DNA of 64,000 bases from positions 4,393,479-4,457,478 of the forward strand of contig NW_017802379.1 in the NCBI RefSeq assembly GCF_001625305.1, read 5' to 3'. The position numbers and the translations under genes are program-made. The notes beneath the pieces were generated by a model. That model was not told the DNA's origin. It did no database searches and saw only the letters and a list, made by a program, of their open reading frames with translations. The first letter of the stretch is position 1; every line of letters starts with the position of its first letter. Of this stretch, positions 1 through 64,000 are shown in pieces. This DNA comes from Branchiostoma belcheri. Taxonomy: Eukaryota.

Positions 1-340
1 CAGAGACAATTCAAAAGAAAGTCCAAGGTCACCAACAAGGTCAAACAGGTCAAAAGATGAAAGATCAGTAAAACACAACACCAAGTCAATCATGGTACAA
101 AACCATTCAACCATCTAGTTAGAAACTTCAAACCACCAGACATCCACCAGTGAATATCATATCTCATTCAAACACTTGCATTAAGAAAAACAGCTGTTGT
201 TCAACCTCATTGAAAAATAGAACAGATAACCTCCACACATGCCATGCCATGAAAACACGAGTGACAGACCAAACAATCACACACCCAGGCAACACACCTT
301 GTTCCCAATGCACACCAGGTTAGTGGTATTTACATTGTAT

Positions 341-405
341 AAACAAACAAACAAATAAACAAACAAACAGACAGACAGACAGACAAACAAACAAAATACA
401 AGGTG
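341..405. repeat. Microsatellite (CAAA)n/(CAGA)n
   Basis: Reads caaacaaacaaacaaataaacaaacaaacagacagacagacagacaaacaaacaaa. Confidence 0.9.
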
Positions 406-1025
406 TGTGCTTGTGTCAGAAAGTAGTGCACATCTGGTATAAAAGCACAGAAATAGCTCAATAGGGAACAAGAGTACTATTTAGTTGCTTCAAAATGGTC
501 AATATTTGTAAAACGTATGGGTCAATATGTGTAAAGTGTATTTTAGAGACAATAAAAAACTGTAGGGGCAGTGCAGCAGTGAAGTACATTTGCATCAAGT
601 TAGCCAGGACAAGTGTACAGGAAAATCATGTAATATTATGGTCATCACTAGAAAGGACTATCAACATTATGGGGCAAAAGGGTCATGAATACACCAGGTC
701 ATCTTATAGAATATGCTTAGATCCCTTAATGTCATTCATAGATATGGAAAAAAAGCATCATTATTACTGACAAAGTTGCCAGGTTGACACAGTACACCAC
801 AGACAGCAAAGCATGAACGAAGTTCTGCATTTGACCAAGTGGAACATGTAAAAGGTAGTTGTACACAATGTATGTAGCCCTAACCACTGACATAGTTGTT
901 ATACTGTGCAATCCATGCAAAGAGTATGAAAAAATCTCTCCAGCATTTGTATGGGTTAGTACATGAGCAACCTTTGACCCCAAGCCTGTACACCTGAATG
1001 GAGGAGGCCTCCGTGAGGCTTGTAC

Positions 1026-1145
1026 CTGAGATCGCTCTAGATTGAGCCTAACAGACAGGCCTTCTACCTCGGCTCGCAGACTGTTGTTCTCTGCCTGTGC
1101 CTTGGAGAGGGAAGCCTGCGTTTCTGACAGGGTGGATTGACCTTG
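1026..1145 (-). CDS. CLIP-like repeat exon (40 aa), last one resolved in window
   Basis: Encodes [40 protein letters not shown]. Acceptor is ctgagcag|CAA, donor CAG|GTACAA. No stop codon, so the gene continues beyond the window start. Confidence 0.7.
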
Positions 1146-4100
1146 CTGCTCAGGAGTGGGGAGGGGGGTGAGAGAGTACAAGTTGAACTTGCCTGTTCTT
1201 ATATACACTACTATAAAGTTGCTATACAATGTACAAATAACAGTCTTTCAACTGTATCTGCCTTGAAAACTGTTAGCTGATGGTCAAGGTTTGAAGAAGT
1301 TGGGAGAAGTCATTGGTTAGGCACAGTTACTACACATGCCAGGACCAAATTATAACTGCAACACAAAAGACCATGACATCTGAGTTAAGCTTAAAAGCAC
1401 GATTCTCAGCTAATATGACACAGACATTAAGCTGACACAAGGCAAAATTTCAGGCATGAACAATTTCAGTGCTGGATCCTTTTTGTGTCACGTGCATGTA
1501 CTACAAGCACTATTGTGTTATAAACAAGACAACTACCAGGCAAAAGAAAAAATGTTTTGCTACTTGCAAATAATTTAACACACCAAGAAAATCTGTTTCC
1601 ATCACAGAGAGGCCAGAAGTGGGCTTATGCAAAGAGAAGCATGCTAGTCCACATACATGTATCAGTTAGAGAACAACAATGGGGTCACAGACAAAAGCAC
1701 AGCCACATGCACATTCAGATACATGTATGTTAGACATGACATTGTTACAGAGAACATAGAAAAAACCTTCCATGGAGTATGTTGAAATCTCTGCAAAATT
1801 ATTGCACATCATAATCAACAGGTATTCTCATCAGGATCATTAACAAATGACCTCACTGCATTATTACACTATTTGTACACAATCATTAGTAATATACAAT
1901 GTAGATTATTGTCACCTTGGTCTCACTATGTCAGTGTGTAACATAATAACTTAAGTAAAGCTACCATTTTGATTATGGCTTTCCATTGTTTTTAAGACTC
2001 AGCAATATTCACAAATTGATTTAAAATGACACCATTTGTATGGTTTTGTGATGATTTCTTTTTGCCTAAGACTTGAATCTGTATTGTCTGACTTGCTCAG
2101 GCACCTTTTGCGTTTCTGCTGCCTGGGACTTAGTAGTTTCTAGCTCAGTGTTGACATTTTGCACTTCCTTTTGTAGGTCCATGATGGTTTTGGACATCTC
2201 AAAGACTTGAGATTCTGCTTGCTGAAAGGTGAAAAAAAAATTGGATATTAAACCCAGGGTGAACAAAGAAAATACTGTTACAGATGTCATCAAATATTGA
2301 TGGTAAAATTGCACCTATATTTACCATTTGAGAATAATTAATACCCAATATGCTTAATATCCAATAATCCATACCTTCACAATGTCTGCATTCTCTTGTT
2401 TCTTTGTTTCTACATCAGTTTCTAGTTGTGTCTTTAGTGACTCCAGTTCTGTGATTTTTCCCTGCAAACTTTCAGCTTCCTTTTCCTTGTTCTGTATTGA
2501 AATAGAAATACAAACACTTATTCACATGTACAGGACTAGTGCATGTATTCCTACAAACTACAAAGTCCAATAAAGATTCATAGGGAAGTATGAGACTGTG
2601 ACAACATCACACATTTAAACATATTTAAACTTTCTGGAAGTATATGAGGGTCCTTCATGCAATCCTTGACTTCATGAATTCCCCATATGAACCTCTATAA
2701 TAATTCCTGCTGGCTTCCAGCCACAGCCATTTCCAGAGTCCTTTTGACATTTCTGCTGGTCAACCTTCCCCCACCCATGTGCTGTCAAAACTACTGTGTC
2801 CGGATAAACAAATCCACAGCAAAGCCACCCAAAACAATACTTCCAGGAAAGAAAAAAAAAACAACACAAACAATACAACTTAAGTCTTTTGATATCGAAA
2901 ATACCTGAACAATCTGTGCATTCTGTTGTTGTTTGGTTTCCATGTCTTTTTCTAGCTGTGCCTTGATAGATTCCAGCTCTTTGATTCTTCCTTGCATGGT
3001 TTGAGACTCTTTTTCCTTGTTCTGTTCAAGAAACATTGTGTAGAAAAAGAAATTAGTTGTGTAAAGTAAGGATGTTGTTGAACACATTTTGTACAGGTGT
3101 TACTTAACAGCATTGACCAACTGTCAATAGTCCCAAATTAACATTTTACAAACCTTAGAGAGTTCCACAGCCTCCTGTTGCTTGGACTCCACATTTTTCT
3201 CCAGTTGTTTCTTCACAGTTTCAAGTTCCGACAATGAGCCCTGTAAACTTTCAGTCTCTTTTACTTTTAGCTGTGGACAAGAAAATGTTAGGAAGATAAG
3301 CACTATGATTCAATTAAACAGTAAAAACTTACAGCACATTTGTCAAATCCAGCTGTAACTATACTTCTAGGAAGTGCAGAATCTGATTTATGATAATATA
3401 TGTATCAAAACTTAAGGCATGTACAGCTGACCTCTAGTTTACTGGAGAAGTCCTCCTTAGCCAGCTCCAGGTCCTGGTAAGCCTGGGCCTTCTGGGACTC
3501 CATGTCTGCGATCTTCCTCTGGAGCTTCCCAGACTCCATCTGGTATTGCTGCACAGGAAGTCAGAACACTGGTGTGAGATCTATGGCAACAAGCTATGAT
3601 GATGATGATGGAGTGAGACCATATTATTAAACTTGGCATGCTTATGCCTTGCTCTAGTTGGAACAATCTGGTAGTTTTTTCCAATATTTTTTTAAAAATG
3701 AAATACAGCCATTCACTTTGATGCTAATGTATCAACTTTAGAATTTTATTACTGGAACATGACCACTTGAGTAGCAAAACTCGCAACAGAAGCCTTGATC
3801 ATTTTACACTGGCCTTTTTACTTTCATTCTACTATGAGATTGGACGTTAGATGTTAATCTGACTATATCAGTAGCAATGTTGATGAGAGTTGAACATACT
3901 TGTTCCTTGTCCTCAGATTCCCTCTTGAGCTTCTTGAGTTCTTTTTGCATCTCCCTTTTCTGGGTCTCGGACTCGTTCAGTCTGGTCTGGAGGTCACCTG
4001 ACTCCTTCTGCCCTGCCTGGGGCATCATGGGAACAAATCATGAACATGACCACCCCATACATGTACATCAATACCATGCATCCAACAAATCTATACTTTA

Positions 4101-7100
4101 TAAATACAAATGTAAAGGCATAGAAACTTCACCTTCAGTTTTGTGTCCAGGTCACTTCTAGCTTGCTCTAAATCTGACTCCAGATCAGATTTCTCAGCCT
4201 CCAGCTCAGAGATCTGTCTGCTCAGGGCCTCCTGTTGGTCTTGAGCTTTCTAGAATGGAAACATCAGGAAGGGAAAAAATAAGGCCATGTGCTCTACAAA
4301 AATCCAACTGTCTTCAAAGTTGTTATAAAAAAGGCTGTCTTAGATCCTTGTAGGTGGTTGGTTCTGTCACAGCCTGCTTTAAAATCTATGACATATATCT
4401 ATGACATCAAAGTTGCATGACAACCTACAATGAATGTGACCTCACCCTAAAAATACAAATACAAGGTATGAAAAACATAAAATACCATAATCCTTCTTAC
4501 CTCTGCTTTTTCTTCAGAGTCTATCTTGAGTGCCTTGAACTCCTTATGGATCTTGTCCTTGTCCTCCTCCACTTTGGTAAGCTTCTTCTGCAGTTCTGTC
4601 ACCTCTCGTTCTCCTTGCTGTCAACATCATAAACAACATAGTTCCAAATTTCACTTCACTTATTTATGAGTTTTCAATGAAAATTCTTATGATCTCATGC
4701 AGTATGCATATGGTATGTGCATAAAGTATATAAGTTCATAAAGTATATAATGTATTATTACTACAACAGGGCATGTATTATTACTACCACAGGGCAGGAG
4801 ACTCGACAACATTCAGACTTCTGGGTAATCCTTGGCTTCCTGAATTCCCCCATGTCCACATTCCTGCTGGCTCCTGGCCAGATTCTGAGACCTTTCTGTC
4901 ATTCTGCATGTCAATCTTCCCCCCACCCATGTGATATCAACCTAGTCTATCCAGACAAACCCACAGCTAGCCACCCCAAACAATACTTCCATACCTAGCA
5001 GGGTTAGACAAGTCCCATTGCCCACTTGCCCAGGGCAAGTAAAAGTACTGTTCGGGCAAGTAAATATCCCCCTGCACTTGCCCGATTGGGCAAGTAAATT
5101 TTAGGATGCAAAGTATAGCCCCTGCATTATTTCGATCAAATTTTAAACAATTTTGATGAATAAAGCATCCAATAAATAAACTCTTCTATAATAAAATAAT
5201 TTCCTTTCTGCTAGTAAAATGAATAGAAATGTGTCATATTTTGGGCAAGTGAAAAGTTGGTTCGGGCAAGTGAAAATGACCAGGTACTTGCCCGGTAGGG
5301 CAAGTGGATTTTTGAAAACTTGTCCAACCCTGCCTAGAAGTTAAGGTTTCTCACCTTGGTGACCTTGTTTGTTTCAGCTTTGGAAGAGTCCAGATCCTTC
5401 TGAAGTTGGTCTCTCTCTGTTTCTGTCTCAGAGAGTTTCTTCTGAAGTTCTTCTTTCTCTGACTGAGCTTGCTGTAAGAGTGTAAGAAAACATCCACTGA
5501 ATTCATTGTACCACATTTCATTACTGGAAAATGCTTGTATTAAAATGTGAAACAACGAAACAAAATGTATCATTCAAAATTGAGACATGATATACACTAG
5601 AGAGAAAAGCTGCACCAACCTTTGTCTGGTTTTCTGTTTCCTCCTTGAACTCGTCAAACTCCTTCTGAAGATCTTCCTTCTGAGACGTGACAGTTTTGTT
5701 GTTCTTCTGTAGATCAACTATCTCCTGCTGGGCTTGCTAAAGTTCAAAATAACAACATTAACATGTAAGTAAACACTGTGTTATCTGTGACACTTAAATC
5801 AACTTTGCTATGATGGCAAGATTTTTTAGGCATTTTTGTGCTTTTTATAACACAGCTGAGTCCTTGAGTCATTTTATCTTCAAGTTGACATACCTTAAGT
5901 TTCTGGTCAGTAGTGCCCTTCAAAGCCTCGGTTCCCTTCTGCAACATGTCCTTCTCAGCTTCAAGGTCAGATATTCTCTTCTCAAGGTCAGAGATTTCTG
6001 ACTGGCTTTGCTGTAATGCAAAAAAGTACAACAGTTTAGCAGACTCTTGACATTACATTTAATCTTCTCTCCACTGCATAACCCCATAACAAGTAGAGAA
6101 TTGGTAGCCAAATGTCTACTTCGGTGTGCTAAATCTTTTAAGTAACTGTTTTTAGACTTACACTTTCTTAGACAAATGATTTTAAGATGTTCTAACCTTG
6201 GTTTGGTCTTCAGAAAGGTTCTTAATTCTGTCCAGTTCTGTCTTCAAGTTCTCAATTTCAGCATCTCTGTCAGCAACCTCTCTGGCGGCTGTAGCGGTGG
6301 CCTTTTTCTCCTCCTGTGGGAGAAACAAACACTTGTCATTACTGCACATCTTCATCTTTCTTTTTTTCAGTACAATTTTTCAACATCAAGGTCTTTCCCA
6401 TACCAGATGGTGCATAGGTGCAATGGTGCAATCTCCATTCCAATAGACCTTGGGCCACACAAGTTTGTGCAATCTAGACAGCAGGAGGCTAGTCCAATGG
6501 TATTGGTGTGTGTTCCACTCCCATACTCTTTCACAAGTGCTAAGCAGAGAAAGCAGTAGGTACCATGTTTAATATCTTTCTACCATGTTTAATATCTTTG
6601 ATATGACTCAGTCAGGGATCGAACAATCTACTAAATGCAAGGCAGACACTCCACTCACTTGGTCATTGCACTGGTTCCAATTAGTTAGCATACATGGTAA
6701 GAGATCACGGAAAAGGAAGAAAACCCCAGGTTTTAGACAGGAAAACATGCACTTCAAAGTTTATGATGAAAAATAATTGCAATATCTTACAGCTGACCAC
6801 ATTTGAAGAAGCCAGGAAAAAGTTTTCAAAAAGAAATATGACTAAAATTTAGAAACAACAGAAAATGAATACAGCCTTACCAATAGAGTTGTAGTAGCCT
6901 GAAACATTTGGTCCTCTGCCTCCTTCCTTAAAGTCTCAAAGTCTTCCAGTACTTCCTTCTTCTCTTTCTCCAGGTTAGCAATGCTCTGCAGGTAGTTGTC
7001 AGTCCTTTCTTTCTCAGTCTAAGAGAGGTACAATAGACATGTAGTTGGTGAGGTGTGTGGAACCCTATGTATGGATCTTCATTGTTCTCACTGTATCAAC

Positions 7101-10100
7101 TGTTGCTATACATGCAGTTACCACATTCTCTTTACTACTATGTCTGGATTGTATAGTTAGCAAGCAAACAAGCAACATTTTGACATTTTATGATTTAGTA
7201 TAAAAATGGTTCAAGCCATTAATACTCCAAAACATGTTTTGTGGTAAATAAGATGTAGGAAAAATCCTGTTACATATGGCCATGTAAAGAAAATTTTATG
7301 TGAAGATTCAAAAACAGTGACTGCATATAGGTTACATAAGTAACAGTTGGGAGTGATGGAATAAAGCTATATCTCAAGATGTAGACTGATACACATAAAG
7401 TACCTTTTGTGCAACATTTGTGTCTTCTTTCATTGTCTTGATCTCGTTGTTAAGTTTCTCTTTCTCGGTCTCAAGGGCTGTGATCTTGCTTTGGAGTTCC
7501 TGACTGGCTTCTTGATGTTGCTGGAGAATAAACATCAAGCAGGTCAGTAACAGAATGAACATGTTGTAGATCCCAGGTTTTCCTTTCATAAAACAAGAAT
7601 GCTGGGCTGACATCCAATCAGCACCTAGTTATGACAACACCAACCAGCCAATCAGCACCAAGGACAGGTACCAAAGCCATAGCTGAAATGACCCAATCTG
7701 CAAAATGCTGAGGTTGACCAATCAGTACCAAGAACAATGCTACCTTTTTACACCTGGAACATCATTAGCATTGGCCAATAAGCCACATGGTCTTGGAGAA
7801 GAGCAACCAATCAGCGCCAAGGTAAATACTGACCCTGACCATCACTATCGATAGCCGACACAGATGCAACTCATCATAACCTTTGATAAACCATCATGTC
7901 AAACTAATCTTTAAAAAAAGGATTATTTCAAACTTACAAAAATGAGTGAGAAGAAAAGATCGGTACTCTATTCACCTCAGTTTTCTCTTCTGTTTCCTTC
8001 TTGAAGGAGCTAAGCTCCCCCTGGACCTGTTCTTTCTCAGCTTCCACAGCCTGGATCTTCTTCTGGAGGTCAGCATTGGTTTCATCTCTTTTCTGTAACA
8101 GAAAGGCATGTGTTAGAAACTTCAACAGGACTTAAAATACTGATACCTCAGAAATGACATTACTTCACACATGGTCTTGTGTCAACAGATTTTTAAAGTT
8201 TCAAACAGGTAAGGAACAGAAAGACTAACCTTGATCTTGTCGTCAGATTTCTTCTTGGCAGCCTTCATGTCTTCTACGAGCTTCTCTTTGTCTGCCTCTG
8301 CCTTGGTGATCTTCATCTGCAGTTCTTCTCCCTTCAGTTTCTCTTGCTATTCATCAATGCAAAGAAAAACAGTCTATAATTTCATTCCCTTACTTGTGCT
8401 TTTACACAGACATCTAAGAGATAGAACAATATTATGAGTGTCTTCGTTCTTGTTGCTGATAATGTTGAAATAGATATGAGATGAAATCTAACAACAGAAA
8501 AACCTCACCTTCAGGTTTTCCTCCAGTTCTTCTTTAACATTCTCCAGTTCTTTCTGTACTTTTTCCTTTTCAGCCTCCACTTCAGAGATCTTGTTTTGTA
8601 ACTCCCAGGTCTCCTTCTGGCCTTGCTGTTTGATAGAGAGGGCAACAAAATAAGAAAAGTTGCTTCGGATATTTCCTGTTTTAACATACCAACTAATCAA
8701 CTAATATGTAAGAAGAGATCAGCTTTATGTCTATGGTGACAATTGACAAATCAACATCAAGCTACTAGCTAATCAGCAGCAAGGCCATAGCAGAGATCAC
8801 TCAATTAGCAAAATGTTGAAGTTGACCAATCAGCACCAAGGACAGAACAGTAGTAGCCACTCAGCATCAAGACCATAGCTGAGACCAGACCAGTTAGCAA
8901 CAGAAAAAAGTTGACCAATCAGCACCAAGGACAAGGACAATGTAATTGCTTGCATTGTCCAATCTGCTTCAAGGTTTTGGAAAAGGGCAACCAATAAGCA
9001 CCAAGGTAATTACTGACACTGTCTTACCTCCAGTTTTCCCTCCACCTCTCCCTTCAGCCTCTCCATGGTTTTTTGCAGGTTACTGTTTTCTGTTTCCATC
9101 TCAGCAACTCTCTTCTGTAGCTGGGCACTCTTCTTCTGTTCTAACTGTTCAGAAAGGTAAGAAACAGTTAAAACTCTCCCAGTCATTTACAACTTCCAAA
9201 CTTTTAGAACATCAACTAACTTTTTTTAGACTACCCCTTGCAGGAAAACACAGCAAATGCAGAACACAGAAAATCACCACGCAAGAAAACTAGGCACACT
9301 TACGTCAAGTTTTCCTTCATATTCGCCCTTGAATCTGCCCATGTCCTTGTGGAGGTTCAGGTTTTCTGCTTCAAGTTCTGTTATTTTAGCCTAGAATAAA
9401 AAGTACAAGAATTAGCTTACGTTGGGGGAAGGCAAAATACACCCATCTTGTAGATTCACAACTTTGTATCAAACTTTTTAACCTTCTCACTGCTGAGTAA
9501 CACAACACATAACAGCTACATTAGCATGGTGAAGGTTAATATATGGAAGCATTTTTCCCTACCTGGAGTTGTTCTCCGTCCTGTTTCTCCTGAGACAGTT
9601 TACTCTCCAGCTCCCCTTTAGTGCTGCCCATGTCCTGCTCCAGCCTTTTGTTCTCATTTTCCAGCTCAGCTATTCTCTTCTGGAGCCCCTTGATGTCTTT
9701 CTTAGCTTGCTGCAAAGACAAAGGAGATTTTAGAATACTGCATCTTCTGACATCTTTTGACAAGCCTGTACAGTAAGACTTATAGAACAAGAAATCAGAG
9801 ATTTCAGGAGGTATTTTGGGCAAACTTTGTTGTGACCTTCAAACTCAAAGACACAAACCCATAAGTCATCACTTTTCTATCCAGAAGTAACAAGACCATA
9901 AATGATACATCTAAAGTTTTAACTCACTTCATTTTTCTCCTCATACTCCTTCTTCCTCTCCTCCAGTTGTTGTTGAAGTTTGTTGATGACATCTTCCAGG
10001 TCCTTGGTCTTCAGCTGGAGTTGCTCAGACTCCTTCTGGCCTTTCTGAAAACCCAACCAATCCACTCTATTCAGTCTACATTTTCATTCAGTAACGACAT

Positions 10101-13100
10101 TGCCAAAGTGTGGGCCAGAGCAATAAATATGTCTCTGTTTTATTTTGTAAAAGGTCACCACAACTGAAGCTTATGTTCTAGAAACTAGTCAGGCTAGGCC
10201 CTGCTCAAAGACTTCTAAAAGCTTACAAATTGAAAGTCACAAAATATGACAAAGTCACAAAATATGACTATTTTAGGCTTGGGTATGGCAAACTGAGACA
10301 AATAGAATATGTACCTCCAGATTGCCCTCTAGATTACTCTTCATGTTGCTCATCTCTTCCTGCAGCTTGTTTCTGTCAGCCTCCATGTTGGATAGCTTCT
10401 TCTGGAGGTCCTCTTTCTCACGCTGTTCTTGCTATTGTCAGGGATGGAAAAATGCCTTTTAAACATAAATGCATAAATGTCTATGGTGACAACATCAAGG
10501 TGGTAGCCAATCAGCACCAAGGTCAGAGATGACATCATCCAATCTGCAAAATGTTTGGGTTGACCAATCAGCACCAAGGACAAGAACAATGTTACAGCTG
10601 AGGTTTTGCACCTATTCTATTATTCAGTATTTTAAAAAAGTTAAAATTTACAATTTCAAGTATCCCAGATATACAATTCATTCCTTTTTTTGTCATCATT
10701 GCATCTACTGGTCTTTACAGAGAAAACATGACCAACCTCTGACTTGACTTTGAACTCTTCCTTCATGATTTCGATGTCTTTCTCCAGTTTTTGCTTAGCA
10801 GCCTCCAGCTCTGCAATTCTTTTCTGCAGACCACCGCTGTCCTTCAGTTGTTGCTGTTGAAGTAAACAGGTTTCAAATCAAAGTATGTACATATGTAACT
10901 GATAGAAACTTAAACAAAGCCCAAAGCTGAAGAGCATTTGAATGGTTACAAAAGAATCATTATCTGTGTAACAGAACATGTTTTTTGTTTGTTTTTCAAG
11001 GTAATTTCAAGGTGAGATTGTGATATGACTTTTTCTTTTCAATTCACTACTCTTAACTGTATTGCTTGCATATAAATAATTTTTGGTATGAGCCATCAAC
11101 AAACGAATGGCAACACAAGGCTCTTGTTGATTTGATTTAAAAAAAAACCTGTTGCTATTTTCAAATTTACATGATACAATGATGATGATTACATGACACA
11201 TGTTCAAGACTACATAGTGATACACACTTACCTGCACATGCACAATACACCTTTGATATCATGCAAAGTTCTACATCTAATGTACAGAGATGGAAAATCA
11301 AATCACACAGGACAGCAGATTGGGAGATGAAATGGTTTTCTTTATTGGTAAAGTATATGAAATGTTACATGCTGATGATATTTCAACAGCTTACTGCAAA
11401 ACATAACTCACCAGAGCCGTGCAACTACAAATGATGAGAAAAGATGAGGGGTACAGCCATCACAGGAAGAGGAATGTAATGCCATGCAGAGATATTGGCA
11501 GAAAATAATGCACCATGCAGAATGATGATGTATTACAGCAGATGACTTCCCATCATGCATCAGGGAATGACAGAACATGCTCTGAACTGCTCCCATCATG
11601 CAATAGTGACAGAAAGGCACATCAACCAAAAGACAAAAGAACAAACCGCTGTCTTCTCCTGGACTTCTGTCTTGAAGGAGGTCATCTCTTTCTGGAGCTG
11701 TTCGCGCTCAGTCTCCATCTCAGACACCTTGGTCTGAAGCTGTTCTTTTTCCGACCTTTCTTGCTATTAGAAGGAAAATGTTTAAGAAGCTTTAATACAC
11801 AACCTGAGTATCCTGAAACACAGCGATACACCTTTTCAAAAATGAATTTTGTAGGACGCATGCTGATCCAAAGAATGCACGAAGGTGGCGATTGAATGAC
11901 GATCGTACAACATATTTGATCTGGCTCTTACATGAGTGTCATGCAAATGTCACAATGTCCATTACTAGTTTTTAAAGCCCCAGAACATGGCCATACTGTT
12001 TTGCTTCACACAATGTAATTTTACTCTTAGTCTTGCGGTTTATAACTATTATGCCTTTGCGAAAAACTGACCTCGCATTTTTGCTCCAGCTCAGTTCTGG
12101 TCTCATCGAGAAGCTGCTGAAACTTGTGGCCGTCCTCTTCCATCTCTTTGACCCTCTTCTGCATCTCTGAGATGCTTTTCTTGGATTGCTATGACAGTTA
12201 GTTAGGAATTTAATTAACTGTTATTCCTGTGTTTATCACATTTTTTGGTTATCTTGGCCTTGCTACAGCATGATGGCATACTGTATTTGTTAGCACTTCT
12301 GTATGTAGTTTATAGTGCCTTCTGTCATACAGGGTAATACGCATACATTTTTGTTATTTTGATACTATGTCATTTTGTCATGCATATGTTGTCTTAATCA
12401 TTAGATATCCTTAGCACAAGGCCTTGTGCTTGATAACTGTTTCTAAAATGCTGTAATTCCCTACTATCTTAATTATACATGTTTTTACCTTTTCCTGGAC
12501 ATTTGCAAAGTTTAATGCAAATTCAGTAATCTGAAGCTGATACAGAGTTATACAGTATGTATCACCATTGACATGCATCAACGGTTATGTTGAATTGCCT
12601 GAACATGCAGATAGTCCTGACTACACCATGAGTAGCACAAGGATGTACCTTCTTGTTCTGAAGGAGTTCCTCGGAGAGAGTCTGGACCTCTGTGCGGTGC
12701 TTGTCCTTCTCGGATTCAAGCTCCACGACCCGCTTTTGGTACATCTCTGTCTCTCTCTTCTCTTGCTGTTGTGTGTGTTCAGTGGTGATGTAGGTGTGTA
12801 CAACAAGTTGTATAACAACCACATTGAATCACAGTGAGGTCTACAGTACCTCTATCAGCTTTGTACATACAGAGTGAGTAGTTAGTCTACCTTGAACCCC
12901 TGGCTATAAGAGGCAAGCCACCGTTCACATGGTTAAGAATGGTAATTCAATACCATAGAATGATATACACAGTACATCATTGCCAAGATCAAAGTAGTCT
13001 TGTATTTCTTGGATCAATCTTGACATCCTACATTACAGGAAAAGTTAAGACAGTGCAAGTGCACCAGAGTAAGTGAGAGTGCAAAAGTCTGTGTGTGCAA

Positions 13101-16100
13101 ACTTGTTAGCTTCCTTGTCGTATCTCCTCTGTTGCCCAAGCTGAGAGAAATGGAGACAAAGCATGACAGACTGTGTTAAGAACCCAGTGAGGCAGCATCT
13201 TGAGTGTGTAGACAGTGGAAAGAGAAGACTATCCACTACCCAGGCAAGCAAGGAGAGAGTGTGTGAGGCATCCAGTGTGAGTTACTGCATCATATATGGG
13301 CATCCGGCAAGAGAGAGTGTTGTAATGTGAAGAACTGCACTTCCACCATTATAAGCTGTGCGCTACCGAATCTTAATGTTTAAAGGACCATCCCCAGACG
13401 CGTGCTGTGAGACAACACTTGCGTGCTTCTTAAAGGTACGTAACGAGGGAGAACGCACCTGCACGTTCTCCTCAGCGTCCATCCAGAACTCCTCGAGTTC
13501 TTTGCGGAGTTTGGCGTTATCGGTTTCCAGTTGGGTAGCCCGCTTTTGGAACTGCGTTGTGCAGGGGTTAGGGACAGACGGGCACAGAAACAAAAAACGT
13601 AAACACAAGGAAAGTCTTCGATAAAAAAATTTAAAACTATACGGTGAGACTTCCATGCATATCAAAGGCTATATTTTGGTGTTATATTTATCATAATTGG
13701 CCGTTTATTTTGTGTAAAAAAATAACAGCATGCAGTACATGTAGATTATATACTCCAAGATGCACCATGCAGTTGTTAGAACTTACTAAATAGGGTCAGT
13801 TAGATGGGTCAACTGTTAGATGGAATTAACTGAATAAAACGTGCGTTATCCAAAAAAAGTGTGGGACGACGAGTCAGACTGTGGTTAGAGGGGGCTCTGC
13901 AGCATTATTGTCCCGTGCAGCTGTCAATCAATCAAGCAAGCCTTAGCAACAGGACTGTTGTCATGGCAACCCACAACCTACTGTTAGGTCATTGGAGGAA
14001 GCAGTGATTCAAACAGAGACACTAATGTCAATAGCATCTCTTGGGGAGGGGGGACAAGGCTGACCTTATGCCCCTACAGGATTGACCTTGAGAGATGCAA
14101 ACCTTGGCTTTGTCCTCGGCCTCCTCCTTGAGGTGTTCGACCTCCTGTCGGAGTTTGGAGTTTTGTTCCCGCATGGCGGCGAGCCTGCTCTGCATCTCAT
14201 CACCACTGGCCTTCATGGCCTGAGCAGTGTGGATGGACAGGTCACACTCGTCATTGGGAGAGAACAACTACAGTACTACAGGCTAATACAGCCTGAAATG
14301 CGTGTCATTTTCCTTAGTGTCCCAAAATGTCTCCCTGTACTTTTATAACTTTTACAGAGGGACACAGGAATACAACAACAGCTAGTGCCAAGTTCCAACA
14401 TTTCAACACATACATTGTACTGACCCTACTAAATATCCTATGATTGTTTAAATTGTTAGATTGTTATGTCTTTTTATTGACTTGTACATGTAGATACCTT
14501 CTTATCCTAAAGTTGGCACTTTGGGATTTGGCACTGCTTGTTGTTATTTCCATAGACTACAAGATGTAAAGAGCATTCTTTTTCCTCTTGATTAAATCTG
14601 ATTTAATTTTATAGGTTTACCCGGAATAAAATGTTAGCAAGACAATGACTTAAACATGATCATAGCACAGATCATCACATGAGGCATTACTAGTATAACT
14701 CAATTACTACCACTTTGATTATCTTTGAATAAGAAAGAAAAAAGGTTGATCATTAATCCTGTGGATGAAACTGAATTAAAGTAAACATTAATCTCTCTAA
14801 GAAACTGTGCGTATGATTGGTGTGTGCAGAGACAGACATGGTGTTAGAACTGAAAACAAAATTAAACTGTCAACATACGCATGTGTTGTGTACATACAAG
14901 GCCACCATTCACTCAACACCAACCGACACATACACAGAAATCTTTCCTTTTACACTGCACATACACACTGGTACAGAAACAAGTGAACTTTAGACACATT
15001 AGGATGTAGATACACACCAGAATCACACATTTCACACTTCCACACAGTTTCCTTTCCACCTGCAGTACCACTACAGATTGCAAGGAGGAGCACATTCACA
15101 CACAGGTGAAGTGACACATGCACACATGTACCTGATTCTTGTCTTCAGCCTGTTGTTTCAGGTTCTTCAGTTCCTTCTTAAGGTTGGTGTTTTCTTCCTC
15201 CATCTCTTTGGCTTTTTTAAGAGCCTATTGGCAACAACATAACAACATGTCCCTCCTATTAAAAGTACTTTCCTTACTATAGATTTCAAGCTTTGTCAAA
15301 GAAAGATGGGTTGAAAAGATTCATGTACAGATTGGGGCATTAGGGCATTTGGGCATTTGCATCTTTTTAAAAACTTGTAAAAAAGACATTCCTTCAAATA
15401 AGTTTAACTGTAAATTCAATTTTAGGTCCTAACTGTTCAATCAGTTTAGCCACAAGAAGTACTGTATATAACATCATTTATCAAAGACATGAGTTATTTC
15501 AATCACAGTTTAATATGACAAGTAAATTCATTATTTGAAGTACATATATATGACACTTGAATAAATACAAAGCATTCTAGCCTAAGAGAAGAAATGTAAG
15601 GAAGCTGTTGTGAGTGACATCTTCACTCTATATTCTACATTTAGAAGAACTGTGCAGACTGTGTGCAAGATTTGAGTTTCCTGTGGTGGAAAATTACATT
15701 AGAGGAAGAAAACATGCATTTGAGTTAGTATCACTGTGACAGAAACAGTGGAAAGATTAGTGACAGTTACTTCTATCTAACTTAAGCAGCTTTCTGCATG
15801 CTGGTATACAGAGTGCAAGGACAGTTAGATGTGCTCTTGACTAGACAGTGAAGCTCCTGTACAAGTCTTGGAGAGAAATATGCTTTTTAATAGATCTTGA
15901 GAGACAGAAGCTGTCAGTGGTGAACAGAACATAGCCCCACATTCGGCCACCAGAAGTGCTACATTAAGACCATAGCCCCACATTCGGCTACACCATGCCT
16001 CCCAACCTTGTGTTTGTCCTCGGCTTCAGCCTTGAACTCAGCCAACTCGTCAAGGATGCTGTTGTTCTCCTCCTCCATCTCCTTGAACTTTTTCTGGGAG

Positions 16101-19100
16101 ACCTCGACAAGGTACTCCATTTCCTGGTTTTGTTAAGGAGGGGGTTAGGGAATGACAGTTGTAAGCAAGATTATCAACTTAATCCAACGTAAAGCTTGCA
16201 GAAGAAAAAAGTTCCCAAACTTCCCTATTGTCTAACATCAGAATCTTTTTGCAATACTATGTAGCACTCATGCTTTGACTGACAAATGTCCATTATTTTA
16301 TACACTTAATTTTGCAGACATCGGTACATGTATTAAGCGTTTACCTTAGCCTTGTCCTCTGCATCTGTTTTGTAGGCCTCCTTTTCTCTCCTGATGTTGT
16401 TGTTCTCTGTGTCAAGTTCCGTCACCTTCCTCTGGGATTCGTTTAGCTCGTTCTTGATGTGGTCTCTGTTTAAAACGGAAACAATTGGTCATTAAAAAAA
16501 CTTGGTACTGAAACTCTTGACACAAATTGTCATTTTCTTAGACCTAGAAAGGTAACATTTTGGGCATCTCCTTTTTTTCATTTTCTCATGTACATGTAAG
16601 TTGAAAATGGAAGATAAAAAACACAAATGTACTGAATTTTCTTCACTGTTTTCTATATGACCTATATCATTATGTTAAAGTCTTTTCCTGTCAAACTCAT
16701 CTCACAAGTAAAGCTGCCCTGCAGTCAAGCATCACTAGGGGGCTCTGCTTGCAAAATCAATAGGTCTAACACAAACGTCATGTTTTAACAATGCTGCTCA
16801 CAGTGCAGCCGGTTACAGTTGGCTGACTCATATGTTGACTTATACTCATGACTGCCATAACAGTGAAAGTCAACTTTGCCCTTTTACCAAATATGGTGTG
16901 GGCAAAGTCCAACTTTCCCTTATTTTTAAAAAGAAAGCAGCATTATTATCATAAAATGGTAAAAGAACATTGAGGTTAAATTTTCATGAATTTTAGGAAC
17001 AGACCAAGAGGGATAATTTGTCCTTTTCATAATTCCGTGACAGTGCAATTCATTTCTTAATCTTTCTGTGAATATTTTTTTCTTATTTTCTTGCCTAATA
17101 CTTCATGGTCCATTTAATAAGAATTTGAAGTTGACAGCCATACACGTATTTATGGCAAATGCAACTGCTACAATAATCACCTGTACCCATTTAACATACT
17201 TGATTAAATATTAAACATACATATTATTTCAAAGTTTAAAAAAACATATAGGCTTTTTAAGCCGCATATAAGACGTGTCTATTACACATTCCATTCTTTA
17301 GTGTTATTCTGTCTCTACAACCTACATGTACCTTGCAGTTTGCAACAAGAGTGATGTATTTTTACTAAACTATTATCTAGACATACTGGTACTGCTACAA
17401 TGACGGTGCATACTGGCAACATTTTGGTCCATTCCAACCATGGTGTATTAGCTACAAAGAACTTTATCAAATTATTAGCTAGTTGAACAAGAGCGCACAG
17501 TCATTGAATGACCTCTCTGTTTCAATTATATATCTTAGTCGAGGTAGCACCTTCTTGCATTGGTTGTGTCTGTCATACTGGCCAGACATTTTGTTTACTG
17601 ACTAACGCAGCTGTAGTTCAGTGAACTACATTTTTATGCACAAGCAGTTTCTAATTGTAGCAAGTGTGAAGCTGCTATGATGTAGTGCTTTAAGTCTATG
17701 GCACTGTGAAATGGCAGCTCTAATTCCTAAGTATAAAGACGATCTATTACCGCTGTTCTTAATTACTTTTCTACACAAATGTGATGTTCATTTTTTCTTG
17801 TCTTTCTTGTCCTTTCCCTTGAAGAAGTTCAGCTTTAGTGATTTTGAAGGTGACTTTGAGGGAGACCTTAAACCCAAAGAACACACACAATGAAACAAAC
17901 TGACAGACTTGAAAAATATTGAGCAGCGTACTTCTTGACAATGTTCGGATTCAGAACTGAATGTCACAGACTCACGTACTACTCGGTTTAATGTCAATTT
18001 TTCCCCATCATATAAGGGGTAGTAGCAGCGTATTGTATATCTAGTCCATACAAAACAATTAATAGGAACTCACATTTGTTTCTGCATCTCTGCAACACTC
18101 TGAGCTCCCAGGTCAGACTCCTGTCTGCTCTTCTCCAGTTCCTGTTGAAACTTGACCAGTTCATCTTTGGTGGCTTGGAGCTGGGGACACAAGCACAGTA
18201 CATCATGTACAAGGCAAGCAATGACTGATAATCATTAGTCAGTATACAATGGACCAATTAAGACAACTGATTGAAAAATGTGAAACAAATAAGCCAGGAA
18301 GAATTGTGCAAGATGGAAATGGCCTAGCAAGACCCAAAATACCCCATGTAACATGGTTAGAACATTTGATAGGTCAGATGTCAAATAACATTTAAACTAC
18401 ATGTATCACCACATTTAGCCTTCCAGTCACCAACAAGCTCTGAACAGAACATGAGTTCTTCAAGACATTACCTCCTCTTCTAAGGCTTTAACCTTGGACA
18501 AGGCTTCATCAGTGGCTTTCCTGGCAGACTCCTTCTCTGCTGTGACTGCATCTTTCTCCTGAATTACTTGGACAAGCTTACCCGACGACTCAGTGGCAGA
18601 GTTTAGAACCTGATTGTTGTTTCCAGAGTTTTGCGTTTCCCGCCAGACGGATATTTCAAGGGAAAGGTATGGTGGGGTGAAGTGGACGAAAACAAACAAA
18701 AATAAACAAAAAGTCAATAAAACAACATTTAAGGAAACAAAAAATGCTTTAAGTTAGATTGTTACAAGATTCATGTTATTGATTAATAAGATCTGATGTA
18801 AAATAAAATGCACACACATTATCAATAAAATGTCAAATGAAATAAAACAACATAGAAATGAAAAAAAAAATTATGTTACAAATTGGACATTTGTCCATGA
18901 TACATATGTATTAGTAGGTCTGTGTGTTAGTTTGATAAGTATAGACCTAACTAGTACACAGGTTAAATTAAACAGGGATGAAAGGAACTTAAGAAATGGA
19001 GAATTCTGGACAGCCATTAAGTTTCCACATTTAATTGGGACTGTAAAAACATCTGACTTATTCAGTTAACTGTGAAAAAAATGCTAACTTCTAGTCTTCT

Positions 19101-22100
19101 AACCTTCTCCCTGCCAATTCACTGACTGATGTTGTACAAATCAGACAGGAGAATGTTAGTAACAACGTACATCTTGTTTTTCTTGGACTGCCTTCTCCTT
19201 CTCTGCCGTGAGTTCTTGTTGCTTGGTGACGGCTGCTTCTTTCTCAGAGATGGCAGTCTCCTTCTCCAGACTCAGCTTCTGTTTCTCTGCCTCAAGCTCC
19301 GCCTTCTCGGCCAGAGCTGTTTCTCGTTCCTTAAGAACGGCCTCGTATTGGGCCCAGGCCTTCTCCTTGGATTCCTATGGAATAACACAAAGTAGTACTC
19401 ATTAAGAACAAGAAATCAGAGACTAGCAGGAACTATGCAATCCTTGGCTTCCAGAATTAACTTATGTCAACCTCTAATTCCCACTGGCTCCAGTCATTCT
19501 GTCTGTCAATCTTCTCCCACCCACTTGCTGTCAACTTACTCTGTTCAGACAGTTAGAGATAACACAAACAGTTTCAATGAGATCTCTTCTTTAGCACGTG
19601 CATGGGTCTATTTAGATTATGTAGATGTTCTACACTTGCCTTAACACACCATACATTCAAAGCATGCCAATTGAGTTACGATTACCAATTTGAAGGTTGA
19701 GCTTAAAGTAAAGCAGAAGTACAAAATCCAGAGGTCACACAAAAATGATTTTGGCATATCCCACCTTAGCTAGTATACATACTGTGTTCTTCAGCAATAA
19801 GGAATCTTGTCTCAATTTTAACATGTATAAATATCAGCTTGAGGCTTACAGGAATTACAGAAGGAGTACATTTCAAAGAAAGGGCATGCTTCAATACACA
19901 GCCAGCTGTAATTGTCATACAATACTAGTTCATTGACATGATGCAAATAGCTGTTAGTACAATGCAACAGACATATCTAATCTAGTCGGGTTGCAGGGAA
20001 GCTTACAATGGATTTCTTACAGGTAGTTGAGACCAAATACATTTTAAAGCTGTTTGCAATTTTTTTATCACCATGTTTTCAGTTTGCTGTTATTTTAAAT
20101 TTTTCTTAACATTTTTTTTAATCTTTATTTTTCTTAAGGCTTTTTGTCCATATTTTGGCTGTTTTGTTTTATTTACGATTTTTATTGTGGCTTTTCATTG
20201 TAAATTTTTATTGCTTAAGACTTTTTGTAAACAATTCTATTTTTAAACTAGATTTTGTTTTTAGGCTGTCTTTTTTGTGGACATAAAGGAATATATAGAC
20301 CTTTGAGGTCGATTTTTGCTTGCTTGGTTTATGTTATAGTTGTTTTTCTCTGATATTTATCTTTTTTTATTTTCTGTTTTGTTTGATTTACATTTTTATT
20401 GTGACTGGTCTTCCTCTCTGTAGAAATCCAAACAACAAACACATGCTTAGTAAACAACATTATTATGTTCCAATTTCATACATCATACCATCCATATTAT
20501 ATCTTTCCAACTACATTCGTCAAGTCTCTAACCCTTTAGCTTTCTTAATAATATAACCATCTCACATACCAACTTATTTTTTTGTATACCAGGTCTAGTA
20601 CAACTTTGTGTGTACTTCCACCTTAGATTGTCAATCATGTTCCTTTAACCTTTTCTCAACATCACCTATCTTTCATCTTTCCATGTTCTTTCTCTTTCCA
20701 CTGTACTTTCTCATTCTCAACCCAACAATACTAATCATCTACAGACTGTCCCTTTGTCCATCTTCAACTTCATCCTTCAACCTTATGAATCTTCTTTTTT
20801 TTATTCCTCAAATTTGATGAGTTTCGTAAGTGATTCCCTTTTGGTCTTACCTCTGGAACAAATGCATGCAATGAACAAACAAAACATAGCAGATTATTTG
20901 AAGACATGCGTATCAAGCTCAGAAACACTCAGAACTCTCGAAATTAAACCACTCTTCAAGACTTTGAATTAGCCATTATCCATTGACTTTTCTTAGTTCT
21001 TTTTATTCCTTCTTTAAATATTTTTTTTCCTGATAAGGTTTAGCCACAACATTGGCATTATCCCAGGTGTCTTTTCTCTTATCATCATCATCTTAATTTG
21101 GACATCATTTCATGTAACTTCATTTTTACCTTGTTTGTTTCTTTGTTTGTTTGTTTGTTTGTTTGTTTGAGCTTTCATTATTTTCAACATTTGTTTAGGT
21201 CTTTTTCAAGAATAGTTCTATCTTCTTTTGATGCCACACATGTTGGAGTTTCATTTTTAAACCTGCATTCTGACCACACTGTGCTTTTCCATTTCTTTGT
21301 CTCTCCATAGCATGTTTCTTTTTCCTTGAAGTACGTTTCATAGTTTTCTGAAGTTACAAGTTGAAGTTCCAGGTTAGGGAGAGTGGTTAAACTGGGTATG
21401 TTACCCTTCACCCTGCCAATACCCTTTCTTTAGGACATAAATAAATCAATCTTTCGGTAGGCTTATGGTAACCAGACCCAGTCTGTGTAGGGGAGGCTTT
21501 TCTTCCTCTCTCAGTATGTGGAGGAGGAATCAATATGTTCTCTCTCCATGTTCAAAAGTTGGTTATAAAAGAAAAATAAAACCAACATAGAATAGAAAAT
21601 TTTCACCTTTAACAGGTGGACATACACTGTCCTTAAGTGTTGATTGGATGTTGGTACTTTCCACTTTGAAAAAGTGCTTACAGCAGCACAGGGTGCATGC
21701 AGAATACTTTAACCTTCCTCCTGCTGTGGATGGATCCATGCAACAAATTTGCATTGTTTAAAGGAGGAAATCAGCAGGCAAAGGCCTAACAGCCATCCAG
21801 GTGTCAATGGGGCAGATACAGTTACGTGCAGTGCCATGACAATTGTTTGTTCAGAACATGGCAAATGTCAAAAGCCAGGGCCAGTTCCTGTCAGTCTGCC
21901 TGCATGCACATCCTGTAAGCCTCAACACTCGGGCAAAAACGCCCGTCATCTCACTCTTGGACAGAAACAGGGATTGGTAGGGGCATCTTTGGAGACGTCC
22001 TCCCTCTTGCTCCCAGTTTTAAGACCACGATCGGTGTGGCCTTTCAAAATAAAGTCACAGGACATGACTTCAACAAAGGTTCTTCGAACCCAAAATCAAA

Positions 22101-25100
22101 TAGACTTCAAATCACACACAAACAGAGTGGTGGAACTTTGGGTTCATCAAAAGTTGTTTCAAACCAGTAAAGTCTGGCATTAGAATATGTTCAAACCAGG
22201 CTGAATAATTTCTTGTAATTCCGCCTAGGTTTGGGACTTGTTACAGGACCTGAGGAGAGGCTGGAATTGGAGGGGGAGTTGGGTAAACCGGCATTCCGAA
22301 TGGAGTGGAGCCATTTGAACTGTTTGTATTCCGTAGGAGATTCTGGTGGAGAGTTGGGAAGAGGAGGTAGGGGGGATTTCGGGGGTGGCGGAAATTTTCG
22401 CTTCTGGCCGGGGCTTCCTGGAGGTGATTGTATCACCGGAGACAAGACCTTTTTCGGCGGCCTCGGAGACCGCGGTCTACCATACGGGTATTTCAGGCAG
22501 AACGGCGGAGATGGCGGGGGAGAGAACTCCGAAATGGACGGGAGGAAATCCAAGTCTTTTGCGACAGGAATTGTCGACAGAATGTCGTCAGCCTTTTGTG
22601 AAAAGAGGTCTGGGAACGGCTCTTCAATTTTGCACTCCTTTTGCTTTTCAGGTGCTGATTTTGGCAGTTTGGAGCCTGCTGTCTCCATTTTAAAGTCAAT
22701 TTTTGGTTCTTTTGTTTCAGCCTTTATCCTGCTCCGAGGGGAGCGAGGGAGGCTGTTGGACTTTTGAGCCGGTGGGAGGACGTATGAGTAGTAGTGTTGG
22801 GGACGGTAGTACGGATCTGGAGTTTTGGTTCGGCGGAGGAGCGGACTTTTGCGCGACTGAGATTCTTGGAGGCTGCCGGGACACTTGGCTATCAACCACT
22901 GGGAAGAGAAGGTGGAGAGAGAAAGAGATGGAAGCACAGTGTTACTTAATGGACTTTTCTTTAGTGGAAACCAAGACACTCAGAAAGGAAAGAACAGAGA
23001 TGTACATATGGAAATGGCAGAAACGGGATGGAAAGTATAGGGAGAAGTTGTCTGACAGAAAGTCATGTTGACCTCAACACCTACCCAACTTTTTTCTTCA
23101 ATCTAGACGTTTTGCTGTTTTTATGCATTGCCTAAACAATGATGTTTATCGTTTTATACTTAAGGTTTGGCAGCAGCTTAGAAATGGTCCTAGTAACTTA
23201 AAGCTTGATTAATGAAGACAGCCTGTCTTCTTGTTAATTGTTTTAGTCAATATGTTTACACTTACCTGAGCTTTGTTTAATTTTATCAAAGCCTGTTACC
23301 ATCTGATTCAGTCCTTCTCAATCAAGCCATACTTCTTTGAACCATTATCTGGTAAAAGTGTAAATGGCCACATAAGCCAGTATATGTGAGGCTGCTTATC
23401 AATCAAGAACCACCAAGCCAATGAAGTTGTTTATGTCATAGATTTTGTGCTTATTGCATAAACTGAGCTCTTGCTTTAAAAAGTTAACAAAAGCTGTAGG
23501 ATGTCAAACATGGGGTTTCTATGTGGGACATGACTAAGGAAGAAAACATCAGTGTAGGTTCTACCAGGAGACCAACCTTCAGCGTGTCCCTCTCGTGCTG
23601 CACCTCCTCGATGGTGTGCTGCGTCTTCTCCTGGTGGTTGTTCAGTTCCTTCAGCTTCTTCTCCGCCTCCGCCAGCTTCCCGTTCAGGTCCGTCATCTCC
23701 GAGGTGCGCTTGCTGGTCAGCTCGTCGATCTCCTTCTGGTGGCTCTCCGTCAGCTTGCCGATCTTGGCGACGTGCTTCTGGACTTCGCTCTCCTGCGGAG
23801 GGAATGGCGGCGTGTCGTTGTTGCTACATGCTACTACATGACACCCCTGACTAGTAGGGACTTGTTGTTTTCTTTTTAGTGCTGTGTGTAGGAATTATCC
23901 ATCAATAGTAACTATCATGTATGTTACAGTTATTAGTCAGTAGTTATTGGGAAGAATCAAAGGGTGGGGACTAAGGTATTGATTCAGTATGGGAAGACAG
24001 ATTAGCATTGTGAAGGTAAAGATTTAGCCAAATTTAGAGGGAGGTCATGGGATAATCTTTTCCTTTTTCACTCCCAAAAATGGCATTATGATCTGTTTCT
24101 CAATCAAGTAAAAATTCTTTCCTTTAGTTTTGAACCTCACACAACTTAGTAGCTAGCTTAGAAGAAAATTACTGATGCTTGTCTTTGATATTTCATAATT
24201 CAAGAGAAATGACCTAATGATTCTTACCTTCAGGCAGATCAGCATTTTCTTCAATAAAAGCAAAACTTTTTTTTCTAATTCTTTACTAAAATGTAGTATT
24301 TTAGTTGCTAAACACACACTAACACTATCAATGTTGAAAAGTAAGCCTCTTTTATTGCAGTATTCACACTTTTCAGATAGATTGTCATACAGTTCATATT
24401 GCCTCTAACAATGTCATCCTCTGTTGGCACATAGTTCTTGCTACCTCTTACAATTTTTGACCATTTAATTCTATTTCTGAAAGTAACGAAGTTAATCAAG
24501 TCATTCATTTCTCCACACTTCTTCCTCGGTAAGACCTTTTCCTCAATCTTAAGCATCAGTGTATTCTTTCTACAGAAATGGACTTTATTTTGTTTCAAAT
24601 TGGAAAACCTCAGTCTGTTTTTGACATACCAAAGCTCGTAAGGCAACTAAGGTAGATGGCATCCCTCCTAAACCTTTCTCTTCAAAATATGACTACATCA
24701 TAAGTTACTGACAACCATTTTTTCATTATTTAAATTCTTAGATGGTTGCTTGCTTTGCTCTTGCATAGTAGTTCCTTGTTACGGAAACATTTAATACGAG
24801 CATGTAGTATAAATAGACTATTGCACGATTAGGACTATATCACGCAATACATGTACTGCTACTAGGTACATGTATGTATGAACATGTTGGAAAGACATCT
24901 GCCTCACAGTGCCAATTACTTCATCCACATACCCCATCACTCCTCCGATAATAGACTGATCCTGATTGTCCATCACAATTAGCGGATCGACCAATGACAA
25001 AGTAGCAATTATCGGTTTGACCAATGAGAGAGTGGCTACATTTCCATCAGATACTTGCATATGTATGTTTTGACGGAGGTGGGCAGACCTTTAGGATCAG

Positions 25101-28100
25101 TCCAGTGAGCCAATCATTTTCTTCTCCTGCACAACATCATATTATATGGCTACTCAACTTCGGAATCAATTATCATCATCAAAATCTGCAATGCTATCAT
25201 CACAGTCAACCTTACCTGAAGTAAGCTCTACCCAGGCTTCATCAATTTCTTTCTTAATAAGAAAATACTCCAGATATCAGAAACACTTACTGTAAATTGT
25301 GATACTTTCACAGTGTTCTTATTTTTGTGGTGACCTCGCTACCGCAAATTCCTTGTATTCCTTGTACTGTACTACAAGATTGTTTGAACTGTAAATCTGA
25401 AACTCTGTGAAAACCTCAATTTCTCTTCTTCAGCAAAATAAACCGCCGCAAAGGTTTCACAATTTACAGTATTCTTCTTCATACTATTGGTCATTCTTTC
25501 AAAAATCCCTCAGTACTTTAGAGATGTTCAAAAGTTTGATCATTTTGGCTAACATGGTTGCCATGACATGAATGATATTCTTGCTATAATACTGTATGGA
25601 TACGATGTTTTAAGGAGAATGTTTGGCAGATGTTTAAGGGTCCGTAATAAAGTGATTAGGAGGACTGTGTGTCCACTTAGCATAGCGTCCCTTCAGCCAC
25701 AAAACCAGGACATTCTGCAGCTGGGCCTGTATGGGACACAGTACAACAGAGATGGGGAGGGGGGGAGAGAGGACAGCCGTTGGAAAACACAGGGACCACC
25801 ACAAGCGTGTGCAGCAATGTGCAGTGTGTGAAGTACTTTGGGAAACCAAGCTGTACGCAGGACAACCTGAACTAAATTTGTAGGTTGTCCAACTTTTTCA
25901 TGAACTGGCTAGTCTCACAACTTGACTGTAATTGAGAAAGCCTGAGAAAAAGTTTACCGAATAAGGCATTCATGTTCGAAATACTAACTCAACGGACAGC
26001 AAAAATGTGAATTTTCAGGAAAAGTAAATCCATGGCTAGGACAACTGGGTTTCACCAAATACTTCACACAGTGGACATTTCAGATGTTAACATAACATTT
26101 ACATGTAAGTGATTTAGTCTGATAGAATTGGTGCATAACGAAAAAAAGATTGAAATATGGTATTGGTGTTTTCTTGATATTTTAGGTCATAGAAAAGAAC
26201 ACACTATTTAGGTATTGTCTACATTTTGAGGATTCTACTGACCTAAATACTGTCACAGATCTGAACTAAATAGAATTTAATGTTGTTTAGGCATGATTAT
26301 GTACATTAATCTCATTTGATGCAATGTTAAAGATTTTTATAAACATGCCTGTTTTGCTGAAGAATTTCACAAGTTTCACATGTATGTTTTGACAAAATAT
26401 CTGAATATTGGTAAAGAGCTTAATGGATATATTTAATCTTTTTCAGGCATGACATGTTCAATGTATTTCATGAAATGTGATTCTTTTTGTAAAGAAGCCT
26501 GATTTGCCAACTGAAGGGATTTTAAAAATCCAACAAGTAGTTGCATGTATGTTTTGACAAAATATGCCTGAGGATGGAAGTTTTGCAAACCAAATTTTAT
26601 GTATATTTTGCACATGTTAGCAAGGAATTGATTTAGTAGGCTGGGGTAGAAGGTGCAATGATGTAAGAAACCCAGGTTTAATTCCTGCTAGGAAGAATAT
26701 TAGTATGGAGGTATGGGTAGTGTACTATAGGACTGGTCAATTTTTTAAATTGGTTATTGAATTAAAAAACTTCCTTTGCTATTACCGGAATGTCATTGGC
26801 TCATACTTGTGTATGTGTGCTTGAAAGTGGGTATGCACACACATTTACATGAAAACAACAAAACACAGACTTAACAAGACTATTTCACATATTTTGGGGC
26901 ATAGATGGCACTTCTAGGGGACTAGACTTCCCAGTCTTTCTAGTAAAGATTTCAATGATTGTAAAAGTGAGGAATTATGCAGTATTTTACACTTCTGTAC
27001 ACAAGGAAGCCAAGACCCCATAAGTACCACCTGCAGTGCCAAGTGTGCATGATAAAACCTCACCATGTTCTGTAGCTTCTCCTGCAGGGCCTTGACCTCC
27101 TCCTGGTGTTTCTCCTGTGCTGAAGCAGCCTCCTGCGCTGCCTGCTCCTTGGCCTGTTTTGCCGTGTGTTCCAACTTCTCGTTATTCTGGTTGGCTTGGG
27201 ACAGGGCATCCCTCAGTTCTGTTATTTCTCTGATGGAAGAAATAAAACATTTGAGAGAAGAAACAAAGACGGAATACCGGTAGATCATTCTCTGTTAAAT
27301 GTTGAAAAAATCACAACAATGTGTCTAACACAATTAACAACTGTTAAGCCTGAGTGCACTTTGTTTTCCAAATTAGTACTACAGGCATCAGAATTACTAA
27401 ATTAAATGTATTTTACCATTTTAGTGGAAGCCATGATAAGCTGGCTATCTTTATTTGACAACCATATGTGGATAGTATTGAAGAAAAATGCTAGATATGT
27501 AAAGCTGATGTGGTCCACAAAATAGGTAGCAGCCTAATCAAATGTCATCTTTGTCTTGATGCCTGTCCTTAGTGCTGAAAAGCATTCAAGTCAATGGAAT
27601 AACATTTGCAGTCATGTTTGATAATTCTTATCCTACCAGGGAACTAGAAAGAATCTTGAAAGGAACTGTGTATATATTTTCTTTCAGAAGAACAGTAGTA
27701 TGAGATAAAATCATTTCTAATGCTAGAGAATGTTCCCTTTCCCGTTTCCACGACTCACTTATCCTTCTCCTTGAGTTGGTCGTTCAGCCTGCTCAGCTGT
27801 TGAGAGCTGTCACCAGAATTCTTCAGCATTTCCTCCTTCTCCCCCTCCTGGAAGAGAATGACAGTTACCTTCCTCTACTACTCATTACCATCTCTTACTG
27901 AAAAATTGCAATAAGCCACTTTACAGTTTGAACTGGGCATGCTTAGCGTGGTGCAATGTAGGCAATCTGTCAAAGTTGAAGTTCTGTGAGACAAAAGTAT
28001 CAAGCATGGTCTAGTCAAGAACTGTTTACAAGTAAGGCAAGATGAGCAAGTACATGCAAAATAAAACCAAATGACTCTAAAAAGATGTCAACACTTGCAT

Positions 28101-31100
28101 ACATCTAGACATTAGTAGTAGAGGTACCTAAATATAAACAGTGAGCATAGCGTTAGAAAGATTGTGTGCTGCTGGCTGAGCTAATGAAGCTGTGCACATC
28201 AGGTTAGTCCTTCAGTTGGAACTCATACCAGTTTGGCCTTGTCTGCAGTCAGCTGGGAAGTCTTCTCCTCTCCTGCCTTCACCTGACTCTGAAGCTCTGT
28301 GGAAACATACAAAAAGTACATCCAGTAAGTAGTTACAAACTACTGCTCTGTTTATTTCTATTATGGTGACCAGCCCCTCCAACTCTGTCTTGCAACTTGC
28401 TACATTATGTAACCCAATACCAAAGGGTGTCTGCTATAGCACCAGTTACCATGGTGACAGCCAAATATGAATGCCACAATGCATCTCCGAGACTGAGAAA
28501 ATCTGGTAATCACATCACTGTTTCACAGACATACAGACACATACATAATTCCCACAAAATATTCACACATGTAGCAATGTGAAAGGTTTGCAGAAGATGA
28601 TTCTGCTTCACTCACCAGCAATGGTGTTCTTCAGTTCCTGCATCTCCTTGTTCATGTTATCACTTGCCTCTTGTTTGCTTGCAAGTTTGGCATTCAGTTC
28701 TGTGAACAAAAAAATTAAATATTGTAACTGTGACAACTGTCTACATAAGGCAAGGAATACCAAGCCCAATATCATGTGAACTTGCCAAGTACAAAAGACA
28801 CTCTTATTCCTTACCTTCGATGACCTGATCTTGTTTCTGCCTCTTGTTGTTACCATCTTCAAGTTCTTCTTTCTGTTATCATGGAAACAAGAGAAGAGTT
28901 GAAGTAAGCTGTGTTGTATTTTATTTCTGCCATACCAACCTGAGAAAACTCACGTTTCAATGCAAAATGTGCTAAAATTTGGTCTCCCCGAACCAAAATT
29001 GTGACAAAATCAATTCCGTTGTTCAAATCCAGTTATTCAAATTTCTTAAAGCGGCACACAGCAAATTATTCTATTGAACTTTTGGAATCCCATGTGATAA
29101 TTTTTAAGACCCAGTGTAATAACCCAGATTATCACATGGGCTGGAACACCCACATCTGAACATTATCACGACCCAGGTATGACATAAACTAATTTAATCT
29201 TCTTCCTAATACCACCATTTCTTACCATCTCAGCCAGTGACTTCTCCAGTGCCGTCTTCTCCTGTGTGATGTTGTTGATTTTCCCCTCCAGTCTGGTGAT
29301 CTTGTCATCTCTCTCCTGGAGCTCGATGGCTGCCACGCTGGCCTGGGCCCCGCCCTCCACACTCTCACTCTCTAAGGCCTTGATCTTGTTTTCGGCCGCA
29401 TCCAGCTTCTGTGTGAGCTCCTCGATCTGCTCGAAGTACTCCTTACTCTCCTTCTCCAGGTCCGAGATCTTGGCCTTCTCCGACACACTGGCGGCCTGGA
29501 GTGTAGTCAGATAGCTTGTTTGTTAAATTTTCATATTGAATCAGATGTTTACCCATAGGATAAGGCCATATCAATTAAAATTCTTGGTTCTAGGATTCAC
29601 TCACTTAATTTTTTTCTGACTGGAAAAAAAGTACATGTACCTCAAAATGCTCAATATTTTGGCACCAACAGTTGAAGAAAGTCCTTGTCATTCTAGTTTT
29701 TCCATTTATCAATGCAGTGATTTGATTAGTAAAAGTCCAAAATTGTTTCATTTTTGATAAACCAGTGTGGTATGCTAAAGTTGTGGCTTCTATGGTGGCA
29801 TTTGAGGCTATCACAGGATGCTTAAGAATTTACCTGCCAGCTTCATTTATTTCATGTAAAGCTCCAAGAACCTAAGAACCAACAAATCAAATTGGTATGG
29901 CCTAACAAAGAATACACCATAGTTTGATCACTAACAGTTAAAAAAAATAGGTTGGTTTGATGATTCTGCACTACAGCTACAAGCCTCTAGCACATTTGGC
30001 TACATATTCCCCAGAGGAAACTAAGCAATTTTACAGTAGCACAAATATCCCATATAGCCCAACACTAAACCATAAATCCAAAATTCCATTTGAATTCCAG
30101 CAATCCTTTCCAAGCCATCACCATAATTCCTGAATTCCCAGCCAAACAGGTGTTTTTTATTTTACCTTCTCCTTTTGGAGCTGATCTTTCATAACCTTAA
30201 CAAAAGAGAAAGTGACAAGGAAAAAACATAATATTTGGTTTCAATACAACAAAGAGTACAAATATTAAACAAATTTTTAATCTTTCTCATATTTATCAAT
30301 TTTTACACTTGAACTATAGCTGCTAGGTAAACAATAGATTTCAGGGAGTTCATTGTACAAAAATAATTTTTTTGAGAAAGCTGAAATTTTGCACCAGTGT
30401 AATGTGAAACAGCAATCATGCCTGTGGCAAGCTGGCATGTAAAGAATCTCAGCATTTTTGTAGTAATTTCATGCCAGGCCTTAACTGCTGAGTTATCCAA
30501 AACCCACACAAATTCCACAGCCTCTCGCAAAACCATTTTTGTGTGAAAGCAGACAAACAGCTGAGCTAACAAATGAATGAAAACGTGACACTTGTTGCAC
30601 AACCAACCCCTAAAAATGCTGAAGTCTACATTTTGATACAACATATTACATGACTTTACACAAGTTTAACTATGACAGTTGCTACATGTATTAGATGACA
30701 AAACTGGTAGCTGGAGTGAAATACATTCTGCAAAAAATAAATGAAAAGTGAATGGAAAATAATAAAGAAAATATGACCTTCCTGTGGTTTGCTGTGAAGA
30801 TCAAAAATGTGCATAAATCATAAAAAACATACAATATAAAATAATAATATGAAAAACGAACTAAAAGGGCTACTATACACAGAAGATTAAGATCTGGAAG
30901 AAAGTTCTTCCCAGTTTCATAAGATTTTAGTACACAATGCTTTTCACTCTCTTCCTGTTGTGCCAATACTTGCACAATCAAATGTACACTTGCAGGGACA
31001 GACAGTTCAGTATTTCTCTTCTGGATATAGTAGTCTTTCTACAACAATGACAAAACAACATAATAAAACAAGGTGTGGAAATGTGGCAAACCAAACCAAA

Positions 31101-34100
31101 ATGAGAAAAAAAGTTGCGAATCAGTGCAGCAGTCAGTGTAAACCAAAGCAGCGGGCTAGTCTACAGCGAGATGAAAAAAGGGGGGAAAGCATGGAAGACT
31201 GAGTTAAGATCCCATTACCCGCGTATCCTCAAGCTCTTCCTGCAGTTTCTCGGCCCTGCGCCTCTCCTGGACCAGGGCGGCTTCTACTAGTTTCAAGCGT
31301 TCATGCTCCTCCCGGCTCTGTGTCTGTTAGTGAAGGCGGCCATGTGGTAGGCAAACACATGACAACAGGCATATCATGCAGGGTTTAGGTACGGGGGTGG
31401 TGGGGAGGGGGGCAGGTTAGTGTGAGAACTGGCCACAGAGCAGGTTTTTTTTCCCTTTATCTCACATCACACATTTAATTTCTGAAAATATTCTCTCAGA
31501 AAAAAATCTATCACAATAACAGTTTACCAACTCAAAATATCTTCAGGAATATAAAAAACTCATGGTTTTACATATCAGATACCAAAAAGAGTCAATTATT
31601 GTATGGACACCTGATTGAATCTATGCAAAAGCTCATATTTGACAAAACAGTTTCTCAGTATGATATAAATTTAACTGGCAAAGATGTTAATAGTTTATAG
31701 TGCATTACAAGTTTATACTATCACAACTGTTAAGATGCTTCTTTTTCTCAGCACCAATTGCCTTTTAGCCCAACTACTAGTTACCATAGACAATTTGACT
31801 GACAGCACCCCCCTCCCAACACATAAACGTAACACCCAGGAATTCTAACAGCATAACTGGGACAACCCCCTACAGACAGGAAAAATCCACAAATCAAAAA
31901 CCACTTTCTTAACCCCCCACTAGCCGTAACTACTATACACATTATACCTGTAGGCAGGGAAGGCCTATATCCCGCCTACATAGTGCTCTTGGGGACAGCA
32001 TTCACCCCTCTCCAAGTTGAAAGCCTGGGCCTCTATGGCATCCCTACGCTACCCTGTCTCTAGCCCTCTGTCTCTCACAGCCACTGACCTCTCACTACAG
32101 GCACAGGGGGCCTTTGTTTGCATGGGCAATCTTATATGGCATTGACACTAAGGGCAGCTACATGTAGGGACAGAAGATACCCCTCACAGTCATCTGCCTG
32201 TAATGCCCAGTAACAGATGCTTAGCTTGTCACGTTACATATTTTATTAGTCTAATTCAGGATATCAAAGCTTCAAAACTAATTAGGTAAGAAAAAAAAGG
32301 TAAAATTCATTTTACAGACATAGAAGCTCTGCTAGGTAGTGACGAGTAGTGAGGAATAATTTTAGACGCACGTCGTATTATATCATCGCATGCTTACATG
32401 ATGATTTCAACAGCTGGGTGGGTGCCAGACTTGGCGGCTTGCAGTGAGGGGCTAACCGTGACATTAGGGCATGGGGTGTTGGATCAACTGGGATTCTCAA
32501 TCAGTTCTATCTGAAATGACAGATGTCTGTCTTCGGTATGACAATGTAAAGTCTCCATAGTACAATGTAGAATTTTATGGACATTGGTAACATTTTGCTT
32601 AGTTGCCTCAATTTCTATTCGCCTTTATACATGTATATATATCCATTAGGCTACAACAATTTTATTTCTTGGTTAACGGATTTTTCTACAAAAATAATGG
32701 AGCGGGCGGGCGAAAAAAAATTAAAAAATAAAAACAGGCCTAGGCATCCTATTATGGCCCAAAATGGTACGATAGGAGCCACGAAGTCAACACACCAGCT
32801 AGGCTGGTTCAAAATTTAAACAATGAATTTTGAACTTTTAATGATACCATTGCATTGAAAGATGAAATAACTGCAACAACTAGGAAAAAAAGGACTGTTT
32901 TCAACTGTTCAGGGCAAAATATGATCATTTTGCAGTTGATTCTGAATTTTTATTTTTATTTGCAAATCAGAAAAAAATGAAGCGGGCGAATCCGTTAACC
33001 AAGAAATTAAATTGGTGTGGCCTTACCACTGACTTAAAGTCTTTGGCTACTGGTATTAACGGCTACTGCTGGAGAATACCCATGTAATTGACATTACATG
33101 GCTTGTATAAACTGACATATATAATACAATTTGCACACCAAACCCAAAGGTTTTCTGAAGAACAAAGTCCAGGATGTGTAGATGTCATTCTTGTTAGGGA
33201 GGCCACACCAAATTAATTTGTTGGTTCTCAGATTTTCAAAATACGCTCGAACTGAGAATCAAGTTTAGTGAACATAGTGTTATGAAATGAAAACAGCCAT
33301 ATTCTTTTTGTCTCCCTGCCTTCTAAGTATGAGTTTCCTATATTTTTTCCTTGACATATTCAAGAACCAAGGAAGTAAATTTGTGTGGCCCAATGATTAG
33401 CATATGGTTTGCCATGTACATGTAAAGGAGGTTCTGAGAAACCCCTGATAGAGGAGCCTGTCATCAACATCTCCAGTCTATATCTGGACACCTTGGCACT
33501 ACACCAGCAGTGAGATCATCCCAGCTAAATAACTGTCCTATGAGAGGCAGTGCTAATATTGTACACAACATCGGTGTGATGCAACGCTGTCTTTGCTGAT
33601 TGATTCTAGTAAACATTATGGCCTTCAATTAAAAATTTGAAGGTGAAAGGAGCTCATTTAGATATTGGTACGTGGTGTTAACATTTTATTTTCTACAAGT
33701 GGATTTTTAAAACAAATTTTAAAACATATTGTATCATACATTCTGAATTGACAGCTATAGCATAATCAATTTCACAAAAATTGTTAAGCAAGAACTTCAG
33801 TCAACAAGAATTTAGGTTGAATAGCCCCCAAAGTATTCCTCTTTTGGTATTTCTGGTCAAAGGTTAGAGGTACACATTGATGGTGAAAGGAGACCTTTTA
33901 ACTGGTATTGCTGGTTTTTACATTTTATTTCCTAAACTCTTGAGGTAAATTTAAAAAATCTATGTGTTCAAAAATAACATCTCCAGTTTAATTCAGTTTA
34001 CCCCAAAAATTGTTAAGCCTAATTCAAGTTGAAGAGGATGAAAAAATGTTCCTGTTTGGTATTTCTGGTCAAAGGTTAGATCTCTCCCCAGCCCTATTCC

Positions 34101-37100
34101 TGCTCTGTGGCCTGACTCAGCCACAAACATGTGACATGTTCCCTGTACAGCTCACCATGTTACACAGGGGAACACCATGGGACATTACAACCTGCAGAGC
34201 TCAAATCTCAGTTTACTTGAAAATTGAAGTACCGGTAACATGCTCCTGTATATCATTAAAAGTCTTTTGCATGACAGTTACTGCAGTGATATATAGCATC
34301 ACTTCACATCATTTTGCTGCTAAAAATGTTTTGAAGTCAAATTTAAGAGTTTGTACACTGTCTTGATTTGAGCTCTGTTATAGAAGTGATTACACCACGC
34401 ATATAGAGTGAAAACACCACAATGTTTTGAACACCGTCACCGTTAACTCCAGGGTTATATTGTGCATATAACATATGGGAAGTGTGAATGAGAACATGGT
34501 TGCAATACCGATATATATATTATACACCAGACTTTGTTTTGAGTGTTTTCATATGTGCATGGACATTAGAAAGTTGCAACATCACAAACAAGTCATATAA
34601 CAGTATACAGGATGTTTCAGTGATTCACATGTCAAGGTCACTTAATTTACATATGATACAAGTCCATGTGAAAAATTCAACCACATAATAATGGGTATAG
34701 AATGAGATATGACAATGTGACTAGAATACCTTTATGACACAGTTGGGGGTCAATTCTTATTTCTAAAAATGAGAGAGACTTTTACCTCCAGGTCTCCTGA
34801 TGAGATGGTCTGTTCTTCAATTCTGAACGTCAAGTCTTCAACTTTCCTAAAAAGAGGTTAACAGGTTGCATTGTCAATTGGATTAAAGAAATAAAAAATT
34901 TCACACAAACCCAAAGCTCAGACACCCAAAACAATACTTCCATACCAATATTAAGTACCTTACTAGTCATTTGCTGCAAAAGGTCAATTGTGCAAGCTAT
35001 GAGCATCTTCCCTATACCATTCTAATTTGAAAAAAAAAAAATCATTGTGTTTTGAATTAATCAGCCTACACACCAACCAAACTATAAACAGCCTGAAAGG
35101 CTCAAGAAACAAGACATCTGTACCTTCTTTCTTCTTCAAGTTGATTGACAAGTTCCATCTTCTCCTTGTCCGCACCTTCCACCATTGCACGCAGTTTCTC
35201 CACGTTGATTTCACTCTCGCGGACATACTGCAAACGAGGCAAAAATGACTGACTCACCACAAAATTACAGGTCAGGTCATGCTCCAAACATTATTCTACA
35301 GTCAGTACACTGATCAAATTAGTTTGCCCTAAGGTGTATAATAAACAGTCCACTGTATTATATCTAAGGTCCCCTCTGAAATCTACTTAGGGACTGTGAC
35401 ATATATGAATATTTCATGCCATGAGGAAGTATTCTCACCTTTTCGTGGTCTGCTCGTAGGCTATCCAGCTGTGTCTGAGACTGCAATTCATTAACAGGTA
35501 GTGTTATAAAAAATACAATGATCAAGATGTAATGAAAAACAAAGCTAAAAATCACCCTGTCACACTTCACTGATGAATACATCTTTTGTAACAAATTTTT
35601 CATCTGTAATTTCACCAAGCATACCAAGAGATTTTTGGGCACAAACTAGTAAAATTGATAAAATGTGTAAGGAAAATGTTAAATTAGTTTCTTTCACAAA
35701 AAGTTTTATTACTGCTGTGTCGCACCTCCAGAACGGCAGAGGCTGACCGTGCGACCTCCGCACGTTCCATGTCACGTTCTGCCAAGAGCTGCTCCACATG
35801 TTGTTGCTTCTCCTTCAGCGCCTCCTGTTGGTTTCAATGAGTAGTGCAGGTACAATTACAAGAGGCACAGATTAAGAGGAAAGAACAAAACTTCCTATCA
35901 AATCTACCCACTTCAAGGATGACCAACTTTATCAGTTTATACATGTATCACAAAAGGCAATGTCACAGTTGACTATACTTTTGTATCCCAACTATAATTT
36001 ATTATTATAAACCCCAGGTGAGTCCAACTTCTATTCAGGTCTTGTAGCTCTTTGAAATGTGGTGTCTAATGTTAAATGGCAGTCACAATGGCAGGAAGTG
36101 ATTTCTTCAATTATAGATGGAATGATGACTGTTAAATGACAAATGCAAGCTTAGTAAACATACAATTAGCAAAAATGAGCGGTCTTATATACAAATGATA
36201 CTGGCATGGGCTTAGTCAAAATTATCTTAAAACAAATTTGCCAAAAAAATGAGCTTGTCAAAATGAAAAAGAAAAAGTCAGCCATGGATGTTGATGCGCT
36301 GTAAAAGGACTGGAACACAAATCTGACATTAGTAGTAAAGATGGAGATGACAGAATAAAGTTGAGGAGGAGTAGGAGGAGCAATTTCTCAATGGCCACAA
36401 GGGGTGGCAAGTAACTGTCACAAAAATATTAATTTGGGAATTTCCAAAACTTTGCAAACATCTTTGAGCTATGTCGAAGTAAATATGGTAAGACTCTTTA
36501 CTTAGGAAAGTAGTCTAACTGAGAAAAGTTATTGAAAGGAGAAAAGTGAACTTTGGCGGGGTCTAATTCTCGGGCAGAGGTCTTGATAAAACGGAGCAAA
36601 CTACTGAGGGGTGAAGACATTGCCACCAGAGTACTTGATGCAGCAAGGGGTGGTAATTGTGAAGGAAGAAACACCCTAACAAACTAATACAGCCTGTCCA
36701 AAAACCTTAATCTCAAATGGCATGGAAAAGACATGCATAAGTACCATCTTCTACATGTAGAATATAAAGTACCTTCATACCAAACATGCAAATGTCCATG
36801 CAAGATAGTATAAAATGTAACACAATATGGGAAAGACAACTCACAGCACAACTACATGTACATGTATAGTGTTAATTACCGGTAAATGTGCAGAAAGGAA
36901 ATATCTAAAGTGACACCACACCACACACCTCGTGAAAGTGATCAAAATGGGACACCAAGAGTGCATTGACTACTTTCCTAAGTTAGGAAATGATCACAAG
37001 AATCATAATTTTCTACCAATTCTTGTATCCTGAGAGAGTGCTTTGTTTGTGCCAAAAATTATAAGGTTGTCAAAGTACATCAAAACATAATATTGGGAAT

Positions 37101-40100
37101 CTTCTGTAGAATATGTTGAATTTATGCATTTAAGGTTCACTGTTGAGCATCTCTCTCAGAACACAAACTACAAATTTCACCGCAAATGTAAAGGTTTTCC
37201 ACACTTCTGTTTTTGAGACAGTGTCTGTGATAAAAGACAAGGAGAGAGAAAGGGAAGCCAACATTCCTTGATGTTTTTGATGACAACCATCCTGGCATCT
37301 TCAAGGTCCTGCAGTTTCTTTTCCTTCTCCTGCAGTAGTTCCTTAAAAGAGAGTAGATTTCCGGGGGTGAGAAGAAAGGAACTTTGGAGAAGGGGTACAA
37401 AGCAGAAGGTAGAGCCAAGCAGCACTTCAGAGGACATGTAAGTGGGAATTGTTTACATGTACTATGGCTGCAAGCAGGTAGAATAGCAATATGCACACTG
37501 CAAGCTTCACATCCCACTAATCTACATGTACAGGTATAACAGCCAAGCAGTTTTACCAGACAACTGTACCTGTAACTGTACTACTCAACCAGTATAAGTC
37601 AAACATTTTGCTCTGTTGTCCTAAGATAACACACCCCTTTGCAGGCACAAGGGAAGGCCAGTTTGAATATATTTTTGTGTACTACAGTTCGTCATACATA
37701 CATGTTTACCCTATTTGTCTGACAGATTGCTGATGTTACTCAAGCAAACTTTTTTTAAAAATCCTGGAGACCTGTCAGCTAGACTATAATTGATAATTCT
37801 TTTGACACTGCTTTTATACAACTTGAGTCGTGCATGGTTAAAGGCTTTCTCTCATTACTTGGAGAGAAGCTTGTGCAACAGACAGTACCTGCATGGCGTG
37901 TGTAGAGCTTCCTGTGGATGCCCGCGTCTTCCTGGCAGCAGCACGCAGTTCCTGAGCAAAATATGACAAAAATGATGAGATGTATAACAAAAATGATGAA
38001 GTTTACAATGATTTCAAGACCAGATAAGTGTATACATTGGACAAGATATCACCTAGGCATCTCTACTTCAAAATCACAAATGTGAACCCAGAATCAGTTA
38101 TTGTTGCCCTGAAGAAGGCAACAGACTACCATCAAAACATTGGATGTGAAAACCCACTGAACACACTCTCTTGACAACTTGATGAAATTATTCACAGACG
38201 CACTGTAGTTGTACTTACAGAGTGCCTTCCATAGCCTGATGCTGAGCTGATGTTGGAACTAATGGAGCTGATGGAGCTGCTGCTGCCACTGCGAGACCTG
38301 GCGCCTGGAGTACCGAGGGGAAGGGGTGGGGGCGCTTCTGACTGGGCTTTCCTGGCTGCTATTCTGGCAGCTGTTGCAGAGCCTACAATATACGCAAATT
38401 TCAATGTTTTACTCTTGGTGGTCATTTTAGGTGGTGAATGATATCACTATACTGGATAATAGAAAAATGCATCCATATTTATATCATAGCACACTTTTGT
38501 TTCAAATCCCACCTGGTACTGAGGCTTGTTTGGGTGTTGCCTTAGGCACAGGTTCCCCCTCCCCGAGAGGCTGGACCTTGTGCACCGGAGCAAACAGGCC
38601 GAACTTGGGCTTACAGGTGAAATATCTGTCATGGAACACAGGACGAAAAAATGTTATCAACTGCAATCAAAATTCAGAGGGAAACTTTTCACTTTTTCTT
38701 ATTTTCTCTTGATGTAGACATGCATGTACAATGTATTTGTAAGTTATAGAAAGATGTAATTATGAACGTACCTTACTACAGTTTCGTATATATGCACATC
38801 ATAAAGATTAAAGTCTCTTCTTTTGGGTAGTAACTACTAAGACAGATGCCTTTGGCATTCATTTTATTGGATGCAAATAATGAAAATTCATTGTTCCCTC
38901 TTGGCTTGAAACCATATGGAGACTTGGCACTTCAGCAGCAATAGTGTGGGAGTCATAATTCAACTTAAGTAGCATTACTAAAAGGTGACATTGAAACAGA
39001 GGGAAGGAAATGACTTTCATTCTCTTATCTCTTGTACTTAACTTTGATCATGACGTTTCAGAGATGCGGTAGCAGTTACATTCCTATCTACGTAACCCCT
39101 AAACTTGTACTGGAGTGGCCCATAAGTGGCCAATGAGTAGAAAAAAAACCCTCACCTCTTCCCTGCCACAGATCCGTCGTTCTTGCCCTGTTCCTCCTCC
39201 AGCTCCACCCCGACCCACTCCCCCTTGGCGAAGTCTGTCGTCCCCAGATACCTCACCAGACCTGCCTTCGTCCCACTGACCAGGACTCGGTCACCCAGAC
39301 TGAACAGTTCCTCCGCTTTCTTCCCGATGTCTACCAGACTAGTCATGGACACGCTGGGAGTTAGAGTCCCCATGCTGGATCCCGCTAACCGCTGTTTCAG
39401 ACTGGAAGATTTCGTTGACGTTGAAAGTCGACTGCTGGGTCTTTCTGTCGATTTTGACCCGTTAACTGCGTCGCCGGCTCCTCTCGAGGCAGAGCTTGAC
39501 GCCCGTGACCTTGCAGCGGCCGCGGACGGCACGCCTGCGGCAGCTCCTGGCGCTGCAGGCTCTCTGGTAAGTTTCGCAGCCCGTGAGAACACGCCGTGCT
39601 GCGGCGTACACTGGAAGTACCGCACGCCGGCCACGGAGCCATCGTTCTTTCCCACAGGTTCGTCCAACACGATTCCGACCCACTCACCTGGCGCGAATTG
39701 CGTTTCACCGATGAACTGGATATAACCGGCCTTGGTGCCGGCAACATACGCACGATCACCAATTTTCCACCCATCTGAAGATATAACAGAAGAGGCCGCA
39801 GCCTTAGTGGTGGCGGAGGCATACAAGCCTGTAAAGTGTTGTATGCCTGTAAGGTGAGTGTGGAGAGGAGAGAAGTTGAGGGTGTAAGTACGTCATGCAA
39901 AGAAAATAGTCCCAAGACAATGTGCAATTCTTGATGATTACATGCTTGTTTACATACTGTGATCATGCATCAACAACATGTACATTTACCGTAACCTTTA
40001 GCCCACAGATGTTGCCATTAATGCCTACCAAATCTCTATGGATTAGACAGTTAGGTGAAGGTTAAAATTAAACTAAATCATTTACCTTAACATCAAACAT

Positions 40101-41037
40101 GCTGTACATCAAAAGTGCGTAATTTATGGTAGCCATTACTTGTGGTTCATTTTTAAAGATTGAGACAGTGAAATGCATCTCCTTGTGCAATTTGTAAGAA
40201 TCATGCACTGTGCACCTTCAGGCCATTAACTAAAGCCATGCAATTCCTTTGTCCCTTTTATACCAAGGCAGAAATGGGCAGGCATGCCCTTTTGAAACAG
40301 ATACAGAGACAGGTTGTGCATGTGCATATAAATTGTACAGTTGGTAATAGAGCTGATGGTCTGTTTGAAATGACTGCATAATCCAGAGATAATGGGCTTC
40401 ACAATGGATGAGGATAGCACAGAGCTATTGCACTTCAGGACTGCCTACTCTGTAGTAGATAAAATGTGATATGTACACATATATGTCAAGAACATTGTGA
40501 CAAAACTCAAAATTGCAAAACTAAACTTATACTAGCTAACTTATACCAAATGTTCCATATAAATTATAATGCTGGTAATGATGAAAGAACAAATACAGAA
40601 ATTAAACATTGTACAACTGCCATAAAATGAGAAAAAAGGAACACAAAATATCACTATAACTATCAAAATACATGTACATGTAATCTTTTTTCTTAAAATA
40701 ACCAATTACAATGTAGGTAAGTCAGCAATAGAAACAGTACTAGTGCCACCTTAAGATATGCCATGATACACGCAATACAGGTTTGAGTCGTTCAAACTTT
40801 GACATGATAACCAGGATCAGTACTATATAACATGTTCTTACCTGCAGCTGCACCTTTTGCAGCACCTGGAGCACCCTTGCCAGCTCCAGCTGCAGTTTTG
40901 GCTGCACCTGCTGCACCTTTAGCTGCACCTGCCGCACCCTTAGCAGCTGTACCACCAGCCTTGGGGATGCCTGTGGCTCCAGGTTTGGCTATTTTACTGG
41001 GCGGTTTCAGCCCAGACGGTTTCCCTGTCGTACTCAT
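1026..41037 (-). CDS. CLIP-170-like CAP-Gly linker protein gene (gene-level span; at least 54 coding exons in window, 3' end beyond window start)
   Basis: Exon 1 starts [20 protein letters not shown], matching the CLIP-170 N-terminus. Two CAP-Gly domains with GKNDG motifs sit in the 39156-39828 exon, followed by Ser-rich linkers and a very long coiled-coil. Splice phases were checked consistent across most junctions. Exons in the window total about 6.8 kb of CDS with no stop. Confidence 0.8.
2105..2221 (-). CDS. CLIP-like 39-aa repeat exon
   Basis: Encodes [39 protein letters not shown]. Acceptor is ctttcag|CAA, donor AAG|GTGCCT. Confidence 0.75.
2375..2491 (-). CDS. CLIP-like 39-aa repeat exon (close paralogue of 2905-3021)
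   Basis: Encodes [39 protein letters not shown]. Acceptor is aatacag|AAC, donor AAG|GTATGG. Confidence 0.75.
2655..2848 (+). repeat. SINE-like dispersed repeat copy
   Basis: Has the same family blocks: GGCTTCCAG, TTCCCCCACCCATGTGCTGTCAA and CCACCCAAAACAATACTTCC. Confidence 0.5.
2905..3021 (-). CDS. CLIP-like 39-aa repeat exon
   Basis: Encodes [39 protein letters not shown]. Acceptor is tgaacag|AAC, donor CAG|GTATTT. Confidence 0.75.
3154..3270 (-). CDS. CLIP-like 39-aa repeat exon
   Basis: Encodes [39 protein letters not shown]. Acceptor is ccacag|CTA, donor AAG|GTTTGT. Confidence 0.7.
3431..3547 (-). CDS. CLIP-like 39-aa repeat exon
   Basis: Encodes [39 protein letters not shown]. Acceptor is gtgcag|CAA, donor GAG|GTCAGC. 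Confidence 0.7.
3900..4016 (-). CDS. CLIP-like 39-aa repeat exon
   Basis: Encodes [39 protein letters not shown]. Acceptor is ccccag|GCA, donor CAA|GTATGT. Confidence 0.75.
4133..4249 (-). CDS. CLIP-like 39-aa repeat exon
   Basis: Encodes [39 protein letters not shown]. Acceptor is ttctag|AAA, donor AAG|GTGAAG. Confidence 0.75.
4501..4617 (-). CDS. CLIP-like 39-aa repeat exon
   Basis: Encodes [39 protein letters not shown]. Acceptor is ttgacag|CAA, donor GAG|GTAAGA. Confidence 0.75.
4795..4998 (+). repeat. SINE-like dispersed repeat, full-length-looking copy (3' end CCACCCCAAACAATACTTCCATACC)
   Basis: It shares the blocks AATCCTTGGCTTCC(T/A)GAATTC, GTCATTCTGC(A/C)TGTCAATCTTCCCC, CCACCCATGTG and ACCCAAAACAATACTTCCATACC with copies at 2655-2848, 19430-19560, 49690-49797, 50630-50783 and 34898-34947. 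Confidence 0.55.
4995..5337. mobile_element. MITE-like non-autonomous DNA transposon (343 bp) with terminal inverted repeats
   Basis: The termini CTAGCAGGGTTAGACAAGT ... ACTTGTCCAACCCTGCCTAG form a 19-20 bp TIR with one mismatch. Alternatively a 15-bp TIR is flanked by a CCTAG direct repeat. The interior carries reiterated palindromic GGGCAAGT(A/G)AA hairpin motifs. It has no coding capacity and is intronic in the CLIP-like gene. Confidence 0.6.
5355..5471 (-). CDS. CLIP-like 39-aa repeat exon
   Basis: Encodes [39 protein letters not shown]. Acceptor is cttacag|CAA, donor AAG|GTGAGA. Confidence 0.75.
5620..5736 (-). CDS. CLIP-like 39-aa repeat exon
   Basis: Encodes [39 protein letters not shown]. 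Acceptor is ctttag|CAA, donor AAG|GTTGGT. Confidence 0.7.
5894..6010 (-). CDS. CLIP-like 39-aa repeat exon
   Basis: Encodes [39 protein letters not shown]. Acceptor is ttacag|CAA, donor AAG|GTATGT. Confidence 0.75.
6197..6313 (-). CDS. CLIP-like 39-aa repeat exon
   Basis: Encodes [39 protein letters not shown]. Acceptor is cccacag|GAG, donor AAG|GTTAGA. Confidence 0.75.
6590..6690 (-). repeat. Possible tRNA-derived SINE head fragment
   Basis: The minus strand reads ...GTGGAGTGTCTGCCTTGCATTTAGTAGATTGTTCGATCCCTGACTGAGTCA. It has a T-arm-like GTTCGATCC and an anticodon-arm-like segment. It is not a complete cloverleaf. Confidence 0.25.
6881..7018 (-). CDS. CLIP-like repeat exon (46 aa variant)
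   Basis: Encodes [46 protein letters not shown]. Acceptor is tcttag|ACT, donor TTG|GTAAGG. Confidence 0.7.
7404..7520 (-). CDS. CLIP-like 39-aa repeat exon
   Basis: Encodes [39 protein letters not shown]. Acceptor is ctccag|CAA, donor AAG|GTACTT. Confidence 0.75.
7600..7870. repeat. Intronic CCAAT-rich repeat cluster (reiterated CCAATCAGCACCAAGG units)
   Basis: There are at least 5 degenerate copies of (A/G)CCAATCAG(C/T)ACCAAGGACA(G/A) interleaved with GACCCAATCTGCAAAATG(C/T)TGA(G/A)GTTGACCAATCAG. The same composite recurs at 8735-9015 and 10480-10610 within the exon-repeat array. Confidence 0.6.
7976..8092 (-). CDS. CLIP-like 39-aa repeat exon
   Basis: Encodes [39 protein letters not shown]. 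Acceptor is ttacag|AAA, donor GAG|GTGAAT. Confidence 0.75.
8230..8346 (-). CDS. CLIP-like 39-aa repeat exon
   Basis: Encodes [39 protein letters not shown]. Acceptor is gaatag|CAA, donor AAG|GTTAGT. Confidence 0.75.
8509..8625 (-). CDS. CLIP-like 39-aa repeat exon
   Basis: Encodes [39 protein letters not shown]. Acceptor is aaacag|CAA, donor AAG|GTGAGG. Confidence 0.8.
8735..9015. repeat. Intronic CCAAT-rich repeat cluster (second copy)
   Basis: Begins CTATGGTGACAATTGACAAATCAACATCAAGCTACTAGCTAATCAGCAGCAAGG...GTTGACCAATCAGCACCAAGGACAG... Confidence 0.6.
9028..9144 (-). CDS. CLIP-like 39-aa repeat exon
   Basis: Encodes [39 protein letters not shown]. Acceptor is gaacag|TTA, donor GAG|GTAAGA. 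Confidence 0.75.
9304..9390 (-). CDS. CLIP-like repeat exon (29 aa variant)
   Basis: Encodes [29 protein letters not shown]. Acceptor is ttctag|GCT, donor GAC|GTAAGT. Confidence 0.7.
9563..9709 (-). CDS. CLIP-like repeat exon (49 aa variant)
   Basis: Encodes [49 protein letters not shown]. Acceptor is tttgcag|CAA, donor CAG|GTAGGG. Confidence 0.75.
9928..10044 (-). CDS. CLIP-like 39-aa repeat exon
   Basis: Encodes [39 protein letters not shown]. Acceptor is tttcag|AAA, donor GAA|GTGAGT. Confidence 0.75.
10315..10431 (-). CDS. CLIP-like 39-aa repeat exon
   Basis: Encodes [39 protein letters not shown]. Acceptor is caatag|CAA, donor GAG|GTACAT. Confidence 0.75.
10480..10610. repeat. Intronic CCAAT-rich repeat cluster (third copy)
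   Basis: Contains CTATGGTGACAACATCAAGGTGGTAGCCAATCAGCACCAAGG...ATCCAATCTGCAAAATGTTTGGGTTGACCAATCAGCACCAAGGACAAG. Confidence 0.6.
10737..10853 (-). CDS. CLIP-like 39-aa repeat exon
   Basis: Encodes [39 protein letters not shown]. Acceptor is caacag|CAA, donor GAG|GTTGGT. Confidence 0.7.
11647..11763 (-). CDS. CLIP-like 39-aa repeat exon
   Basis: Encodes [39 protein letters not shown]. Acceptor is ctaatag|CAA, donor GCG|GTTTGT. Confidence 0.7.
12072..12188 (-). CDS. CLIP-like 39-aa repeat exon
   Basis: Encodes [39 protein letters not shown]. Acceptor is tcatag|CAA, donor GAG|GTCAGT. Confidence 0.7.
12649..12765 (-). CDS. CLIP-like 39-aa repeat exon (117 bp, phase 0)
   Basis: Encodes [39 protein letters not shown]. 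Acceptor is caacag|CAA, donor AAG|GTACAT. Confidence 0.75.
13459..13551 (-). CDS. CLIP-like exon 27 (31 aa, GC-rich)
   Basis: Encodes [31 protein letters not shown]. Acceptor is acgcag|TTC, donor CAG|GTGCGT. Confidence 0.7.
14103..14219 (-). CDS. CLIP-like exon 26 (117 bp, GC-rich)
   Basis: Encodes [39 protein letters not shown]. Acceptor is gctcag|GCC, donor AAG|GTTTGC. Confidence 0.7.
15132..15224 (-). CDS. CLIP-like exon 25 (31 aa)
   Basis: Encodes [31 protein letters not shown]. Acceptor is aatag|GCT, donor CAG|GTACAT. Confidence 0.7.
16007..16123 (-). CDS. CLIP-like exon 24 (117 bp, 39 aa)
   Basis: Encodes [39 protein letters not shown]. Acceptor is aaccag|GAA, donor AAG|GTTGGG. Confidence 0.7.
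16345..16465 (-). CDS. CLIP-like exon 23
   Basis: Encodes (I)[40 protein letters not shown]. Acceptor is taaacag|A, donor AAG|GTAAAC. Confidence 0.7.
18074..18180 (-). CDS. CLIP-like exon 22
   Basis: Encodes [35 protein letters not shown](+2). Acceptor is cccag|CTC, donor AT|GTGAGT. Its phase matches the 121-bp exon 23. Confidence 0.7.
18471..18608 (-). CDS. CLIP-like exon 21 (5' boundary approximate)
   Basis: Encodes ...([10 protein letters not shown])[36 protein letters not shown]. Donor is GAG|GTAATG. The acceptor is ambiguous between caatcag|GTT and others. Confidence 0.45.
19171..19374 (-). CDS. CLIP-like exon 20 (68-aa coiled-coil, GC-rich)
   Basis: Encodes [68 protein letters not shown]. 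Acceptor is ccatag|GAA, donor GAT|GTACGT. Confidence 0.7.
19430..19560 (+). repeat. SINE-like dispersed repeat copy (5' part)
   Basis: Contains AATCCTTGGCTTCCAGAATTAAC...GTCATTCTGTCTGTCAATCTTCTCCCACCCACTTGCTGTCAAC. Confidence 0.5.
21131..21168. repeat. Microsatellite (GTTT)n
   Basis: Reads gtttctttgtttgtttgtttgtttgtttgtttg. A short imperfect copy at 21140-21170 was also seen in ORF 21098-21310. Confidence 0.9.
22191..22905 (-). CDS. Ser/Pro-rich ORF nested in a CLIP-like intron, same strand: candidate alternative terminal exon or nested gene
   Basis: About 238 codons preceded by an excellent minus-strand acceptor (cttccatctctttctctctccaccttctcttcccag|TGG) and ending at TGA. It is CpG/GC-rich, unlike the flanking intron. 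The low-complexity protein has SPxxSP, PPPPKSP and YYRP motifs. Confidence 0.35.
23577..23792 (-). CDS. CLIP-like exon 19 (72-aa coiled-coil, GC-rich)
   Basis: Encodes [72 protein letters not shown]. Acceptor is ctccgcag|GAG, donor AAG|GTTGGT. Confidence 0.75.
27064..27229 (-). CDS. CLIP-like exon 18 (coiled-coil)
   Basis: Encodes (K)[55 protein letters not shown]. Acceptor is catcag|A, donor ATG|GTGAGG. Confidence 0.75.
27759..27847 (-). CDS. CLIP-like exon 17
   Basis: Encodes [29 protein letters not shown](K). Acceptor is cttccag|GAG, donor AA|GTGAGT. Confidence 0.7.
28229..28296 (-). CDS. CLIP-like exon 16
   Basis: Encodes (E)[22 protein letters not shown]. Acceptor is ccacag|AG, donor CTG|GTATGA. 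Confidence 0.65.
28616..28699 (-). CDS. CLIP-like exon 15
   Basis: Encodes (E)[27 protein letters not shown](+1). Acceptor is ttcacag|AA, donor CTG|GTGAGT. Confidence 0.7.
28815..28872 (-). CDS. CLIP-like exon 14
   Basis: Encodes [19 protein letters not shown](+1). Acceptor is taacag|AAA, donor AAG|GTAAGG. Phase 1 out. Confidence 0.65.
29226..29495 (-). CDS. CLIP-like exon 13 (90-aa coiled-coil, GC-rich)
   Basis: Encodes [90 protein letters not shown]. Acceptor is ctccag|GCC, donor ATG|GTAAGA. Confidence 0.75.
30166..30195 (-). CDS. CLIP-like exon 12 (30-bp micro-exon, tentative)
   Basis: Encodes [10 protein letters not shown]. It has a good acceptor with a polypyrimidine tract (ttgttaag|GTT) and donor AAG|GTAAAA. 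It keeps phase 0 between exons 11 and 13. Confidence 0.45.
31219..31323 (-). CDS. CLIP-like exon 11 (coiled-coil)
   Basis: Encodes [35 protein letters not shown]. Acceptor is ctaacag|ACA, donor CGG|GTAATG. Sequence is GC-rich. Confidence 0.7.
34786..34846 (-). CDS. CLIP-like exon 10
   Basis: Encodes (R)[20 protein letters not shown]. Acceptor is tttttag|G, donor GAG|GTAAAA. Confidence 0.65.
34898..34947 (+). repeat. SINE-like repeat 3' fragment
   Basis: Contains CACCCAAAACAATACTTCCATACC only. Confidence 0.4.
35124..35227 (-). CDS. CLIP-like exon 9 (coiled-coil)
   Basis: Encodes [34 protein letters not shown](R). Acceptor is tttgcag|TAT, donor AG|GTACAG. The 2-base overhang pairs with the next exon. 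Confidence 0.7.
35439..35480 (-). CDS. CLIP-like exon 8 (42-bp mini-exon)
   Basis: Encodes [14 protein letters not shown]. Acceptor is attgcag|TCT, donor AAG|GTGAGA. Confidence 0.65.
35726..35824 (-). CDS. CLIP-like exon 7 (coiled-coil)
   Basis: Encodes [33 protein letters not shown]. Acceptor is ccaacag|GAG, donor GAG|GTGCGA. Phase 0 at both ends. Confidence 0.7.
37288..37341 (-). CDS. CLIP-like exon 6 (tentative; donor uncertain)
   Basis: Encodes [18 protein letters not shown] after a cttttaag|GAA acceptor. The only in-phase donor is the weak ATG|GTTGTC, so the 3' boundary is uncertain. Confidence 0.35.
37889..37951 (-). CDS. CLIP-like exon 5
   Basis: Encodes [21 protein letters not shown]. 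Acceptor is gctcag|GAA, donor CAG|GTACTG. Phase 0 at both ends. Confidence 0.75.
38219..38382 (-). CDS. CLIP-like exon 4 (Ser-rich linker)
   Basis: Encodes [54 protein letters not shown]. Acceptor is ttgtag|GC, donor TCT|GTAAGT. The frame is continuous with its neighbours. Confidence 0.8.
38513..38625 (-). CDS. CLIP-like exon 3 (end of second CAP-Gly domain)
   Basis: Encodes (R)[37 protein letters not shown](G). This matches the conserved [17 protein letters not shown] region of CLIP-170. Acceptor is gacag|A, donor CAG|GTGGGA. Confidence 0.85.
39156..39828 (-). CDS. CLIP-like exon 2: two CAP-Gly domains plus Ser-rich linker
   Basis: Contains [59 protein letters not shown] and [48 protein letters not shown]. 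Acceptor is ttacag|GC, donor AG|GTGAGG. Phases link to exons 1 and 3. Confidence 0.9.
40842..41037 (-). CDS. CLIP-like exon 1 (start codon 41035-41037)
   Basis: ATG followed by [64 protein letters not shown]. Donor is G|GTAAGA, phase 1. An upstream in-frame stop is present. The Ala/Gly/Lys-rich N-terminus resembles CLIP-170. Confidence 0.8.
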
Positions 41038-44000
41038 CTTGTTTCTTTAGAACTTATCTTCTTGAGATTTCTTATGCTTCATTCCTGACGTTTGGTGTCT
41101 TCAGCTGTTTCGCGTTTCCGTTTGTTTTCAAAGTTATTCCCTCAGGGTTCGTACCTTTGCTATTTTTATTTCGATGGCCTGTTATGCAGAGATTTTCAAC
41201 TTGACCGAAGCAGTGTAGTCACTCACATTTGACATTTACCTAAGGCGACCTTTTCTTTTTGCTTTCTTGTACACAGAGAATATTTTCCTTTAAATGAATA
41301 ATGCTTTCCTTGGCAATATGGCTGGGGCAAGTACATGGGCTGATTCTTCATCAGTCTTAGAAGGAGTTCTTCTTTATCCTAAGGAACTTGTGTCCTTTGC
41401 AGGATATCTGGAGTGACAAAAAAGAAAAAGATTTTATTCAAATTCCTGTGGTCAGGAGATTGAAATAGGCATTAAAACATGTCACAATTGATGCATGCCT
41501 TTGGGCTTGTTGTTCCAGATTTTGCTGCACAAACATACCACAGATATCCTAGACCATGAAGACAAACTGGTCTTCCCAGAGGACCAGTAGAAATATGTTC
41601 TATATAGGACATTCTACACCATTCTGTATCAGTGACCTTAATATGGGGACACTTGGGTTGGGTCTGTACAGTTGCTAAATCACTCAAACAGATAGAAACA
41701 TTTGAAAATTGTTTTTAAGAGTATGTCTTATTCCTACATAACGATAATATGTCACATTGTATAGTCATGTGGAAAATTCTTTTAGAAAGGTTTAGAAATG
41801 ATCTGTAAGTATGCAATACAATAGAAGAATGTATGGGATGAGTCAGTTGAGACATAATAATCCCAAATTTGACTTACAATTTTGTAAAGTTTCCATAATA
41901 ACAGTTTAATGAGACCGTGCTGGGAGTTGGGAAATGTCTAAAGCCAAGGCTGATGCCAAGATAACACTGTTGTGTCTACACCAGGGCTATAAGTAGTAGT
42001 AAGGCAGATACAGTTATCTATTGGTGTTACTGCAGTCAGAACCAGAGTTGGAGCAACAAGATATGGATGAATTAAGATACATCTAGTATATATTATGCAA
42101 TGCAAGATATGGTATTAAAATCACAACTACAGATGGAAGACTATACCATTCAAAACTGATTAAGACAAGGACAACTATGATACTGGTATAGTATATATAC
42201 TGAATCAGATATGCAAAATACACTGCATGTGTTGACAATGTTTTATATACTATCACTGAATTTTAGATAGTGCAAAATCATTTAAGGTGAAGGCTTTTGA
42301 TTCAATCTGATTCATTGCACAAGAATACCCAAAAAAAAGTTTTACAATAAGATTAAAGACATTTTCAACTCATAACAACACAACACAATATGTCAAATAA
42401 AAGATGAAATTGATGGTCTTTATCAGACCTCATGCTGAGATGTAGACAACAAAAATCCCCCAGGAAAACGATGGCCACATTTGATCCCAGGTCAGATTGT
42501 CACCCTTGTACCACATGCTGGGTAAGGACAGTTACTGAGTTAGGGGGTGAGCTGAATATCAATTAGTTCAAAACATTCCCCAAACTTTAATACACAAAAA
42601 CCTACGTACTTACACGGACTGACGCCATCCCTGTTACCGCATTACATGGTACAACTTGGTTAAAAACACATGCGGTAAAATAGGACATAACATGGCCAAG
42701 GACGGGTCTAAAACGGATTGTGACTAAAAGGAAAGCTGTGTATCCTACAACTGGGGTCAACTACAAGTGGAGGGGTTCCAAATGTCAGACTACCATAGGG
42801 ATGGGACAGACCATTCATTTACAGGGAGGGTTTGGGAGGACTTTGTGTCAGTATGAGTATACAAACTAAAATCTTAGGATGTTCAAGAACAAGAGATTAA
42901 ACCTTAAACTAAGTTAAAGTATAGTTACACACATATTTCAGTCTATAAAAATGTTACCTTATTACCATAAAACAGTGGGTTATAGTCTCCCCCATCATCT
43001 TTTGAATCTGACAATGCACAGGAGCATATGACAATCATAAGACTTGTCTTCCCTAGAGTGTATACTGTAAAGCATGAAAGTTTTGAGGTGGTCTAATTTT
43101 GGCAGTTTTAGTGGTCACCTCTTCACTGTAAATTCATACCACCACAAATATGGCTCCCCGTTATATGACGACAATACCACAAAAATGTTTCAACCGCAAA
43201 TCCAAAACTTTCGCCCGCGAAACTGCAGATTAAAAACCACTGCAAAACTTTCACGATTGACAGTACATGAAATGTAGTCACTTGGAATTGCATGACTTGT
43301 TTGACCTTACATATATACATGTACATGTAAAAGGGGCAGCACTAAATTTACATGTACAAGTAGGTGATAGAAATGATACCTTTACCAGCAATGTTGACAT
43401 GGCAGAGTTCCAACCTCCTACTAGTCAACATGACCAGACCACTTGACTCTTTAAAAGTCATCAGCCTTCTGCAATCTAAACTCTAGCTGATGACTTTGGC
43501 AATCTAACTTTTCAATGTACCAATACTAATTTTAAGGCAGTGTCACAAAACCTTTCTTAAATATCAATTATAAGAATTAGAAATTTACGTCTTACTGAGG
43601 AAAAATAAGTTAAATACTGTTGAGCTATCAATTATAAAAATCATAAATATTTGTCTTATGTACTGTGGAGCTATCATTAACAACTCAACTGATATCATAG
43701 TGATATAGTTAAAAACAGATCATACTACATACTATAAGCTATCTACTGTCACATTCCTAAATCATTTTCTGCATGTTCATGTAATGCTAACACAACAGGA
43801 TACTGTACATGCACTTCTTTTCGCAATGGTTTTAATTCACAGTAAGAGGGAAAAGCAAGTTTCTGCAGAATTTGATATTTGCAATTAAAACAATATTTTT
43901 CAATACAGTAGAATTATGACAAAATACCTTTTTGTAGTACAATGTATTATGATTTTGCAATGAATATAAAACTACTGCAAACATTTTAAGATTTACAGTA

Positions 44001-46619
44001 CTAAAGAAAGAAGACTCTTTCATCCGGATGATTCACACTTGAGCTGACTCATTAATGTCAATGGCATCGCCCTTCCCACTGTTAGATACACCACATGTTG
44101 GGCTGGGCAGATGACACATGGGGACAGGATGGCTCCACCAAGGTCATACAAGGTCATTATCAAACATACCACAAGGTCAAAGGTCACAGTTGGGCTGACT
44201 CTAATATCTACTGATTATGTACATCATGCACAAATATTCAAAATGCTTTTACACTTCAACTTAACACTCAATACTTTTTACACCTGTTTTCATAAATCAA
44301 TCCCCAAAAAACAAATTGTATCTTACGATTCACTTGCAAAACTGGCATGGCATTGGCACTGACACTGGCATTTATTACTGTACCATGTTTAACATGCACG
44401 CCTATAAAATACCTCACTCCAACTAGGCCAAAGGTTGAAGCGAGAAAAGTACTTGACATGTACGTGACCATGATTCTCCACCAGTCCTGTTTTTTGTTGA
44501 CCTCTTTCATACACCTGAATCTCTATAGCCTATACCTCTTGACCAACGCAGGCAGGACTATGGGATTGGTCTGCAGCTGGAAATTGTTTTTGATGCGATC
44601 TGTTCAGCTCATGAGATCTATGCAAATTCAATTACTGCAGGAACAATCATATTTAGATGCTGACTATTGGGCTGGTGTATAAAGAGCATGTATTCTAAAA
44701 GAGATTACCATTTGTTAAGGTGACAAAAAATCCTGTAACTGGCATGGAAGTTTTTTAAAGAATAGAATTTTAAAGCATGTCCTAGTGTTATTTTTTCTTT
44801 CCATTGTCACAAATTCCTTCCTTACCAGTCCCTTTTAGAACTTTTGATCCTGATCTATTATTGATTATTAAGGGACAAAAGCTTCCTGTGATTTGGGCTC
44901 CTGGTAATACAGGTAATCTAAGGTCAGTAAGTCCACAGTTCAAAAGACAAGCAAACAAACCTGAACAATACCTTCAGCCTCAGGTTTGAAAGAAGTACAT
45001 ATAACTTGTAAGCCTTGAATTGCCTAGGATAGCTTTGAAGTTTGACAGATAAAGATAACATTTAACAAGTTCAGACAGTTGTCATAGACTCACTGCTTCT
45101 GCTTTTAGTAGTGTTAGTAACAACTTACCGTACCATATCAATAGCTGGAGTCAGGATTGAAGAGGCTACTGTAAATTGTGAAATTGTTGCTGTGATTTAA
45201 TTTTTGTGGTTTTCACAGTGACCTCTCCAATGCAAAGCCAAGACCCTGTGACTTTGTCATCTTTGGGTACCATCAAAATTTTGGGTACCATCAAAATATG
45301 TATACCAAGAGTCAAAAGATACAGGTTATCCCATTGTTAAACAATTAGCACCACCATACTTGCGGTTCAAAGGTTCAGAAGAGATGCCGTCATTATGCAA
45401 TCCCCTCTATCACAAGATCAGTCACAAGTCAATACTGCTATCTGTGTCCTTTCAAAGCAGCCATGCTAAGCCTACGGTAACTGCATACTAATGGTGACAA
45501 TTTCATGTCTTCTTGAGAAGGCGACCAAGCAGTAGCAATTACCACGGACATTTGTCTCCGGACTGTATGTGTAACATCGCCAATAGGGATCAATACTTAA
45601 CAGATGTCACCCTTGAAAGAACAATAAAGCACCTAATATGATCATGTCATACACAATTATTCTTAATTTTCAAACTTAATGACCCTTCTGCTCATTACAC
45701 CCCCTTGCCACTAGAGGATGCAACTGCTTTGTGACCAAATTTTGTCAGATAGCTTCAGGAATTTCAAAGGAGTTTTTTTGTGTGTTTTGTTGTACAGTAT
45801 TTTAAATCATATTTCTATGTATTGTGTATCATTTTCCAATCACAAAATCAGGGGTCACACAAACCCAATTTTTATTGCTCCATGGTTAATCAGTCATCAA
45901 TCATTGCCTAGTTTTAAATACCATCAATGAATAACATTGAATTTTCTGCAACACAATATTAAACAGACACTGTACAGTCCACGTAGTTTCAAATTCAAGC
46001 CTACAACTTTGTTCTAAAGAATTATTCAGAGCTAGTAATATCCCTCAATCATTTGTAGAAGCATTATGCAGGCCAGGGGGTCTCAATGTGGAAACTGTGT
46101 AATCTTATTAACATCAGGAGTGTAGATAAACCAATCAACTATAAAGCACACGAGATTTCTCCAGTGTCACTGACGAAAGGTAGTGGATGCTACCTAAAAT
46201 GTCACACACGATGACATGACACTCACACACACATTGTCACACATTTCAAAACATCAATAATAACATCAAAACATCAATTCATGACATCATATTCTAGATC
46301 CCGTGGGATATCATCATAAAATTCAAAATGGTTTTCATATATGTTGCCTTCTTGTACACAAATTATGTCAGGAATGGTGGAAGAGAGTAAACAAAGCAGC
46401 TCCCCGGCTTCTAAACATAGACGTGACAAACAAACGTCATCAAGTCTGGCCCCAGGTCAGACGTCAAGATGTTGTTTTGGAAAGGAACACCAACTGTATA
46501 GTTTTTTACGGGAACACTACAGGCTTTAAATAAGGCAGTTTAACTACAGTAGTGTTCTATACAGATGGTCAGGTATTAAGGCAAACTAACGATTTGGGTG
46601 CAGCGCTTCCTTTGGGAAT

Positions 46620-47400
46620 ATTACATTTACGACACGTGAATATTGAAAGTTTTTGGCAACCTTGATAGACCAGAACGACTCGGCCTACGCCCCCCTCCCC
46701 CTTCACGTACCCGGACATCCCTGCTTCCACACATCAATCTGGTACGATAACCGCCTGTCAGGGACGGTCTGGGGTTACCATCCGTAACAATGAACCTTCT
46801 GTACAATAAAACAATCCACTCACGTCTTCGTGAAGCTTTGGAAACTTTCCAGGCGGCTGGTAAATTCTTGTGATCGCTGAAATCCGGGGATAGGTGCAGA
46901 CGGACAGATTCTTCGAGCACCGACTTTCGAAGGTAAATCCAGCGTTAGAAAGCCCTCGACAACAACAGCTGCTAGAATGGGCTATCTACGACGTATAAAT
47001 GAGCTACAAGGCTTTCAATCCTACGGCTCCTTCGTCCAAATCGTCTTTACATTAAGCAAAATATGACTAAAACTCTAAATCAGGTGATTACACCACCCTC
47101 TAGTGGCCATTTTCTGGGTCAGCCTTATTACACACTTGGCGCTCTCCGTCGGATTACTGCGCGACCGTACACCTGAGTGTTAATACGCGGATTGACGTTA
47201 ATGAGTACGTCTTTTGTGGGCCTTTTCTCAGTCGATGGCCGTACTCCACGCATATCTATGGGATATTTGCTCATAAAAAGCAATATTTTCCTTGTCAAAC
47301 TCGATACGTCGAGTTTTACGAGAAGCAACAGTGGTTGGAAATTACAAGTGTTGATGCACAGCGCCCTCTAGTATGGCAGAACATACTGCAGTCCATAAAA
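46620..47400. promoter_or_regulatory. CpG island; candidate promoter and non-coding first exon of the CLIP-like gene
   Basis: This is a dense CpG block in otherwise CpG-poor DNA. A minus-strand consensus donor (ACG|GTGAGTGG; exon 3' end at 46824) points toward the CLIP-like ATG exon 5.7 kb downstream. There is no coding signal. No other gene start lies nearby. Confidence 0.4.
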
Positions 47401-49351
47401 TTCGTCTGCAAAGCCATTCCAGGCTGGAAGGCAATCATATTGAGATTTCTTTGTTGATCTACATGCTTACTTCCATACACGAAAATACATCAAATAAATG
47501 ACATGACAACACAGTTGGTTCTCAATACACCATAGTATATTTTTTTCGGCTGCACCATTTTGTATCAGACACATCTACCAGTATCAATCATCTTTTCGTT
47601 CAGATCATTCAGATGTAGCGTTACATTGGATGCCATGAACATATTCATGCCATATTGTGTTTTATTCCATTTCCTTCATCACTGGCCTATTTTCGGCATT
47701 TCAGTACCAAAACCTCTTGATGGAAGTACAATCCCTTGTTCCAGTTTCCTAACTAATAATGTAACTAATGCCACCGTATGAAGTATTGCAACCGAGCAGT
47801 CCAAAGCATCAAGCAAAGTATGCCACAATCATATTTGTATGGCTCATATCAAGACTTATAAATAAGACAAAATGTTCCTCCATCATCTTCAGACAATTCA
47901 ATAAAAAATAACAACTGGCATTGTCTGTCATTTTCTTCTTAACCAAAAATGGATTGACGATTTCCTTTTTCCAAGAACGTCATTACCTGTGCCTTTTAGC
48001 AGCCTTTTACAATATGTCTAGCTGTTTTAGTTCTGCTTACAGTTTTGTCCAAATTACAATCTTGTGTTGTCTTACAGCTTTTGACATACAGCATATAACA
48101 GATCTTACCATGTTGCCTAGCATACACTCATTTCAAGGCTGCACAATGCTTGCATTACTGGCTCACCTTCACAATACTTGGTCACACACATGGACATACA
48201 CTTGCAGATTTGACATGGCTGTACAATGATATCATGGTACACGAATGTAGAACATGTTCCGCTTGCTGTATCTCTGGTATGGCTTGGCACACTGATTTCC
48301 ATACAAAACCCCTATGGACTAGTCAACACCACTGACTTAAGACTGACTTAAGACTGATACTTGATATCCCAAACCTCAACAATGGTCATACACTGTGACT
48401 TAAATAAGCAACCTAAACCGTATGGAGGCACTTCCTAGAACCAAGTGATGTCTTGGTACACTACCAGTAATAATATAGTTACTTAGTAACTGTTGACAGT
48501 ACAGCAGAATGAACTAATACATTGGCTGATAAAAATTGGAAAGATTTTTTTACGTGGATTTTGATTGACGGTCAATCTTAATTCCAAAAGTATATACATG
48601 AATAACCTGTGACAAAAAAATTGTTAGATAGGATATGAAGAAGGCCAGTGGGTTGAAGAGTCCAATTTGAAAGGTTTCAGTAGAATTTCCTAGTTTAAGT
48701 CCGCAAAGAGGACTCCTGGTAGTGAACTGTCAATACCATGATAACAGTAACTGAGTCAGTTACTGTTATCGTCGTAGTGAGAATGATATGTCTGGGAAAT
48801 TTGGAAGCAGTGATTTTTATCTACACGAACCTATCTACATCAAGATAAGCAACCAACAGAACAATCAGATAACTCTTGTCACTTCAAATTTATTCCGTAA
48901 TTCTTTTTTTTTCTCTTCAATTTCCTACAACTCCACACCACACTATGTAATAGCTCCATCATTCTCACTTTTGACTTTTATAGTACAGTACTATTTGAAG
49001 AGCTTTCCATATTAAAGGAGGCTTCTGTTTGCCATTGCACTTGCTTCAAGTAAATTCATTTTCACTTCAGACTCTTTTCTTTCCAAATTTGAAGTGAACA
49101 CATAAATTGTTTCAACTGACTTGCATGAACGGCTTTGGAGCTTGCTTTGCTTTGCAATCAATCAATAAATCATTTGCAGGTTTCAAGTTTAACTTTTCTT
49201 GTGCCTACCGACCAAGCATGGTAAGTCATACATGTACAGAACACACAGCTTCCTGCTGTATTTGCGTTTTACTTTTTTTACTTCTCATTTGTTGCGATGA
49301 CTAACATTTGCGGCATGACTGGTCACGTCAACACTGGCACCATGCAACACG

Positions 49352-49449
49352 TCACTTGTAGTGGATGACAGAGGTGGAGAATAACAGCTTCTTTTTATTT
49401 TTGTTCTTCTTCTTCTTTCCTCCTGATGTCTGGGCTTCAGTTGATGCTT
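49352..49449 (-). CDS. RNF10: RNF10 exon 18 (terminal coding exon, stop 49352-49354)
   Basis: Encodes (E)[31 protein letters not shown]-stop. Compare the human C-terminus [25 protein letters not shown]. Acceptor is ttcacag|AA. Confidence 0.85.
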
Positions 49450-52400
49450 CTGTGAAAAAAATAAAAACTTTATTTTTCTGCCAAACATTTACTAAGCATG
49501 ATAAAGAACAAACTCTCAAAACTATGCTATCTCAAATTTAACTTTCTCGAACAGTAATGTTTATGAAGATTAGACAATACAAGCCCCAGATGTATTGTGC
49601 AAGCACGTCTAACCCTCGGAAGACGGGGAACAACAGACGATAAACCGGACAGTGAGTGTGAGTGTGAGTGAAACTCGATTACTGGATAAAATTCAGAGAC
49701 CTTTGTCATTCTGCCTGTCAATCTTCCCCAAATCTATCAAGACAAACAGACACACAAACCATCAGCTCAGCCACCCAAATCAATACTTCCATACCCGTAT
49801 TCTACAGAGTAACATTTCTGTGGTTTTACCTGCAGATCCGTCTAGGTTGCCTAGAGCCTGTGCGATGGCCTCGCTGAAGGAGTTCTGGTATGTCGGCGCG
49901 GGAACCCAGTCCTCGCCCGGCTCATCGTCCTCGCTGTCTGCACTGCTGCGAGACTTACGGACTGGTTCAACTGTAGAAAAGTAGCAGTGTTTATTCATCT
50001 TGTCTATTCATGTTTTATTAAGCCAGGGTGGCCCATCTCAGTGGTATTCACTGCTTTATAGTTGGGCCCTGGAAAACACATATATTACATATAAATTTGA
50101 GTCCAGTATTCTACTGTGGATTTTCAATCTCAAAACAGTTTTCATGCATATATAGGAAACTACAAACCGTGGAAACTACAGCTACACAAACCACTCAAGA
50201 CTTACCTTTTTGTTCCTTGGCTACTGCTGCTCGTGGCCAAACCTCTGGCTTAGCTTGGCCTGACCTCAACATCTGTAACAGATCCGGAAACAGAATAAGT
50301 GTCATGTAGAATGAGGACTATAACTATTCAGTGATGTTGAGATAGTCAGCAGGTGGATTAACTACAGCAACAAGAGTGTACTTTACCTGAGCGAATGATG
50401 GAGGTGGTGGGTAGAATGGCGATGTGTCCTCGGGTGCTGCTTCAGCTGCAGCTGCAGCACCTGCTGCTCCTGGCACAAACTCCACTGCAGCAGGGTTCAA
50501 GTTCGAACCTACAGTACAAAAAAGTAAAGGAATTAATTCATCTTCAATAAACCATTCTTTTAGTCCCCTTGTTCATTTTTGTGTGAGTCAGCAAGGAACA
50601 AGAAGAAATCAGAGAATTTTTCTAACCTTTAAGTACATCCTATTTCCTGTGTCTGACCTTATGACTTGTCATTCTGCCTGACAATCTTCCTCATCAACAT
50701 GCTATCAACATACTCTGTCCTGACAGACACACAAGCCCACAACTCTGCCTCCCAAAAACAATACTTCCATACCCACAAATACAAAAAAATGATTGCCATT
50801 CAAACAATCAACACAGAAGATATTAAGTGTACGCCCCACTGACCTGGTGATCCTATAGGAGTCTGGACAGAAGAAGAGGATGCGGACCCAGGGCTCTGAG
50901 ACAGCTCGGGTTCCCGGTTCTGTGGGTACAGGGGGTTCCGCCACTCTGGGAACTCATGTCTGCTCTCCAGGGCAGATCGCAGGTCAGGGTCTACGTCACC
51001 AACAAGGAAATACAAGTTTATAACATGTCCAGACCCCAATACCGGTACTACTTGACTGCAAAGACAGACAGGTTCGATTTACCAAATGTTGACATGCTCA
51101 TGAACAGAACTTCAGTGCCTGACATACATTTTCCCAGCATCTTCTTGGACTCCTCCTCAGAGATCCTGCGGTCTCGCCGCTGCTCCTGACGGTGCCTCTT
51201 GGCCCGAGCCTGCTTCCTCTTCTGAATTTCATCTGGGGAAACAGATAGAGTTAACTTATTGTCTTTGTGAGCACCAATTTAGAAACACCCTTTTCCTCTG
51301 TGGTTTAAGAACCACACGAAGAAGCCACAAGGAATTACTGGAATTCCTGATTTTTTTTACTAGTACATTCACTGTTTTCACTGTCAAAAATCATTATCTT
51401 TCGCCCATTCCCGGGCCCCCCTCCCCTGCCATTGCCACCACTATGTTTAGTTCCATGGCTGTGTGCATTTTCTTCAGACAATGAAATTTTGCTACTGTCA
51501 AGACAAAGTAAATTACAGTATCTCACCATCAAAAAAGCGCAGAGTTGCCCGGGACACCAGCGGAGGTTTGAGAGCCAGCTCGCACACACTGAACTCACAG
51601 GTCAGCGGCAGGTGGCTCAGGTAACGCAGACGTCTGCGCACATCCTGCAAAGTCAACAACATCCATCTTTAATTTCTCTAACTAATCCAAAAGATTCTCT
51701 TACTGTTAAGGGCCTGGTAATACACATTGTGCAAAACAAATAAACAACAAACATACTCACTTCTGTGGTGAATTCTTGGTCTATCTCCACAATCTTGCCA
51801 CTGATTATTTCAGGGCAGTTCTCCAGACTTCCATACTCCTGCAACAATATACAGAACATCAACTCAGAAACTAGTCCTCACATCTGTCAAGTATTACCTC
51901 AACTTGACAAGTATCCTAGAAAGACAGCGTACAGATCATCAGAATTCAAACTGGGAACATTGCAGCATTTCAAGCACCCAACATTGAAATGGCAAACTAC
52001 TGAATACCACGAAAGAAGCTGTATCATATCTCTACTTTTCCAATGGCATTTATAAAAGTGTGATCTTACCTTGACAAGGCACTTGATGTTCAGAGAGTAA
52101 AGGTATAAGTGCTGGCCATCGTCAGCTGCAGTGGGTAGAAAAAAACAAGTACACAACAACGATAATAAACAGACTTGACATATAAAAAAGCAGTATTGAT
52201 ATGTTTCTGGCTTAGAGAGAAGAGATGTTGTTCCATGAATTCCAAATTAGTTCTGTCTCTAAACTGAGCAAATTTGTTAAGACAAATTTCCCAAGGCCAG
52301 TTTCTACATTGCAGACAGCTTAATTAAAAGATGTTTCATACCTTGGTAGAAATAAAAGAAGTTCTTGGCCCCATAAGGGAGGCTGGTTGCCTCATGACCA

Positions 52401-55400
52401 GCTGTTGCTCCCTGACAAGAGGGGGCATCGGAGCTGGCCGTAATTTCTTCTGACTCTTCTTTCTCATTAACACTCTGGTCCAAAACGTCTTGGTTCTGAA
52501 ACTCAGAGAGGGCTGTAGGTTCTTCTGCTGGATTTAAGATGCCTTCAACAGCAGTGGGGGACAGTGGAGCTTCCCCAGCTGGCTCCAAGACACCTTCGAC
52601 AGCGATGGGAGAGAGTGGAGCCTCCGCAAGATCAGGATTCTCCATCTCTTCATCGGAGAAGGCTGATGCATACTCCACTGTAGGCTGAGGACACATTTGG
52701 ATCATGTTAGCATAGGTTAGGATGGGAGCTTGACTACATCATGCTTGTGGCAGCCCTTCCACTGGTCAGGCCCCCAGAAGCTTGATGGCCAATACCTTAA
52801 GTCAGGAGAATTAGGCGCATCTTAATCCTGTCGATTTATGCATGTGTGCTATCATGGACAAATAATTGTTAGACTGAGAATTGTGTTACCGTAGTGTTAA
52901 AGGCAGTGATGACTAGTGCCATCGACAAAATTTTGAGCTCCCATTGTACTACTTTCCATAGCTGATACAGAATCCTGAGCTGCTATTGGTAGTTCTGGGA
53001 ATGAGTCTCTCGAGTTAGAGGTATCTTGCCACAAGCTCTCATAGATGGGACCCAATCAGCCTGACTGTGAGAAATTATAACACAGGCTAATAACACAAGT
53101 GTTCAAACAATAGGTTTGTCGTGTAAAGTTTGACATTGATGTTTCACCTTGGTGGCCTGCCAGGTGTTCTCTGGAGGTTTGTCCTCCTGGCTGTCCTCCA
53201 CCTGCCCTCCCTCCTCTGTGCTCAGCCCAGCAGCTGCAGCTGCCAGCTGGCCCACCTGTGTCTCTGTGACAATCTTCTCTTCCCGTTCAGTCAGACTCTT
53301 CAGGGCTGCCTCAATGAAGCAAGCTTCTGGGCACTAAACATGTGTTAAATACATTAGTTCAGAATGGTTAAGAAGTATAGCAAAACAACTTGAATCCAAG
53401 ACTAAACTATGGTTAATGTAATTGCTGTTTATGTACTTACATCCTTCTCCTTTTCCAGTTGATCCTGTAACATGGCCTTCTCAGGACCAATGATCTGTTT
53501 GTGTACCTGGTCACTGGAGGCAACCAGGAGTTTCACAAAGCGAGTGTCCACTTCATCTGAAACAATAAATGAATGTTTTTCATGATTGCTTACAGGCAAA
53601 AGCACAAAAAATATCCCTATTATACTTCTGCATTTTGAGCTACATGTAACGAGACATAAACGATGCCTAATGAAAGTTGTGAGTAAAACATACACAAGGC
53701 TGTAACAAAGGGCTTTAATGTCCTATCTGTGAGATATTCACCATCTATGTTGAAAGGTTGAGTTCCTTTGTCTGCCTGCTGTTTCCACTGAGACACAGGC
53801 AGTGCCACGACAGACCCACGTTCACGTTTCATCAGCCGCATGGTGATGGTGCCACCAACAGCATACTGGGGAGCTGCCATCGCAACCACACTGGAAAGGT
53901 TTCACATTTCATAACATTAATATCTAATGGCACATCATATTGAGAGATTTAGAACTAGAAAGTCTGCATTTGCAAGCAAATTAAGCATATTTCACTCCAA
54001 CATCCTCATGCAAAAATGGACTGTACCATCCATATCAACATTTGTAAAAATGGACCATAGCAAAGTTACTTCTACCCTCAAGAGGACAATCCCAACACTA
54101 TCCCAAAATTGAAGAATGGACTCTTCCTGAAAACACTGCAATGCAAAATGGACTCCAAAAGTTTTAATTTTTAACATACTGAGACAATATTAGGTGCAAG
54201 GTGACACACGTGGCACAAGATAAACATACAGCAAAACTCAAGAGACCTTTTGAGGTCTGCCTTGTGGACAGCGTCGTAGCAGATCGGACACTTCCTCCAG
54301 GACTTGTCGGACAGTGCCAGGTAATGTAGGATACAGGGCCAGCAGTAGATGTGGCCACAGCGGGTGATCTTAGCCGCAGTGGGCGGGTACAGGCAGATGG
54401 GACACGAGGGCACCTCATTACTGAACAGGCGCTGCAACACAAAATGATATATTTAGAGTTTTGAGAATTTCTTGTTTTATTCATTATTGTGAACTTCTCT
54501 TTCTACCTGCTTCACTTAAAAACTGTGATAGAAAAACAACAACAGTATACAGATACAACTTAGTCTACAGATTAAGATGCAAAGATAAAATTCTCACCAC
54601 TTGTTCAATGCTGCTCCAGTCTACTAGAGTGTCTGGGTCTGCAGAGTGCACAGTGTAGTCCCCGGTATCACGCACCACAAACTGGCAGCTAAGAACAGAT
54701 AGCACACAATCAGCACCTAACTAACACCTTTTAAATTGTACAATCAAACATATACAAGTGACCTCTACAGAACAACCATCTGGCCAATAAGACCCATTTT
54801 TCAAAAGGTTTTGGTGGTCCTTAGATAATTTTTCCCATTGACACAAGATTAAGAATCCTGTCTACAGTGACCACTTGTCCACATAGACCAGAATTTATCA
54901 GTCCCCTTATTGGTCGTATGACAGGCATATCCATGAACAAACCTTAAGACACCATCACAATTCCTTACTTTGACTGAAGAAACTGCTCCTTATTGAAGGG
55001 GTGTGTGGCCCTTCCTTTGCGTCCCCACTTGTTTCTGCTCTTCCAGGAGGTGTGCTGCCCCCCTCCGTACTGAGAGGCATTCTCCCTCCGTTCGTAAGTG
55101 AAGTTGAGTAAATGGTTCAGGTTCATCTTCCGAGAACCCTTCTGCAAGGCTGAGCCCACCTCAGCCTCGCTCTCCTTCGCTACCTGTGGTTCATACAGAA
55201 ATTTACAATCTTTTTAAATGACAATCCATTCATAGCTTCTTGAGTTATCGTGAAAAAAAACACACAAAAAAAAACAACAACAGAAAAGTGACTACAGGGC
55301 ATGTGCCTACTCCTAGAATTTTTCTGAACCGGTCACATAATACTAGTATACTTAAAGGCTCTGCCCCAGAGGCATCACCAAAAACATATATAACATCAGA

Positions 55401-56686
55401 CATGTCTAGCAATAAAATGTAATGTGTTTTACCTTTTGGGTACATTCAGTAACAAGCAGAAATAAAATCATCTTTCAGCACTGTTGCATCAATCATACTA
55501 GTCAAACTGCACTCACTACTTCCCTATCAACAACCTAATATTGCATCACAATGACACAACATTCCACTAACCCACCTCGTCACATCTCCCGGGATTGTAA
55601 TCACTAGTATTGCATCTGGACCGTGGGCGCTTGTCAAAGGACCTGTCAAATGGCTTAGTCTTCTGTGTCTGAGGCCGCCTCCCCTGGCCCAGACCGCCGG
55701 GTCGCGGTCGGCTGCCATAGTTTGGTTCTCTCTTCCTGTCGTATTTGGGGCCTGTATTTCCTCGGCCTTTGCCATTCTCTGAAATAGTAAGTACAATGTA
55801 TTTGTATGTGTACATTTTGTACTTATGTTCACTGTAGCCACAAAAAAAGAAGAGATAGTCACTGAGTAAAATTTTTAGTCAGTACAGTATGATTTAACCA
55901 TGTTGGATTACAGTGTATGTCTTCTTATGTCTGTTAAAAATTCAACATGCTTCTGCTGTGACACACTTAATTACCCAACAACAATTCCTGCTGGATATTC
56001 AAATTATAATTACATTGTATTGTGACATCTAAGAAAAACCCCTATTCATTGTGTTTATCACAGGACCTATAGAAAACCAGTTACAGTCTTCTTTGTTGTT
56101 ACCGGTATACCCAGGTAGCACAGATTCAAAGTCCAAGGGGGTGTGTCCCTTACACCTGCTTCAGGTTTTGGGTCGGTCAGGGAAATTTGGATCTTTGAAA
56201 ATGACAACACGTTTGGTTCACACATCATGCACAGCATGTTATTATTTAGGCCGTAGGGTTGCGTTCACACGTAACAATCACTGCAACGACACACTTGAAG
56301 TCACGAAAACATCCGGGTTGGTATGCTGACTGTACAGTTTTCCAATCAACAGGTGCAGACCAGTACAGTATATGCGAGTTACACAAACACAATCCAGAGA
56401 AATTGTTTCAATCCAAGCAAAATATGTATCCTTTAATCGACAGTTTCATAATGACCCACTTCTTTAGAAGTATTTGAAAAAGAAATGAGAAGACAGAGTT
56501 GTTGTTTTTTTTTTCGTGACGACCATGACATGGCCTAAATATTTTTGTGTCGCCGTGTTGCGAACCAGCCGAAAACATACCTTGTTTTCCACTCTTATTC
56601 CCATCCTGCGATTGCCCCTTGGTGGGCCCTGCAGACGGAGAACGACCAGAAGACTTTCTTTCCATTTGTTCCGGAGTATCTACCAT
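49352..56686 (-). CDS. RNF10: RNF10 orthologue (RING finger protein 10), gene-level CDS span, 18 exons
   Basis: Colinear similarity to RNF10 along the whole protein. The RING reads [43 protein letters not shown]. Other matches are [61 protein letters not shown] and the C-terminal [13 protein letters not shown]-stop. All 17 introns have GT-AG boundaries and consistent phases. Confidence 0.9.
49690..49797 (+). repeat. SINE-like dispersed repeat copy (in RNF10 last intron)
   Basis: Contains GTCATTCTGCCTGTCAATCTTCCCC...CCACCCAAATCAATACTTCCATACC. Confidence 0.5.
49830..49970 (-). CDS. RNF10: RNF10 exon 17
   Basis: Encodes (V)[46 protein letters not shown](+1). Compare human [29 protein letters not shown]. 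Acceptor is tctacag|TT, donor CAG|GTAAAA. Confidence 0.85.
50206..50272 (-). CDS. RNF10: RNF10 exon 16
   Basis: Encodes [22 protein letters not shown](+1). Compare human MLRVGKAKADVWPKTAPKKDEN. Acceptor is ttacag|ATG, donor AAG|GTAAGT. Confidence 0.85.
50387..50508 (-). CDS. RNF10: RNF10 exon 15
   Basis: Encodes (G)[40 protein letters not shown]. Compare human SPFPSFAQ. Acceptor is ctgtag|GT, donor CAG|GTAAAG. Confidence 0.8.
50630..50783 (+). repeat. SINE-like dispersed repeat copy (in RNF10 intron 14)
   Basis: Contains TGTCATTCTGCCTGACAATCTTCC...CCCAAAAACAATACTTCCATACC. Confidence 0.5.
50844..50990 (-). CDS. RNF10: RNF10 exon 14
   Basis: Encodes (Y)[48 protein letters not shown](+1). Acceptor is acgtag|AC, donor CAG|GTCAGT. 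Confidence 0.75.
51128..51232 (-). CDS. RNF10: RNF10 exon 13
   Basis: Encodes (D)[34 protein letters not shown](+1). Compare human DDIEKRKRQRQKKAREERRRERR. Acceptor is ccccag|AT, donor AAT|GTATGT. Confidence 0.8.
51527..51644 (-). CDS. RNF10: RNF10 exon 12
   Basis: Encodes [39 protein letters not shown](+1). Compare human [28 protein letters not shown]. Acceptor is tttgcag|GAT, donor ATG|GTGAGA. Confidence 0.85.
51761..51838 (-). CDS. RNF10: RNF10 exon 11
   Basis: Encodes [26 protein letters not shown]. Compare human REYGSLERSPEKISATVVEI. Acceptor is gttgcag|GAG, donor GAA|GTGAGT. Confidence 0.85.
52070..52125 (-). CDS. RNF10: RNF10 exon 10
   Basis: Encodes (A)[18 protein letters not shown]. 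Compare human AEDGQHMFLHPVNVRCLV. Acceptor is ctgcag|CT, donor AAG|GTAAGA. Confidence 0.85.
52342..52684 (-). CDS. RNF10: RNF10 exon 9 (acidic, contains a 17-aa tandem duplication)
   Basis: Encodes [55 protein letters not shown]...[14 protein letters not shown](+1). Acceptor is cctcag|CCT, donor AAG|GTATGA. Compare human SPCYYFYQ. Confidence 0.8.
53148..53333 (-). CDS. RNF10: RNF10 exon 8
   Basis: Encodes [62 protein letters not shown]. Compare human PESCFIEAAIQELKTREE. Acceptor is gtttag|TGC, donor AAG|GTGAAA. Confidence 0.8.
53441..53556 (-). CDS. RNF10: RNF10 exon 7
   Basis: Encodes (D)[38 protein letters not shown]. Acceptor is tttcag|AT, donor GAT|GTAAGT. Confidence 0.85.
53742..53890 (-). 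CDS. RNF10: RNF10 exon 6
   Basis: Encodes (S)[49 protein letters not shown](+1). Acceptor is ttccag|T, donor ATG|GTGAAT. Confidence 0.85.
54247..54431 (-). CDS. RNF10: RNF10 exon 5 (RING finger)
   Basis: Encodes [61 protein letters not shown](+2). Acceptor is ttgcag|CGC, donor AG|GTCTCT. Confidence 0.9.
54598..54688 (-). CDS. RNF10: RNF10 exon 4
   Basis: Encodes (N)[30 protein letters not shown]. Matches human [31 protein letters not shown]. Acceptor is tcttag|C, donor GTG|GTGAGA. Confidence 0.85.
54969..55183 (-). CDS. RNF10: RNF10 exon 3
   Basis: Encodes [71 protein letters not shown](+2). Acceptor is ccacag|GTA, donor AA|GTAAGG. Confidence 0.85.
55576..55778 (-). CDS. RNF10: RNF10 exon 2
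   Basis: Encodes (E)[67 protein letters not shown]. Matches the RNF10 RYNRKRE...RRDE region. Acceptor is tttcag|AG, donor GAG|GTGGGT. Confidence 0.85.
56581..56686 (-). CDS. RNF10: RNF10 exon 1 (ATG 56684-56686)
   Basis: Encodes [35 protein letters not shown](+1). ATG context is tccATGG. Donor is AAG|GTATGT. A CpG promoter lies upstream. Confidence 0.8.
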
Positions 56687-56699
56687 GGACAATGAACGA

Positions 56700-57600
56700 C
56701 TTGGGCAAAAACGCCGCTCCAAATGTTGGAGAGACTCGACCAGCACTCGACTTCATCTTTTTACAGCTTCATCTTGACTCAACCTAGATACCCAAAAGAA
56801 AACAACTTCTCTCCAATGCAGAAGAGCAGTTGAATAATAAATTCAACGGGGTAGGAAGGAAAAGAATGCGAAGAAGTAACTGGGGGTGAATTGTCCCCCA
56901 ATTACACGCTTATTACCCCAAAATTTGGGGCAAAACACGGAGGAAAATTACAACTCTCCCTCCAAGATGGCGCTTCCCTGCCGGTATGTAAGTATCCCGG
57001 ATGTCTCGCGAGGTCTCGTCACAAAGACGTCTGCAGTTCTCGCGAGATAAAATACTGCGCCCTGATTGGCTGTCAACTGAGCGCAGAATTTCAAAGTTTG
57101 TTGATGCTGCTCCTGTGAAAACCACAAGGTCATTTCCTGCAGATTTCGCCGAATTTGTGGGTAAATGTTACATTCTATTCTAGTATCAAAGAGATCATGA
57201 GCATCAGAAAGTCCTAGAGTCGCTATTGATAGCGTCTTGATACTCAGATTGTATTTCAGAAGCTTCCAAATAGCTTGATAATTTTGATGCTCCTGTCTTG
57301 ACGTCTCTTTACTATGGCCTTTGGCTTTAGGCCTTTGGGGCTGCCCCGTGTGGAACAAATTATAGTACTTTTTCGTCCATTGCCTCACAAGTTAGTAGAC
57401 CGACAGATTTTAAGTAGAAAGATAGATATACGCTTTCTTGTAAAGAGTAGCCTTGCATCTTGTATGATAGGATTTATGCAGGCTGAAAATATGGTAATAC
57501 TAATGCTGTGGTATTTAAATTTTGGACACATGCATCACATATTAATATAATGCTTTGTTGCTAACTGTAAAGCATAATGTCCCATATCAATTCCTGCTCA
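56700..57600. promoter_or_regulatory. Bidirectional CpG-rich promoter region shared by RNF10 (minus) and the 57610 gene (plus)
   Basis: A head-to-head gene pair has its start codons 924 bp apart. Local CpG density is high relative to the flanks. Confidence 0.55.
57038..57047. promoter_or_regulatory. TCTCGCGAGA core promoter motif (perfect palindromic copy) in the RNF10 / plus-gene bidirectional promoter
   Basis: Exact TCTCGCGAGA at 57038-57047, with a second 9/10 copy TCTCGCGAGG at 57004-57013. An inverted CCAAT box (gattggctg) sits at 57064-57072. The region lies between the RNF10 ATG (56686, minus strand) and the plus-gene ATG (57610), and is CpG-rich. Confidence 0.6.
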
Positions 57601-57609
57601 GGTTAGATT

Positions 57610-57729
57610 ATGGAGCTGCTGAGTGAGTTTGACCCAGCCCTGCCTATGGGTGCTAACTACTGCAGTAACCAGCTGACAGCTGAGGAGTATGAACAGCAGG
57701 GGTCCGACGCCACCAGACAGGCACTTCTG
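57610..57729 (+). CDS. plus-gene exon 1
   Basis: Encodes MELLSEFDPALPMGANYCSNQLTAEEYEQQGSDATRQALL. Donor is CTG|GTAAAA. Confidence 0.7.
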
Positions 57730-59914
57730 GTAAAAACTCTTCATATTTTTCTTATCATGATTTAATCCTGGTTAGTTTTACCACACAGTGTGATTTTTTT
57801 CTCACCCAGTATAATTTTGCAGGTCTCAGAGGATTAAAACATGTCATTCTTCACTGCCTATCTTTAAGTTTTGATATGTGTTCGATCAAGATTGAATTTA
57901 AGCTACATGTACTTGACGGGTATGAGTATGACCTCCTTGGTTCAGTATGCCCATGTCAATTTTTCTGTCATATTCATTAGTGCCCTCTATGGTCCATTGC
58001 AGGAACTACAGGAGGCGATGAAGCAAAATCCTGAGCTGTACAGACAGGTTCTGGGGAAGAAGAGAATAGACGAGGGAAATGTCTTCTCAAAACTCAAGGT
58101 TGTTAAGCTTTGTGTTTTTACTATCATCCCTATAATACAAGTGTATTTATCTTTTGCAGTTCTGAAAATAACATTATCCTCCATTATGTAATTCATAAAT
58201 ACATGTAGTATGCCACAGTTAAAAGTGACCGTATTGGGAAGCATTTTATACTTATACTGATAATAAAGAGTTTTGTGTTTTTCCATACATAAACCAGGGG
58301 AAGCTGATGACTGCTGTGAAGGGTGATGAGTATGGGAAGGAGAAAGTGACAGAGTTGGAAACTCAAGTGAAGATGGCCGAGCTGCATGAAGAGATGTTTA
58401 AAGTGTTTGACTATGCACAAGGTATGTTCAACACCGATCCTAGTCTCTACCAGACTCGAATGAGTTATCTGGAAAATGCAGAGAAATTGGCCAAATAGAC
58501 TGAATAATATGCCCAAAGAATCCATGGGTTGCAATGTTACATATACATGTACCTTGTGAAGAAGAGCTGATTGAAATTTTGAAAATAGTAAAAGATCACT
58601 TGTGTTCTTCTTCAGAGGAAAAGACCATGACTAGAAAGTCTCAGAGATTGGCAGAAAAAAGAGCGAAGAAAGTCAAAGAGCAGCCAGCTGCCACCCCCGA
58701 GAAATCTTCCTCTGGTGAGGGGGATACCTACACTACACCCCCTCAGTTTGTCCCACCACCCCCTCCCCCGTACCCCCCTCCAGTAGTGGGTACGCCCATG
58801 GCACTCAGGGAGAGAACCAACATGCAGTCTACTCCTGCACCTGCTGCCAAGAAGAGGGTTGCTGACAAGAATGGGTATGTAACATTCTATGATACATGTA
58901 CATGTAGCTCATTAACAGGCAGCCATATCAATGTGCTAAAGTTTAATTAGGGCAAATGCAAACTTTTAGATTTAGGTATGAAAAAGCTATATATTTGCTT
59001 CTTAACAATTCACTGAGCAAAGTAGATCTCAATATACTTATTTGTCAGTCTTCAGCTTAACCCATTGTTGCTATATTGTGCAGGCCCATGCATGGCTCCA
59101 GCACATCTATCAACAGTGTCCACTCTGAGCTCCTGGCCTCCAACCAGATGCTTCGCCTCAGGCCAACAAGGGTTAAACGGTGTGTAGTAACATTTCTCAG
59201 TTGACACAACAAAGTTGGTACCTGGGATATTAACAATTGACCATTTTAACACTGCCACAGATGCAATATGTCTTTCAGATACGTTTTGTCTTTTAGTCTA
59301 AGCACATTTACGCATGCAGGATCCTTTTTCTCTCTTTTTCTAACAGCATGAATCAGAAAGTTGTTCGCAGAAACTTACTCGTTGGTAAGCAGACAAAATC
59401 AAATATGGCTGGCAGGAAGATAAGGTGTTTGCTGGGTCGAAATTCTGAACATTCAAGAAATTGGCAGTGGTATTGACACTCATTTTAGTCATGACTTAGT
59501 TTGCTTGTTTCGGTATAGACCAAATCGTGACTCACTGTCATAATTAGCGGTTCTACCAATGAGAAAGTGGCTGAAATGTTTGCATTTATCTTTTTATCTT
59601 GGATTTCTTCATCTTGAAGTACATTGGTGGGGCCATGGCATCAGACTATTGTGTCTCAGGTTTCAATGCCAATCCTGCTGCACTTCTTCCACAGATCTCC
59701 AGGAGGCACCCCGTTCTACCGCTCCAGACACGCCCGCCCTAAGCTGAAGGCTGTGGAGATGTCGTATGACAGCGTCAGCAGCTTCAACCTCAGCAGTCCA
59801 TTCAGCCTCTTCAACTGCTCCCTGCTGCAGAAGTTCCGCAACGCCCGCAGCCCAGCCAGTCCCGCAGACAACCCGCCAGACTCCCCACACAGCCCAAATA
59901 CCTTCTCTCCCTGA
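57610..59914 (+). CDS. Unassigned 7-exon protein-coding gene (about 283 aa). It has a weak PDCD5/TFAR19-like motif (LIEILK) and a Pro-rich, Ser/Pro C-terminal tail. Gene-level span.
   Basis: ATG at 57610, with exons 57610-57729, 58003-58098, 58298-58421, 58562-58874, 59084-59179, 59347-59384 and 59703-59914. All junctions are GT-AG with consistent phases. It shares a CpG promoter with RNF10. The product starts MELLSEFDPALPMGANYCSNQLTAEEYEQQ and ends NARSPASPADNPPDSPHSPNTFSP. Confidence 0.65.
58003..58098 (+). CDS. plus-gene exon 2
   Basis: Encodes ELQEAMKQNPELYRQVLGKKRIDEGNVFSKLK. Acceptor is ttgcag|GAA, donor AAG|GTTGTT. Confidence 0.65.
58298..58421 (+). CDS. plus-gene exon 3
   Basis: Encodes GKLMTAVKGDEYGKEKVTELETQVKMAELHEEMFKVFDYAQ(+1). 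Acceptor is aaccag|GGG, donor AAG|GTATGT. Read-through of this donor reaches an in-frame stop at 58496-58498, giving a possible short isoform. Confidence 0.65.
58562..58874 (+). CDS. plus-gene exon 4
   Basis: Encodes (E)ELIEILKIVKDHLCSSSEEKTMTRKSQRLAEKRAKKVKEQPAATPEKSSSGEGDTYTTPPQFVPPPPPPYPPPVVGTPMALRERTNMQSTPAPAAKKRVADKN(+2). Acceptor is tgtgaag|AA, donor GG|GTATGT. An alternative internal donor lies at 58714 (CTG|GTGAGG). Confidence 0.55.
59084..59179 (+). CDS. plus-gene exon 5
   Basis: Encodes (G)PMHGSSTSINSVHSELLASNQMLRLRPTRVK(+2). Acceptor is ttgtgcag|G, donor ACG|GTGTGT. Confidence 0.55.
59347..59384 (+). CDS. plus-gene exon 6
   Basis: Encodes (R)MNQKVVRRNLLV(+1). Acceptor is tctaacag|C, donor TTG|GTAAGC. 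Confidence 0.5.
59703..59914 (+). CDS. plus-gene exon 7 (terminal, stop 59912-59914)
   Basis: Encodes (G)GTPFYRSRHARPKLKAVEMSYDSVSSFNLSSPFSLFNCSLLQKFRNARSPASPADNPPDSPHSPNTFSP-stop. Acceptor is atctccag|GA. Sequence is GC-rich. Confidence 0.6.
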
Positions 59915-62270
59915 AAATTCACATACATTTTTGACCACATATCTTTGTACAGCCTTGTCTGTTTTATCTTTTCTTTCATTCATTGAATCATTCATTATAA
60001 TTCAAATCAAAGTACAAATGTATATAAATATTTGTAACTCCTTGTTGGACTTCAAAACAAAGAGTGTGGTCAATAAGCTTAGTTTGTTTCAACAGTGTTG
60101 TCAATCATATCAAAAATGACTGTGCTTGTCCAATATCATATCATTTTGTTATGGTGACTTCTAAATACTTGTAGTAGTTTACAGTAATCATGCTTGTATA
60201 TTCTGTCACAATTTCTGAACCTTTCAAATTACCATTTTCTGTCAGCAACTTATTTTAAATGTTCTTGATCCCTGAGAAAGTGTTCAAAGATGATACATGT
60301 ATACACAGAGGATCGACTAGATCCTACACAGCATCATGGTTAGGTAACATTACACCTTCTTCGAGTTCAAGGTAATCGAGAGCTCAAAAGGAGGACATGC
60401 ATATACAAGCTCAAAGTCCCATTAGCTAGAAACAGGGCCAGTGGCCAGTAATATATAATTTTGTTAATCCCAATGTAATCTCAGGTTTAACTTGACAACA
60501 TTCCAAAAACTGAAGAAAGGATCATGAAATTATGTCTTCACTGTAAATACATGTACATGTATGTCCACAATAGCTATGCTCAGCACAAAGGTACAGATAT
60601 TAGAAAAAAAAGAAGCAAAGATTAATATTTTTCAACAAAATCTTCAAGAAACTTACGATCATGTCAAAGTGGAAAAATAGTGCTGAAGAATTTATGTTAA
60701 GGTTAGTAGCAGGTAGATGCATTTTTTGGCTCATTGTAAGCAAAAGCATTGTTTAAAAAACCCCAGTTTTTCATCTTAGATGTGCCAGCAATCTCAAGTT
60801 GAATTTGCACATTTATAGGTTGGTTATTATGTTGACATACATTTTCTGTATCACTGTATGTAATACTATAATAATATTATACACATGTTAAAAGGATACC
60901 AAAGAGACTGTAACAATACAGCCTTCTACTAAAAATGTATATGTGAAACAATATGCAAAAAATAAATGCTGTAACCTCAATGTTGTAGTACTTTTTATTT
61001 TGATAAAATTATCTATTTTGCTATATTTCCTTTAATAACTGAAGAAATATACCAGTTTTTGTAACATATTACCTACAAGTAAGAAATGATCTAACCTTAA
61101 CATTTCCATCTATGTTTTGTGTACATGTATTTTACAACCAGAATATAAAGGAGCTTGAAAATGCTGAGGATGTTACAAATGTATGTAGTTCCTGATTACT
61201 TTTTATTTGTTCATTTGGCTAATGTACACTCCTTCAGAAATACTTTTAAACATAACCTTAATCAATTGATATGTTTTGCTTTTCTTGACAATTACCAAAA
61301 ATTCATTTTTCCTAAGGAATAAATCACTAATAACAATCACTTGTTTATGCTTTGGTAAAAAAAAACGATACGTTCTTGGCTAAGTGTTGAAGATACCAGT
61401 AATTTTCTTATCTAAAGGCTAATTTTGTTTGCCTTCAGGACATTGTTCAAGATATTCTTAAAAATCCAATCAGTTGGTCCATTATTCTATACCACATTTT
61501 AGGGAGAAAATTGTATGGAACTTTTGGCACAATTTAGAAACTTCCCTTCCCTGCCTAAGACTTTGTCCTATTCATAATAAGTACATTTGTTCACAATTGT
61601 CAGCTTTGACACCATAGGATCTGCTTGAAGATTAAGGCATCAGTGCAACGTGCTATTCTGGGCAGCCCTGGTTTCCATGTAAAACACTTGATTATTACAT
61701 CCCTAATGGCTACTAGTATTTAAAAATTCCCAACTACACTGTGAAATCAAAACATTTTAACACATGACATATTCAGTCCAAAACTACCATGTAGACCACC
61801 ATAATACAGGACATAAACATTCTATCTCAATATAATGTATCTAGGAATCAAAGTGTACAATGCAGGTGATGGTGCAAAGACTTGTTTACATTATAAGACA
61901 TTTTTCGTCTGACTACATAGTTCATGTAATGCTGTTTTTCAACTGTACAGTATATAAGGCAAGAAGATTGAAGGCACTTGGCTTCCCTGACACGGACTTA
62001 ACATAGAAATAGAGATATCTCAAAATACCTAACTTCTACATAATGTGTGAAAAGTTCTTTTTTTTTTCAAGATTTGTTCAACTGCTCAGTACAAGCAAGG
62101 ACATTGGTACAAGGCACCTTTGTTCTAACAGATCTATCTGCAGACACTACAAATTCTCTTATCCTAGCTCCAAAGTCCTACGTCCTCACCGCAAATAGGA
62201 TGTAGGACTCGAGAGCTATAATAGGTTTGGTAACCAGGCTAAAATTCTCTAACTTTGACCATGAGTAACC

Positions 62271-62450
62271 TCAGGCCTGAGTATCGTCCTGTCCAGAGAA
62301 GGCGCTGAAGTGGGCGGGAGTGGCATATTCAGTGGTCGGAGTGATCTCGGCCTCCACCTTGACCTGTGAGCTAGACACTTCGGGAGTACGGGGGATGGAT
62401 TCCACGCTGATGCCATTTTCACGGAGAGTCTTTCTCAACAGGTCGATTTC
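62271..62450 (-). CDS. Terminal coding exon of the same minus-strand gene (stop 62271-62273)
   Basis: Encodes EIDLLRKTLRENGISVESIPRTPEVSSSQVKVEAEITPTTEYATPAHFSAFSGQDDTQA-stop. Acceptor is ctttcag|GAA, phase 0, continuing the previous exon. Confidence 0.55.
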   Translation of the reverse strand, partial: EIDLLRKTLRENGISVESIPRTPEVSSSQVKVEAEITPTTEYATPAHFSAFSGQDDTQA

Positions 62451-62839
62451 CTGAAAGTACAGAACAGGTGAATGGAATAAGTGAGTTCACGGTTCCAACT
62501 GTGCATGCGCAAGGTCAAACGTAAAGGTCCTGACTTGTAACAGTTCTTGCTAATACAGTTCTCGCAAGCTCATGCATTGATCACTGTCCACACGTACGGT
62601 CAACACATTCGCGAATAACAGTTCTTAACCTTCTCCCGGCTGAAGTAGGGTTTAGGCATCAAATTTGTATTATAGGATTAGAGCAGGGGGGAAAAGGTTA
62701 AAAATCAATAAGGCAACATTGTCACTCTGACAGAAGAACCACATTTTAAGGCCTTCCTGGTGACTATTTCCTGCCCTATCAAAGCTTGTAGAACCTGCAG
62801 TGTTCTAAGAGGAAAAGTTATCACAGTGTACATGCGTAC

Positions 62840-62958
62840 CTTCTCCAGGTCATGTGCGTGTGCGATCATCTTGTTCAGTTCCTCCTGTACCTCCTGTCGA
62901 GCTTGCTTGTGGGCGTTGATCTTCTTCTCAGCCGTGTGCTGCACTGACATCAGGATGC
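62840..62958 (-). CDS. Penultimate coding exon of an unassigned minus-strand gene (helix/leucine-zipper-like)
   Basis: Encodes (x)ILMSVQHTAEKKINAHKQARQEVQEELNKMIAHAHDLEK. Acceptor is gatgaaag|GC, donor AAG|GTACGC. The exon is GC-rich within AT-rich surroundings. Confidence 0.55.
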
Positions 62959-63845
62959 CTTTCATCGTGAAAAATATGAAGAAAATTCTAAGCAGCAAAA
63001 TCACATTTGTTTGCCAAGGAAATAAACTTTTTTTCTCCCTGGGGGCTGTAGGATGCAATTACTAGAACGTATAACTAGAAGATTTCAGACTTCCAGGGGG
63101 TTTACGGAAAAACCTGGGCTGTCTACCTTACCAGGCTACCTTACCAGTCTACCTTGCCTGTCTAGGACGTCAGGCTACTGAACTCCCCCCATCCACAGCC
63201 TCACGAACAGCAAGACTTCCAAGCAGCTGCGCCCCCTGGCGGAATGCATCAGAATTGCACCCACTACTTTGGCACGTGCGTGTGCACAAACCTGTGCAGC
63301 ATGGAGTTAAACATAGCCTGACTAATCGCGCTCCTGGCGGTCGTCGACCCGAAGTGGGTGGGGGTCATTAACCTCTTGTGTAACACAGGCTATGTTAACA
63401 CAGCAAGAAAACACAAATTTAGCACAAATTTAGCACAAATAAATATACGCTATGTGCTATACGCTATTGACAATCATCGTCACTCGGCGTGGTTACCCAA
63501 GTGATGTCAATGTGTCAGGAATGGGGTGTAAGTGAAGAGATGTCACACGTTGTGCGATAGCGATTCAGTCGCTTCAGCGATTCTTCATTTGAACGTTATT
63601 TTTCGTTGAAGGGTAAAATTTTTAACATCATGTCTTCTTTTTCATTTTTTTGTTTAATTCTGAAAAGATACTTTTACAGCACATAGACCCGTCCTAACCT
63701 CCGTCATACGATAACATTTGGACGTCCTTATCTCCACATGGGATAATCAATTCTATAAGCTACATATTATCGAATTACATGGATAAACAAACACATGCTA
63801 TGACCGAGAGAGAGGCCTTGTTAAGGGACTGTACGACATTTACCG

Positions 63846-64000
63846 GGGGGAGGGCTGGTGCACTGGGGGGGGGTAGGGCCATTGAAAATTTTTTTGGCCT
63901 GGGAGGAGGGCCATGGAAAAAAATTTTGAGCTGGGGGGAGGGCCATCGAAAAAAAAAATCGGCCTGGGGGTAGGGCCACCGAAAAACTTTTGTAAAAATA
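63846..64000. repeat. Minisatellite, about 35-bp unit x 4 (GGCCTGGGRGDAGGGCCAYBGAAAAAAWTTTTG)
   Basis: Four tandem degenerate copies run to the window end: ggcctgggaggagggccatggaaaaaaattttgag / ctggggggagggccatcgaaaaaaaaaatc / ggcctgggggtagggccaccgaaaaactttt. Confidence 0.7.

Follow-up and report, generated by a model that had tools for sequence, protein, structure and literature searches.

Arrays of tandem exons that each encode one structural repeat are known from nebulin (modules of ~35 residues), titin PEVK and the 54-bp exons of collagen, and in titin (PEVK) and nebulin the long runs of like-sized exons are differentially spliced. Clusters of the Dscam type likewise consist of tandem homologous exons of equal length. 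Among coiled coils, departures from the heptad pattern arise from stutters, insertions of 4 residues that yield a hendecad (7 + 4 = 11; PMC9369452). Vertebrate CLIP1, the closest relative of the gene described here, is not organised as an exon array, as the initial annotation of this locus had supposed: across the vertebrate genes compared (that of Poecile atricapillus, locus L001, and also mammalian, newt and shark CLIP1), bird coding exons are heterogeneous in size (33-2187 bp) and the rods show heptad lags and heptad periodicity only (3.49-3.51), without a lag-39 signal.

The distal rod of amphioxus CLIP1 departs from this plan, and we consider it likely that it was lengthened by tandem amplification of the orthologue of bird exon 20 into 39-residue coiled-coil modules. 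With nebulin, titin PEVK and collagen the locus shares many consecutive exons of equal size and symmetric phase, tandem duplication and the correspondence of one exon to one module. Its predicted module is, however, a two-stranded coiled coil with a stutter rather than an actin-binding helix (nebulin), a PEVK segment or a Gly-X-Y block, and it belongs to a +TIP instead of a protein of the sarcomere or matrix. As in other stutter or hendecad coiled coils, the non-heptad period comes from 4-residue insertions in a heptad pattern, but here the stutter recurs strictly every 39 residues over >1,000 residues, with a coherent 39/11 periodicity. The array is a tidy variation, specific to this lineage, on a gene already known and does not represent a novel type of system.

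Amphioxus CLIP1 contains an array of 32 exons

The gene occupies the minus strand of the window (the whole stretch analysed, 64,000 nucleotides), with its start codon at ~41037, and extends beyond position 1, running off the window (Table 1). The initial annotation had called its product CLIP-170-like, and the identification can be made more precise: the gene model contains two CAP-Gly domains (Pfam CAP_GLY, 2.4e-52, with two stretches), the full model matches CLIP1 proteins best (1e-123), and the model is colinear with Ptychodera (hemichordate) and ostrich CLIP1 across ~1,100 residues. The gene is the Branchiostoma (amphioxus) orthologue of CLIP1 (CLIP-170). The N-terminal motif in coding exon 1 agrees with that of other CLIP1 proteins and the exon ends in the same phase as bird exon 1; the following exon, found by tblastn of CLIP1 fragments, has ~50% identity to CLIP1 N-termini. 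Amphioxus and vertebrate CLIP1 have in common the two CAP-Gly domains, Ser-rich linkers, conserved rod motifs and a colinear rod, and from this colinearity the array would be expected to rejoin the CLIP1 tail, which is encoded beyond the window by the exons for the zinc knuckles and the ETF tail.

The array comprises 32 consecutive exons from 16465 to 1026, 25 of them exactly 117 bp, which together encode 1,241 residues (~1,240 added rod residues). At least 27 had been claimed initially, and all 27 are present, each with a YAG acceptor and a GT donor; their sizes (23 of 117 bp, the others 147, 87, 138 and 120 bp) stand, all lengths are multiples of 3, and when joined they form 1,061 open codons. 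Five further units lie upstream (121, 117, 93, 117 and 93 bp), of which unit 5 was found solely by an HMM scan of the six-frame translation. All array introns (116-959 nt) are phase 0 and contain an in-frame stop (31/31), while splice sites are intact and uniformly good throughout. The minus strand of positions 1-17000 contains 44 segments consisting of AG, 117 open nucleotides and GT, far more than the 4.6 +/- 2.2 in shuffles. Among the exons of other sizes, units 12 and 13 encode 49 and 29 residues, but 147 + 87 equals 2 x 117, the intron between them having slid by 30 nt, and the 93-bp units (3 and 5) and the 120-bp unit 32 fall outside the 39-residue register.

Table 1. Exons of amphioxus CLIP1 within the window, in order of transcription
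Feature	Position	Strand	Basis and remarks
CLIP1 coding exon 1 (start Met; ends phase 1)	40842..41037	-	approximate boundary; ORF and donor score
CAP-Gly domain 1, Ser-rich linker, start of CAP-Gly domain 2; phase 1 to 2	39156..39846	-	Pfam, tblastn
Exon finishing CAP-Gly 2	38513..38625	-	tblastn and translation; 3' boundary uncertain
Non-repeat rod exon, 204 bp, phase 0-0	19171..19374	-	position corresponds to bird exon 16
Rod exon, 138 bp, phase 0-0	18472..18609	-	orthologue of bird CLIP1 exon 18 (138 bp)
Rod exon, 107 bp, phase 0 to 2	18074..18180	-	orthologue of bird CLIP1 exon 19 (107 bp)
Unit 1, 121 bp, phase 2 to 0	16345..16465	-	orthologue of bird CLIP1 exon 20 (121 bp); HMM 25.7 bits
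Unit 2, 117 bp, phase 0-0	16007..16123	-	HMM 41.3 bits
Unit 3, 93 bp (31 aa; first 8 unit residues absent)	15132..15224	-	HMM 23.8 bits
Unit 4, 117 bp	14103..14219	-	HMM 43.4 bits
Unit 5, 93 bp (87 bp via alternative donor 13465)	13459..13551	-	HMM 20.3 bits; splice sites
Unit 6, 117 bp	12649..12765	-	splice sites, alignment, HMM
Unit 7, 117 bp	12072..12188	-	splice sites, alignment, HMM
Unit 8, 117 bp	11647..11763	-	splice sites, alignment, HMM
Unit 9, 117 bp	10737..10853	-	splice sites, alignment, HMM
Unit 10, 117 bp	10315..10431	-	splice sites, alignment, HMM
Unit 11, 117 bp	9928..10044	-	splice sites, alignment, HMM
Unit 12, 147 bp (full unit and first 10 residues of next)	9563..9709	-	splice sites, HMM
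Unit 13, 87 bp (other 29 residues of split unit)	9304..9390	-	splice sites, HMM
Unit 14, 117 bp	9028..9144	-	splice sites, alignment, HMM
Unit 15, 117 bp	8509..8625	-	splice sites, alignment, HMM
Unit 16, 117 bp	8230..8346	-	splice sites, alignment, HMM
Unit 17, 117 bp	7976..8092	-	splice sites, alignment, HMM
Unit 18, 117 bp	7404..7520	-	splice sites, alignment, HMM
Unit 19, 138 bp (46 aa = 39 + 7; extra heptad)	6881..7018	-	HMM 17.7 bits
Unit 20, 117 bp	6197..6313	-	splice sites, alignment, HMM
Unit 21, 117 bp	5894..6010	-	splice sites, alignment, HMM
Unit 22, 117 bp	5620..5736	-	splice sites, alignment, HMM
Unit 23, 117 bp	5355..5471	-	splice sites, alignment, HMM
Unit 24, 117 bp	4501..4617	-	splice sites, alignment, HMM
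Unit 25, 117 bp	4133..4249	-	splice sites, alignment, HMM
Unit 26, 117 bp	3900..4016	-	95% aa identity in B. belcheri XP_019614194.1
Unit 27, 117 bp	3432..3548	-	first 30 residues 100% identical in XP_019614194.1
Unit 28, 117 bp	3154..3270	-	splice sites, alignment, HMM
Unit 29, 117 bp	2905..3021	-	closest pair with unit 30 (74% nt)
Unit 30, 117 bp	2375..2491	-	closest pair with unit 29 (74% nt)
Unit 31, 117 bp	2105..2221	-	splice sites, alignment, HMM
Unit 32, 120 bp (123 bp with upstream NAGNAG acceptor 1148), degenerate, last within window	1026..1145	-	HMM 6.8 bits

Each exon encodes a 39-residue repeat with a single stutter

Alignment of 26 units to the 39-residue consensus fills 39 columns with zero gaps, in keeping with the earlier proposal of one repeat per symmetric exon. 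Identity at lag 39 reaches 30.3%, against 10.2 +/- 1.0% in shuffles and 12-13% at heptad lags, and the units therefore form a true sequence repeat rather than reflecting generic coiled-coil composition, the outcome that had been named as fatal to the idea. The consensus first proposed needs one correction, in that the conserved E/D sits at column 26 and not at column 27, which is L/M; all its other positions are right, and its description of the exon ends agrees with our counts (Q first in 16/27 units, K or E last in 22/27). Hydrophobic core residues occupy columns 9, 13, 16, 23, 27, 30 and 34, and a conserved K or N occupies column 20, an 'a' core position. The hydrophobic Fourier power of the array is 18.3 at 3.545 (39/11) and 0.1 at 7/2, whereas other CLIP rods peak at 3.47-3.51; this bears out the stutter anticipated for each repeat and means that every unit comprises five heptads and a single 4-residue stutter. 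The 1,241 array residues include no Pro, AlphaFold returns one helix (residues 2-38, pLDDT 96), and at 0.1485 nm per residue a unit of 39 would span 5.8 nm. The literature that we searched describes no coiled coil with a 39-residue period, a profile search of 1.84 billion representative proteins yielded no other array of such repeats, and 12 other CLIP1 orthologues showed no lag-39 signal.

Conservation extends beyond the core, as Q10 (23/27 units), E17 (23/27) and K31 (22/27) are conserved like core columns, and one might ask whether the units are binding sites for a partner, spaced ~5.8 nm apart and comparable to tropomyosin or nebulin on actin, rather than a passive spacer. The actin subunit repeat is ~5.5 nm and the tropomyosin period ~39-40 residues, both close to the unit. 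F-actin binding by the CLIP-170 N-terminal domain has been reported (PMC9062740). We nevertheless regard such sites as improbable: the conserved charges occupy g and e positions and include conserved g-e' pairs of opposite charge (K/R12-E17 and E/D26-K31), which a parallel dimer would need even in the absence of a ligand, the 5.8-nm spacing does not fit the tubulin lattice (4 or 8 nm), and searches of Pfam, PDB and NCBIfam returned generic coiled-coil matches only and no homologous binding repeat.

The copies are ancient and under purifying selection

Mean pairwise identity among the copies is 47% at the nucleotide level (47/60/34% at codon positions 1/2/3), synonymous sites are saturated (dS > 1), and the closest pairs give dN/dS values of 0.14-0.45; the copies are ancient and under purifying selection. 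These values bear on the suggestion that the units are pseudo-exons in decay, or a product of faulty assembly, and contribute nothing to protein. Its one attraction is that no full-length amphioxus CLIP1 protein bearing the array was found in two public protein libraries, an absence that could also arise if public gene models omit the exons or if the libraries or their filters miss the protein. We give this suggestion almost no credence, since all 32 frames are open despite the synonymous saturation, conservation at codon position 3 falls far below that at positions 1 and 2, every splice site is intact, and copies just 47% identical cannot be collapsed or expanded haplotypes. Moreover, units 26 and 27 are conserved in a separate Branchiostoma belcheri record, XP_019614194.1 (a Gnomon model, that is, a prediction and not a transcript), at 69/71 identical amino acids and joined as predicted, a match that also points to Branchiostoma as the source of the gene.

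Splicing of the array

The open frames, splice signals and purifying selection suggest that all or most array exons are spliced into the mRNA. A mutually exclusive, Dscam-like cluster, in which each mRNA would take one or a few units and the rod would keep its normal length while varying in sequence, would also present homologous, equal-length, tandem exons, but several features make it very improbable here. No docking/selector complementarity is evident in a repeat search of positions 1-17000: the single intronic repeat family of the array occurs in three introns, in the same orientation throughout, and the single inverted pair recovered is weak (27 nt, 81% complementary), one of its arms lying beyond the array. 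The introns exceed the range of steric exclusion and, unlike those of Dscam-type clusters, are long enough to let neighbouring exons be joined. Since exon lengths are divisible by 3, double inclusion would not be eliminated via frameshift and NMD; one unit is split over two exons (147 + 87 bp), which is sensible only if neighbours are spliced together; and in other species the orthologous position holds one unit directly continuous with the founder exon.

More plausible, though still unlikely in our judgement, is a bank of cassette exons from which variable subsets would set CLIP-170 rod length in 39-residue (~5.8 nm) steps, a reading that fits the exon anatomy given above but makes a stronger functional claim. 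All array introns are phase 0, each exon length can be divided by 3, and hydrophobic positions coincide in every 117-bp exon, so that joining any two of these preserves both frame and heptad register; many CLIP1 isoforms are predicted elsewhere (for example X29 in Ostrea and the optional 2187-bp exon in birds), and titin and nebulin provide a precedent. Against it, splice sites are uniformly good, and all units are under purifying selection, as expected of regularly translated sequence, though this is compatible with skipping. The 147 + 87 pair is in register only when both exons are included, which suggests that the intron slid amid constitutive co-splicing, and the 93-bp units (31 residues) are not register-neutral; both count mildly against free, independent skipping. 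The combinatorial series of rod lengths envisaged in the initial annotation is possible as arithmetic only.

Origin of the array and predicted rod

The exons at the head of the array point to its source. The trio of 138, 107 and 121 bp is identical in sizes and phases (0-0, 0-2, 2-0) to bird exons 18, 19 and 20 and aligns with them over 122 amino acids without gaps (z = 5.6), establishing the exons as orthologues, and array unit 1 aligns to a single segment in Ptychodera CLIP1. Because these array-head exons match bird exons 18-20, the array can be read as a tandem amplification of the exon-20 orthologue, with unit 1 as its probable founder. In vertebrates the LEEERSVLNNQL exon follows exon 20 directly, whereas in amphioxus at least 31 extra exons intervene.

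We propose that the ancestral 121-bp exon was amplified in tandem into its following phase-0 intron, giving rise to 31 or more additional exons with symmetric phase (0-0), 25 of exactly 117 bp, each of which would encode one 39-residue alpha-helical module. Set in series, the modules would form a proline-free parallel two-stranded coiled coil of ~1,241 residues (~184 nm), placed between the microtubule-binding CAP-Gly heads and the C-terminal tail. Sequence features argue for a parallel dimer with stutter geometry, and a uniform 39/11 periodicity would leave the rod less supercoiled than a heptad rod. The array may thereby act as a longer, possibly softer spacer from the microtubule-binding head to the cargo/autoinhibitory tail.

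The long CLIP1 isoforms of birds (2,173-2,189 aa) likewise have a rod that is hundreds of residues longer through a phase 0-0 insertion in its distal part. That insertion is a single giant exon of 2187 bp with ordinary heptads and, unlike the amphioxus array, no internal repeat, and it lies three exons upstream of where the array sits in amphioxus; birds thus reached a longer rod independently.

An array of tandem rod exons in amphioxus CLIP1

An ATG exon and then an exon carrying two CAP-Gly domains lie upstream of the array on the minus strand; Pfam recovers both domains as two stretches of PF01302 (2.4e-52), they are N-terminal and hold the GKNDG motif, and the N-terminus is approximately 50% identical to CLIP1 N-termini. 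Our working gene model has 2,136 residues, with exon boundaries that are approximate between 38.5 and 19.4 kb, without effect on the conclusions. Its best 120 database matches are all CLIP1 or CLIP2 proteins (top E-value 1.5e-123), and a single colinear BLASTP HSP aligns residues 5-1127 with residues 6-1176 of CLIP1 from the hemichordate Ptychodera flava and with residues 5-1135 of ostrich CLIP1, the long central coiled coil and its conserved rod motifs being colinear with those of the orthologues. The CAP-Gly domains, the best matches and the colinear alignment bear out the CLIP-170-like host proposed in the initial annotation. The gene extends past the window edge at position 1, and tblastn with Ptychodera and bird C-termini returned nothing significant in the window for the C-terminal exons (tandem CCHC zinc knuckles and ETF tail, PF16641).

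We listed candidate exons on the minus strand as open frames bounded by AG and GT, and comparison with the initial annotation reproduced exactly its 27 consecutive exons from 12765 to 1026 (23 of 117 bp, the others of 147, 87, 138 and 120 bp), all of them phase 0 at both ends as claimed and joined in an open frame of 1,061 codons. The array exceeds that list by five upstream exons, for a total of 32, of which 25 are exactly 117 bp and which together encode 1,241 residues; we number these units, each the repeat of one exon, from 5' to 3' on the gene strand. Each array exon is preceded by a YAG acceptor, with pyrimidine-rich sequence ahead of it, and ends at a GT donor, and the introns, all phase 0 and 116-959 nt long (median 305 nt), contain an in-frame stop in 31 of 31 cases. 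The 117-bp units score 34-54 bits against the repeat HMM, and segments with 117 open nucleotides between AG and GT number 44 in the array region, against 4.6 +/- 2.2 in shuffles. The array is, then, a run of many consecutive homologous phase 0-0 exons of equal length, from which a few members deviate. The 147- and 87-bp exons make up a pair of 2 x 117 bp whose intron has slid 30 nt, so that the 147-bp exon holds the start of the next unit; the 138-bp exon is 117 + 21 bp, that is, one added heptad; and the 39-residue logic does not hold for the last unit (120 bp) or for two units of 93 bp (31 residues). In the last visible exon, a tandem NAGNAG acceptor (GAGCAG, window 1145-1148) permits a length of either 120 or 123 bp, a difference of one Gln. 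There is no credible ORF on the plus strand over the array, Rfam reports zero RNA families in the window, and Tandem Repeats Finder detects no DNA-level tandem repeat in the array, which it misses because divergence at the DNA level is too great.

Upstream array exons, intronic element and segments matching the public protein model (window positions)
Feature	Position	Strand	Remark
Array exon	16465-16345	-	121 bp
Array exon	16123-16007	-	117 bp
Array exon	15224-15132	-	93 bp
Array exon	14219-14103	-	117 bp
Array exon	13551-13459	-	93 bp; detected only by repeat-profile scan of the six-frame translation
93-nt intronic element	7644-7736, 8752-8844, 8910-8950, 10490-10599	-	upstream of array exons 7520, 8625 and 10431
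XP_019614194.1 matching segments	3900-4025, 3462-3551	-	array units 26 and 27

A predicted coiled coil with a 39/11 period

The 39-residue pattern is a genuine repeat at the sequence level. A gap-free alignment of twenty-six units gives the consensus QxxxExxxLQKxxxExExEKxxLxxExxxxKxExExKxK, and identity along the joined protein is 30.3% at lag 39 and 31%, 28% and 25% at lags 78, 117 and 156, compared with 10.2 +/- 1.0% in shuffles and just 12-13% at heptad lags. Column-wise residue counts agree with the consensus first put forward for the repeat except at its acidic column, which is 26 rather than 27. Hydrophobic residues occupy columns 9, 13, 16, 23, 27, 30 and 34 (most at 59-96%, column 34 at 44%) and, more weakly, 38 and 6, and column 20, an expected 'a' position, is K or N. 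The core spacing follows the heptad (4-3-4-3) over columns 9-34 and then advances by two steps of four (4-4; columns 30, 34 and 38), which makes each unit five heptads plus one four-residue stutter. The expectation that 39 residues would imply a non-heptad stutter is confirmed by the hydrophobicity spectrum of the array, which peaks sharply and only at 3.545 (39/11): power is 18.3 there, the median 0.06 and the value at 3.5 (7/2) essentially nil (0.1). Peaks at 3.47-3.50 are seen outside the repeats of this protein and in the rods of Ptychodera, ostrich and squirrel, and a giant exon of bird CLIP1 has 3.51. The array shows the mark of a stutter coiled coil, a hydrophobic period that differs from 3.5 through a regular four-residue insertion.

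With column 9 as d and column 13 as a, K/R12 (22 of 27 units) is matched by E17 (23 of 27) in an opposite-charge g-e' pair, and E/D26 (22 of 27) by K/R31 (24 of 27) in a second conserved one. Two such pairs per unit would fit the requirement of a parallel, in-register dimer, and the a/d and g-e' patterns suggest a two-stranded coiled coil; for the monomer, AlphaFold on the exon alignment predicts one unbroken helix over residues 2-38 (pLDDT 96). The 1,241 array residues include zero proline, and E, K and Q make up 45% of them. At the textbook rise of 0.1485 nm per residue, the predicted length added by the array would be approximately 184 nm, or 5.8 nm per unit. The unit has no specific Pfam, NCBIfam or PDB family, and we rejected as homology the profile matches of the array to these collections, all of them generic, sub-threshold coiled coil (intermediate filament, SMC, GCN4, BICD). 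A coherent 39/11 period over more than 1,000 residues would make such a rod a good subject for the study of how regular stutters affect supercoiling and stiffness.

Origin, age and distribution of the array

To obtain exon sizes and phases, we mapped the CLIP1 protein of the chickadee Poecile atricapillus to its genomic locus (L001). Three amphioxus exons (18609-18472, 18180-18074 and 16465-16345, minus strand) have lengths of 138, 107 and 121 bp and phases of 0-0, 0-2 and 2-0, all identical in bird exons 18, 19 and 20, and their 122 residues align gaplessly to the bird protein with 27 identities (z = 5.6 versus shuffles). Exon 1 and the CAP-Gly exon also end in the same phases as in Poecile CLIP1, and the exon-intron structure is thus conserved with that of a vertebrate CLIP1. 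The probable founder exon, unit 1, can be identified because its size and phase equal those of vertebrate CLIP1 exon 20. In birds the LEEERSVLNNQL exon comes immediately after exon 20, an order that the Ptychodera protein sequence shares; in amphioxus, at least 31 units similar to exon 20 come after its orthologue. In the simplest history, tandem duplication would have copied most of the exon-20 orthologue into the phase-0 intron downstream of it. The array is one CLIP1 rod exon amplified in tandem; the amplification is ancient, specific to this lineage and maintained by selection, and the coiled-coil extension that it yields has a uniquely regular 39/11 period. It is not a new kind of system, and it offers an unusually clean natural case of fibrous protein growth through tandem exon duplication.

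Paralogous exons share on average 47% DNA identity and 27% protein identity, the intron sequence flanking them is unalignable between copies, and dS between the closest exon pairs exceeds 1 or is saturated, with dN/dS of 0.14-0.45. The saturation and the low identity indicate that the array is old, and we rejected an assembly artefact because the copies are only approximately 47% identical. Pairwise identity at codon positions 1, 2 and 3 is 47.5%, 60.4% and 34.1%, against 31%, 39% and 29% by chance. Both the sequence pattern and the exact exon length are held by purifying selection; ancient as the copies are, their exact length has nonetheless been retained.

CLIP1 rods from three passerines (including isoforms of 2,173-2,189 aa), ostrich, squirrel, newt, shark, a hemichordate, two oysters, abalone and a nemertean show heptad lags only; at lag 39 no z-score exceeds 1.2, and the repeat profile finds scattered matches in these proteins, all below 10 bits. 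The absence of a lag-39 signal from the sampled vertebrates upholds the earlier remark that vertebrate CLIP-170 rods are organised otherwise. In the long bird isoforms, the extra ~730 residues come from one 2187-bp phase 0-0 exon (L001 31397-33583; 2,177-aa Poecile atricapillus isoform), which, unlike the amphioxus array, sits three exons further upstream in a different intron and encodes ordinary heptads. The bird giant exon is an independent route to a longer CLIP1 rod. Two chordate lineages in our sample have lengthened the rod independently and by different means at the genome level, amphioxus through an exon array and birds through a giant exon. Rod length in CLIP-170 is evolutionarily free to grow more than twofold, which bears on the question of whether the rod is no more than a spacer and hinge for head-to-tail autoinhibition. 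When the 39-column exon-alignment profile was searched against 1.84 billion representative proteins, the sole related sequence was the B. belcheri protein XP_019614194.1 (P0126), the other matches being unrelated bacterial, metagenomic and repeat proteins. A word-indexed search with the 1,061-aa array gave 8,000 candidates, none significant, from a list probably saturated by low-complexity words, and a literature search found nothing on amphioxus CLIP1 or its array, a 39-residue coiled-coil period, or exon-per-repeat coiled coils.

Splicing of the array and its public gene model

Every 117-bp exon begins at one common heptad position, and, given the phase-0 introns, any two such exons can be joined with frame and register kept; because a unit of five heptads plus one stutter is register-neutral, the number of units can change with the coiled coil intact. 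The register neutrality of the joins strengthens the exon-skipping idea of the initial annotation, in which array exons might be skipped freely and independently to give combinatorial isoforms, a possibility that we read from exon structure. Two features argue against free, independent skipping: the 49- and 29-residue pair regains register only when both exons are included, and the 31-residue units are not register-neutral. We rejected a mutually exclusive cluster of the Dscam type, since the features that usually enforce such choice are lacking: no docking/selector complementarity is evident, and no intron is too short. The sole intronic repeat family of the array, a 93-nt element, always lies in one orientation, a search of 1-17000 gave a single inverted pair, a weak one of 27 nt and 81% complementarity with one arm beyond the array, the shortest intron (116 nt) leaves room for adjacent splicing, and the exon lengths are multiples of three. 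A more ambitious reading, which we regard as unlikely, is that the array serves as an exon-encoded molecular ruler with one 39/11 period per 117-bp exon, such that splicing adds or removes 5.8-nm rod segments with frame and register intact and regulated skipping adjusts, from tissue to tissue, how far CLIP-170 reaches or how flexible it is; in a weaker form, the reading would be that current public gene models for amphioxus lack the 1,241-residue extension.

None of the protein libraries searched yielded a protein with the whole array. The first 71 residues of XP_019614194.1 (LOC109462141) correspond to units 26 and 27 joined as predicted, with 69 of 71 identical, which places the window in B. 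belcheri or a close relative of it. The model starts at an ATG within the intron preceding unit 26 and covers unit 26 plus the first 30 residues from unit 27. Its remainder is unrelated sequence absent from the window, and the model is therefore probably chimeric or fragmentary.

Intronic repeats and neighbouring genes

The ~93-nt intronic element, with core CCTTGGTGCTGATTGGTCAAC on the gene strand, is rich in CCAAT/ATTGG and lies 60-130 nt upstream of exons 7520, 8625 and 10431. The core occurs in five copies, all in one orientation, against zero expected by chance, and the element may be a transposable element or the relic of a later duplication of an exon and intron block. The intron between exons 5471-5355 and 4617-4501 contains a MITE-like insertion (window ~5010-5335) that is bounded by terminal inverted repeats, CAGGGTTGGACAAGT ... 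ACTTGTCTAACCCTG, and has inside it a direct repeat of 70 nt in which GGGCAAGT is abundant (family D6). Two array introns (window ~2640-2850 and 4800-4990) carry a dispersed repeat of SINE-like character, GGAAGTATTGTTTGGGGTGGCT...GGAAGCCAAGGATT..., of which a partial copy lies upstream near 19440-19480.

Open frames on the plus strand at window 57800-59000 (for example 58229-58495 and the Pro-rich 58504-58947) look like exons of another gene, for which Pfam gave no match. The upstream same-strand neighbour of CLIP1 (window ~49000-55300, minus strand) encodes a C3HC4 RING finger at 54174-54452 (Pfam 4.7e-9) and appears RNF10-like by eye. Human RNF10 and CLIP1 both lie at 12q24.31, and the RNF10-like gene beside amphioxus CLIP1 may represent conserved linkage.

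Follow-up and report, generated by a model that had tools for sequence, protein, structure and literature searches.

An apparently old 39-residue exon array and a continuum of exon composition in a lancelet CLIP1-like gene

The 64,000-nt stretch of the Branchiostoma belcheri genome analysed here (the window) is predicted to carry, on its minus strand, that part of a cephalochordate CLIP1/CLIP-170 orthologue which encodes the rod. The GC and CpG content of the exons varies continuously, with E16 as a single extreme outlier, and does not fall into two age classes. An earlier note on this DNA had described a mosaic of GC-rich coiled-coil exons and AT-rich repeat exons and had taken the repeats to be a younger graft; the mosaic observation is partly confirmed and the younger-graft interpretation is partly supported. 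The reading we favour, to which we would give a probability of about 0.6, is of a CLIP1 rod containing an old lineage-specific array of 39-aa exons, in which the compositional continuum would have several ordinary causes.

The gene and its ancestral rod

We built the gene model by hand from the genomic sequence (Table 1). Every exon has AG/GT borders, and together they give a 6,531-nt open frame encoding 2,177 aa with zero stops, in which the five intervals listed in the earlier note are all exact exons. The model shares with vertebrate CLIP1/CLIP-170 (restin) and with hemichordate, nemertean and mollusc CLIP1-like proteins an N-terminal motif followed by two CAP-Gly domains (Pfam PF01302, 174.5 bits, two stretches) and Ser-rich linkers, and the GKNDGSVAG motifs of the CAP-Gly region align with those of the orthologues. 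A single BLASTP HSP covers aa 5–1174 of the model in the comparison with Ptychodera and aa 6–1106 in the comparison with Lineus, at 36–37% identity. Hemichordate, nemertean and mollusc CLIP1-like proteins have a long coiled-coil rod that is collinear over ~1,100 residues (from aa 5 to ~1115–1174 of the model, 33–37% identity), whereas shark, passerine and chicken matches are collinear over the N-terminal ~510–640 aa only (44–47% identity) and are offset and weaker further on. This collinearity bears out the earlier view that the exons upstream of ~13459 encode the ancestral CLIP coiled coil, and E1–E19 most probably represent the ancestral N-terminus and coiled coil.

The gene continues past the start of the window, placing the C-terminal exons beyond position 1. 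CLIP1 family members end in zinc knuckles and an acidic-aromatic tail (ETF), and a tblastn search using four CLIP1 C-termini as queries found no match to the C-terminal Zn-knuckle anywhere in the window because this region lies outside it. We note that alternative boundaries for E18 (18493–18609) are equally possible, and that an ORF at 37180–37452 was weighed as an exon and excluded as it has no usable donor. Intron 16 holds a Pro/Ser-rich open reading frame together with a CpG island, and within it 22437–22898 is a possible candidate cassette exon.

Table 1. Features of the CLIP1/CLIP-170-like gene in the window (o/e, observed/expected).
Feature	Position	Strand	Description	Composition or basis
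CLIP1/CLIP-170-like gene, part	1026–41037	-	51 exons in window	Hand-built model
E1–E4	38219–41037	-	N-terminus, two CAP-Gly domains, Ser-rich linkers	GC 0.57–0.59
E5–E9	31219–35824	-	Ancestral coiled-coil rod begins (EALKEKQQH...)	Alignment to Ptychodera and Lineus CLIP1
E10	29226–29495	-	270 nt; GC3 outlier	GC 0.57, GC3 0.81, CpG o/e 0.54
E11–E15	27064–28872	-	Ancestral rod, including a conserved ten-residue motif	GC3 0.42–0.72
E16	23577–23792	-	216 nt; extreme composition outlier	GC 0.60
ORF and CpG island in intron 16	22191–22979	-	Pro/Ser-rich, stop-free, 262 aa
E17	19171–19374	-	204 nt	GC 0.52, GC3 0.59 (the gene average)
E18–E19	18074–18588	-	Ancestral rod	GC 0.49, GC3 0.51–0.54
E20–E24	13459–16465	-	121, 117, 93, 117 and 93 nt; probable diverged repeat-family members ending AEDKxK	Array-unit HMM
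E25–E50	2105–12765	-	Core tandem array, 26 units of 39 aa	HMM 724 bits, whole model
E51	1026–1148	-	123 nt; last exon before window ends

A tandem array of 39-residue exon modules

Downstream of the ancestral rod, E25–E50 appear to be 26 well-kept tandem copies of a 39-residue module and E20–E24 diverged units of the same module. Of the 26 exons in the array, 23 have a length of exactly 117 nt, the others being a 147 + 87 nt pair and one 138-nt exon, and all are phase 0/0 with AG/GT borders. The units score 28–47 bits each with the array-unit HMM and share 40–62% nucleotide identity in register (maximum 74%), compared with 24–37% for the control coiled-coil exon E18. Identity between units at codon positions 1, 2 and 3 is 0.48, 0.61 and 0.34, and the units are probably homologous and under protein-level constraint. 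The hydrophobic core positions of the unit (9, 13, 16, (20), 23, 27, 30, 34 and 38) have a dominant period of 3.545, and this 39/11-residue core repeat would be expected to give a coiled coil in which each unit has a single stutter. E20–E24 score lower with the same HMM (7–20 bits) but are in register with the exon ends, and E21 and E23 share 33–57% nucleotide identity with the array units (E21 33–53%, E23 37–50%), with low values against E47–E48, compared with 24–37% for the control exon.

This arrangement differs from the one described earlier, in which a mosaic spanning 13459–29495 had the array grafted between GC-rich exons that were themselves non-repetitive. The core array is mostly outside that interval and lies downstream of all five GC-rich exons, grading into them through the diverged E20–E24 without being interleaved. 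Two of the five also belong to the repeat family, as 14103–14219 is 117 nt (39 aa) and 13459–13551 is a truncated unit, both scoring in register with the array HMM.

Together, the array copies add ~1,000 residues to the CLIP-170 rod, and the lancelet protein differs from CLIP1 of other phyla in having at least 26 extra 39-residue modules before the C-terminus. That the array is an addition, as first proposed, agrees with our finding of no 39-residue periodicity or unit-HMM match in any of 240 retrieved CLIP1 homologues, and this absence from other phyla suggests that it is lineage-specific. When 1.84 billion representative proteins were searched with a profile, the only match was a two-unit B. 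belcheri fragment, and public protein sets contain no trace of the array beyond a chimeric B. belcheri model. It should be noted that a word-indexed protein search with the array alone, which returned nothing at E <= 1e-5, is a weak negative as candidates were probably swamped by generic coiled-coil proteins, and the exhaustive profile search is the better of the two.

The suggestion that this was a recent expansion is contradicted by the divergence of the units. Recent expansions are recognised by high identity that includes synonymous sites and flanking introns, whereas third-position identity between array units is 0.336 compared with 0.281 by chance, and overall identity barely falls with distance (0.508 at lag 1 and 0.468 at lag 8). 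Only E47–E49 can be detected as DNA repeats, the repeated sequence being confined to the exon and 4 nt to either side, and the array introns are unalignable. Because the third positions are nearly saturated and the introns cannot be aligned, the array is probably ancient, and its CpG o/e of 0.20, which is at the level of the introns (0.24), further suggests a long residence under CpG decay rather than a recent arrival. As far as can be judged from sequence, the array arose by an old tandem amplification of exons that is specific to the lineage, and not as a recent graft.

In this it resembles the tandem exon-duplication arrays of long structural proteins, which have the same equal-length and same-phase exons encoding one module each, homologous units, and introns kept at the module borders. 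Titin PEVK and nebulin-type repeated exons are examples of tandem arrays of symmetric cassette exons, and tandem exon duplication has reportedly been the subject of earlier work. The lancelet array differs in its module, a coiled-coil segment of 39 residues with a periodicity of 39/11, in its host, a protein that tracks microtubule plus ends, and in that alternative exon use is putative here. We found nothing in the literature linking CLIP-170 with tandem exon duplication.

Exon composition is a continuum

The earlier note had proposed two compositional classes, but per-exon GC and GC3 are both unimodal by the test set beforehand for this, with one Gaussian preferred by BIC and bimodality coefficients of 0.47 (GC) and 0.29 (GC3) that are below 0.555. 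GC3 nevertheless varies among exons beyond sampling (chi2 = 160, 50 df, p = 2e-13). The five listed exons are in the upper range of GC, with 14103–14219 at 0.59 and 13459–13551 at 0.54 in addition to the values in Table 1, and have CpG o/e of 0.52–1.04, but they do not all favour G/C-ending codons, as E17 is only average. The N-terminal exons are also GC-rich as described (E2 contains 52 CpG, o/e 0.99), although E1 has a GC3 of only 0.29. Low GC is not confined to the repeats either, with the non-repeat E6–8, E11, E12, E18 and E19 as GC-poor as the array.

The array (GC 0.38–0.55, mean 0.46; introns 0.371) differs from the non-array exons in GC (p = 2e-4), GC12 (p = 0.002) and CpG o/e (p = 0.002), but not in GC3 (MWU p = 0.21). 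GC3 in array exons ranges from 0.36 to 0.79 and is 0.575 overall, compared with an average of 0.58 for the 20 unflagged non-array exons. Pooled by codon, the array is lower than E5–24 (0.575 vs 0.678, p = 8e-6), and less so when E10 and E16 are left out (0.575 vs 0.624, p = 0.054). GC at codon positions 1, 2 and 3 is 0.569, 0.234 and 0.575 in the array and 0.62, 0.273 and 0.678 in E5–24, such that about three quarters of the array's GC deficit comes from positions 1–2. Contrary to the earlier claim, G-ending and not A-ending codons predominate for Glu, Lys and Gln in the array: GAG provides 58% of Glu, AAG 63% of Lys and CAG 57% of Gln codons, compared with 59%, 58% and 71% in the unflagged non-array exons, so that Glu and Lys match and Gln is lower in the array. 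NCG codons are rarer in the array (5/179 vs 42/291 elsewhere, p = 2e-5). The contrast is real for CpG, where the array value compares with 0.4–1.0 in many upstream exons. Synonymous usage in the array is near that of the remaining ordinary exons.

These data bear on the explanation that the array is a younger expansion, made AT-rich and CpG-poor by a shorter or distinct mutational or methylation history than that of the old GC-rich exons. The absence of the array from other phyla, its low CpG and its lower pooled GC3 agree with this, and one further pattern leans towards it: GC3 drops 5' to 3' within the array (rho = -0.52, p = 0.006), and E47–49, which are likely to be the youngest units because they are the most similar, are the most AT-rich (GC3 0.36–0.46). 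However, neither GC nor GC3 is bimodal, array GC3 equals that of the unflagged exons, a GC-rich exon (14103–14219) is itself a unit, synonymous sites are near saturation, and CpG could have reached the intron equilibrium only after long exposure, the opposite of a young array. We consider a younger expansion unlikely.

Under the favoured reading of an old array, the units would have lower GC at codon positions 1–2 because they are rich in Glu, Lys and Gln and poor in Ala, Gly and Arg, and CpG in the weakly constrained array would have decayed to the intron level, perhaps driven by germline gene-body methylation. GC3 is 0.55 within 15 nt of a splice junction and ~0.65 deeper in, which would penalise short exons. 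The remaining contribution would come from a small number of longer exons that lie between long introns, chiefly E16 and E10, with an excess of G/C-ending and CpG-containing codons. We also considered cross-phylum conservation as a cause of high GC3 (rho = -0.27, not significant; E16 is only ~26% identical to other phyla) and exon length as a cause (rho = 0.20, not significant), and rejected both. A search of the literature on amphioxus codon usage found nothing relevant.

Long introns, exon inclusion and E16

E16 is extreme, with 70 of 72 codons G/C-ending (GC3 0.97; P = 4e-13 against the gene), all 24 of its four-fold sites G or C, 17 CpG (o/e 0.89), and a 40-codon stretch with a GC3 of 1.0 that has no equal elsewhere in the window. 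E10 is a lesser outlier (P = 3e-5 by binomial test against the gene's GC3 of 0.61). None of the causes listed above quantitatively accounts for the GC3 of E16. An RNA-structure explanation was rejected as the folding energy of E16 equals that of shuffles (z = -0.02), and no Rfam families were found anywhere in the window. Antisense coding was also rejected, as three plus-strand frames are open, which is expected from high GC3, but give nonsense peptides.

One alternative is that a high GC content is maintained in exons set apart by long AT-rich introns so that they stand out, through nucleosome or splicing-factor marking, and that the close-packed array exons with introns of 116–956 nt need no such signal. 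The two longest introns (3,271 and 4,202 nt) flank E16, and E10 and E9 adjoin introns of 1.7–3.5 kb; flanking intron length correlates with exon GC (rho = 0.49, p = 2e-4) and GC3 (rho = 0.34, p = 0.015); GC exceeds that of the flanks by 0.22–0.24 in E16 and E10 compared with ~0.11 in the array; and composition steps abruptly at the exon borders. Yet E17, E8, E15 and E19 are also beside long introns and have a GC3 of only 0.50–0.69, and the correlation vanishes within the array (rho 0.05–0.10). The principle would also be carried over by analogy from vertebrates, in which an exon–intron differential GC architecture has reportedly been described. In that known pattern exons likewise exceed AT-rich introns in GC, most strongly at long introns, with lower GC3 near junctions, where codon bias is also said to be reduced; there the patterns are genome-wide in vertebrates and Drosophila, whereas the lancelet case is one gene with moderate correlations and one exon, at GC3 0.97, beyond the usual effect. 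We regard exon definition as possible, though improbable as the main cause.

Slightly less probable again is an effect of inclusion level, in which E10 and E16 would be constitutive and the phase-0 array exons putative cassettes, in which selection would be weaker both in favour of G/C-ending codons and against the loss of CpG. The array exons could be skipped without a frameshift because they are symmetric (117 nt, phase 0/0), many isoforms (up to X19) are annotated for CLIP1-like genes in other invertebrates, and synonymous CpG in the array is at a neutral level. Against this, the conserved and presumably constitutive E6–8, E11 and E12 have a GC3 as low as the array.

A further explanation invokes local hotspots of GC-biased gene conversion, or small unmethylated islands, and discrete 200–850-bp GC/CpG islands do occur at exactly E16, 22.2–22.95 kb, E10, E24 and E2, with the 22201–22950 island only 600 bp from E16. 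However, the intron beside E16 and between it and this island is AT-rich and CpG-depleted (GC 0.37, o/e 0.15), with a sharp step at the E16 borders, and third positions alone are affected, GC12 being an ordinary 0.42. A regional neutral process would ignore codon position and exon borders, and we find this explanation as unlikely as a younger expansion. The abruptness of the change at exon borders instead suggests exon-limited selection on E16- and E10-type exons, acting on codon choice or exon definition, which would be one of the causes under the favoured reading.

Significance

The mosaic is mostly ordinary, reflecting amino acid composition, CpG decay and known exon-level effects, and so gives no evidence for a recent graft. 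E16, with nearly all codons G/C-ending and its CpG kept inside an AT-rich, CpG-depleted gene body, offers an uncluttered case in which exon-limited selection at synonymous sites can be examined, and the species has a very large effective population size. A more doubtful idea, less probable than the inclusion-level effect, is that the 117-nt exons are individually skippable modules giving lancelet CLIP-170 rods of graded length, and that the synonymous composition of each exon reports its inclusion level. If so, strong exon-limited selection would act on exons that are always included, E16 among them, and rarely included array exons would drift to a neutral, CpG-depleted state. Cephalochordates alone would then have elaborated a core microtubule plus-end protein in this way, in a form that annotation has so far missed. 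What the window apparently contains is an ancient, unannotated ~1,000-residue rod extension of cephalochordate CLIP-170 made of 39-residue exon modules, which is relevant to gene annotation and to the evolution of coiled-coil length.

Gene model and structure of the exon array

The window has a eukaryotic composition (GC 39.6%, CpG observed/expected (o/e) 0.34), and in it we assembled by hand 51 minus-strand exons (E1–E51, numbered 5' to 3') using stop-free intervals, splice-site consensus and phase continuity. The resulting gene model runs from an ATG at 41037 to at least 1026, with AG and GT bordering all 51 exons, which when joined form an open frame of 6,531 nt (2,177 codons) with zero stops. 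The predicted protein has two CAP-Gly domains (Pfam PF01302, 174.5 bits) and is identified by database searches as CLIP1/CLIP-170-like. The top full-length matches are from Lineus longissimus, Ptychodera flava and mollusc CLIP1-like proteins (33–37% identity over about half of the query), and vertebrate CLIP1 matches cover the N-terminal quarter (45–48% identity). The conserved C-terminal 'FLNSVIVDLQRKN' region and zinc knuckles were not found within the window, and the CLIP1-like gene therefore extends beyond position 1. Directly after the conserved N-terminal motif, exon 1 contains a 21-nt tandem repeat encoding an Ala/Gly/Lys-rich stretch with mostly A/T-ending codons despite its high GC. 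A neighbouring gene encodes an RNF10-like RING finger; as RNF10 and CLIP1 are both at human 12q24.31, this may be a conserved linkage.

Features of the CLIP1-like gene model and its surroundings (forward-strand window positions; CpG given as observed/expected)
Feature	Position	Strand	GC	GC3	CpG
E10	29226-29495	-	0.57	0.81	0.54
E16	23577-23792	-	0.60	0.97	0.89
E17	19171-19374	-	0.52	0.59	0.52
E23	14103-14219	-	0.59	0.77	0.60
E24	13459-13551	-	0.54	0.71	1.04
Array, E25–E50	2105-12765	-	0.38-0.55 (mean 0.46)	0.36-0.79 (pooled 0.575)	0.20 (mean)
Introns			0.371		0.24
21-nt repeat in exon 1	40847-40947	-	0.59	0.29	
Pro/Ser-rich ORF	22191-22979	-			
Candidate cassette exon	22437-22898				
Two-unit exon pair	9304-9709	-			
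138-nt unit exon	6881-7018	-			
E45 + E46	3462-4025	-			
Interspersed repeat copies	7644-7753, 8752-8950, 10490-10599				
Gene with RNF10-like RING finger	~49300-55100	-			

The distal part of the model is an array of 26 consecutive 39-residue units, in which 23 exons are exactly 117 nt long and in phase 0/0, with inter-unit introns of 116–956 nt. One exon pair (147 + 87 nt) encodes two units, its intron lying 30 nt away from the usual position, and the donor of a 138-nt unit exon has moved 21 nt downstream; these represent intron sliding or donor loss amid a rigid 117-nt array. Several array introns also contain a short MITE/SINE-like interspersed repeat (core GTTGACCAATCAGCACCAAGGACA) that accounts for the recurring 'GADWL/LIGQ' pseudo-ORFs.

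The model protein shows strong autocorrelation at 39 residues, at 0.21 across its whole length and rising in places to 0.36 (background 0.10), and the array units fit the consensus QxxxExxxLQxxxxExExEKxxLxxxxxxxKxExExKxK without gaps. With hydrophobic core positions at 9, 13, 16, (20), 23, 27, 30, 34 and 38 and a dominant period of 3.545 (39/11), each unit is a coiled coil containing a single stutter. Compared in register, the units have identities of 0.48 at first, 0.61 at second and 0.34 at third codon positions, which marks them as real coding exons constrained at the protein level.

An HMM built from E25–E50 scores 724 bits on the model protein and gives weak matches (7–20 bits) to E20–E24, in register with the exon ends. 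The array thus passes gradually into the distal part of the ancestral rod. E21 and E23 share mostly 40–57% nucleotide identity with array units (33–38% against E47–E48), compared with 24–37% for the control coiled-coil exon E18. The earlier note had held that the GC-rich exons were those lacking the 39-residue repeat, and this fails for E23, itself a 39-residue unit, and for E24, which the HMM matches place in the same family.

Lineage and age of the array

Single BLASTP alignments are collinear over model residues 5 to about 1106–1174, equivalent to E1 to E24/25. No 39-residue period was seen among 240 retrieved CLIP homologs, the unit HMM matched 0/14 tested homologs even at E = 10, and an exhaustive profile search of 1.84 billion proteins with the array found nothing above 94 bits, compared with 724 for the model itself. 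The only true relative of the units in that search was XP_019614194.1 from Branchiostoma belcheri, whose first 71 residues are 95–100% identical to E45 and E46, and the source of the window is a lancelet or a very close relative. The remainder of XP_019614194.1 corresponds to another gene, one carrying linker-histone and GKAP domains, and this RefSeq model is therefore a chimera. Database searches retrieved no amphioxus CLIP1 protein, and the array appears to be unannotated in public protein sets. On the evidence of these searches the array is lineage-specific, and the earlier proposal that ancestral CLIP exons coexist with such an array is borne out.

The further proposal, that composition marks the array as a recent graft, is contradicted by the divergence of the units. 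Inter-unit nucleotide identity is 40–62%, with only E48/E49 reaching 74% (E47 is 58–62% identical to both), and third-position identity is 0.336 against 0.281 by chance (0.534 against 0.479 expected from codon usage for same-amino-acid codons). Identity declines little with the separation between units (0.508 at lag 1 and 0.468 at lag 8), and the closest relative of a unit is usually many units away. A DNA repeat search detected no similarity among array introns, finding only the E47–E49 exons plus 4 nt on each side. Array CpG o/e matches that of introns, implying that CpG decay has acted on it for a long time. Judged from these sequence comparisons, the array is old and not recent. One pattern leans towards the younger-array idea: GC3 falls towards the 3' end of the array (rho = -0.52, p = 0.006) and the youngest trio, E47–E49, are the most AT-rich units, though these three are not independent observations.

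Exon composition

The five intervals singled out earlier as GC/CpG-rich (E10, E16, E17, E23 and E24) are exact exons and all lie at the high end of the range, but they do not form a separate class. Among-exon GC3 varies beyond sampling noise (chi2 = 160, 50 df, p = 2e-13; p = 1e-4 without E1 and E16). For bimodality in per-exon GC3, the check named beforehand in the earlier note, BIC favours a one-component Gaussian, as it does for GC, and the bimodality coefficients (GC 0.47, GC3 0.29) are both below 0.555; per-exon composition is a continuum.

Comparing the five hand-picked exons with the rest would be circular, and we used the array versus non-array comparison fixed in advance. This differs in GC (p = 2e-4), GC12 (p = 0.002) and CpG o/e (p = 0.002) but not GC3 (p = 0.21). 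The array, described earlier as AT-rich, is CpG-poor and somewhat less GC-rich. About three-quarters of the total GC gap lies at positions 1–2 (amino-acid composition), with Glu, Lys and Gln enriched in the array and Ala half as frequent. Codon-pooled GC1/GC2/GC3 is 0.62/0.273/0.678 for E5–E24 and 0.569/0.234/0.575 for the array; the GC3 gap (p = 8e-6) narrows to 0.624 versus 0.575 (p = 0.054) without E10 and E16. The A-ending codons offered earlier as examples (GAA, AAA and CAA) are minority codons, as GAG (58%), AAG (63%) and CAG (57%) predominate in the array; in the 20 non-array exons outside the five these are 59%, 58% and 71%, so that Glu and Lys codon usage match and CAG is lower in the array. 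The clearest difference between the array and other exons is CpG, with NCG codons making up 5/179 in the array against 42/291 elsewhere (p = 2e-5). Overall, the original observation was partly right and was overstated on classes, of which there are not two, on codon usage, which is that of ordinary exons, and on the 'unique' GC-rich exons, one of which is a 39-residue unit.

The outlier exon E16

In E16, 70/72 codons end in G/C (P = 4e-13), as do 24/24 four-fold sites, and its 17 CpGs are mostly at synonymous third positions; it contains the sole 40-codon GC3 = 1.0 stretch in the 64-kb window. Positions 1–2 are ordinary (GC12 0.42), the gene body around the exon is AT-rich and CpG-depleted, and the adjoining intron has GC 0.37 and CpG o/e 0.15. 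The gene's two longest introns flank this exon. A foreign origin was rejected as E16 shows homology to the CLIP1 rod in other phyla, albeit with poor conservation. No RNA-structure signal was found in E16, and the window has no Rfam match. A regional process, whether biased gene conversion or an unmethylated island, is disfavoured by the specificity of the bias to codon position and exon borders, which points instead to exon-limited selection as a possible cause.

The 4.2-kb intron between E16 and E17 contains a 262-aa stop-free Pro/Ser-rich ORF coinciding with a 750-bp island (GC 0.52, CpG o/e 0.81), with no Pfam match and no codon-position GC periodicity. Within it, a 462-nt AG...GT segment (phase-0/phase-0) could be a candidate cassette exon adding a disordered segment.

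Origin of the compositional differences

GC3 is 0.55 within 15 nt of splice junctions and ~0.65 deeper, also inside the array, and short exons are penalised as a result. Flanking intron length correlates moderately with GC (rho 0.49) and GC3 (rho 0.34), with no correlation with either found within the array, and GC3 shows no significant relationship with cross-phylum conservation (rho = -0.27). The most likely explanation is that exons at the distal end of the CLIP-170 rod were amplified in tandem in the distant past; array composition would reflect amino-acid content, the neutral decay of CpG and the effects of small exon size. Alongside the array, one or two upstream exons are unusually G/C-biased at synonymous sites.

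Follow-up and report, generated by a model that had tools for sequence, protein, structure and literature searches.

A candidate alternative last exon for a Ser/Pro-rich tail within an intron of a CLIP-170-type gene

The C-terminal module of CLIP-170 mediates autoinhibition and the binding of LIS1 and p150glued, whereas the vertebrate paralogue CLIP-115 (CLIP2) does without this module, having neither the zinc knuckles nor the ETF motif. Skipped terminal exons with intronic polyadenylation are a second point of reference: located inside an intron, they come with a 3' splice site, a stop codon and a polyA signal of their own. The general domain scheme of the CLIPs comprises a CAP-Gly head, a coiled coil and a C-terminal module (PMC4395129), and this scheme was all that a literature search on truncated CLIP isoforms returned. 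EB1-binding basic, Ser/Pro-rich regions are described for the SxIP-type tails of the +TIPs APC, CLASP and spectraplakins (PMC2171753). Here, we describe a long open reading frame (ORF) in an intron of a CLIP-like gene. We tentatively read the segment 22898-22191, with ~1.2 kb of 3' UTR, as an alternative 3' terminal exon of its CLIP-170-type host, and give this reading nearly an even chance.

Judged from its domains, the host is a CLIP-170-type microtubule-linker gene, in agreement with the CLIP-like host proposed in an earlier, sequence-only reading of the locus. Two N-terminal CAP-Gly domains (GKNDG motifs) are encoded by exon 39846-39156 and a further exon at 38625, with Ser-rich regions flanking them; the matches of the host carry PF01302, with E-values as low as 3e-74, and a conserved intron falls at GKR/YF (slashes mark splice junctions). 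The coiled coil comprises more than 40 exons of heptad-like sequence rich in E/K/Q/L, and the gene continues past the edge of the window (the whole 64-kb stretch analysed) at position 1, within an array of repeat exons. The ~845 aa upstream of the ORF are an ab initio gene model; 75-80% of this query aligned to CLIP1 proteins carrying PF27241, identity to the CLIP1 proteins found was only 36-48%, and the best identity to CLIPs overall was 36-54%. Beyond the stretch aligned to the 845-aa part, all 120 long CLIP relatives have 400-800 aa more of coiled coil, and most of them also carry zinc knuckles there.

Table 1. Coordinates of the features discussed, in positions of the window.
Feature	Position	Strand	Remark
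Upstream host coiled-coil exon	23577..23792	minus	Phase-0 end, weak donor AAG/GTTGGT (score 1.4)
Polypyrimidine tract (33/37 C or T) 5' of the acceptor	22901..22940	minus	
AG of the predicted 3' splice site (cccAG/TGG)	22899..22900	minus	Pyrimidine-tract ranking
Coding part of the predicted alternative last exon	22194..22898	minus	235 aa
CpG-rich block (36 CpGs, o/e 0.83)	22222..22877		Co-extensive with the ORF
Only in-frame ATG (codon 71, context AAAATGG)	22686..22688	minus	Would start a 165-aa product
Sole positive-scoring GT donor within the ORF	22435..22436	minus	TCTCCG/gtgata, phase 0, score 1.0
TGA stop codon	22191..22193	minus	
Candidate 3' UTR (inferred)	21008..22190	minus	GC 0.45 to ~21600, low CpG
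First canonical AATAAA 3' of the stop, candidate polyA signal	21002..21007	minus	
Next host coiled-coil exon	19171..19374	minus	Phase-0 acceptor; partner in the skipping isoform

Measured from stop to stop, the open frame spans 262 codons (22979-22191) and is the longest in the window when all six frames are compared. The exon segment itself (22898-22191) holds 235 codons, unbroken up to the TGA at 22193-22191. Over the ORF span, each of the other five frames is interrupted by 5-8 stops, and this one by none. We estimated how often such openness arises by chance: an open run of at least 238 codons in any of three frames occurred in 15 of 20,000 mononucleotide shuffles, and a given frame was fully open in 37 of 30,000 first-order Markov simulations, so the chance probability is about 1e-3. 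The sequence-only reading had described an uninterrupted minus-strand ORF ending in TGA at 22191, and both the frame and the peptide quoted for it proved accurate. Its exon start at 22905, however, is a position within the pyrimidine tract (the exon would begin at 22898, right after the AG at 22900-22899), and its length of about 238 codons is corrected to 235 aa. Tandem-repeat and self-similarity checks revealed no repeat inside the ORF and no second copy within the window, and Rfam gave no match on the whole window. We rejected an origin as a retrogene or transposable element (TE), since the ORF has no homologue in the collections searched and no polyA remnant adjoining it, and its boundary coincides with a splice acceptor.

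A pyrimidine tract (33/37 bases) and CAG directly precede TGGTTGATAGCCAAG, as the earlier reading had noted, and a possible branch point (gTAAc, with the A near 22942) is suggested by consensus. By a simple pyrimidine-tract score, the acceptor AG ranks first among the 4347 minus-strand AGs in the window. Four further AGs among the top 20 fall within the ORF, so the score partly reflects the general pyrimidine richness of the region. The upstream exon boundary at 23577 (CTGAAG/gttggt) and the start of the ORF after the AG are both in phase 0, so the junction between them would be in frame; the two alternative acceptors (22898 and 19374) are likewise both in phase 0. If the intron is retained, translation out of the upstream exon terminates after 30 codons, which means that the ORF is reachable by splicing only. 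GC stays above the intron level for ~600 nt past the stop, and the AATAAA at 21007 lies 1.18 kb beyond the stop, before the next host exon (19374). In silico, a predicted in-frame 3' splice site, an own stop and an AATAAA ahead of the next constitutive exon are all present.

In the preferred reading, the weak donor at 23577 would pair with either of two acceptors. Joined to the ordinary acceptor at 19374, it would lead into the long distal coiled coil. Joined instead to the acceptor at 22898, which is very strong and lies 678 nt downstream of the donor, and followed by cleavage and polyadenylation after the AATAAA at 21007, it would yield an mRNA that ends within the intron. The predicted product would retain the head (two CAP-Gly domains with their Ser-rich flanks) and ~450 aa of proximal coiled coil, and would finish in a basic, disordered 235-aa Ser/Pro-rich tail, but would lack the 39-aa repeat exons of the coiled-coil array and any C-terminal module beyond it. 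By analogy with CLIP-115, this isoform should still dimerise and bind microtubule ends, and would be without C-terminal autoinhibition and the dynactin/LIS1 interface. A replacement of this kind, with a disordered Ser/Pro-rich tail in place of the long distal rod, is plausible and would be a fairly ordinary kind of feature. An in-frame alternative terminal exon fits a strong acceptor of matching phase and a long open frame to which exon-like GC and CpG content are confined; it also fits the lack of a strong internal donor and the AATAAA before the next host exon. Against this reading stands the distance of 1.2 kb between the stop and the candidate polyA signal.

Scoring of the GT sites gave no strong donor inside the ORF, which is consistent with a terminal exon. 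The one positive-scoring site would permit an internal cassette exon instead, in which a 462-nt segment, bounded by the 22898 acceptor and the weak 22436 donor, adds a 154-aa Ser/Pro-rich linker to the coiled coil. This donor is in phase 0, and its score lies within the range of 0.5-7.5 of the accepted host donors. However, it departs from the consensus at -2, +5 and +6, and the open frame and exon-like composition run on for 81 codons beyond it, to the TGA. As a disordered 154-aa insert would also break the rod, we regard a cassette exon as extremely unlikely.

The ORF differs from the introns in base composition. GC is 0.52 and CpG o/e 0.83 in the ORF region, and the corresponding intron values are 0.37 and 0.24; across the windows between 22101 and 22900, GC is 0.50-0.53 and CpG o/e 0.80-0.88, while CpG o/e in the flanking intron is 0.1-0.2 (0.12-0.13 in the adjoining stretches). 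GC above 0.5 with o/e above 0.6, the formal definition of a CpG island when sustained over at least 200 nt, holds over more than 500 nt of the ORF segment. There is only one CpG in the 202 nt 5' of the acceptor, and three in the whole 678-nt intron upstream. The onset of the block lies 21 nt within the predicted exon, identical to that in the neighbouring exon 23577-23792, and the proximal host coding exons (CpG o/e 0.79-0.95) bear the same signature as the ORF. The sequence-only reading had placed a CpG island at 22200-22980, flanked by AT-rich intron. The CpG-rich block and the AT-rich flanks stand, but the extent does not, as the block covers 22222-22877.

Promoter CpG islands normally extend upstream. 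A promoter-type island should reach 5' of a transcription start and surround it, whatever the exon boundaries; here, all CpGs of the block fell within the ORF. Because the proximal coding exons of the host show the same pattern, an exon accounts for it better than a promoter island. This bears on a proposal of the sequence-only reading, namely that the intronic CpG island drives an independent nested gene. Such a gene would lie on the host strand, with a transcription start in the CpG-rich 5' part (~22700-22880), translation from the ATG at 22688 and a 165-aa Ser/Pro-rich protein ending in FSLV. The formal island criteria over more than 500 nt would suit it, as would the single in-frame ATG with A at -3 and G at +4, and the own stop followed downstream by AATAAA. 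Yet it would leave the strongest acceptor of the window without explanation, as well as 96 open codons 5' of the ATG, for which the stop density of the other frames gives a chance of ~0.07. The CpG block does not extend 5' of the acceptor, ordinary host exons carry the same CpG signature, and a homologue is absent from the collections searched. The onset of the block inside the exon, with host exons alike, weakens the proposal, and we consider a nested gene distinctly unlikely.

The CpG data also show a sharp break between the distal repeat exons, with CpG o/e of 0-0.4, and the proximal exons and ORF (0.8-0.95). This break would be expected if the ORF were a constitutive last exon, such that the CAP-Gly gene ends here and the CpG-poor repeat exons after 19374 belong to a separate transcription unit. 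The candidate polyA signal at 21007 would suit such an arrangement, as would a short ATG-initiated frame with a strong phase-0 donor (CAGAG/GTAAGA) at 20850, between that signal and 19374. However, the further 400-800 aa of coiled coil in 120/120 long CLIP relatives argue against it. The exon at 19374 lacks a start codon and shares its phase with the exon at 23577, and the short frame at 20850, the putative first exon, contains no CpG, is AT-rich and could be due to chance. A constitutive last exon is therefore very improbable in our view.

Coding-signal tests give the preferred reading, an alternative last exon, less support. GC by codon position is flat in the ORF (0.51/0.51/0.54), compared with 0.60/0.30/0.63 in host exons; by this measure the ORF shows no codon-position periodicity. 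Among Lys codons, AAA exceeds AAG, unlike in the host (P=0.005), and the Leu codon CTG is under-used relative to the host (P=0.014). Disordered Ser/Pro-rich regions frequently lack codon periodicity, so its absence here is weak evidence. A synonymous-codon log-odds score against host exons was dropped as a coding test: it told the region apart from introns but did not distinguish between frames 0 and 1, and so measures GC only. The whole region is rich in pyrimidines on this strand, which reduces the number of stops and inflates acceptor scores. As 20 of the 36 CpGs are at codon positions 2-3, where decay is partly synonymous, the retention of CpGs points to hypomethylation or youth as much as to coding constraint.

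No relative of the peptide was found in any of the searches. Pfam gave no match to the ORF peptide and nothing relevant for three antisense or neighbouring ORFs. A word-index search of the ORF against 5.8 billion clusters, in which the source clade is not represented, returned no match. Because this search returns only matches of roughly the query length, we repeated it with the 1080-aa conceptual isoform; the tail had no similarity to the 240 CLIP relatives so retrieved (best phmmer E 0.14, in a tiny database). Exhaustive phmmer against 1.84 billion representatives, where isoforms of one gene collapse to one representative, gave 0 matches, and scans of metagenome contigs yielded nothing, whether the ORF or the upstream exon served as query. 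Thus, the protein collections (~15 billion proteins), which hold no close relative of the source, contained neither a homologue of the ORF nor a conserved reading frame from another species. By sequence comparison, the peptide is an orphan in the collections searched. The CLIP locus of Solemya velum has no analogous ORF at a comparable position; the long ORFs in its introns resemble tandem repeats or TEs. If the present ORF is an exon, it is probably young or lineage-specific.

The coding tests and the searches also bear on a non-coding explanation: a pyrimidine-rich, CpG-retaining intronic island, for example an unmethylated regulatory element or a young insertion, in which the ORF and the acceptor-like tract are compositional by-products and no stable protein is made. 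The missing homologue among ~15 billion proteins, the absent codon periodicity and the codon choice unlike that of the host would be expected of such an island, as would a disordered peptide of low complexity and CpGs kept at partly synonymous positions. The antisense frames are unusually open too (178, 122 and 115 aa), and several high-scoring pseudo-acceptors within the ORF reveal a pyrimidine bias of the region as a whole. Composition alone, however, yields such openness at a rate of only ~1e-3 in the composition-matched shuffles and Markov simulations, and leaves 5-8 stops in each of the other five frames. Nor would it account for a CpG block that ends at the predicted acceptor with no spread into the flanks, for the agreement in frame with the upstream exon, or for the exact coincidence of the block's start with the highest-ranking acceptor in the window. 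We consider this explanation doubtful, though a serious competitor. The alternative exon of the sequence-only reading thus gains from the acceptor, phase, open frame and composition, and loses from the absence of a homologue and of codon periodicity.

The predicted tail consists of 20% Pro, 14% Ser and 11% Lys, with a pI of 10.0, and is predicted to be disordered save for one helix (residues 188-202). It contains 14 S/T-P dipeptides against 7.9 expected, an enrichment beyond composition (P=0.009), and these sites would make the predicted tail a substrate of proline-directed kinases. Both the disorder and the wealth of such sites had been anticipated by the earlier reading. Three SxIP-like matches to [ST]x[IL]P (SKLP, STIP and SPLP) compare with 0.96 expected in shuffles (P=0.07); the sequence around SKLP and SPLP is basic, and that around STIP acidic. 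The tail also has one FPPPP and one PPLP, and its C-terminus is -S-L-V. One might speculate that the ORF is a recently born exon, arisen de novo or evolving fast, that makes a shorter, non-autoinhibiting +TIP, whose phospho-regulated tail of SxIP, FPPPP and PDZ-ligand motifs links microtubule ends to EB proteins, Ena/VASP-type actin regulators or PDZ scaffolds. An orphan alternative last exon would then have brought a gain of function to an otherwise ancient gene. In this full form, we think the proposal unlikely.

If the predicted exon is used, it would give a CLIP isoform still able to bind microtubule ends and to dimerise, but without the distal rod and the C-terminal regulatory end. Having gained an orphan, kinase-targetable tail, this isoform would be a compact natural experiment on the CLIP C-terminus, and an example of an ancient cytoskeletal gene gaining a lineage-specific coding exon. 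If it is unused, the ORF is simply a fortuitous frame of unusual length in an intronic island that has retained its CpGs. In both cases the finding is modest: alternative last exons are common, as are orphan disordered tails, and long-standing open questions are untouched.

Among described systems, the SxIP-type +TIP tails resemble the predicted tail in being basic, disordered and Ser/Pro-rich, with SKLP, STIP and SPLP as candidate motifs, although the motif enrichment (3 vs 0.96, P=0.07) is not significant and the context of STIP is acidic. Lophotrochozoan CLIP genes already diversify their C-termini through isoforms: mollusc CLIP1-like isoforms have alternative C-termini ending in CVIS, CRVS, CTVS or CVVS. 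These tails differ in that they follow the full coiled coil, in proteins that keep a CLIP1_ZNF Pfam match, and in being CaaX-like and acidic rather than basic and Pro-rich; their sequence is unrelated to the ORF. CLIP-115 and the predicted isoform are alike in combining a head of two CAP-Gly domains with a coiled coil and no C-terminal module. However, CLIP-115 is a separate gene and not an isoform, its C-terminus is not a basic Ser/Pro-rich tail, and it has no sequence similarity to the ORF. Compared with the skipped terminal exons, the present case is known from sequence alone and its candidate polyA signal is 1.2 kb past the stop. The predicted layout is nevertheless that of this class: a 3' splice site, stop and polyA signal of its own inside an intron, and a weak upstream donor for which a strong alternative acceptor would compete with the constitutive downstream one.

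The Ser/Pro-rich open reading frame (ORF) lies on the minus strand, within an intron of a CLIP-170-type host gene. It runs uninterrupted from TGG to TGA, and the stop-to-stop frame containing it is the longest in all six frames of the 64-kb window; each of the other five frames has 5-8 stops over the same span. An open run of at least 238 codons in any of three frames arose in 15 of 20,000 mononucleotide shuffles of the segment, and the given frame stayed open in 37 of 30,000 first-order Markov simulations, a conservative test because the segment itself, on which they were trained, lacks in-frame stops. The ORF therefore exceeds the expectation from composition only. The minus strand is also pyrimidine-rich over the whole block, which generally lowers stop density. 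The sequence-only reading gave the peptide correctly, but placed the exon start 7 nt too far upstream (22905) and put the length at about 238 codons.

Coordinates and CpG observed/expected ratios (o/e) of features in the window
Feature	Position	Strand	CpG o/e
Whole window			0.34
Introns			0.24
ORF (235 codons; TGA 22193-22191)	22898-22191	minus	0.83
Stop-to-stop frame (262 codons)	22979-22191	minus	
Host proximal coding exons	CAP-Gly exon, 35824, 31323, 23792	minus	0.79-0.95
Exons with two CAP-Gly domains	39846-39156, 38625-38513	minus	
Next host exon	19374-19171	minus	
Second similar-exon set	16333-16425, 15959-16120, 15096-15203, 14028-14267, 13363-13665	minus	
Distal 117-nt repeat exons	10853-2905, continuing past position 1	minus	0-0.4
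Further CpG-rich 2-kb bins	46001-48000, 56001-58000, 62001-64000		0.62-0.79
Microsatellite	21131-21169		
Short ATG-initiated frame	20850-20910	minus	
ORFs adjoining CLIP gene	58534-58950, 59624-59914	plus	

Of the arguments for an exon that are intrinsic to the sequence, the distribution of CpGs is the strongest. The block's 36 CpGs are all confined to 22222-22877, beginning 21 nt inside the predicted exon and ending near the stop; the 202 nt before the acceptor contain a single CpG, and the entire 678-nt upstream intron contains three. CpGs are equally sharply confined in the neighbouring real exon (23577-23792). The block behaves as this gene's exons do, not as a promoter island, which weakens the earlier suggestion of a nested gene driven by an intronic CpG-island promoter. 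Such a gene could start at ATG 22688, in good Kozak context, and encode 165 aa, but we consider it improbable. CpG retention also fits hypomethylation or youth; 20 of the 36 CpGs occupy codon positions 2-3 (CCG, TCG), and part of their decay there would be synonymous. Elsewhere, the 46-48 kb bin may contain a promoter or 5' exon of the CLIP gene, whose start codon lies 5-7 kb downstream.

A pyrimidine tract (33 of 37 bases) closes with cccAG, the AG being at 22900-22899, and the acceptor at 22898 has the top score among 4347 minus-strand AGs in the window, using a simple score of pyrimidine tract, -3 and +1. Regional pyrimidine bias contributes to this score, since four other AGs within the ORF rank in the top 20. 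The upstream exon ends at 23577 in a weak phase-0 donor (CTGAAG^gttggt, score 1.4). Both the ORF and exon 19374 start in phase 0, and either junction is in frame. With intron retention, translation continuing out of the upstream exon meets a stop codon 30 codons on, so the ORF is reachable by splicing only. A single positive-scoring donor lies inside it (22436, phase 0, score 1.0); a 462-nt cassette exon using this weak donor is very improbable.

The nearest AATAAA after the stop (21007) is 1.18 kb downstream and 1.6 kb ahead of the next host exon, and GC holds at ~0.45 over the 600 nt past the stop, then drops to the level of the introns. This candidate 3' UTR contains a (TTGT)n/(AAAC)n microsatellite, matching 341-394, which is the sole part of 20900-23570 to match elsewhere in the window. 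Between the AATAAA and exon 19374, a short open frame (19 residues) ends in a strong phase-0 donor (CAGAG^GTAAGA); it could reflect chance, or else supply a head-less distal-rod transcript with an alternative first exon.

The open frame, splice logic, exon-like composition and enrichment of S/T-P dipeptides (14 vs 7.9 expected from composition, P=0.009) count for coding. Against it count the absent codon-position periodicity (GC 0.51/0.51/0.54 vs 0.60/0.30/0.63 in host exons), the choice of Lys codons (AAA/AAG 17/9 vs 71/126 in the host, P=0.005), under-use of Leu CTG relative to the host (P=0.014), a synonymous-usage score that does not separate frame 0 from frame 1, and an AlphaFold2 model, made without alignment, with mean pLDDT 55 and a lone helix (residues 188-202). 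We regard it as somewhat unlikely that the segment is a non-coding island, rich in pyrimidines and retaining CpGs, whose ORF is fortuitous.

The tail belongs to no Pfam family and had no match among 5.8 billion clusters, by phmmer among 1.84 billion representatives, in metagenome contigs, or among the 240 CLIP relatives retrieved, many isoforms included. This shows that it is not a widespread domain; the collections lack the source clade, and conservation among close relatives is not thereby denied. Homologue searches returned only matches near the query length, between 189 and 388 aa with a query of 224 aa and between 926 and 1688 aa with one of 1080 aa, so short exon queries miss long isoforms containing them and their negatives are weaker. 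The single genomic locus compared, the Solemya velum CLIP locus (L001), has no analogous ORF. Several mollusc CLIP1-like isoforms (P0123, P0124, P0127, P0128, P0130, P0138, P0142, P0162, P0175, P0201, P0211) end in CaaX-like tetrapeptides (CVIS, CRVS, CTVS, CVVS) in place of the ETF tail, which suggests prenylated CLIP isoforms in lophotrochozoans.

The two CAP-Gly domains of the host are joined by a Ser-rich linker, and the intron splitting the second (GKR^YF) is common to vertebrate and mollusc CLIP1. Simple exon chaining, from ATG 41037 through the exon ending at 23577, yields a model with 18 exons and 845 aa; it aligns to mollusc, nemertean and vertebrate CLIP1 over 75-80% of the 1080-aa query (model plus tail) at 36-48% identity. 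For the CAP-Gly exon, identity to all the matches lies at 45-54%, vs 57-86% among vertebrate CLIP1 proteins in that region, and the source lineage therefore lacks a close relative in these collections. The plus-strand ORFs adjoining the gene may belong, as exons, to an upstream MTFR-like gene; they contain a poly-Pro run (PPPPPPYPPP) and weakly match the Pfam family Mito_fiss_reg (E=0.037, short of the curated cutoff).

After the ORF, the host continues in exon 19374 and more than 30 small coiled-coil exons, some of which form an array (117 nt each, phase 0-0) that extends beyond the window. That the ORF is instead a constitutive last exon, with the array a separate transcription unit, is quite improbable. 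At least 20 exons make up the array; they are CpG-poor, unlike the proximal exons, and every one encodes a coiled-coil module of 39 aa (…LQKKI..E.EK..L…K/E^gt). The array suggests large-scale tandem exon duplication and a full-length rod far longer than in the 1200-1700 aa relatives. Another group of small exons that resemble one another (16425-13459), each ending in AEDKxKV^gt or nearly so, could represent duplicates or mutually exclusive exons.

We tentatively favour the ORF segment as a candidate alternative 3' terminal exon, at slightly less than an even chance. From these sequence features we infer splice-site usage, polyadenylation and every protein property: the weak donor would splice either to the strong acceptor close by at 22898, leading to termination after the AATAAA, or to the one at 19374. 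The product of the former, ~1080 aa long, would retain the head, which binds microtubules, with ~450 aa of the proximal rod, and end in a basic (pI 10.0), predicted disordered tail with 14 S/T-P sites, FPPPP, PPLP and a C-terminal -S-L-V; the tail also carries three SxIP-like motifs, a number that is not significant (P=0.07).

In the literature and relatives searched, we found no CLIP isoform described as having a tail of this kind. Alternative last exons are common, as are orphan disordered tails. The alternative last exon is a reasonable, if modest, annotation hypothesis; if real, it is a known type of feature and a new variant in a CLIP gene. The CLIP domain scheme is that of PMC4395129. 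By our own comparison, the predicted isoform would functionally resemble CLIP-115, both being without the C-terminal regulatory end.

Follow-up and report, generated by a model that had tools for sequence, protein, structure and literature searches.

A probable CLIP-170-type gene of Branchiostoma belcheri with a rod expanded by an array of 39-codon exons

How a CLIP-type microtubule protein may come to be far longer than its vertebrate counterpart is the question raised by a stretch of 64,000 nucleotides from Branchiostoma belcheri (contig NW_017802379.1, positions 4,393,479 to 4,457,478; hereafter the window). A sequence-only reading had proposed a CLIP-170/CLIP-190-like gene with two CAP-Gly domains, a coding total above 2270 amino acids and a length far beyond that of vertebrate CLIP-170, owing to an expanded rod. 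The type of gene was recovered by every approach used (Pfam, PDB matches, N-terminus, linkers and rod colinearity), and the window very probably contains the 5′ part, 41 kb in length, of one gene on the minus strand, an orthologue of CLIP-170/CLIP-190 (CLIP1). Exon borders were set with a simple exon-chaining script and homology; the family architecture used for comparison was taken from PMC2172020 and PMC4395129. The resulting model comprises 52 exons encoding 2231 amino acids within the window, with the reading frame still open at 1026. The earlier total was therefore too high, and the gap corresponds to a handful of doubtful mini-exons. The claim of exceptional length stands against canonical CLIP-170 (about 1400 amino acids) but not against vertebrate CLIP1 isoforms predicted at 2113 and 2250 amino acids. 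Its attribution to the rod was correct, the source being 31 repeat exons (16465–2105). Our verdict is a lineage-specific rod expansion in a CLIP-170-type gene: the very long rod is the single unusual trait of an otherwise ordinary animal CLIP-170/CLIP-190 gene. The identification itself is of little weight: most animal genomes yield automatically named CLIP-170 orthologues, and UniParc already contains a partial model from a close relative. What is of use is the corrected exon map, the evidence that head and rod belong together and the account of a rod that exceeds twice the canonical length. Neither Rfam families nor tRNAs were found in the window.

The head consists of 403 amino acids (basic, pI 10.2) encoded by five minus-strand exons between 41037 and 37889. 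Exon 1 (41037–40842, 196 bp) begins with a start codon at 41037, four codons downstream of an in-frame TAA, and encodes the conserved extreme N-terminus of CLIPs (M-S-x-x-K-P-S-G-L-K-x-P-S/T-K-I). The CLIP-170-like character ascribed to this exon was confirmed, since its KPSGLKxPSKI motif aligns to CLIP-170 (counterpart KPSGLKAPTKILKPG). The same motif reads MSQKPSGLRPPSKL in Priapulus and MSLPRPSGLKAPSKIGKP in Ylistrum, and it matches orthologues of salamander, scallop and priapulid. Exon 1 further encodes a TGIP (SxIP-like) motif at residues 22–25 and a 45-amino acid tract rich in Ala, Gly and Lys, (GAAK)n. A CpG-rich patch at 46000–48000 is a candidate promoter. Exon 2 (39828–39156, 673 bp) encodes all of CAP-Gly 1, a Ser-rich linker and 47 of the 65 positions of CAP-Gly 2. 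It is covered by tblastn with UniParc UPI000186272F (P0001), a Saccoglossus protein (P0108) and P0056; an alternative in-frame acceptor 18 nt upstream, at 39846, is equally possible and would extend the exon to 691 bp. The three remaining head exons also have tblastn support. Exon 3 (38625–38513, 113 bp), which carries the peptide predicted for it, completes CAP-Gly 2 with its final 18 positions and opens the third linker; exon 4 (38382–38219, 164 bp) encodes a basic Pro/Ser-rich linker and exon 5 (37951–37889, 63 bp) ends the head and leaves in phase 0. The expected Ser-rich linker running into the coiled coil is thus present as the Ser-rich tail formed by exons 4 and 5.

A Pfam search of the head, which the sequence-only reading had put forward as a check, returned CAP_GLY (PF01302) in two stretches (E = 2.8e-53). 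The GKNDG motif is intact in both domains and both motifs are encoded in exon 2. That exon had been thought to contain both domains complete; its size and the whole of CAP-Gly 1 agree with this, but the second domain (Pfam positions 1–65, residues 243–307) is split at residue 289/290, its last 18 residues being in exon 3. Among PDB structures the head matched CLIP-170/Restin best (CAP-Gly1, E = 4.3e-35; CAP-Gly2, E = 3.1e-34), with CLIP-115, CLIPR-59 and dynactin-1 ranking lower. Such scores lie well outside the range of chance matches. A homologue search with the exon-2 translation yielded no close relative above 60% identity. Serine-rich basic regions around the CAP-Gly domains are a feature of the CLIP-170 family (PMC2172020), and such regions flank the domains here: Ser and Thr together make up 31% of residues 153–242 (pI 10.9) and 27% of residues 308–403 (pI 11.6). 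Residues 1–85 are similarly basic (pI 10.5) but rich in Ala, Gly and Lys instead of Ser.

The rod extends over 1828 residues in the window and is acidic (pI 5.0) and free of proline, the latter finding being partly circular because the chaining script penalised proline. Twelve unique exons (35824–35726, 35480–35439, 35227–35124, 34846–34786, 31323–31219, 29495–29226, 28872–28815, 28699–28616, 28296–28229, 27847–27759, 27229–27064 and 23792–23577, all on the minus strand and placed by exon chaining and homology) encode residues 404–857. Their connection to the head comes from UPI000186272F, a 414-amino acid protein model of a close relative, with an accession range that resembles that of the 2008 Branchiostoma floridae models. 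It joins the CAP-Gly exons to the five rod exons beginning at 35824, 35480, 35227, 34846 and 31323 with 91–100% identity. A separate transcript between 29500 and 37900, which would have contradicted the one-gene proposal, is ruled out by these joins. Neither this protein nor the exon-2 ORF is on record as a gene. Further along, a partial Saccoglossus kowalevskii CLIP1-like protein (P0108, 689 amino acids), the best rod match, is colinear with residues 436–861 (38% identity, E = 2e-71). Together with reptile CLIP1 (residues 6–573, 47% identity), this alignment identifies the long coiled coil of the family. Judged from these alignments, the rod exons are part of the same gene as the head at least down to 23577. 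Homology support ends at residue 861, and beyond it the coiled coil rests on composition and heptad-like periodicity only. A rod query of 559 amino acids found no homologue at E ≤ 0.001 and also missed the Saccoglossus protein; word-based searching seems to fail on coiled coils, and the negative outcome carries little weight. Several segments were removed from the chain. Four mini-exons chosen by the script (30195–30166, 25252–25216, 24476–24452 and 24285–24228) were dropped because the alignment with the Saccoglossus protein shows no gap at junctions 31219|29495 and 27064|23792, and exons 21347–21240 and 12536–12489 were dropped for poor coding scores (3.8 and 1.8, respectively).

We infer that the gene continues across the 4.2-kb intron 23577–19374 into three further unique rod exons (19374–19171, 18558–18472 and 18180–18074, minus strand, obtained by exon chaining), which encode residues 858–989. 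A phase-2 junction at the end of the last one ties it to the first exon of the repeat array.

The array consists of 31 repeat-type exons on the minus strand (16465–2105), which encode residues 990–2191 as copies of a 39-residue coiled-coil unit. In order of translation they are 16465–16345 (121 bp), 16123–16007, 15224–15132 (93 bp), 14219–14103, 13551–13459 (93 bp), 12765–12649, 12188–12072, 11763–11647, 10853–10737, 10431–10315, 10044–9928, 9709–9563 (147 bp), 9390–9304 (87 bp), 9144–9028, 8625–8509, 8346–8230, 8092–7976, 7520–7404, 7018–6881 (138 bp), 6313–6197, 6010–5894, 5736–5620, 5471–5355, 4617–4501, 4249–4133, 4016–3900, 3548–3432, 3270–3154, 3021–2905, 2491–2375 and 2221–2105. Exactly 117 bp is the size of 25 of the 31, and all run from phase 0 to phase 0 except the first, which ends in phase 0. 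After a scan with a repeat profile, exon 11763–11728 (36 bp) was replaced by the 117-bp exon 11763–11647, and 14219–14103 and 12765–12649 were added. The profile matches the minus strand only, and only within 18153–2105; all matches but one weak one (E = 0.32) fall within 16440–2105. Each unit corresponds to five heptads plus a four-residue stutter, with strong hydrophobic core positions at 9, 13, 16, 23, 27 and 30 and polar residues at the exon junctions. At an offset of 39 residues the identity is 0.24, compared with 0.10 for the background, and the copies share on average 47% of their nucleotides and 27% of their amino acids. The array went undetected by Tandem Repeats Finder, as unrelated introns lie between copies that have diverged too far. 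About 1160 rod residues derive from the 31 tandem exons, all of them versions of the 39-residue unit. The array is old and diverged, and the long rod goes back to an ancient duplication in tandem of one symmetric 117-bp exon.

Downstream of the array the last exon seen (1145–1026, 120 bp, minus strand, phase 0 to 0) resembles a coiled coil but does not belong to the 39-residue repeat type. It is still open, as had been noted, and no further coiled-coil-like open segment was found in 1–1026. In a tail of the CLIP-170 type the segments ...QIDFLNSVIVDLQRKN..., CDICDxFDxHDTEDCP and YCDICEVFGHxxxxCxDDETF, as well as a FLNSVIVDLQ-type segment, would be expected. The absence of zinc-knuckle exons from the window, also anticipated, was confirmed by tblastn with eight C-terminal tails, which gave only noise (E > 0.4), and by a CCHC pattern scan of all six frames of the window, which gave nothing. 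A look-alike of zinc knuckle 2 (CPLCEVFG, 26077–26054) was discarded as noise, having stop codons on both sides. Two CCHC knuckles followed by ETF/ETY form the C-terminus of every full-length orthologue retrieved; a gene of this family is therefore expected to continue past the rod, with the DDETF/ETY motif lying outside the window.

Comparison with known CLIPs shows which parts are conserved and which are not. Vertebrate CLIP-170 (CLIP1, restin) shares the KPSGLKxPxKI N-terminus, two CAP-Gly domains with GKNDG (60–70% identity within the domains), Ser-rich basic linkers and a long coiled coil, and the start of the rod is identical to vertebrate sequences over long runs. It differs in three respects: (i) its rod has about 1000 residues, against at least 1828 in the B. 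belcheri gene, (ii) the 39-residue single-exon repeat was not found by the repeat profile in the vertebrate sequences compared and (iii) it is Ser/Thr/Pro-rich where exon 1 of B. belcheri has its Ala/Gly/Lys-rich tract. CLIP-115 (CLIP2), a vertebrate paralogue, is equally similar in the head and at the beginning of the rod (CAP-Gly structures, E = 1e-31 and 1e-28), but its rod has about 700 residues and it has no Pro-rich tail. What sets it apart from CLIP-170 is the lack of the zinc-knuckle tail, a part that in the B. belcheri gene would be encoded outside the window. Drosophila CLIP-190, which consists of head, rod and C-terminal tail (PMC4395129), and invertebrate proteins named CLIP1-like or restin homolog share this three-part plan. 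Tandem repeats occur in several of the invertebrate CLIP1-like rods, with periods of 81 and 67 in Cylas, 111 in the pea aphid, 169 in Uloborus and 14 and 39 in Priapulus. With several such lineage-specific repeats, expansion of the rod by internal repeats is recurrent in the family. Their period, sequence and scale differ from the 31 × 39 residues, one unit per exon, of B. belcheri. Even for the 39-residue units of Priapulus, four in number, no homology to the array could be detected (hhalign probability 9.9%), and the repeat profile had no match among 265 CAP-Gly homologues, 23 long orthologues included. The Saccoglossus protein ends before the region where the array starts and is uninformative on it.

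Two alternatives concern the identity and the unity of the gene. That it is a different CAP-Gly member, such as CLIPR-59/CLIP3/4, p150Glued/dynactin-1 or a multi-CAP-Gly protein, is hardly credible: CLIP3/4 and proteins with many CAP-Gly domains do score high with the head, but they do so because they carry CAP-Gly domains, and the rod is colinear with CLIP1-like proteins. CLIPR-59, CLIP3 and CLIP4 were ruled out, as CAP_GLY is the sole Pfam family in the head, the rod exceeds 1800 residues and N-terminal ankyrin repeats are absent, with no room for an ankyrin domain given the in-frame stop before the ATG and the CLIP-170 N-terminal motif. p150Glued/dynactin-1, which has a single CAP-Gly domain where two are present here, was likewise ruled out, its matches (E = 1e-15 to 1e-16, against 1e-35 for CLIP-170) being 20 orders of magnitude weaker. 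The other alternative divides the locus at a candidate 3′ terminal exon (22898–22191, minus strand), the only plausible gene boundary, which lies within the 4.2-kb intron. It has a phase-0 acceptor (ttctcttcccag|TGG) and is in frame with exon 23792–23577, and its 235 Pro/Ser-rich codons run to a stop at 22191, downstream of which are an A-rich tract and several AATAAA. A CLIP-115-like gene (the head and about 450 rod residues) would then end at 22191, and a coiled-coil-repeat gene starting between 22191 and 19374, possibly with a Met-containing exon at 21347–21240, would own the 117-bp array; the end of homology support at residue 861 fits such a division. Against it, exon 21347–21240 scores poorly as coding sequence and is not coiled-coil-like, and exon 19374–19171, which has a strong acceptor, immediately follows a stop codon and lacks Met, and thus reads as an internal exon. 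CpG o/e is just 0.18–0.28 over 19.5–22 kb, with no promoter-like CpG island in 19.4–21.5 kb, and the Pro-rich frame matches no Pfam family, no homologue and no exact record. All the full-length invertebrate orthologues fetched, moreover, have a long rod followed by zinc knuckles, the form expected of a pre-duplication lineage. We consider two genes improbable and retain the single gene, in which the Pro-rich exon could end a shorter transcript. Any such transcript would resemble CLIP-115 in lacking zinc knuckles.

Within the single gene, the array could be used only in part, many 117-bp exons being cassette, mutually exclusive or decayed exons and the proteins closer to the usual 1400–1700 amino acids. 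Any subset of array exons preserves the reading frame, some members are irregular (93, 93 and 138 bp), and donors with a pyrimidine at +3 (GTT/GTC), which are weak, occur in 10 of the 31 array exons versus 1 of the 20 unique exons; some array exons may thus be skipped or dead. On the other hand, all 31 exons keep an open frame and the hydrophobic pattern in spite of 47% nucleotide identity, which argues for long-term selection on each copy. The 147- and 87-bp exons make sense only if spliced together, and predicted vertebrate CLIP1 isoforms above 2000 amino acids exist. Partial use on this scale seems rather unlikely.

By analogy with its family, the protein would dimerise through the rod, and its CAP-Gly domains would recognise the EEY/F motifs at the C-termini of EB proteins and of alpha-tubulin, which would let it track growing microtubule plus ends. 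The Ser-rich stretches may confer electrostatic affinity for the lattice and serve as phosphorylation targets, and a zinc-knuckle/ETF tail, encoded beyond coordinate 1, would fold back on the head to autoinhibit it and would recruit dynactin and LIS1. If fully coiled, at 0.148 nm per residue, the rod in the window would measure about 270 nm, twice the roughly 135 nm of CLIP-170. A fully expressed array would be a natural experiment on how rod length relates to CLIP autoinhibition and to the linking of tip and cargo. Since skipping any phase 0 to 0 exon preserves the frame, it may be speculated that rod length is tunable by splicing. In its strongest form, which we regard as a long shot, the 31 symmetric 39-codon exons would be a length module yielding, according to the number included, rods of about 90 nm up to more than 270 nm, with the Pro-rich terminal exon providing a further isoform that lacks the tail and is constitutively open. 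Literature searches brought up no description of an exon-array ‘ruler’ of this kind in a plus-end tracking protein. Such a module would set how far the protein reaches from the microtubule tip to the cargo or to the autoinhibitory tail, and would determine whether the tail can fold back onto the head; an alternatively spliced array would show in compact form how a coiled-coil protein can encode its length by the number of its exons.

The gene lies on the minus strand, and its head is encoded by five exons for which splice-site strings were located: 41037-40842 (196 bp), 39828-39156 (673 bp), 38625-38513 (113 bp), 38382-38219 (164 bp) and 37951-37889 (63 bp). Joined in frame they give 403 residues, and an in-frame TAA is found four codons 5' of the ATG at 41037. 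All sequence strings quoted in the sequence-only reading were found in the window, and exon 2 has the length claimed for it. Two candidate acceptors for exon 2, at 39828 and 39846 on the minus strand (..ccttacag/GCATAC..ctttacag/GCTTGT), lie 18 nt from each other, and either keeps the frame; the choice between them adds or omits six residues (IQHFTG) ahead of CAP-Gly 1.

The Pfam CAP_GLY profile (PF01302), a search recommended by the sequence-only reading, matches the 403-residue head twice (E = 2.8e-53). Among all PDB chains, the best matches were human CLIP-170/Restin CAP-Gly 1 (2cp5, E = 4.3e-35) and CAP-Gly 2 (2cp6, E = 3.1e-34); CLIP-115 (1e-31), CLIPR-59 (1e-24) and dynactin-1 (~1e-15) were weaker. 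In the same search residues 1-26 align with the CLIP-170 N-terminus (KPSGLKAPTKILKPG). The GKNDG signature is kept in both domains, the head is basic (pI 10.2) and the Ser/Thr content of its linkers is 31% and 27%. When the exon-2 product was compared with 1.84 billion representatives, CLIP1-like, restin-homolog and CLIP-190 proteins of many phyla were recovered. The gene is a new member of the well-known CLIP family and had been correctly identified as such. Both CAP-Gly domains had also been described as complete within exon 2, which is true of CAP-Gly 1; the exon ends at residue 289 and so carries 47 of the 65 positions of CAP-Gly 2 (profile positions 1-65, residues 243-307), the remaining positions being encoded by exon 3. 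No zinc-knuckle exon lies in the window, as anticipated: tblastn of the window with eight C-terminal tails gave noise only, and a CCHC pattern scan of its six frames found none, so that the window alone does not separate a CLIP-170 type from a CLIP-115 type. An 8-residue zinc-knuckle look-alike at 26077 was rejected (stop codons on both sides).

Exons were chained by a script which scores splice sites and coiled-coil amino-acid composition and requires an open frame and consistent phase, then refined by homology and with a repeat profile. After refinement the model comprises 52 exons coding for 2231 residues, and its frame is still open at 1026, in agreement with the earlier view that the gene continues past the last exon seen. 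A head search of a large protein collection returned a single close relative (P0001, a 414-aa model recorded only as UniParc UPI000186272F; 82% identical), all other matches being at most 60% identical. This protein runs from the CAP-Gly region on into rod sequence, and tblastn places it in the window at 35827-35726, 35486-35439, 35230-35123, 34848-34780 and 31326-31207 with 91-100% identity. Since it joins CAP-Gly and rod exons, a separate transcript between 29500 and 37900, which the sequence-only reading had named as the scenario that would undo it, is ruled out. The partial Saccoglossus kowalevskii CLIP1-like protein (P0108) is colinear with model residues 436-861 (38% identity, E = 2e-71) and aligns without gaps over junctions 31219/29495 and 27064/23792; four mini-exons proposed by chaining are spurious by this gap-free alignment. 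A reptile CLIP1 aligns with residues 6-573 (47% identity). Taken together, these alignments support the predicted gene model from the ATG through exon 23792-23577. P0001 lacks 19 linker residues of exon 2 (window 39380-39450, minus strand); the 57 nt concerned start with GT and end with AG, and the gap may come from the gene model, as a predicted mini-intron, or be a true indel.

Beyond exon 23792-23577 the model crosses a 4.2-kb intron (23577-19374), over which we infer continuity. This intron contains a 262-codon Pro/Ser-rich open frame (22979-22191, minus strand), which may serve as an alternative terminal exon or mark the true end of a shorter gene, in which case there would be two genes. 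An acceptor at 22898 (ttctcttcccag/TGG), in phase 0 and in frame with the preceding CLIP exon, would add 235 Pro/Ser-rich residues before a stop at 22191, and several AATAAA lie in an A-rich tract beyond the frame. However, exon 19374 has a good acceptor and begins right after a stop codon with no Met, no CpG-rich patch is present at 19.5-22 kb (o/e 0.18-0.28), and in all full-length orthologues fetched a long rod leads into two CCHC knuckles and ETF/ETY. A single gene comprising head, unique rod and array is therefore very probable. The Pro-rich frame itself gave no Pfam family, no homologue and no exact record; its local GC (0.49) and CpG o/e (0.70) are both raised, and composition bias accounts for part of its length, given the long antisense ORFs that overlap it. 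The A-rich low-complexity tract (20050-21240, minus strand; plus-strand AT skew -0.21) contains numerous AATAAA and, near 21170, a run of (CAAA)n; polyadenylation sites could lie within it.

The rod further includes 31 repeat-type exons (16465-2105, minus strand), 25 of them exactly 117 bp; the six irregular ones measure 121, 93, 93, 147, 87 and 138 bp. All of them end in phase 0, and all but the first also start in it. The unit is a 39-residue coiled-coil segment with the consensus, roughly, Q.QKE.EELQKKI.ELE.EK..LQKEL...K.E.E.K.K; hydrophobic positions 9, 13, 16, 23, 27 and 30 are strong, and polar, charged residues surround the exon junction. Residues 39 positions apart are identical at a rate of 0.24, the background being 0.10. 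As 39 residues are five heptads plus four, each unit holds one stutter. The adjoining 147- and 87-bp exons (9304-9709, minus strand) sum to 2 x 117 bp, and the intron between them has thus apparently shifted 30 nt from its place in all other units. The array is linked to the unique rod by a phase-2 junction between the non-repeat exon 18180-18074 and the first repeat exon (16465-16345). Twenty-two copies were used to build a profile, which matches the minus strand only, within 18153-2105 only and nearly always inside 16440-2105. The copies share on average 47% nucleotide and 27% amino acid identity (best pair 74%), and their intervening introns show no relationship; judged by their sequences the copies are old, and the array is neither an assembly artefact nor a recent duplication. 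The 1828-residue rod has a pI of 5.0 and contains no proline, a count that is not independent since the chaining script penalised proline. A pyrimidine occupies donor +3 in 10 of the 31 array exons versus 1 of 20 elsewhere; such weak donors fit some alternative use of array exons and prove nothing.

Other CLIPs have rod repeats with periods of their own (Cylas, 81 and 67; pea aphid, 111; Uloborus, 169; Priapulus, 14 and 39), and the repeat profile matched none of these four. The Priapulus caudatus CLIP1-like protein (P0133) carries four tandem 39-residue repeats at residues ~837-1000, with an LQKQL core at the same unit position; the similarity to our unit is not significant (hhalign probability 9.9%) and may reflect convergence or a very old common origin. 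Length alone is not unprecedented, given predicted vertebrate CLIP1 isoforms of 2113 aa (Ambystoma) and 2250 aa (Pseudophryne). The literature searched held nothing on this gene in cephalochordates or on CLIP exon arrays. A lineage-specific rod expansion on repeat exons is worth a note and is no surprise.

In the CLIP family plan, Ser-rich regions flank a pair of CAP-Gly motifs, and the protein continues with a long coiled coil and two zinc knuckles; both the head and p150Glued are bound by the C-terminus (PMC2172020). EB1 is the partner of the head at plus ends, and the tail, which bears the ETY/F motif, has an autoinhibitory role and interacts with Lis1 and p150 (PMC4395129). By homology, the protein should be a dimeric plus-end tracker acting as other CLIPs do. 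Its rod would measure ~270 nm if all exons were used (0.148 nm per residue), roughly double the rod of CLIP-170. The symmetry of the array exons means that a shorter rod could arise by exon skipping with the frame intact.

Further features were seen in and around the head. Exon 1 encodes a 45-residue (GAAK)n-like Ala/Gly/Lys tract (40842-40950, minus strand), the corresponding stretch being Ser/Thr/Pro-rich in the other CLIP orthologues that were fetched; a TGIP (SxIP-like) motif lies just ahead of it (residues 22-25). The window is strongly CpG-depleted (median o/e 0.28), and a patch at 46000-48000 (o/e 0.8-1.0), 5-7 kb upstream of the ATG exon, is the only island reaching the flag threshold of 0.9, with lesser peaks at 56000-57500 and 62000-64000. 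It may represent this gene's promoter, together with a non-coding first exon, or else serve a neighbouring gene as its promoter. On the plus strand, a 138-codon ORF (58534-58950) with a poly-proline stretch (PPPPPPYPPP) and a sub-threshold Pfam Mito_fiss_reg match (E = 0.037; 14.7 bits, cut-off 26.3) may be an exon of a neighbouring gene.
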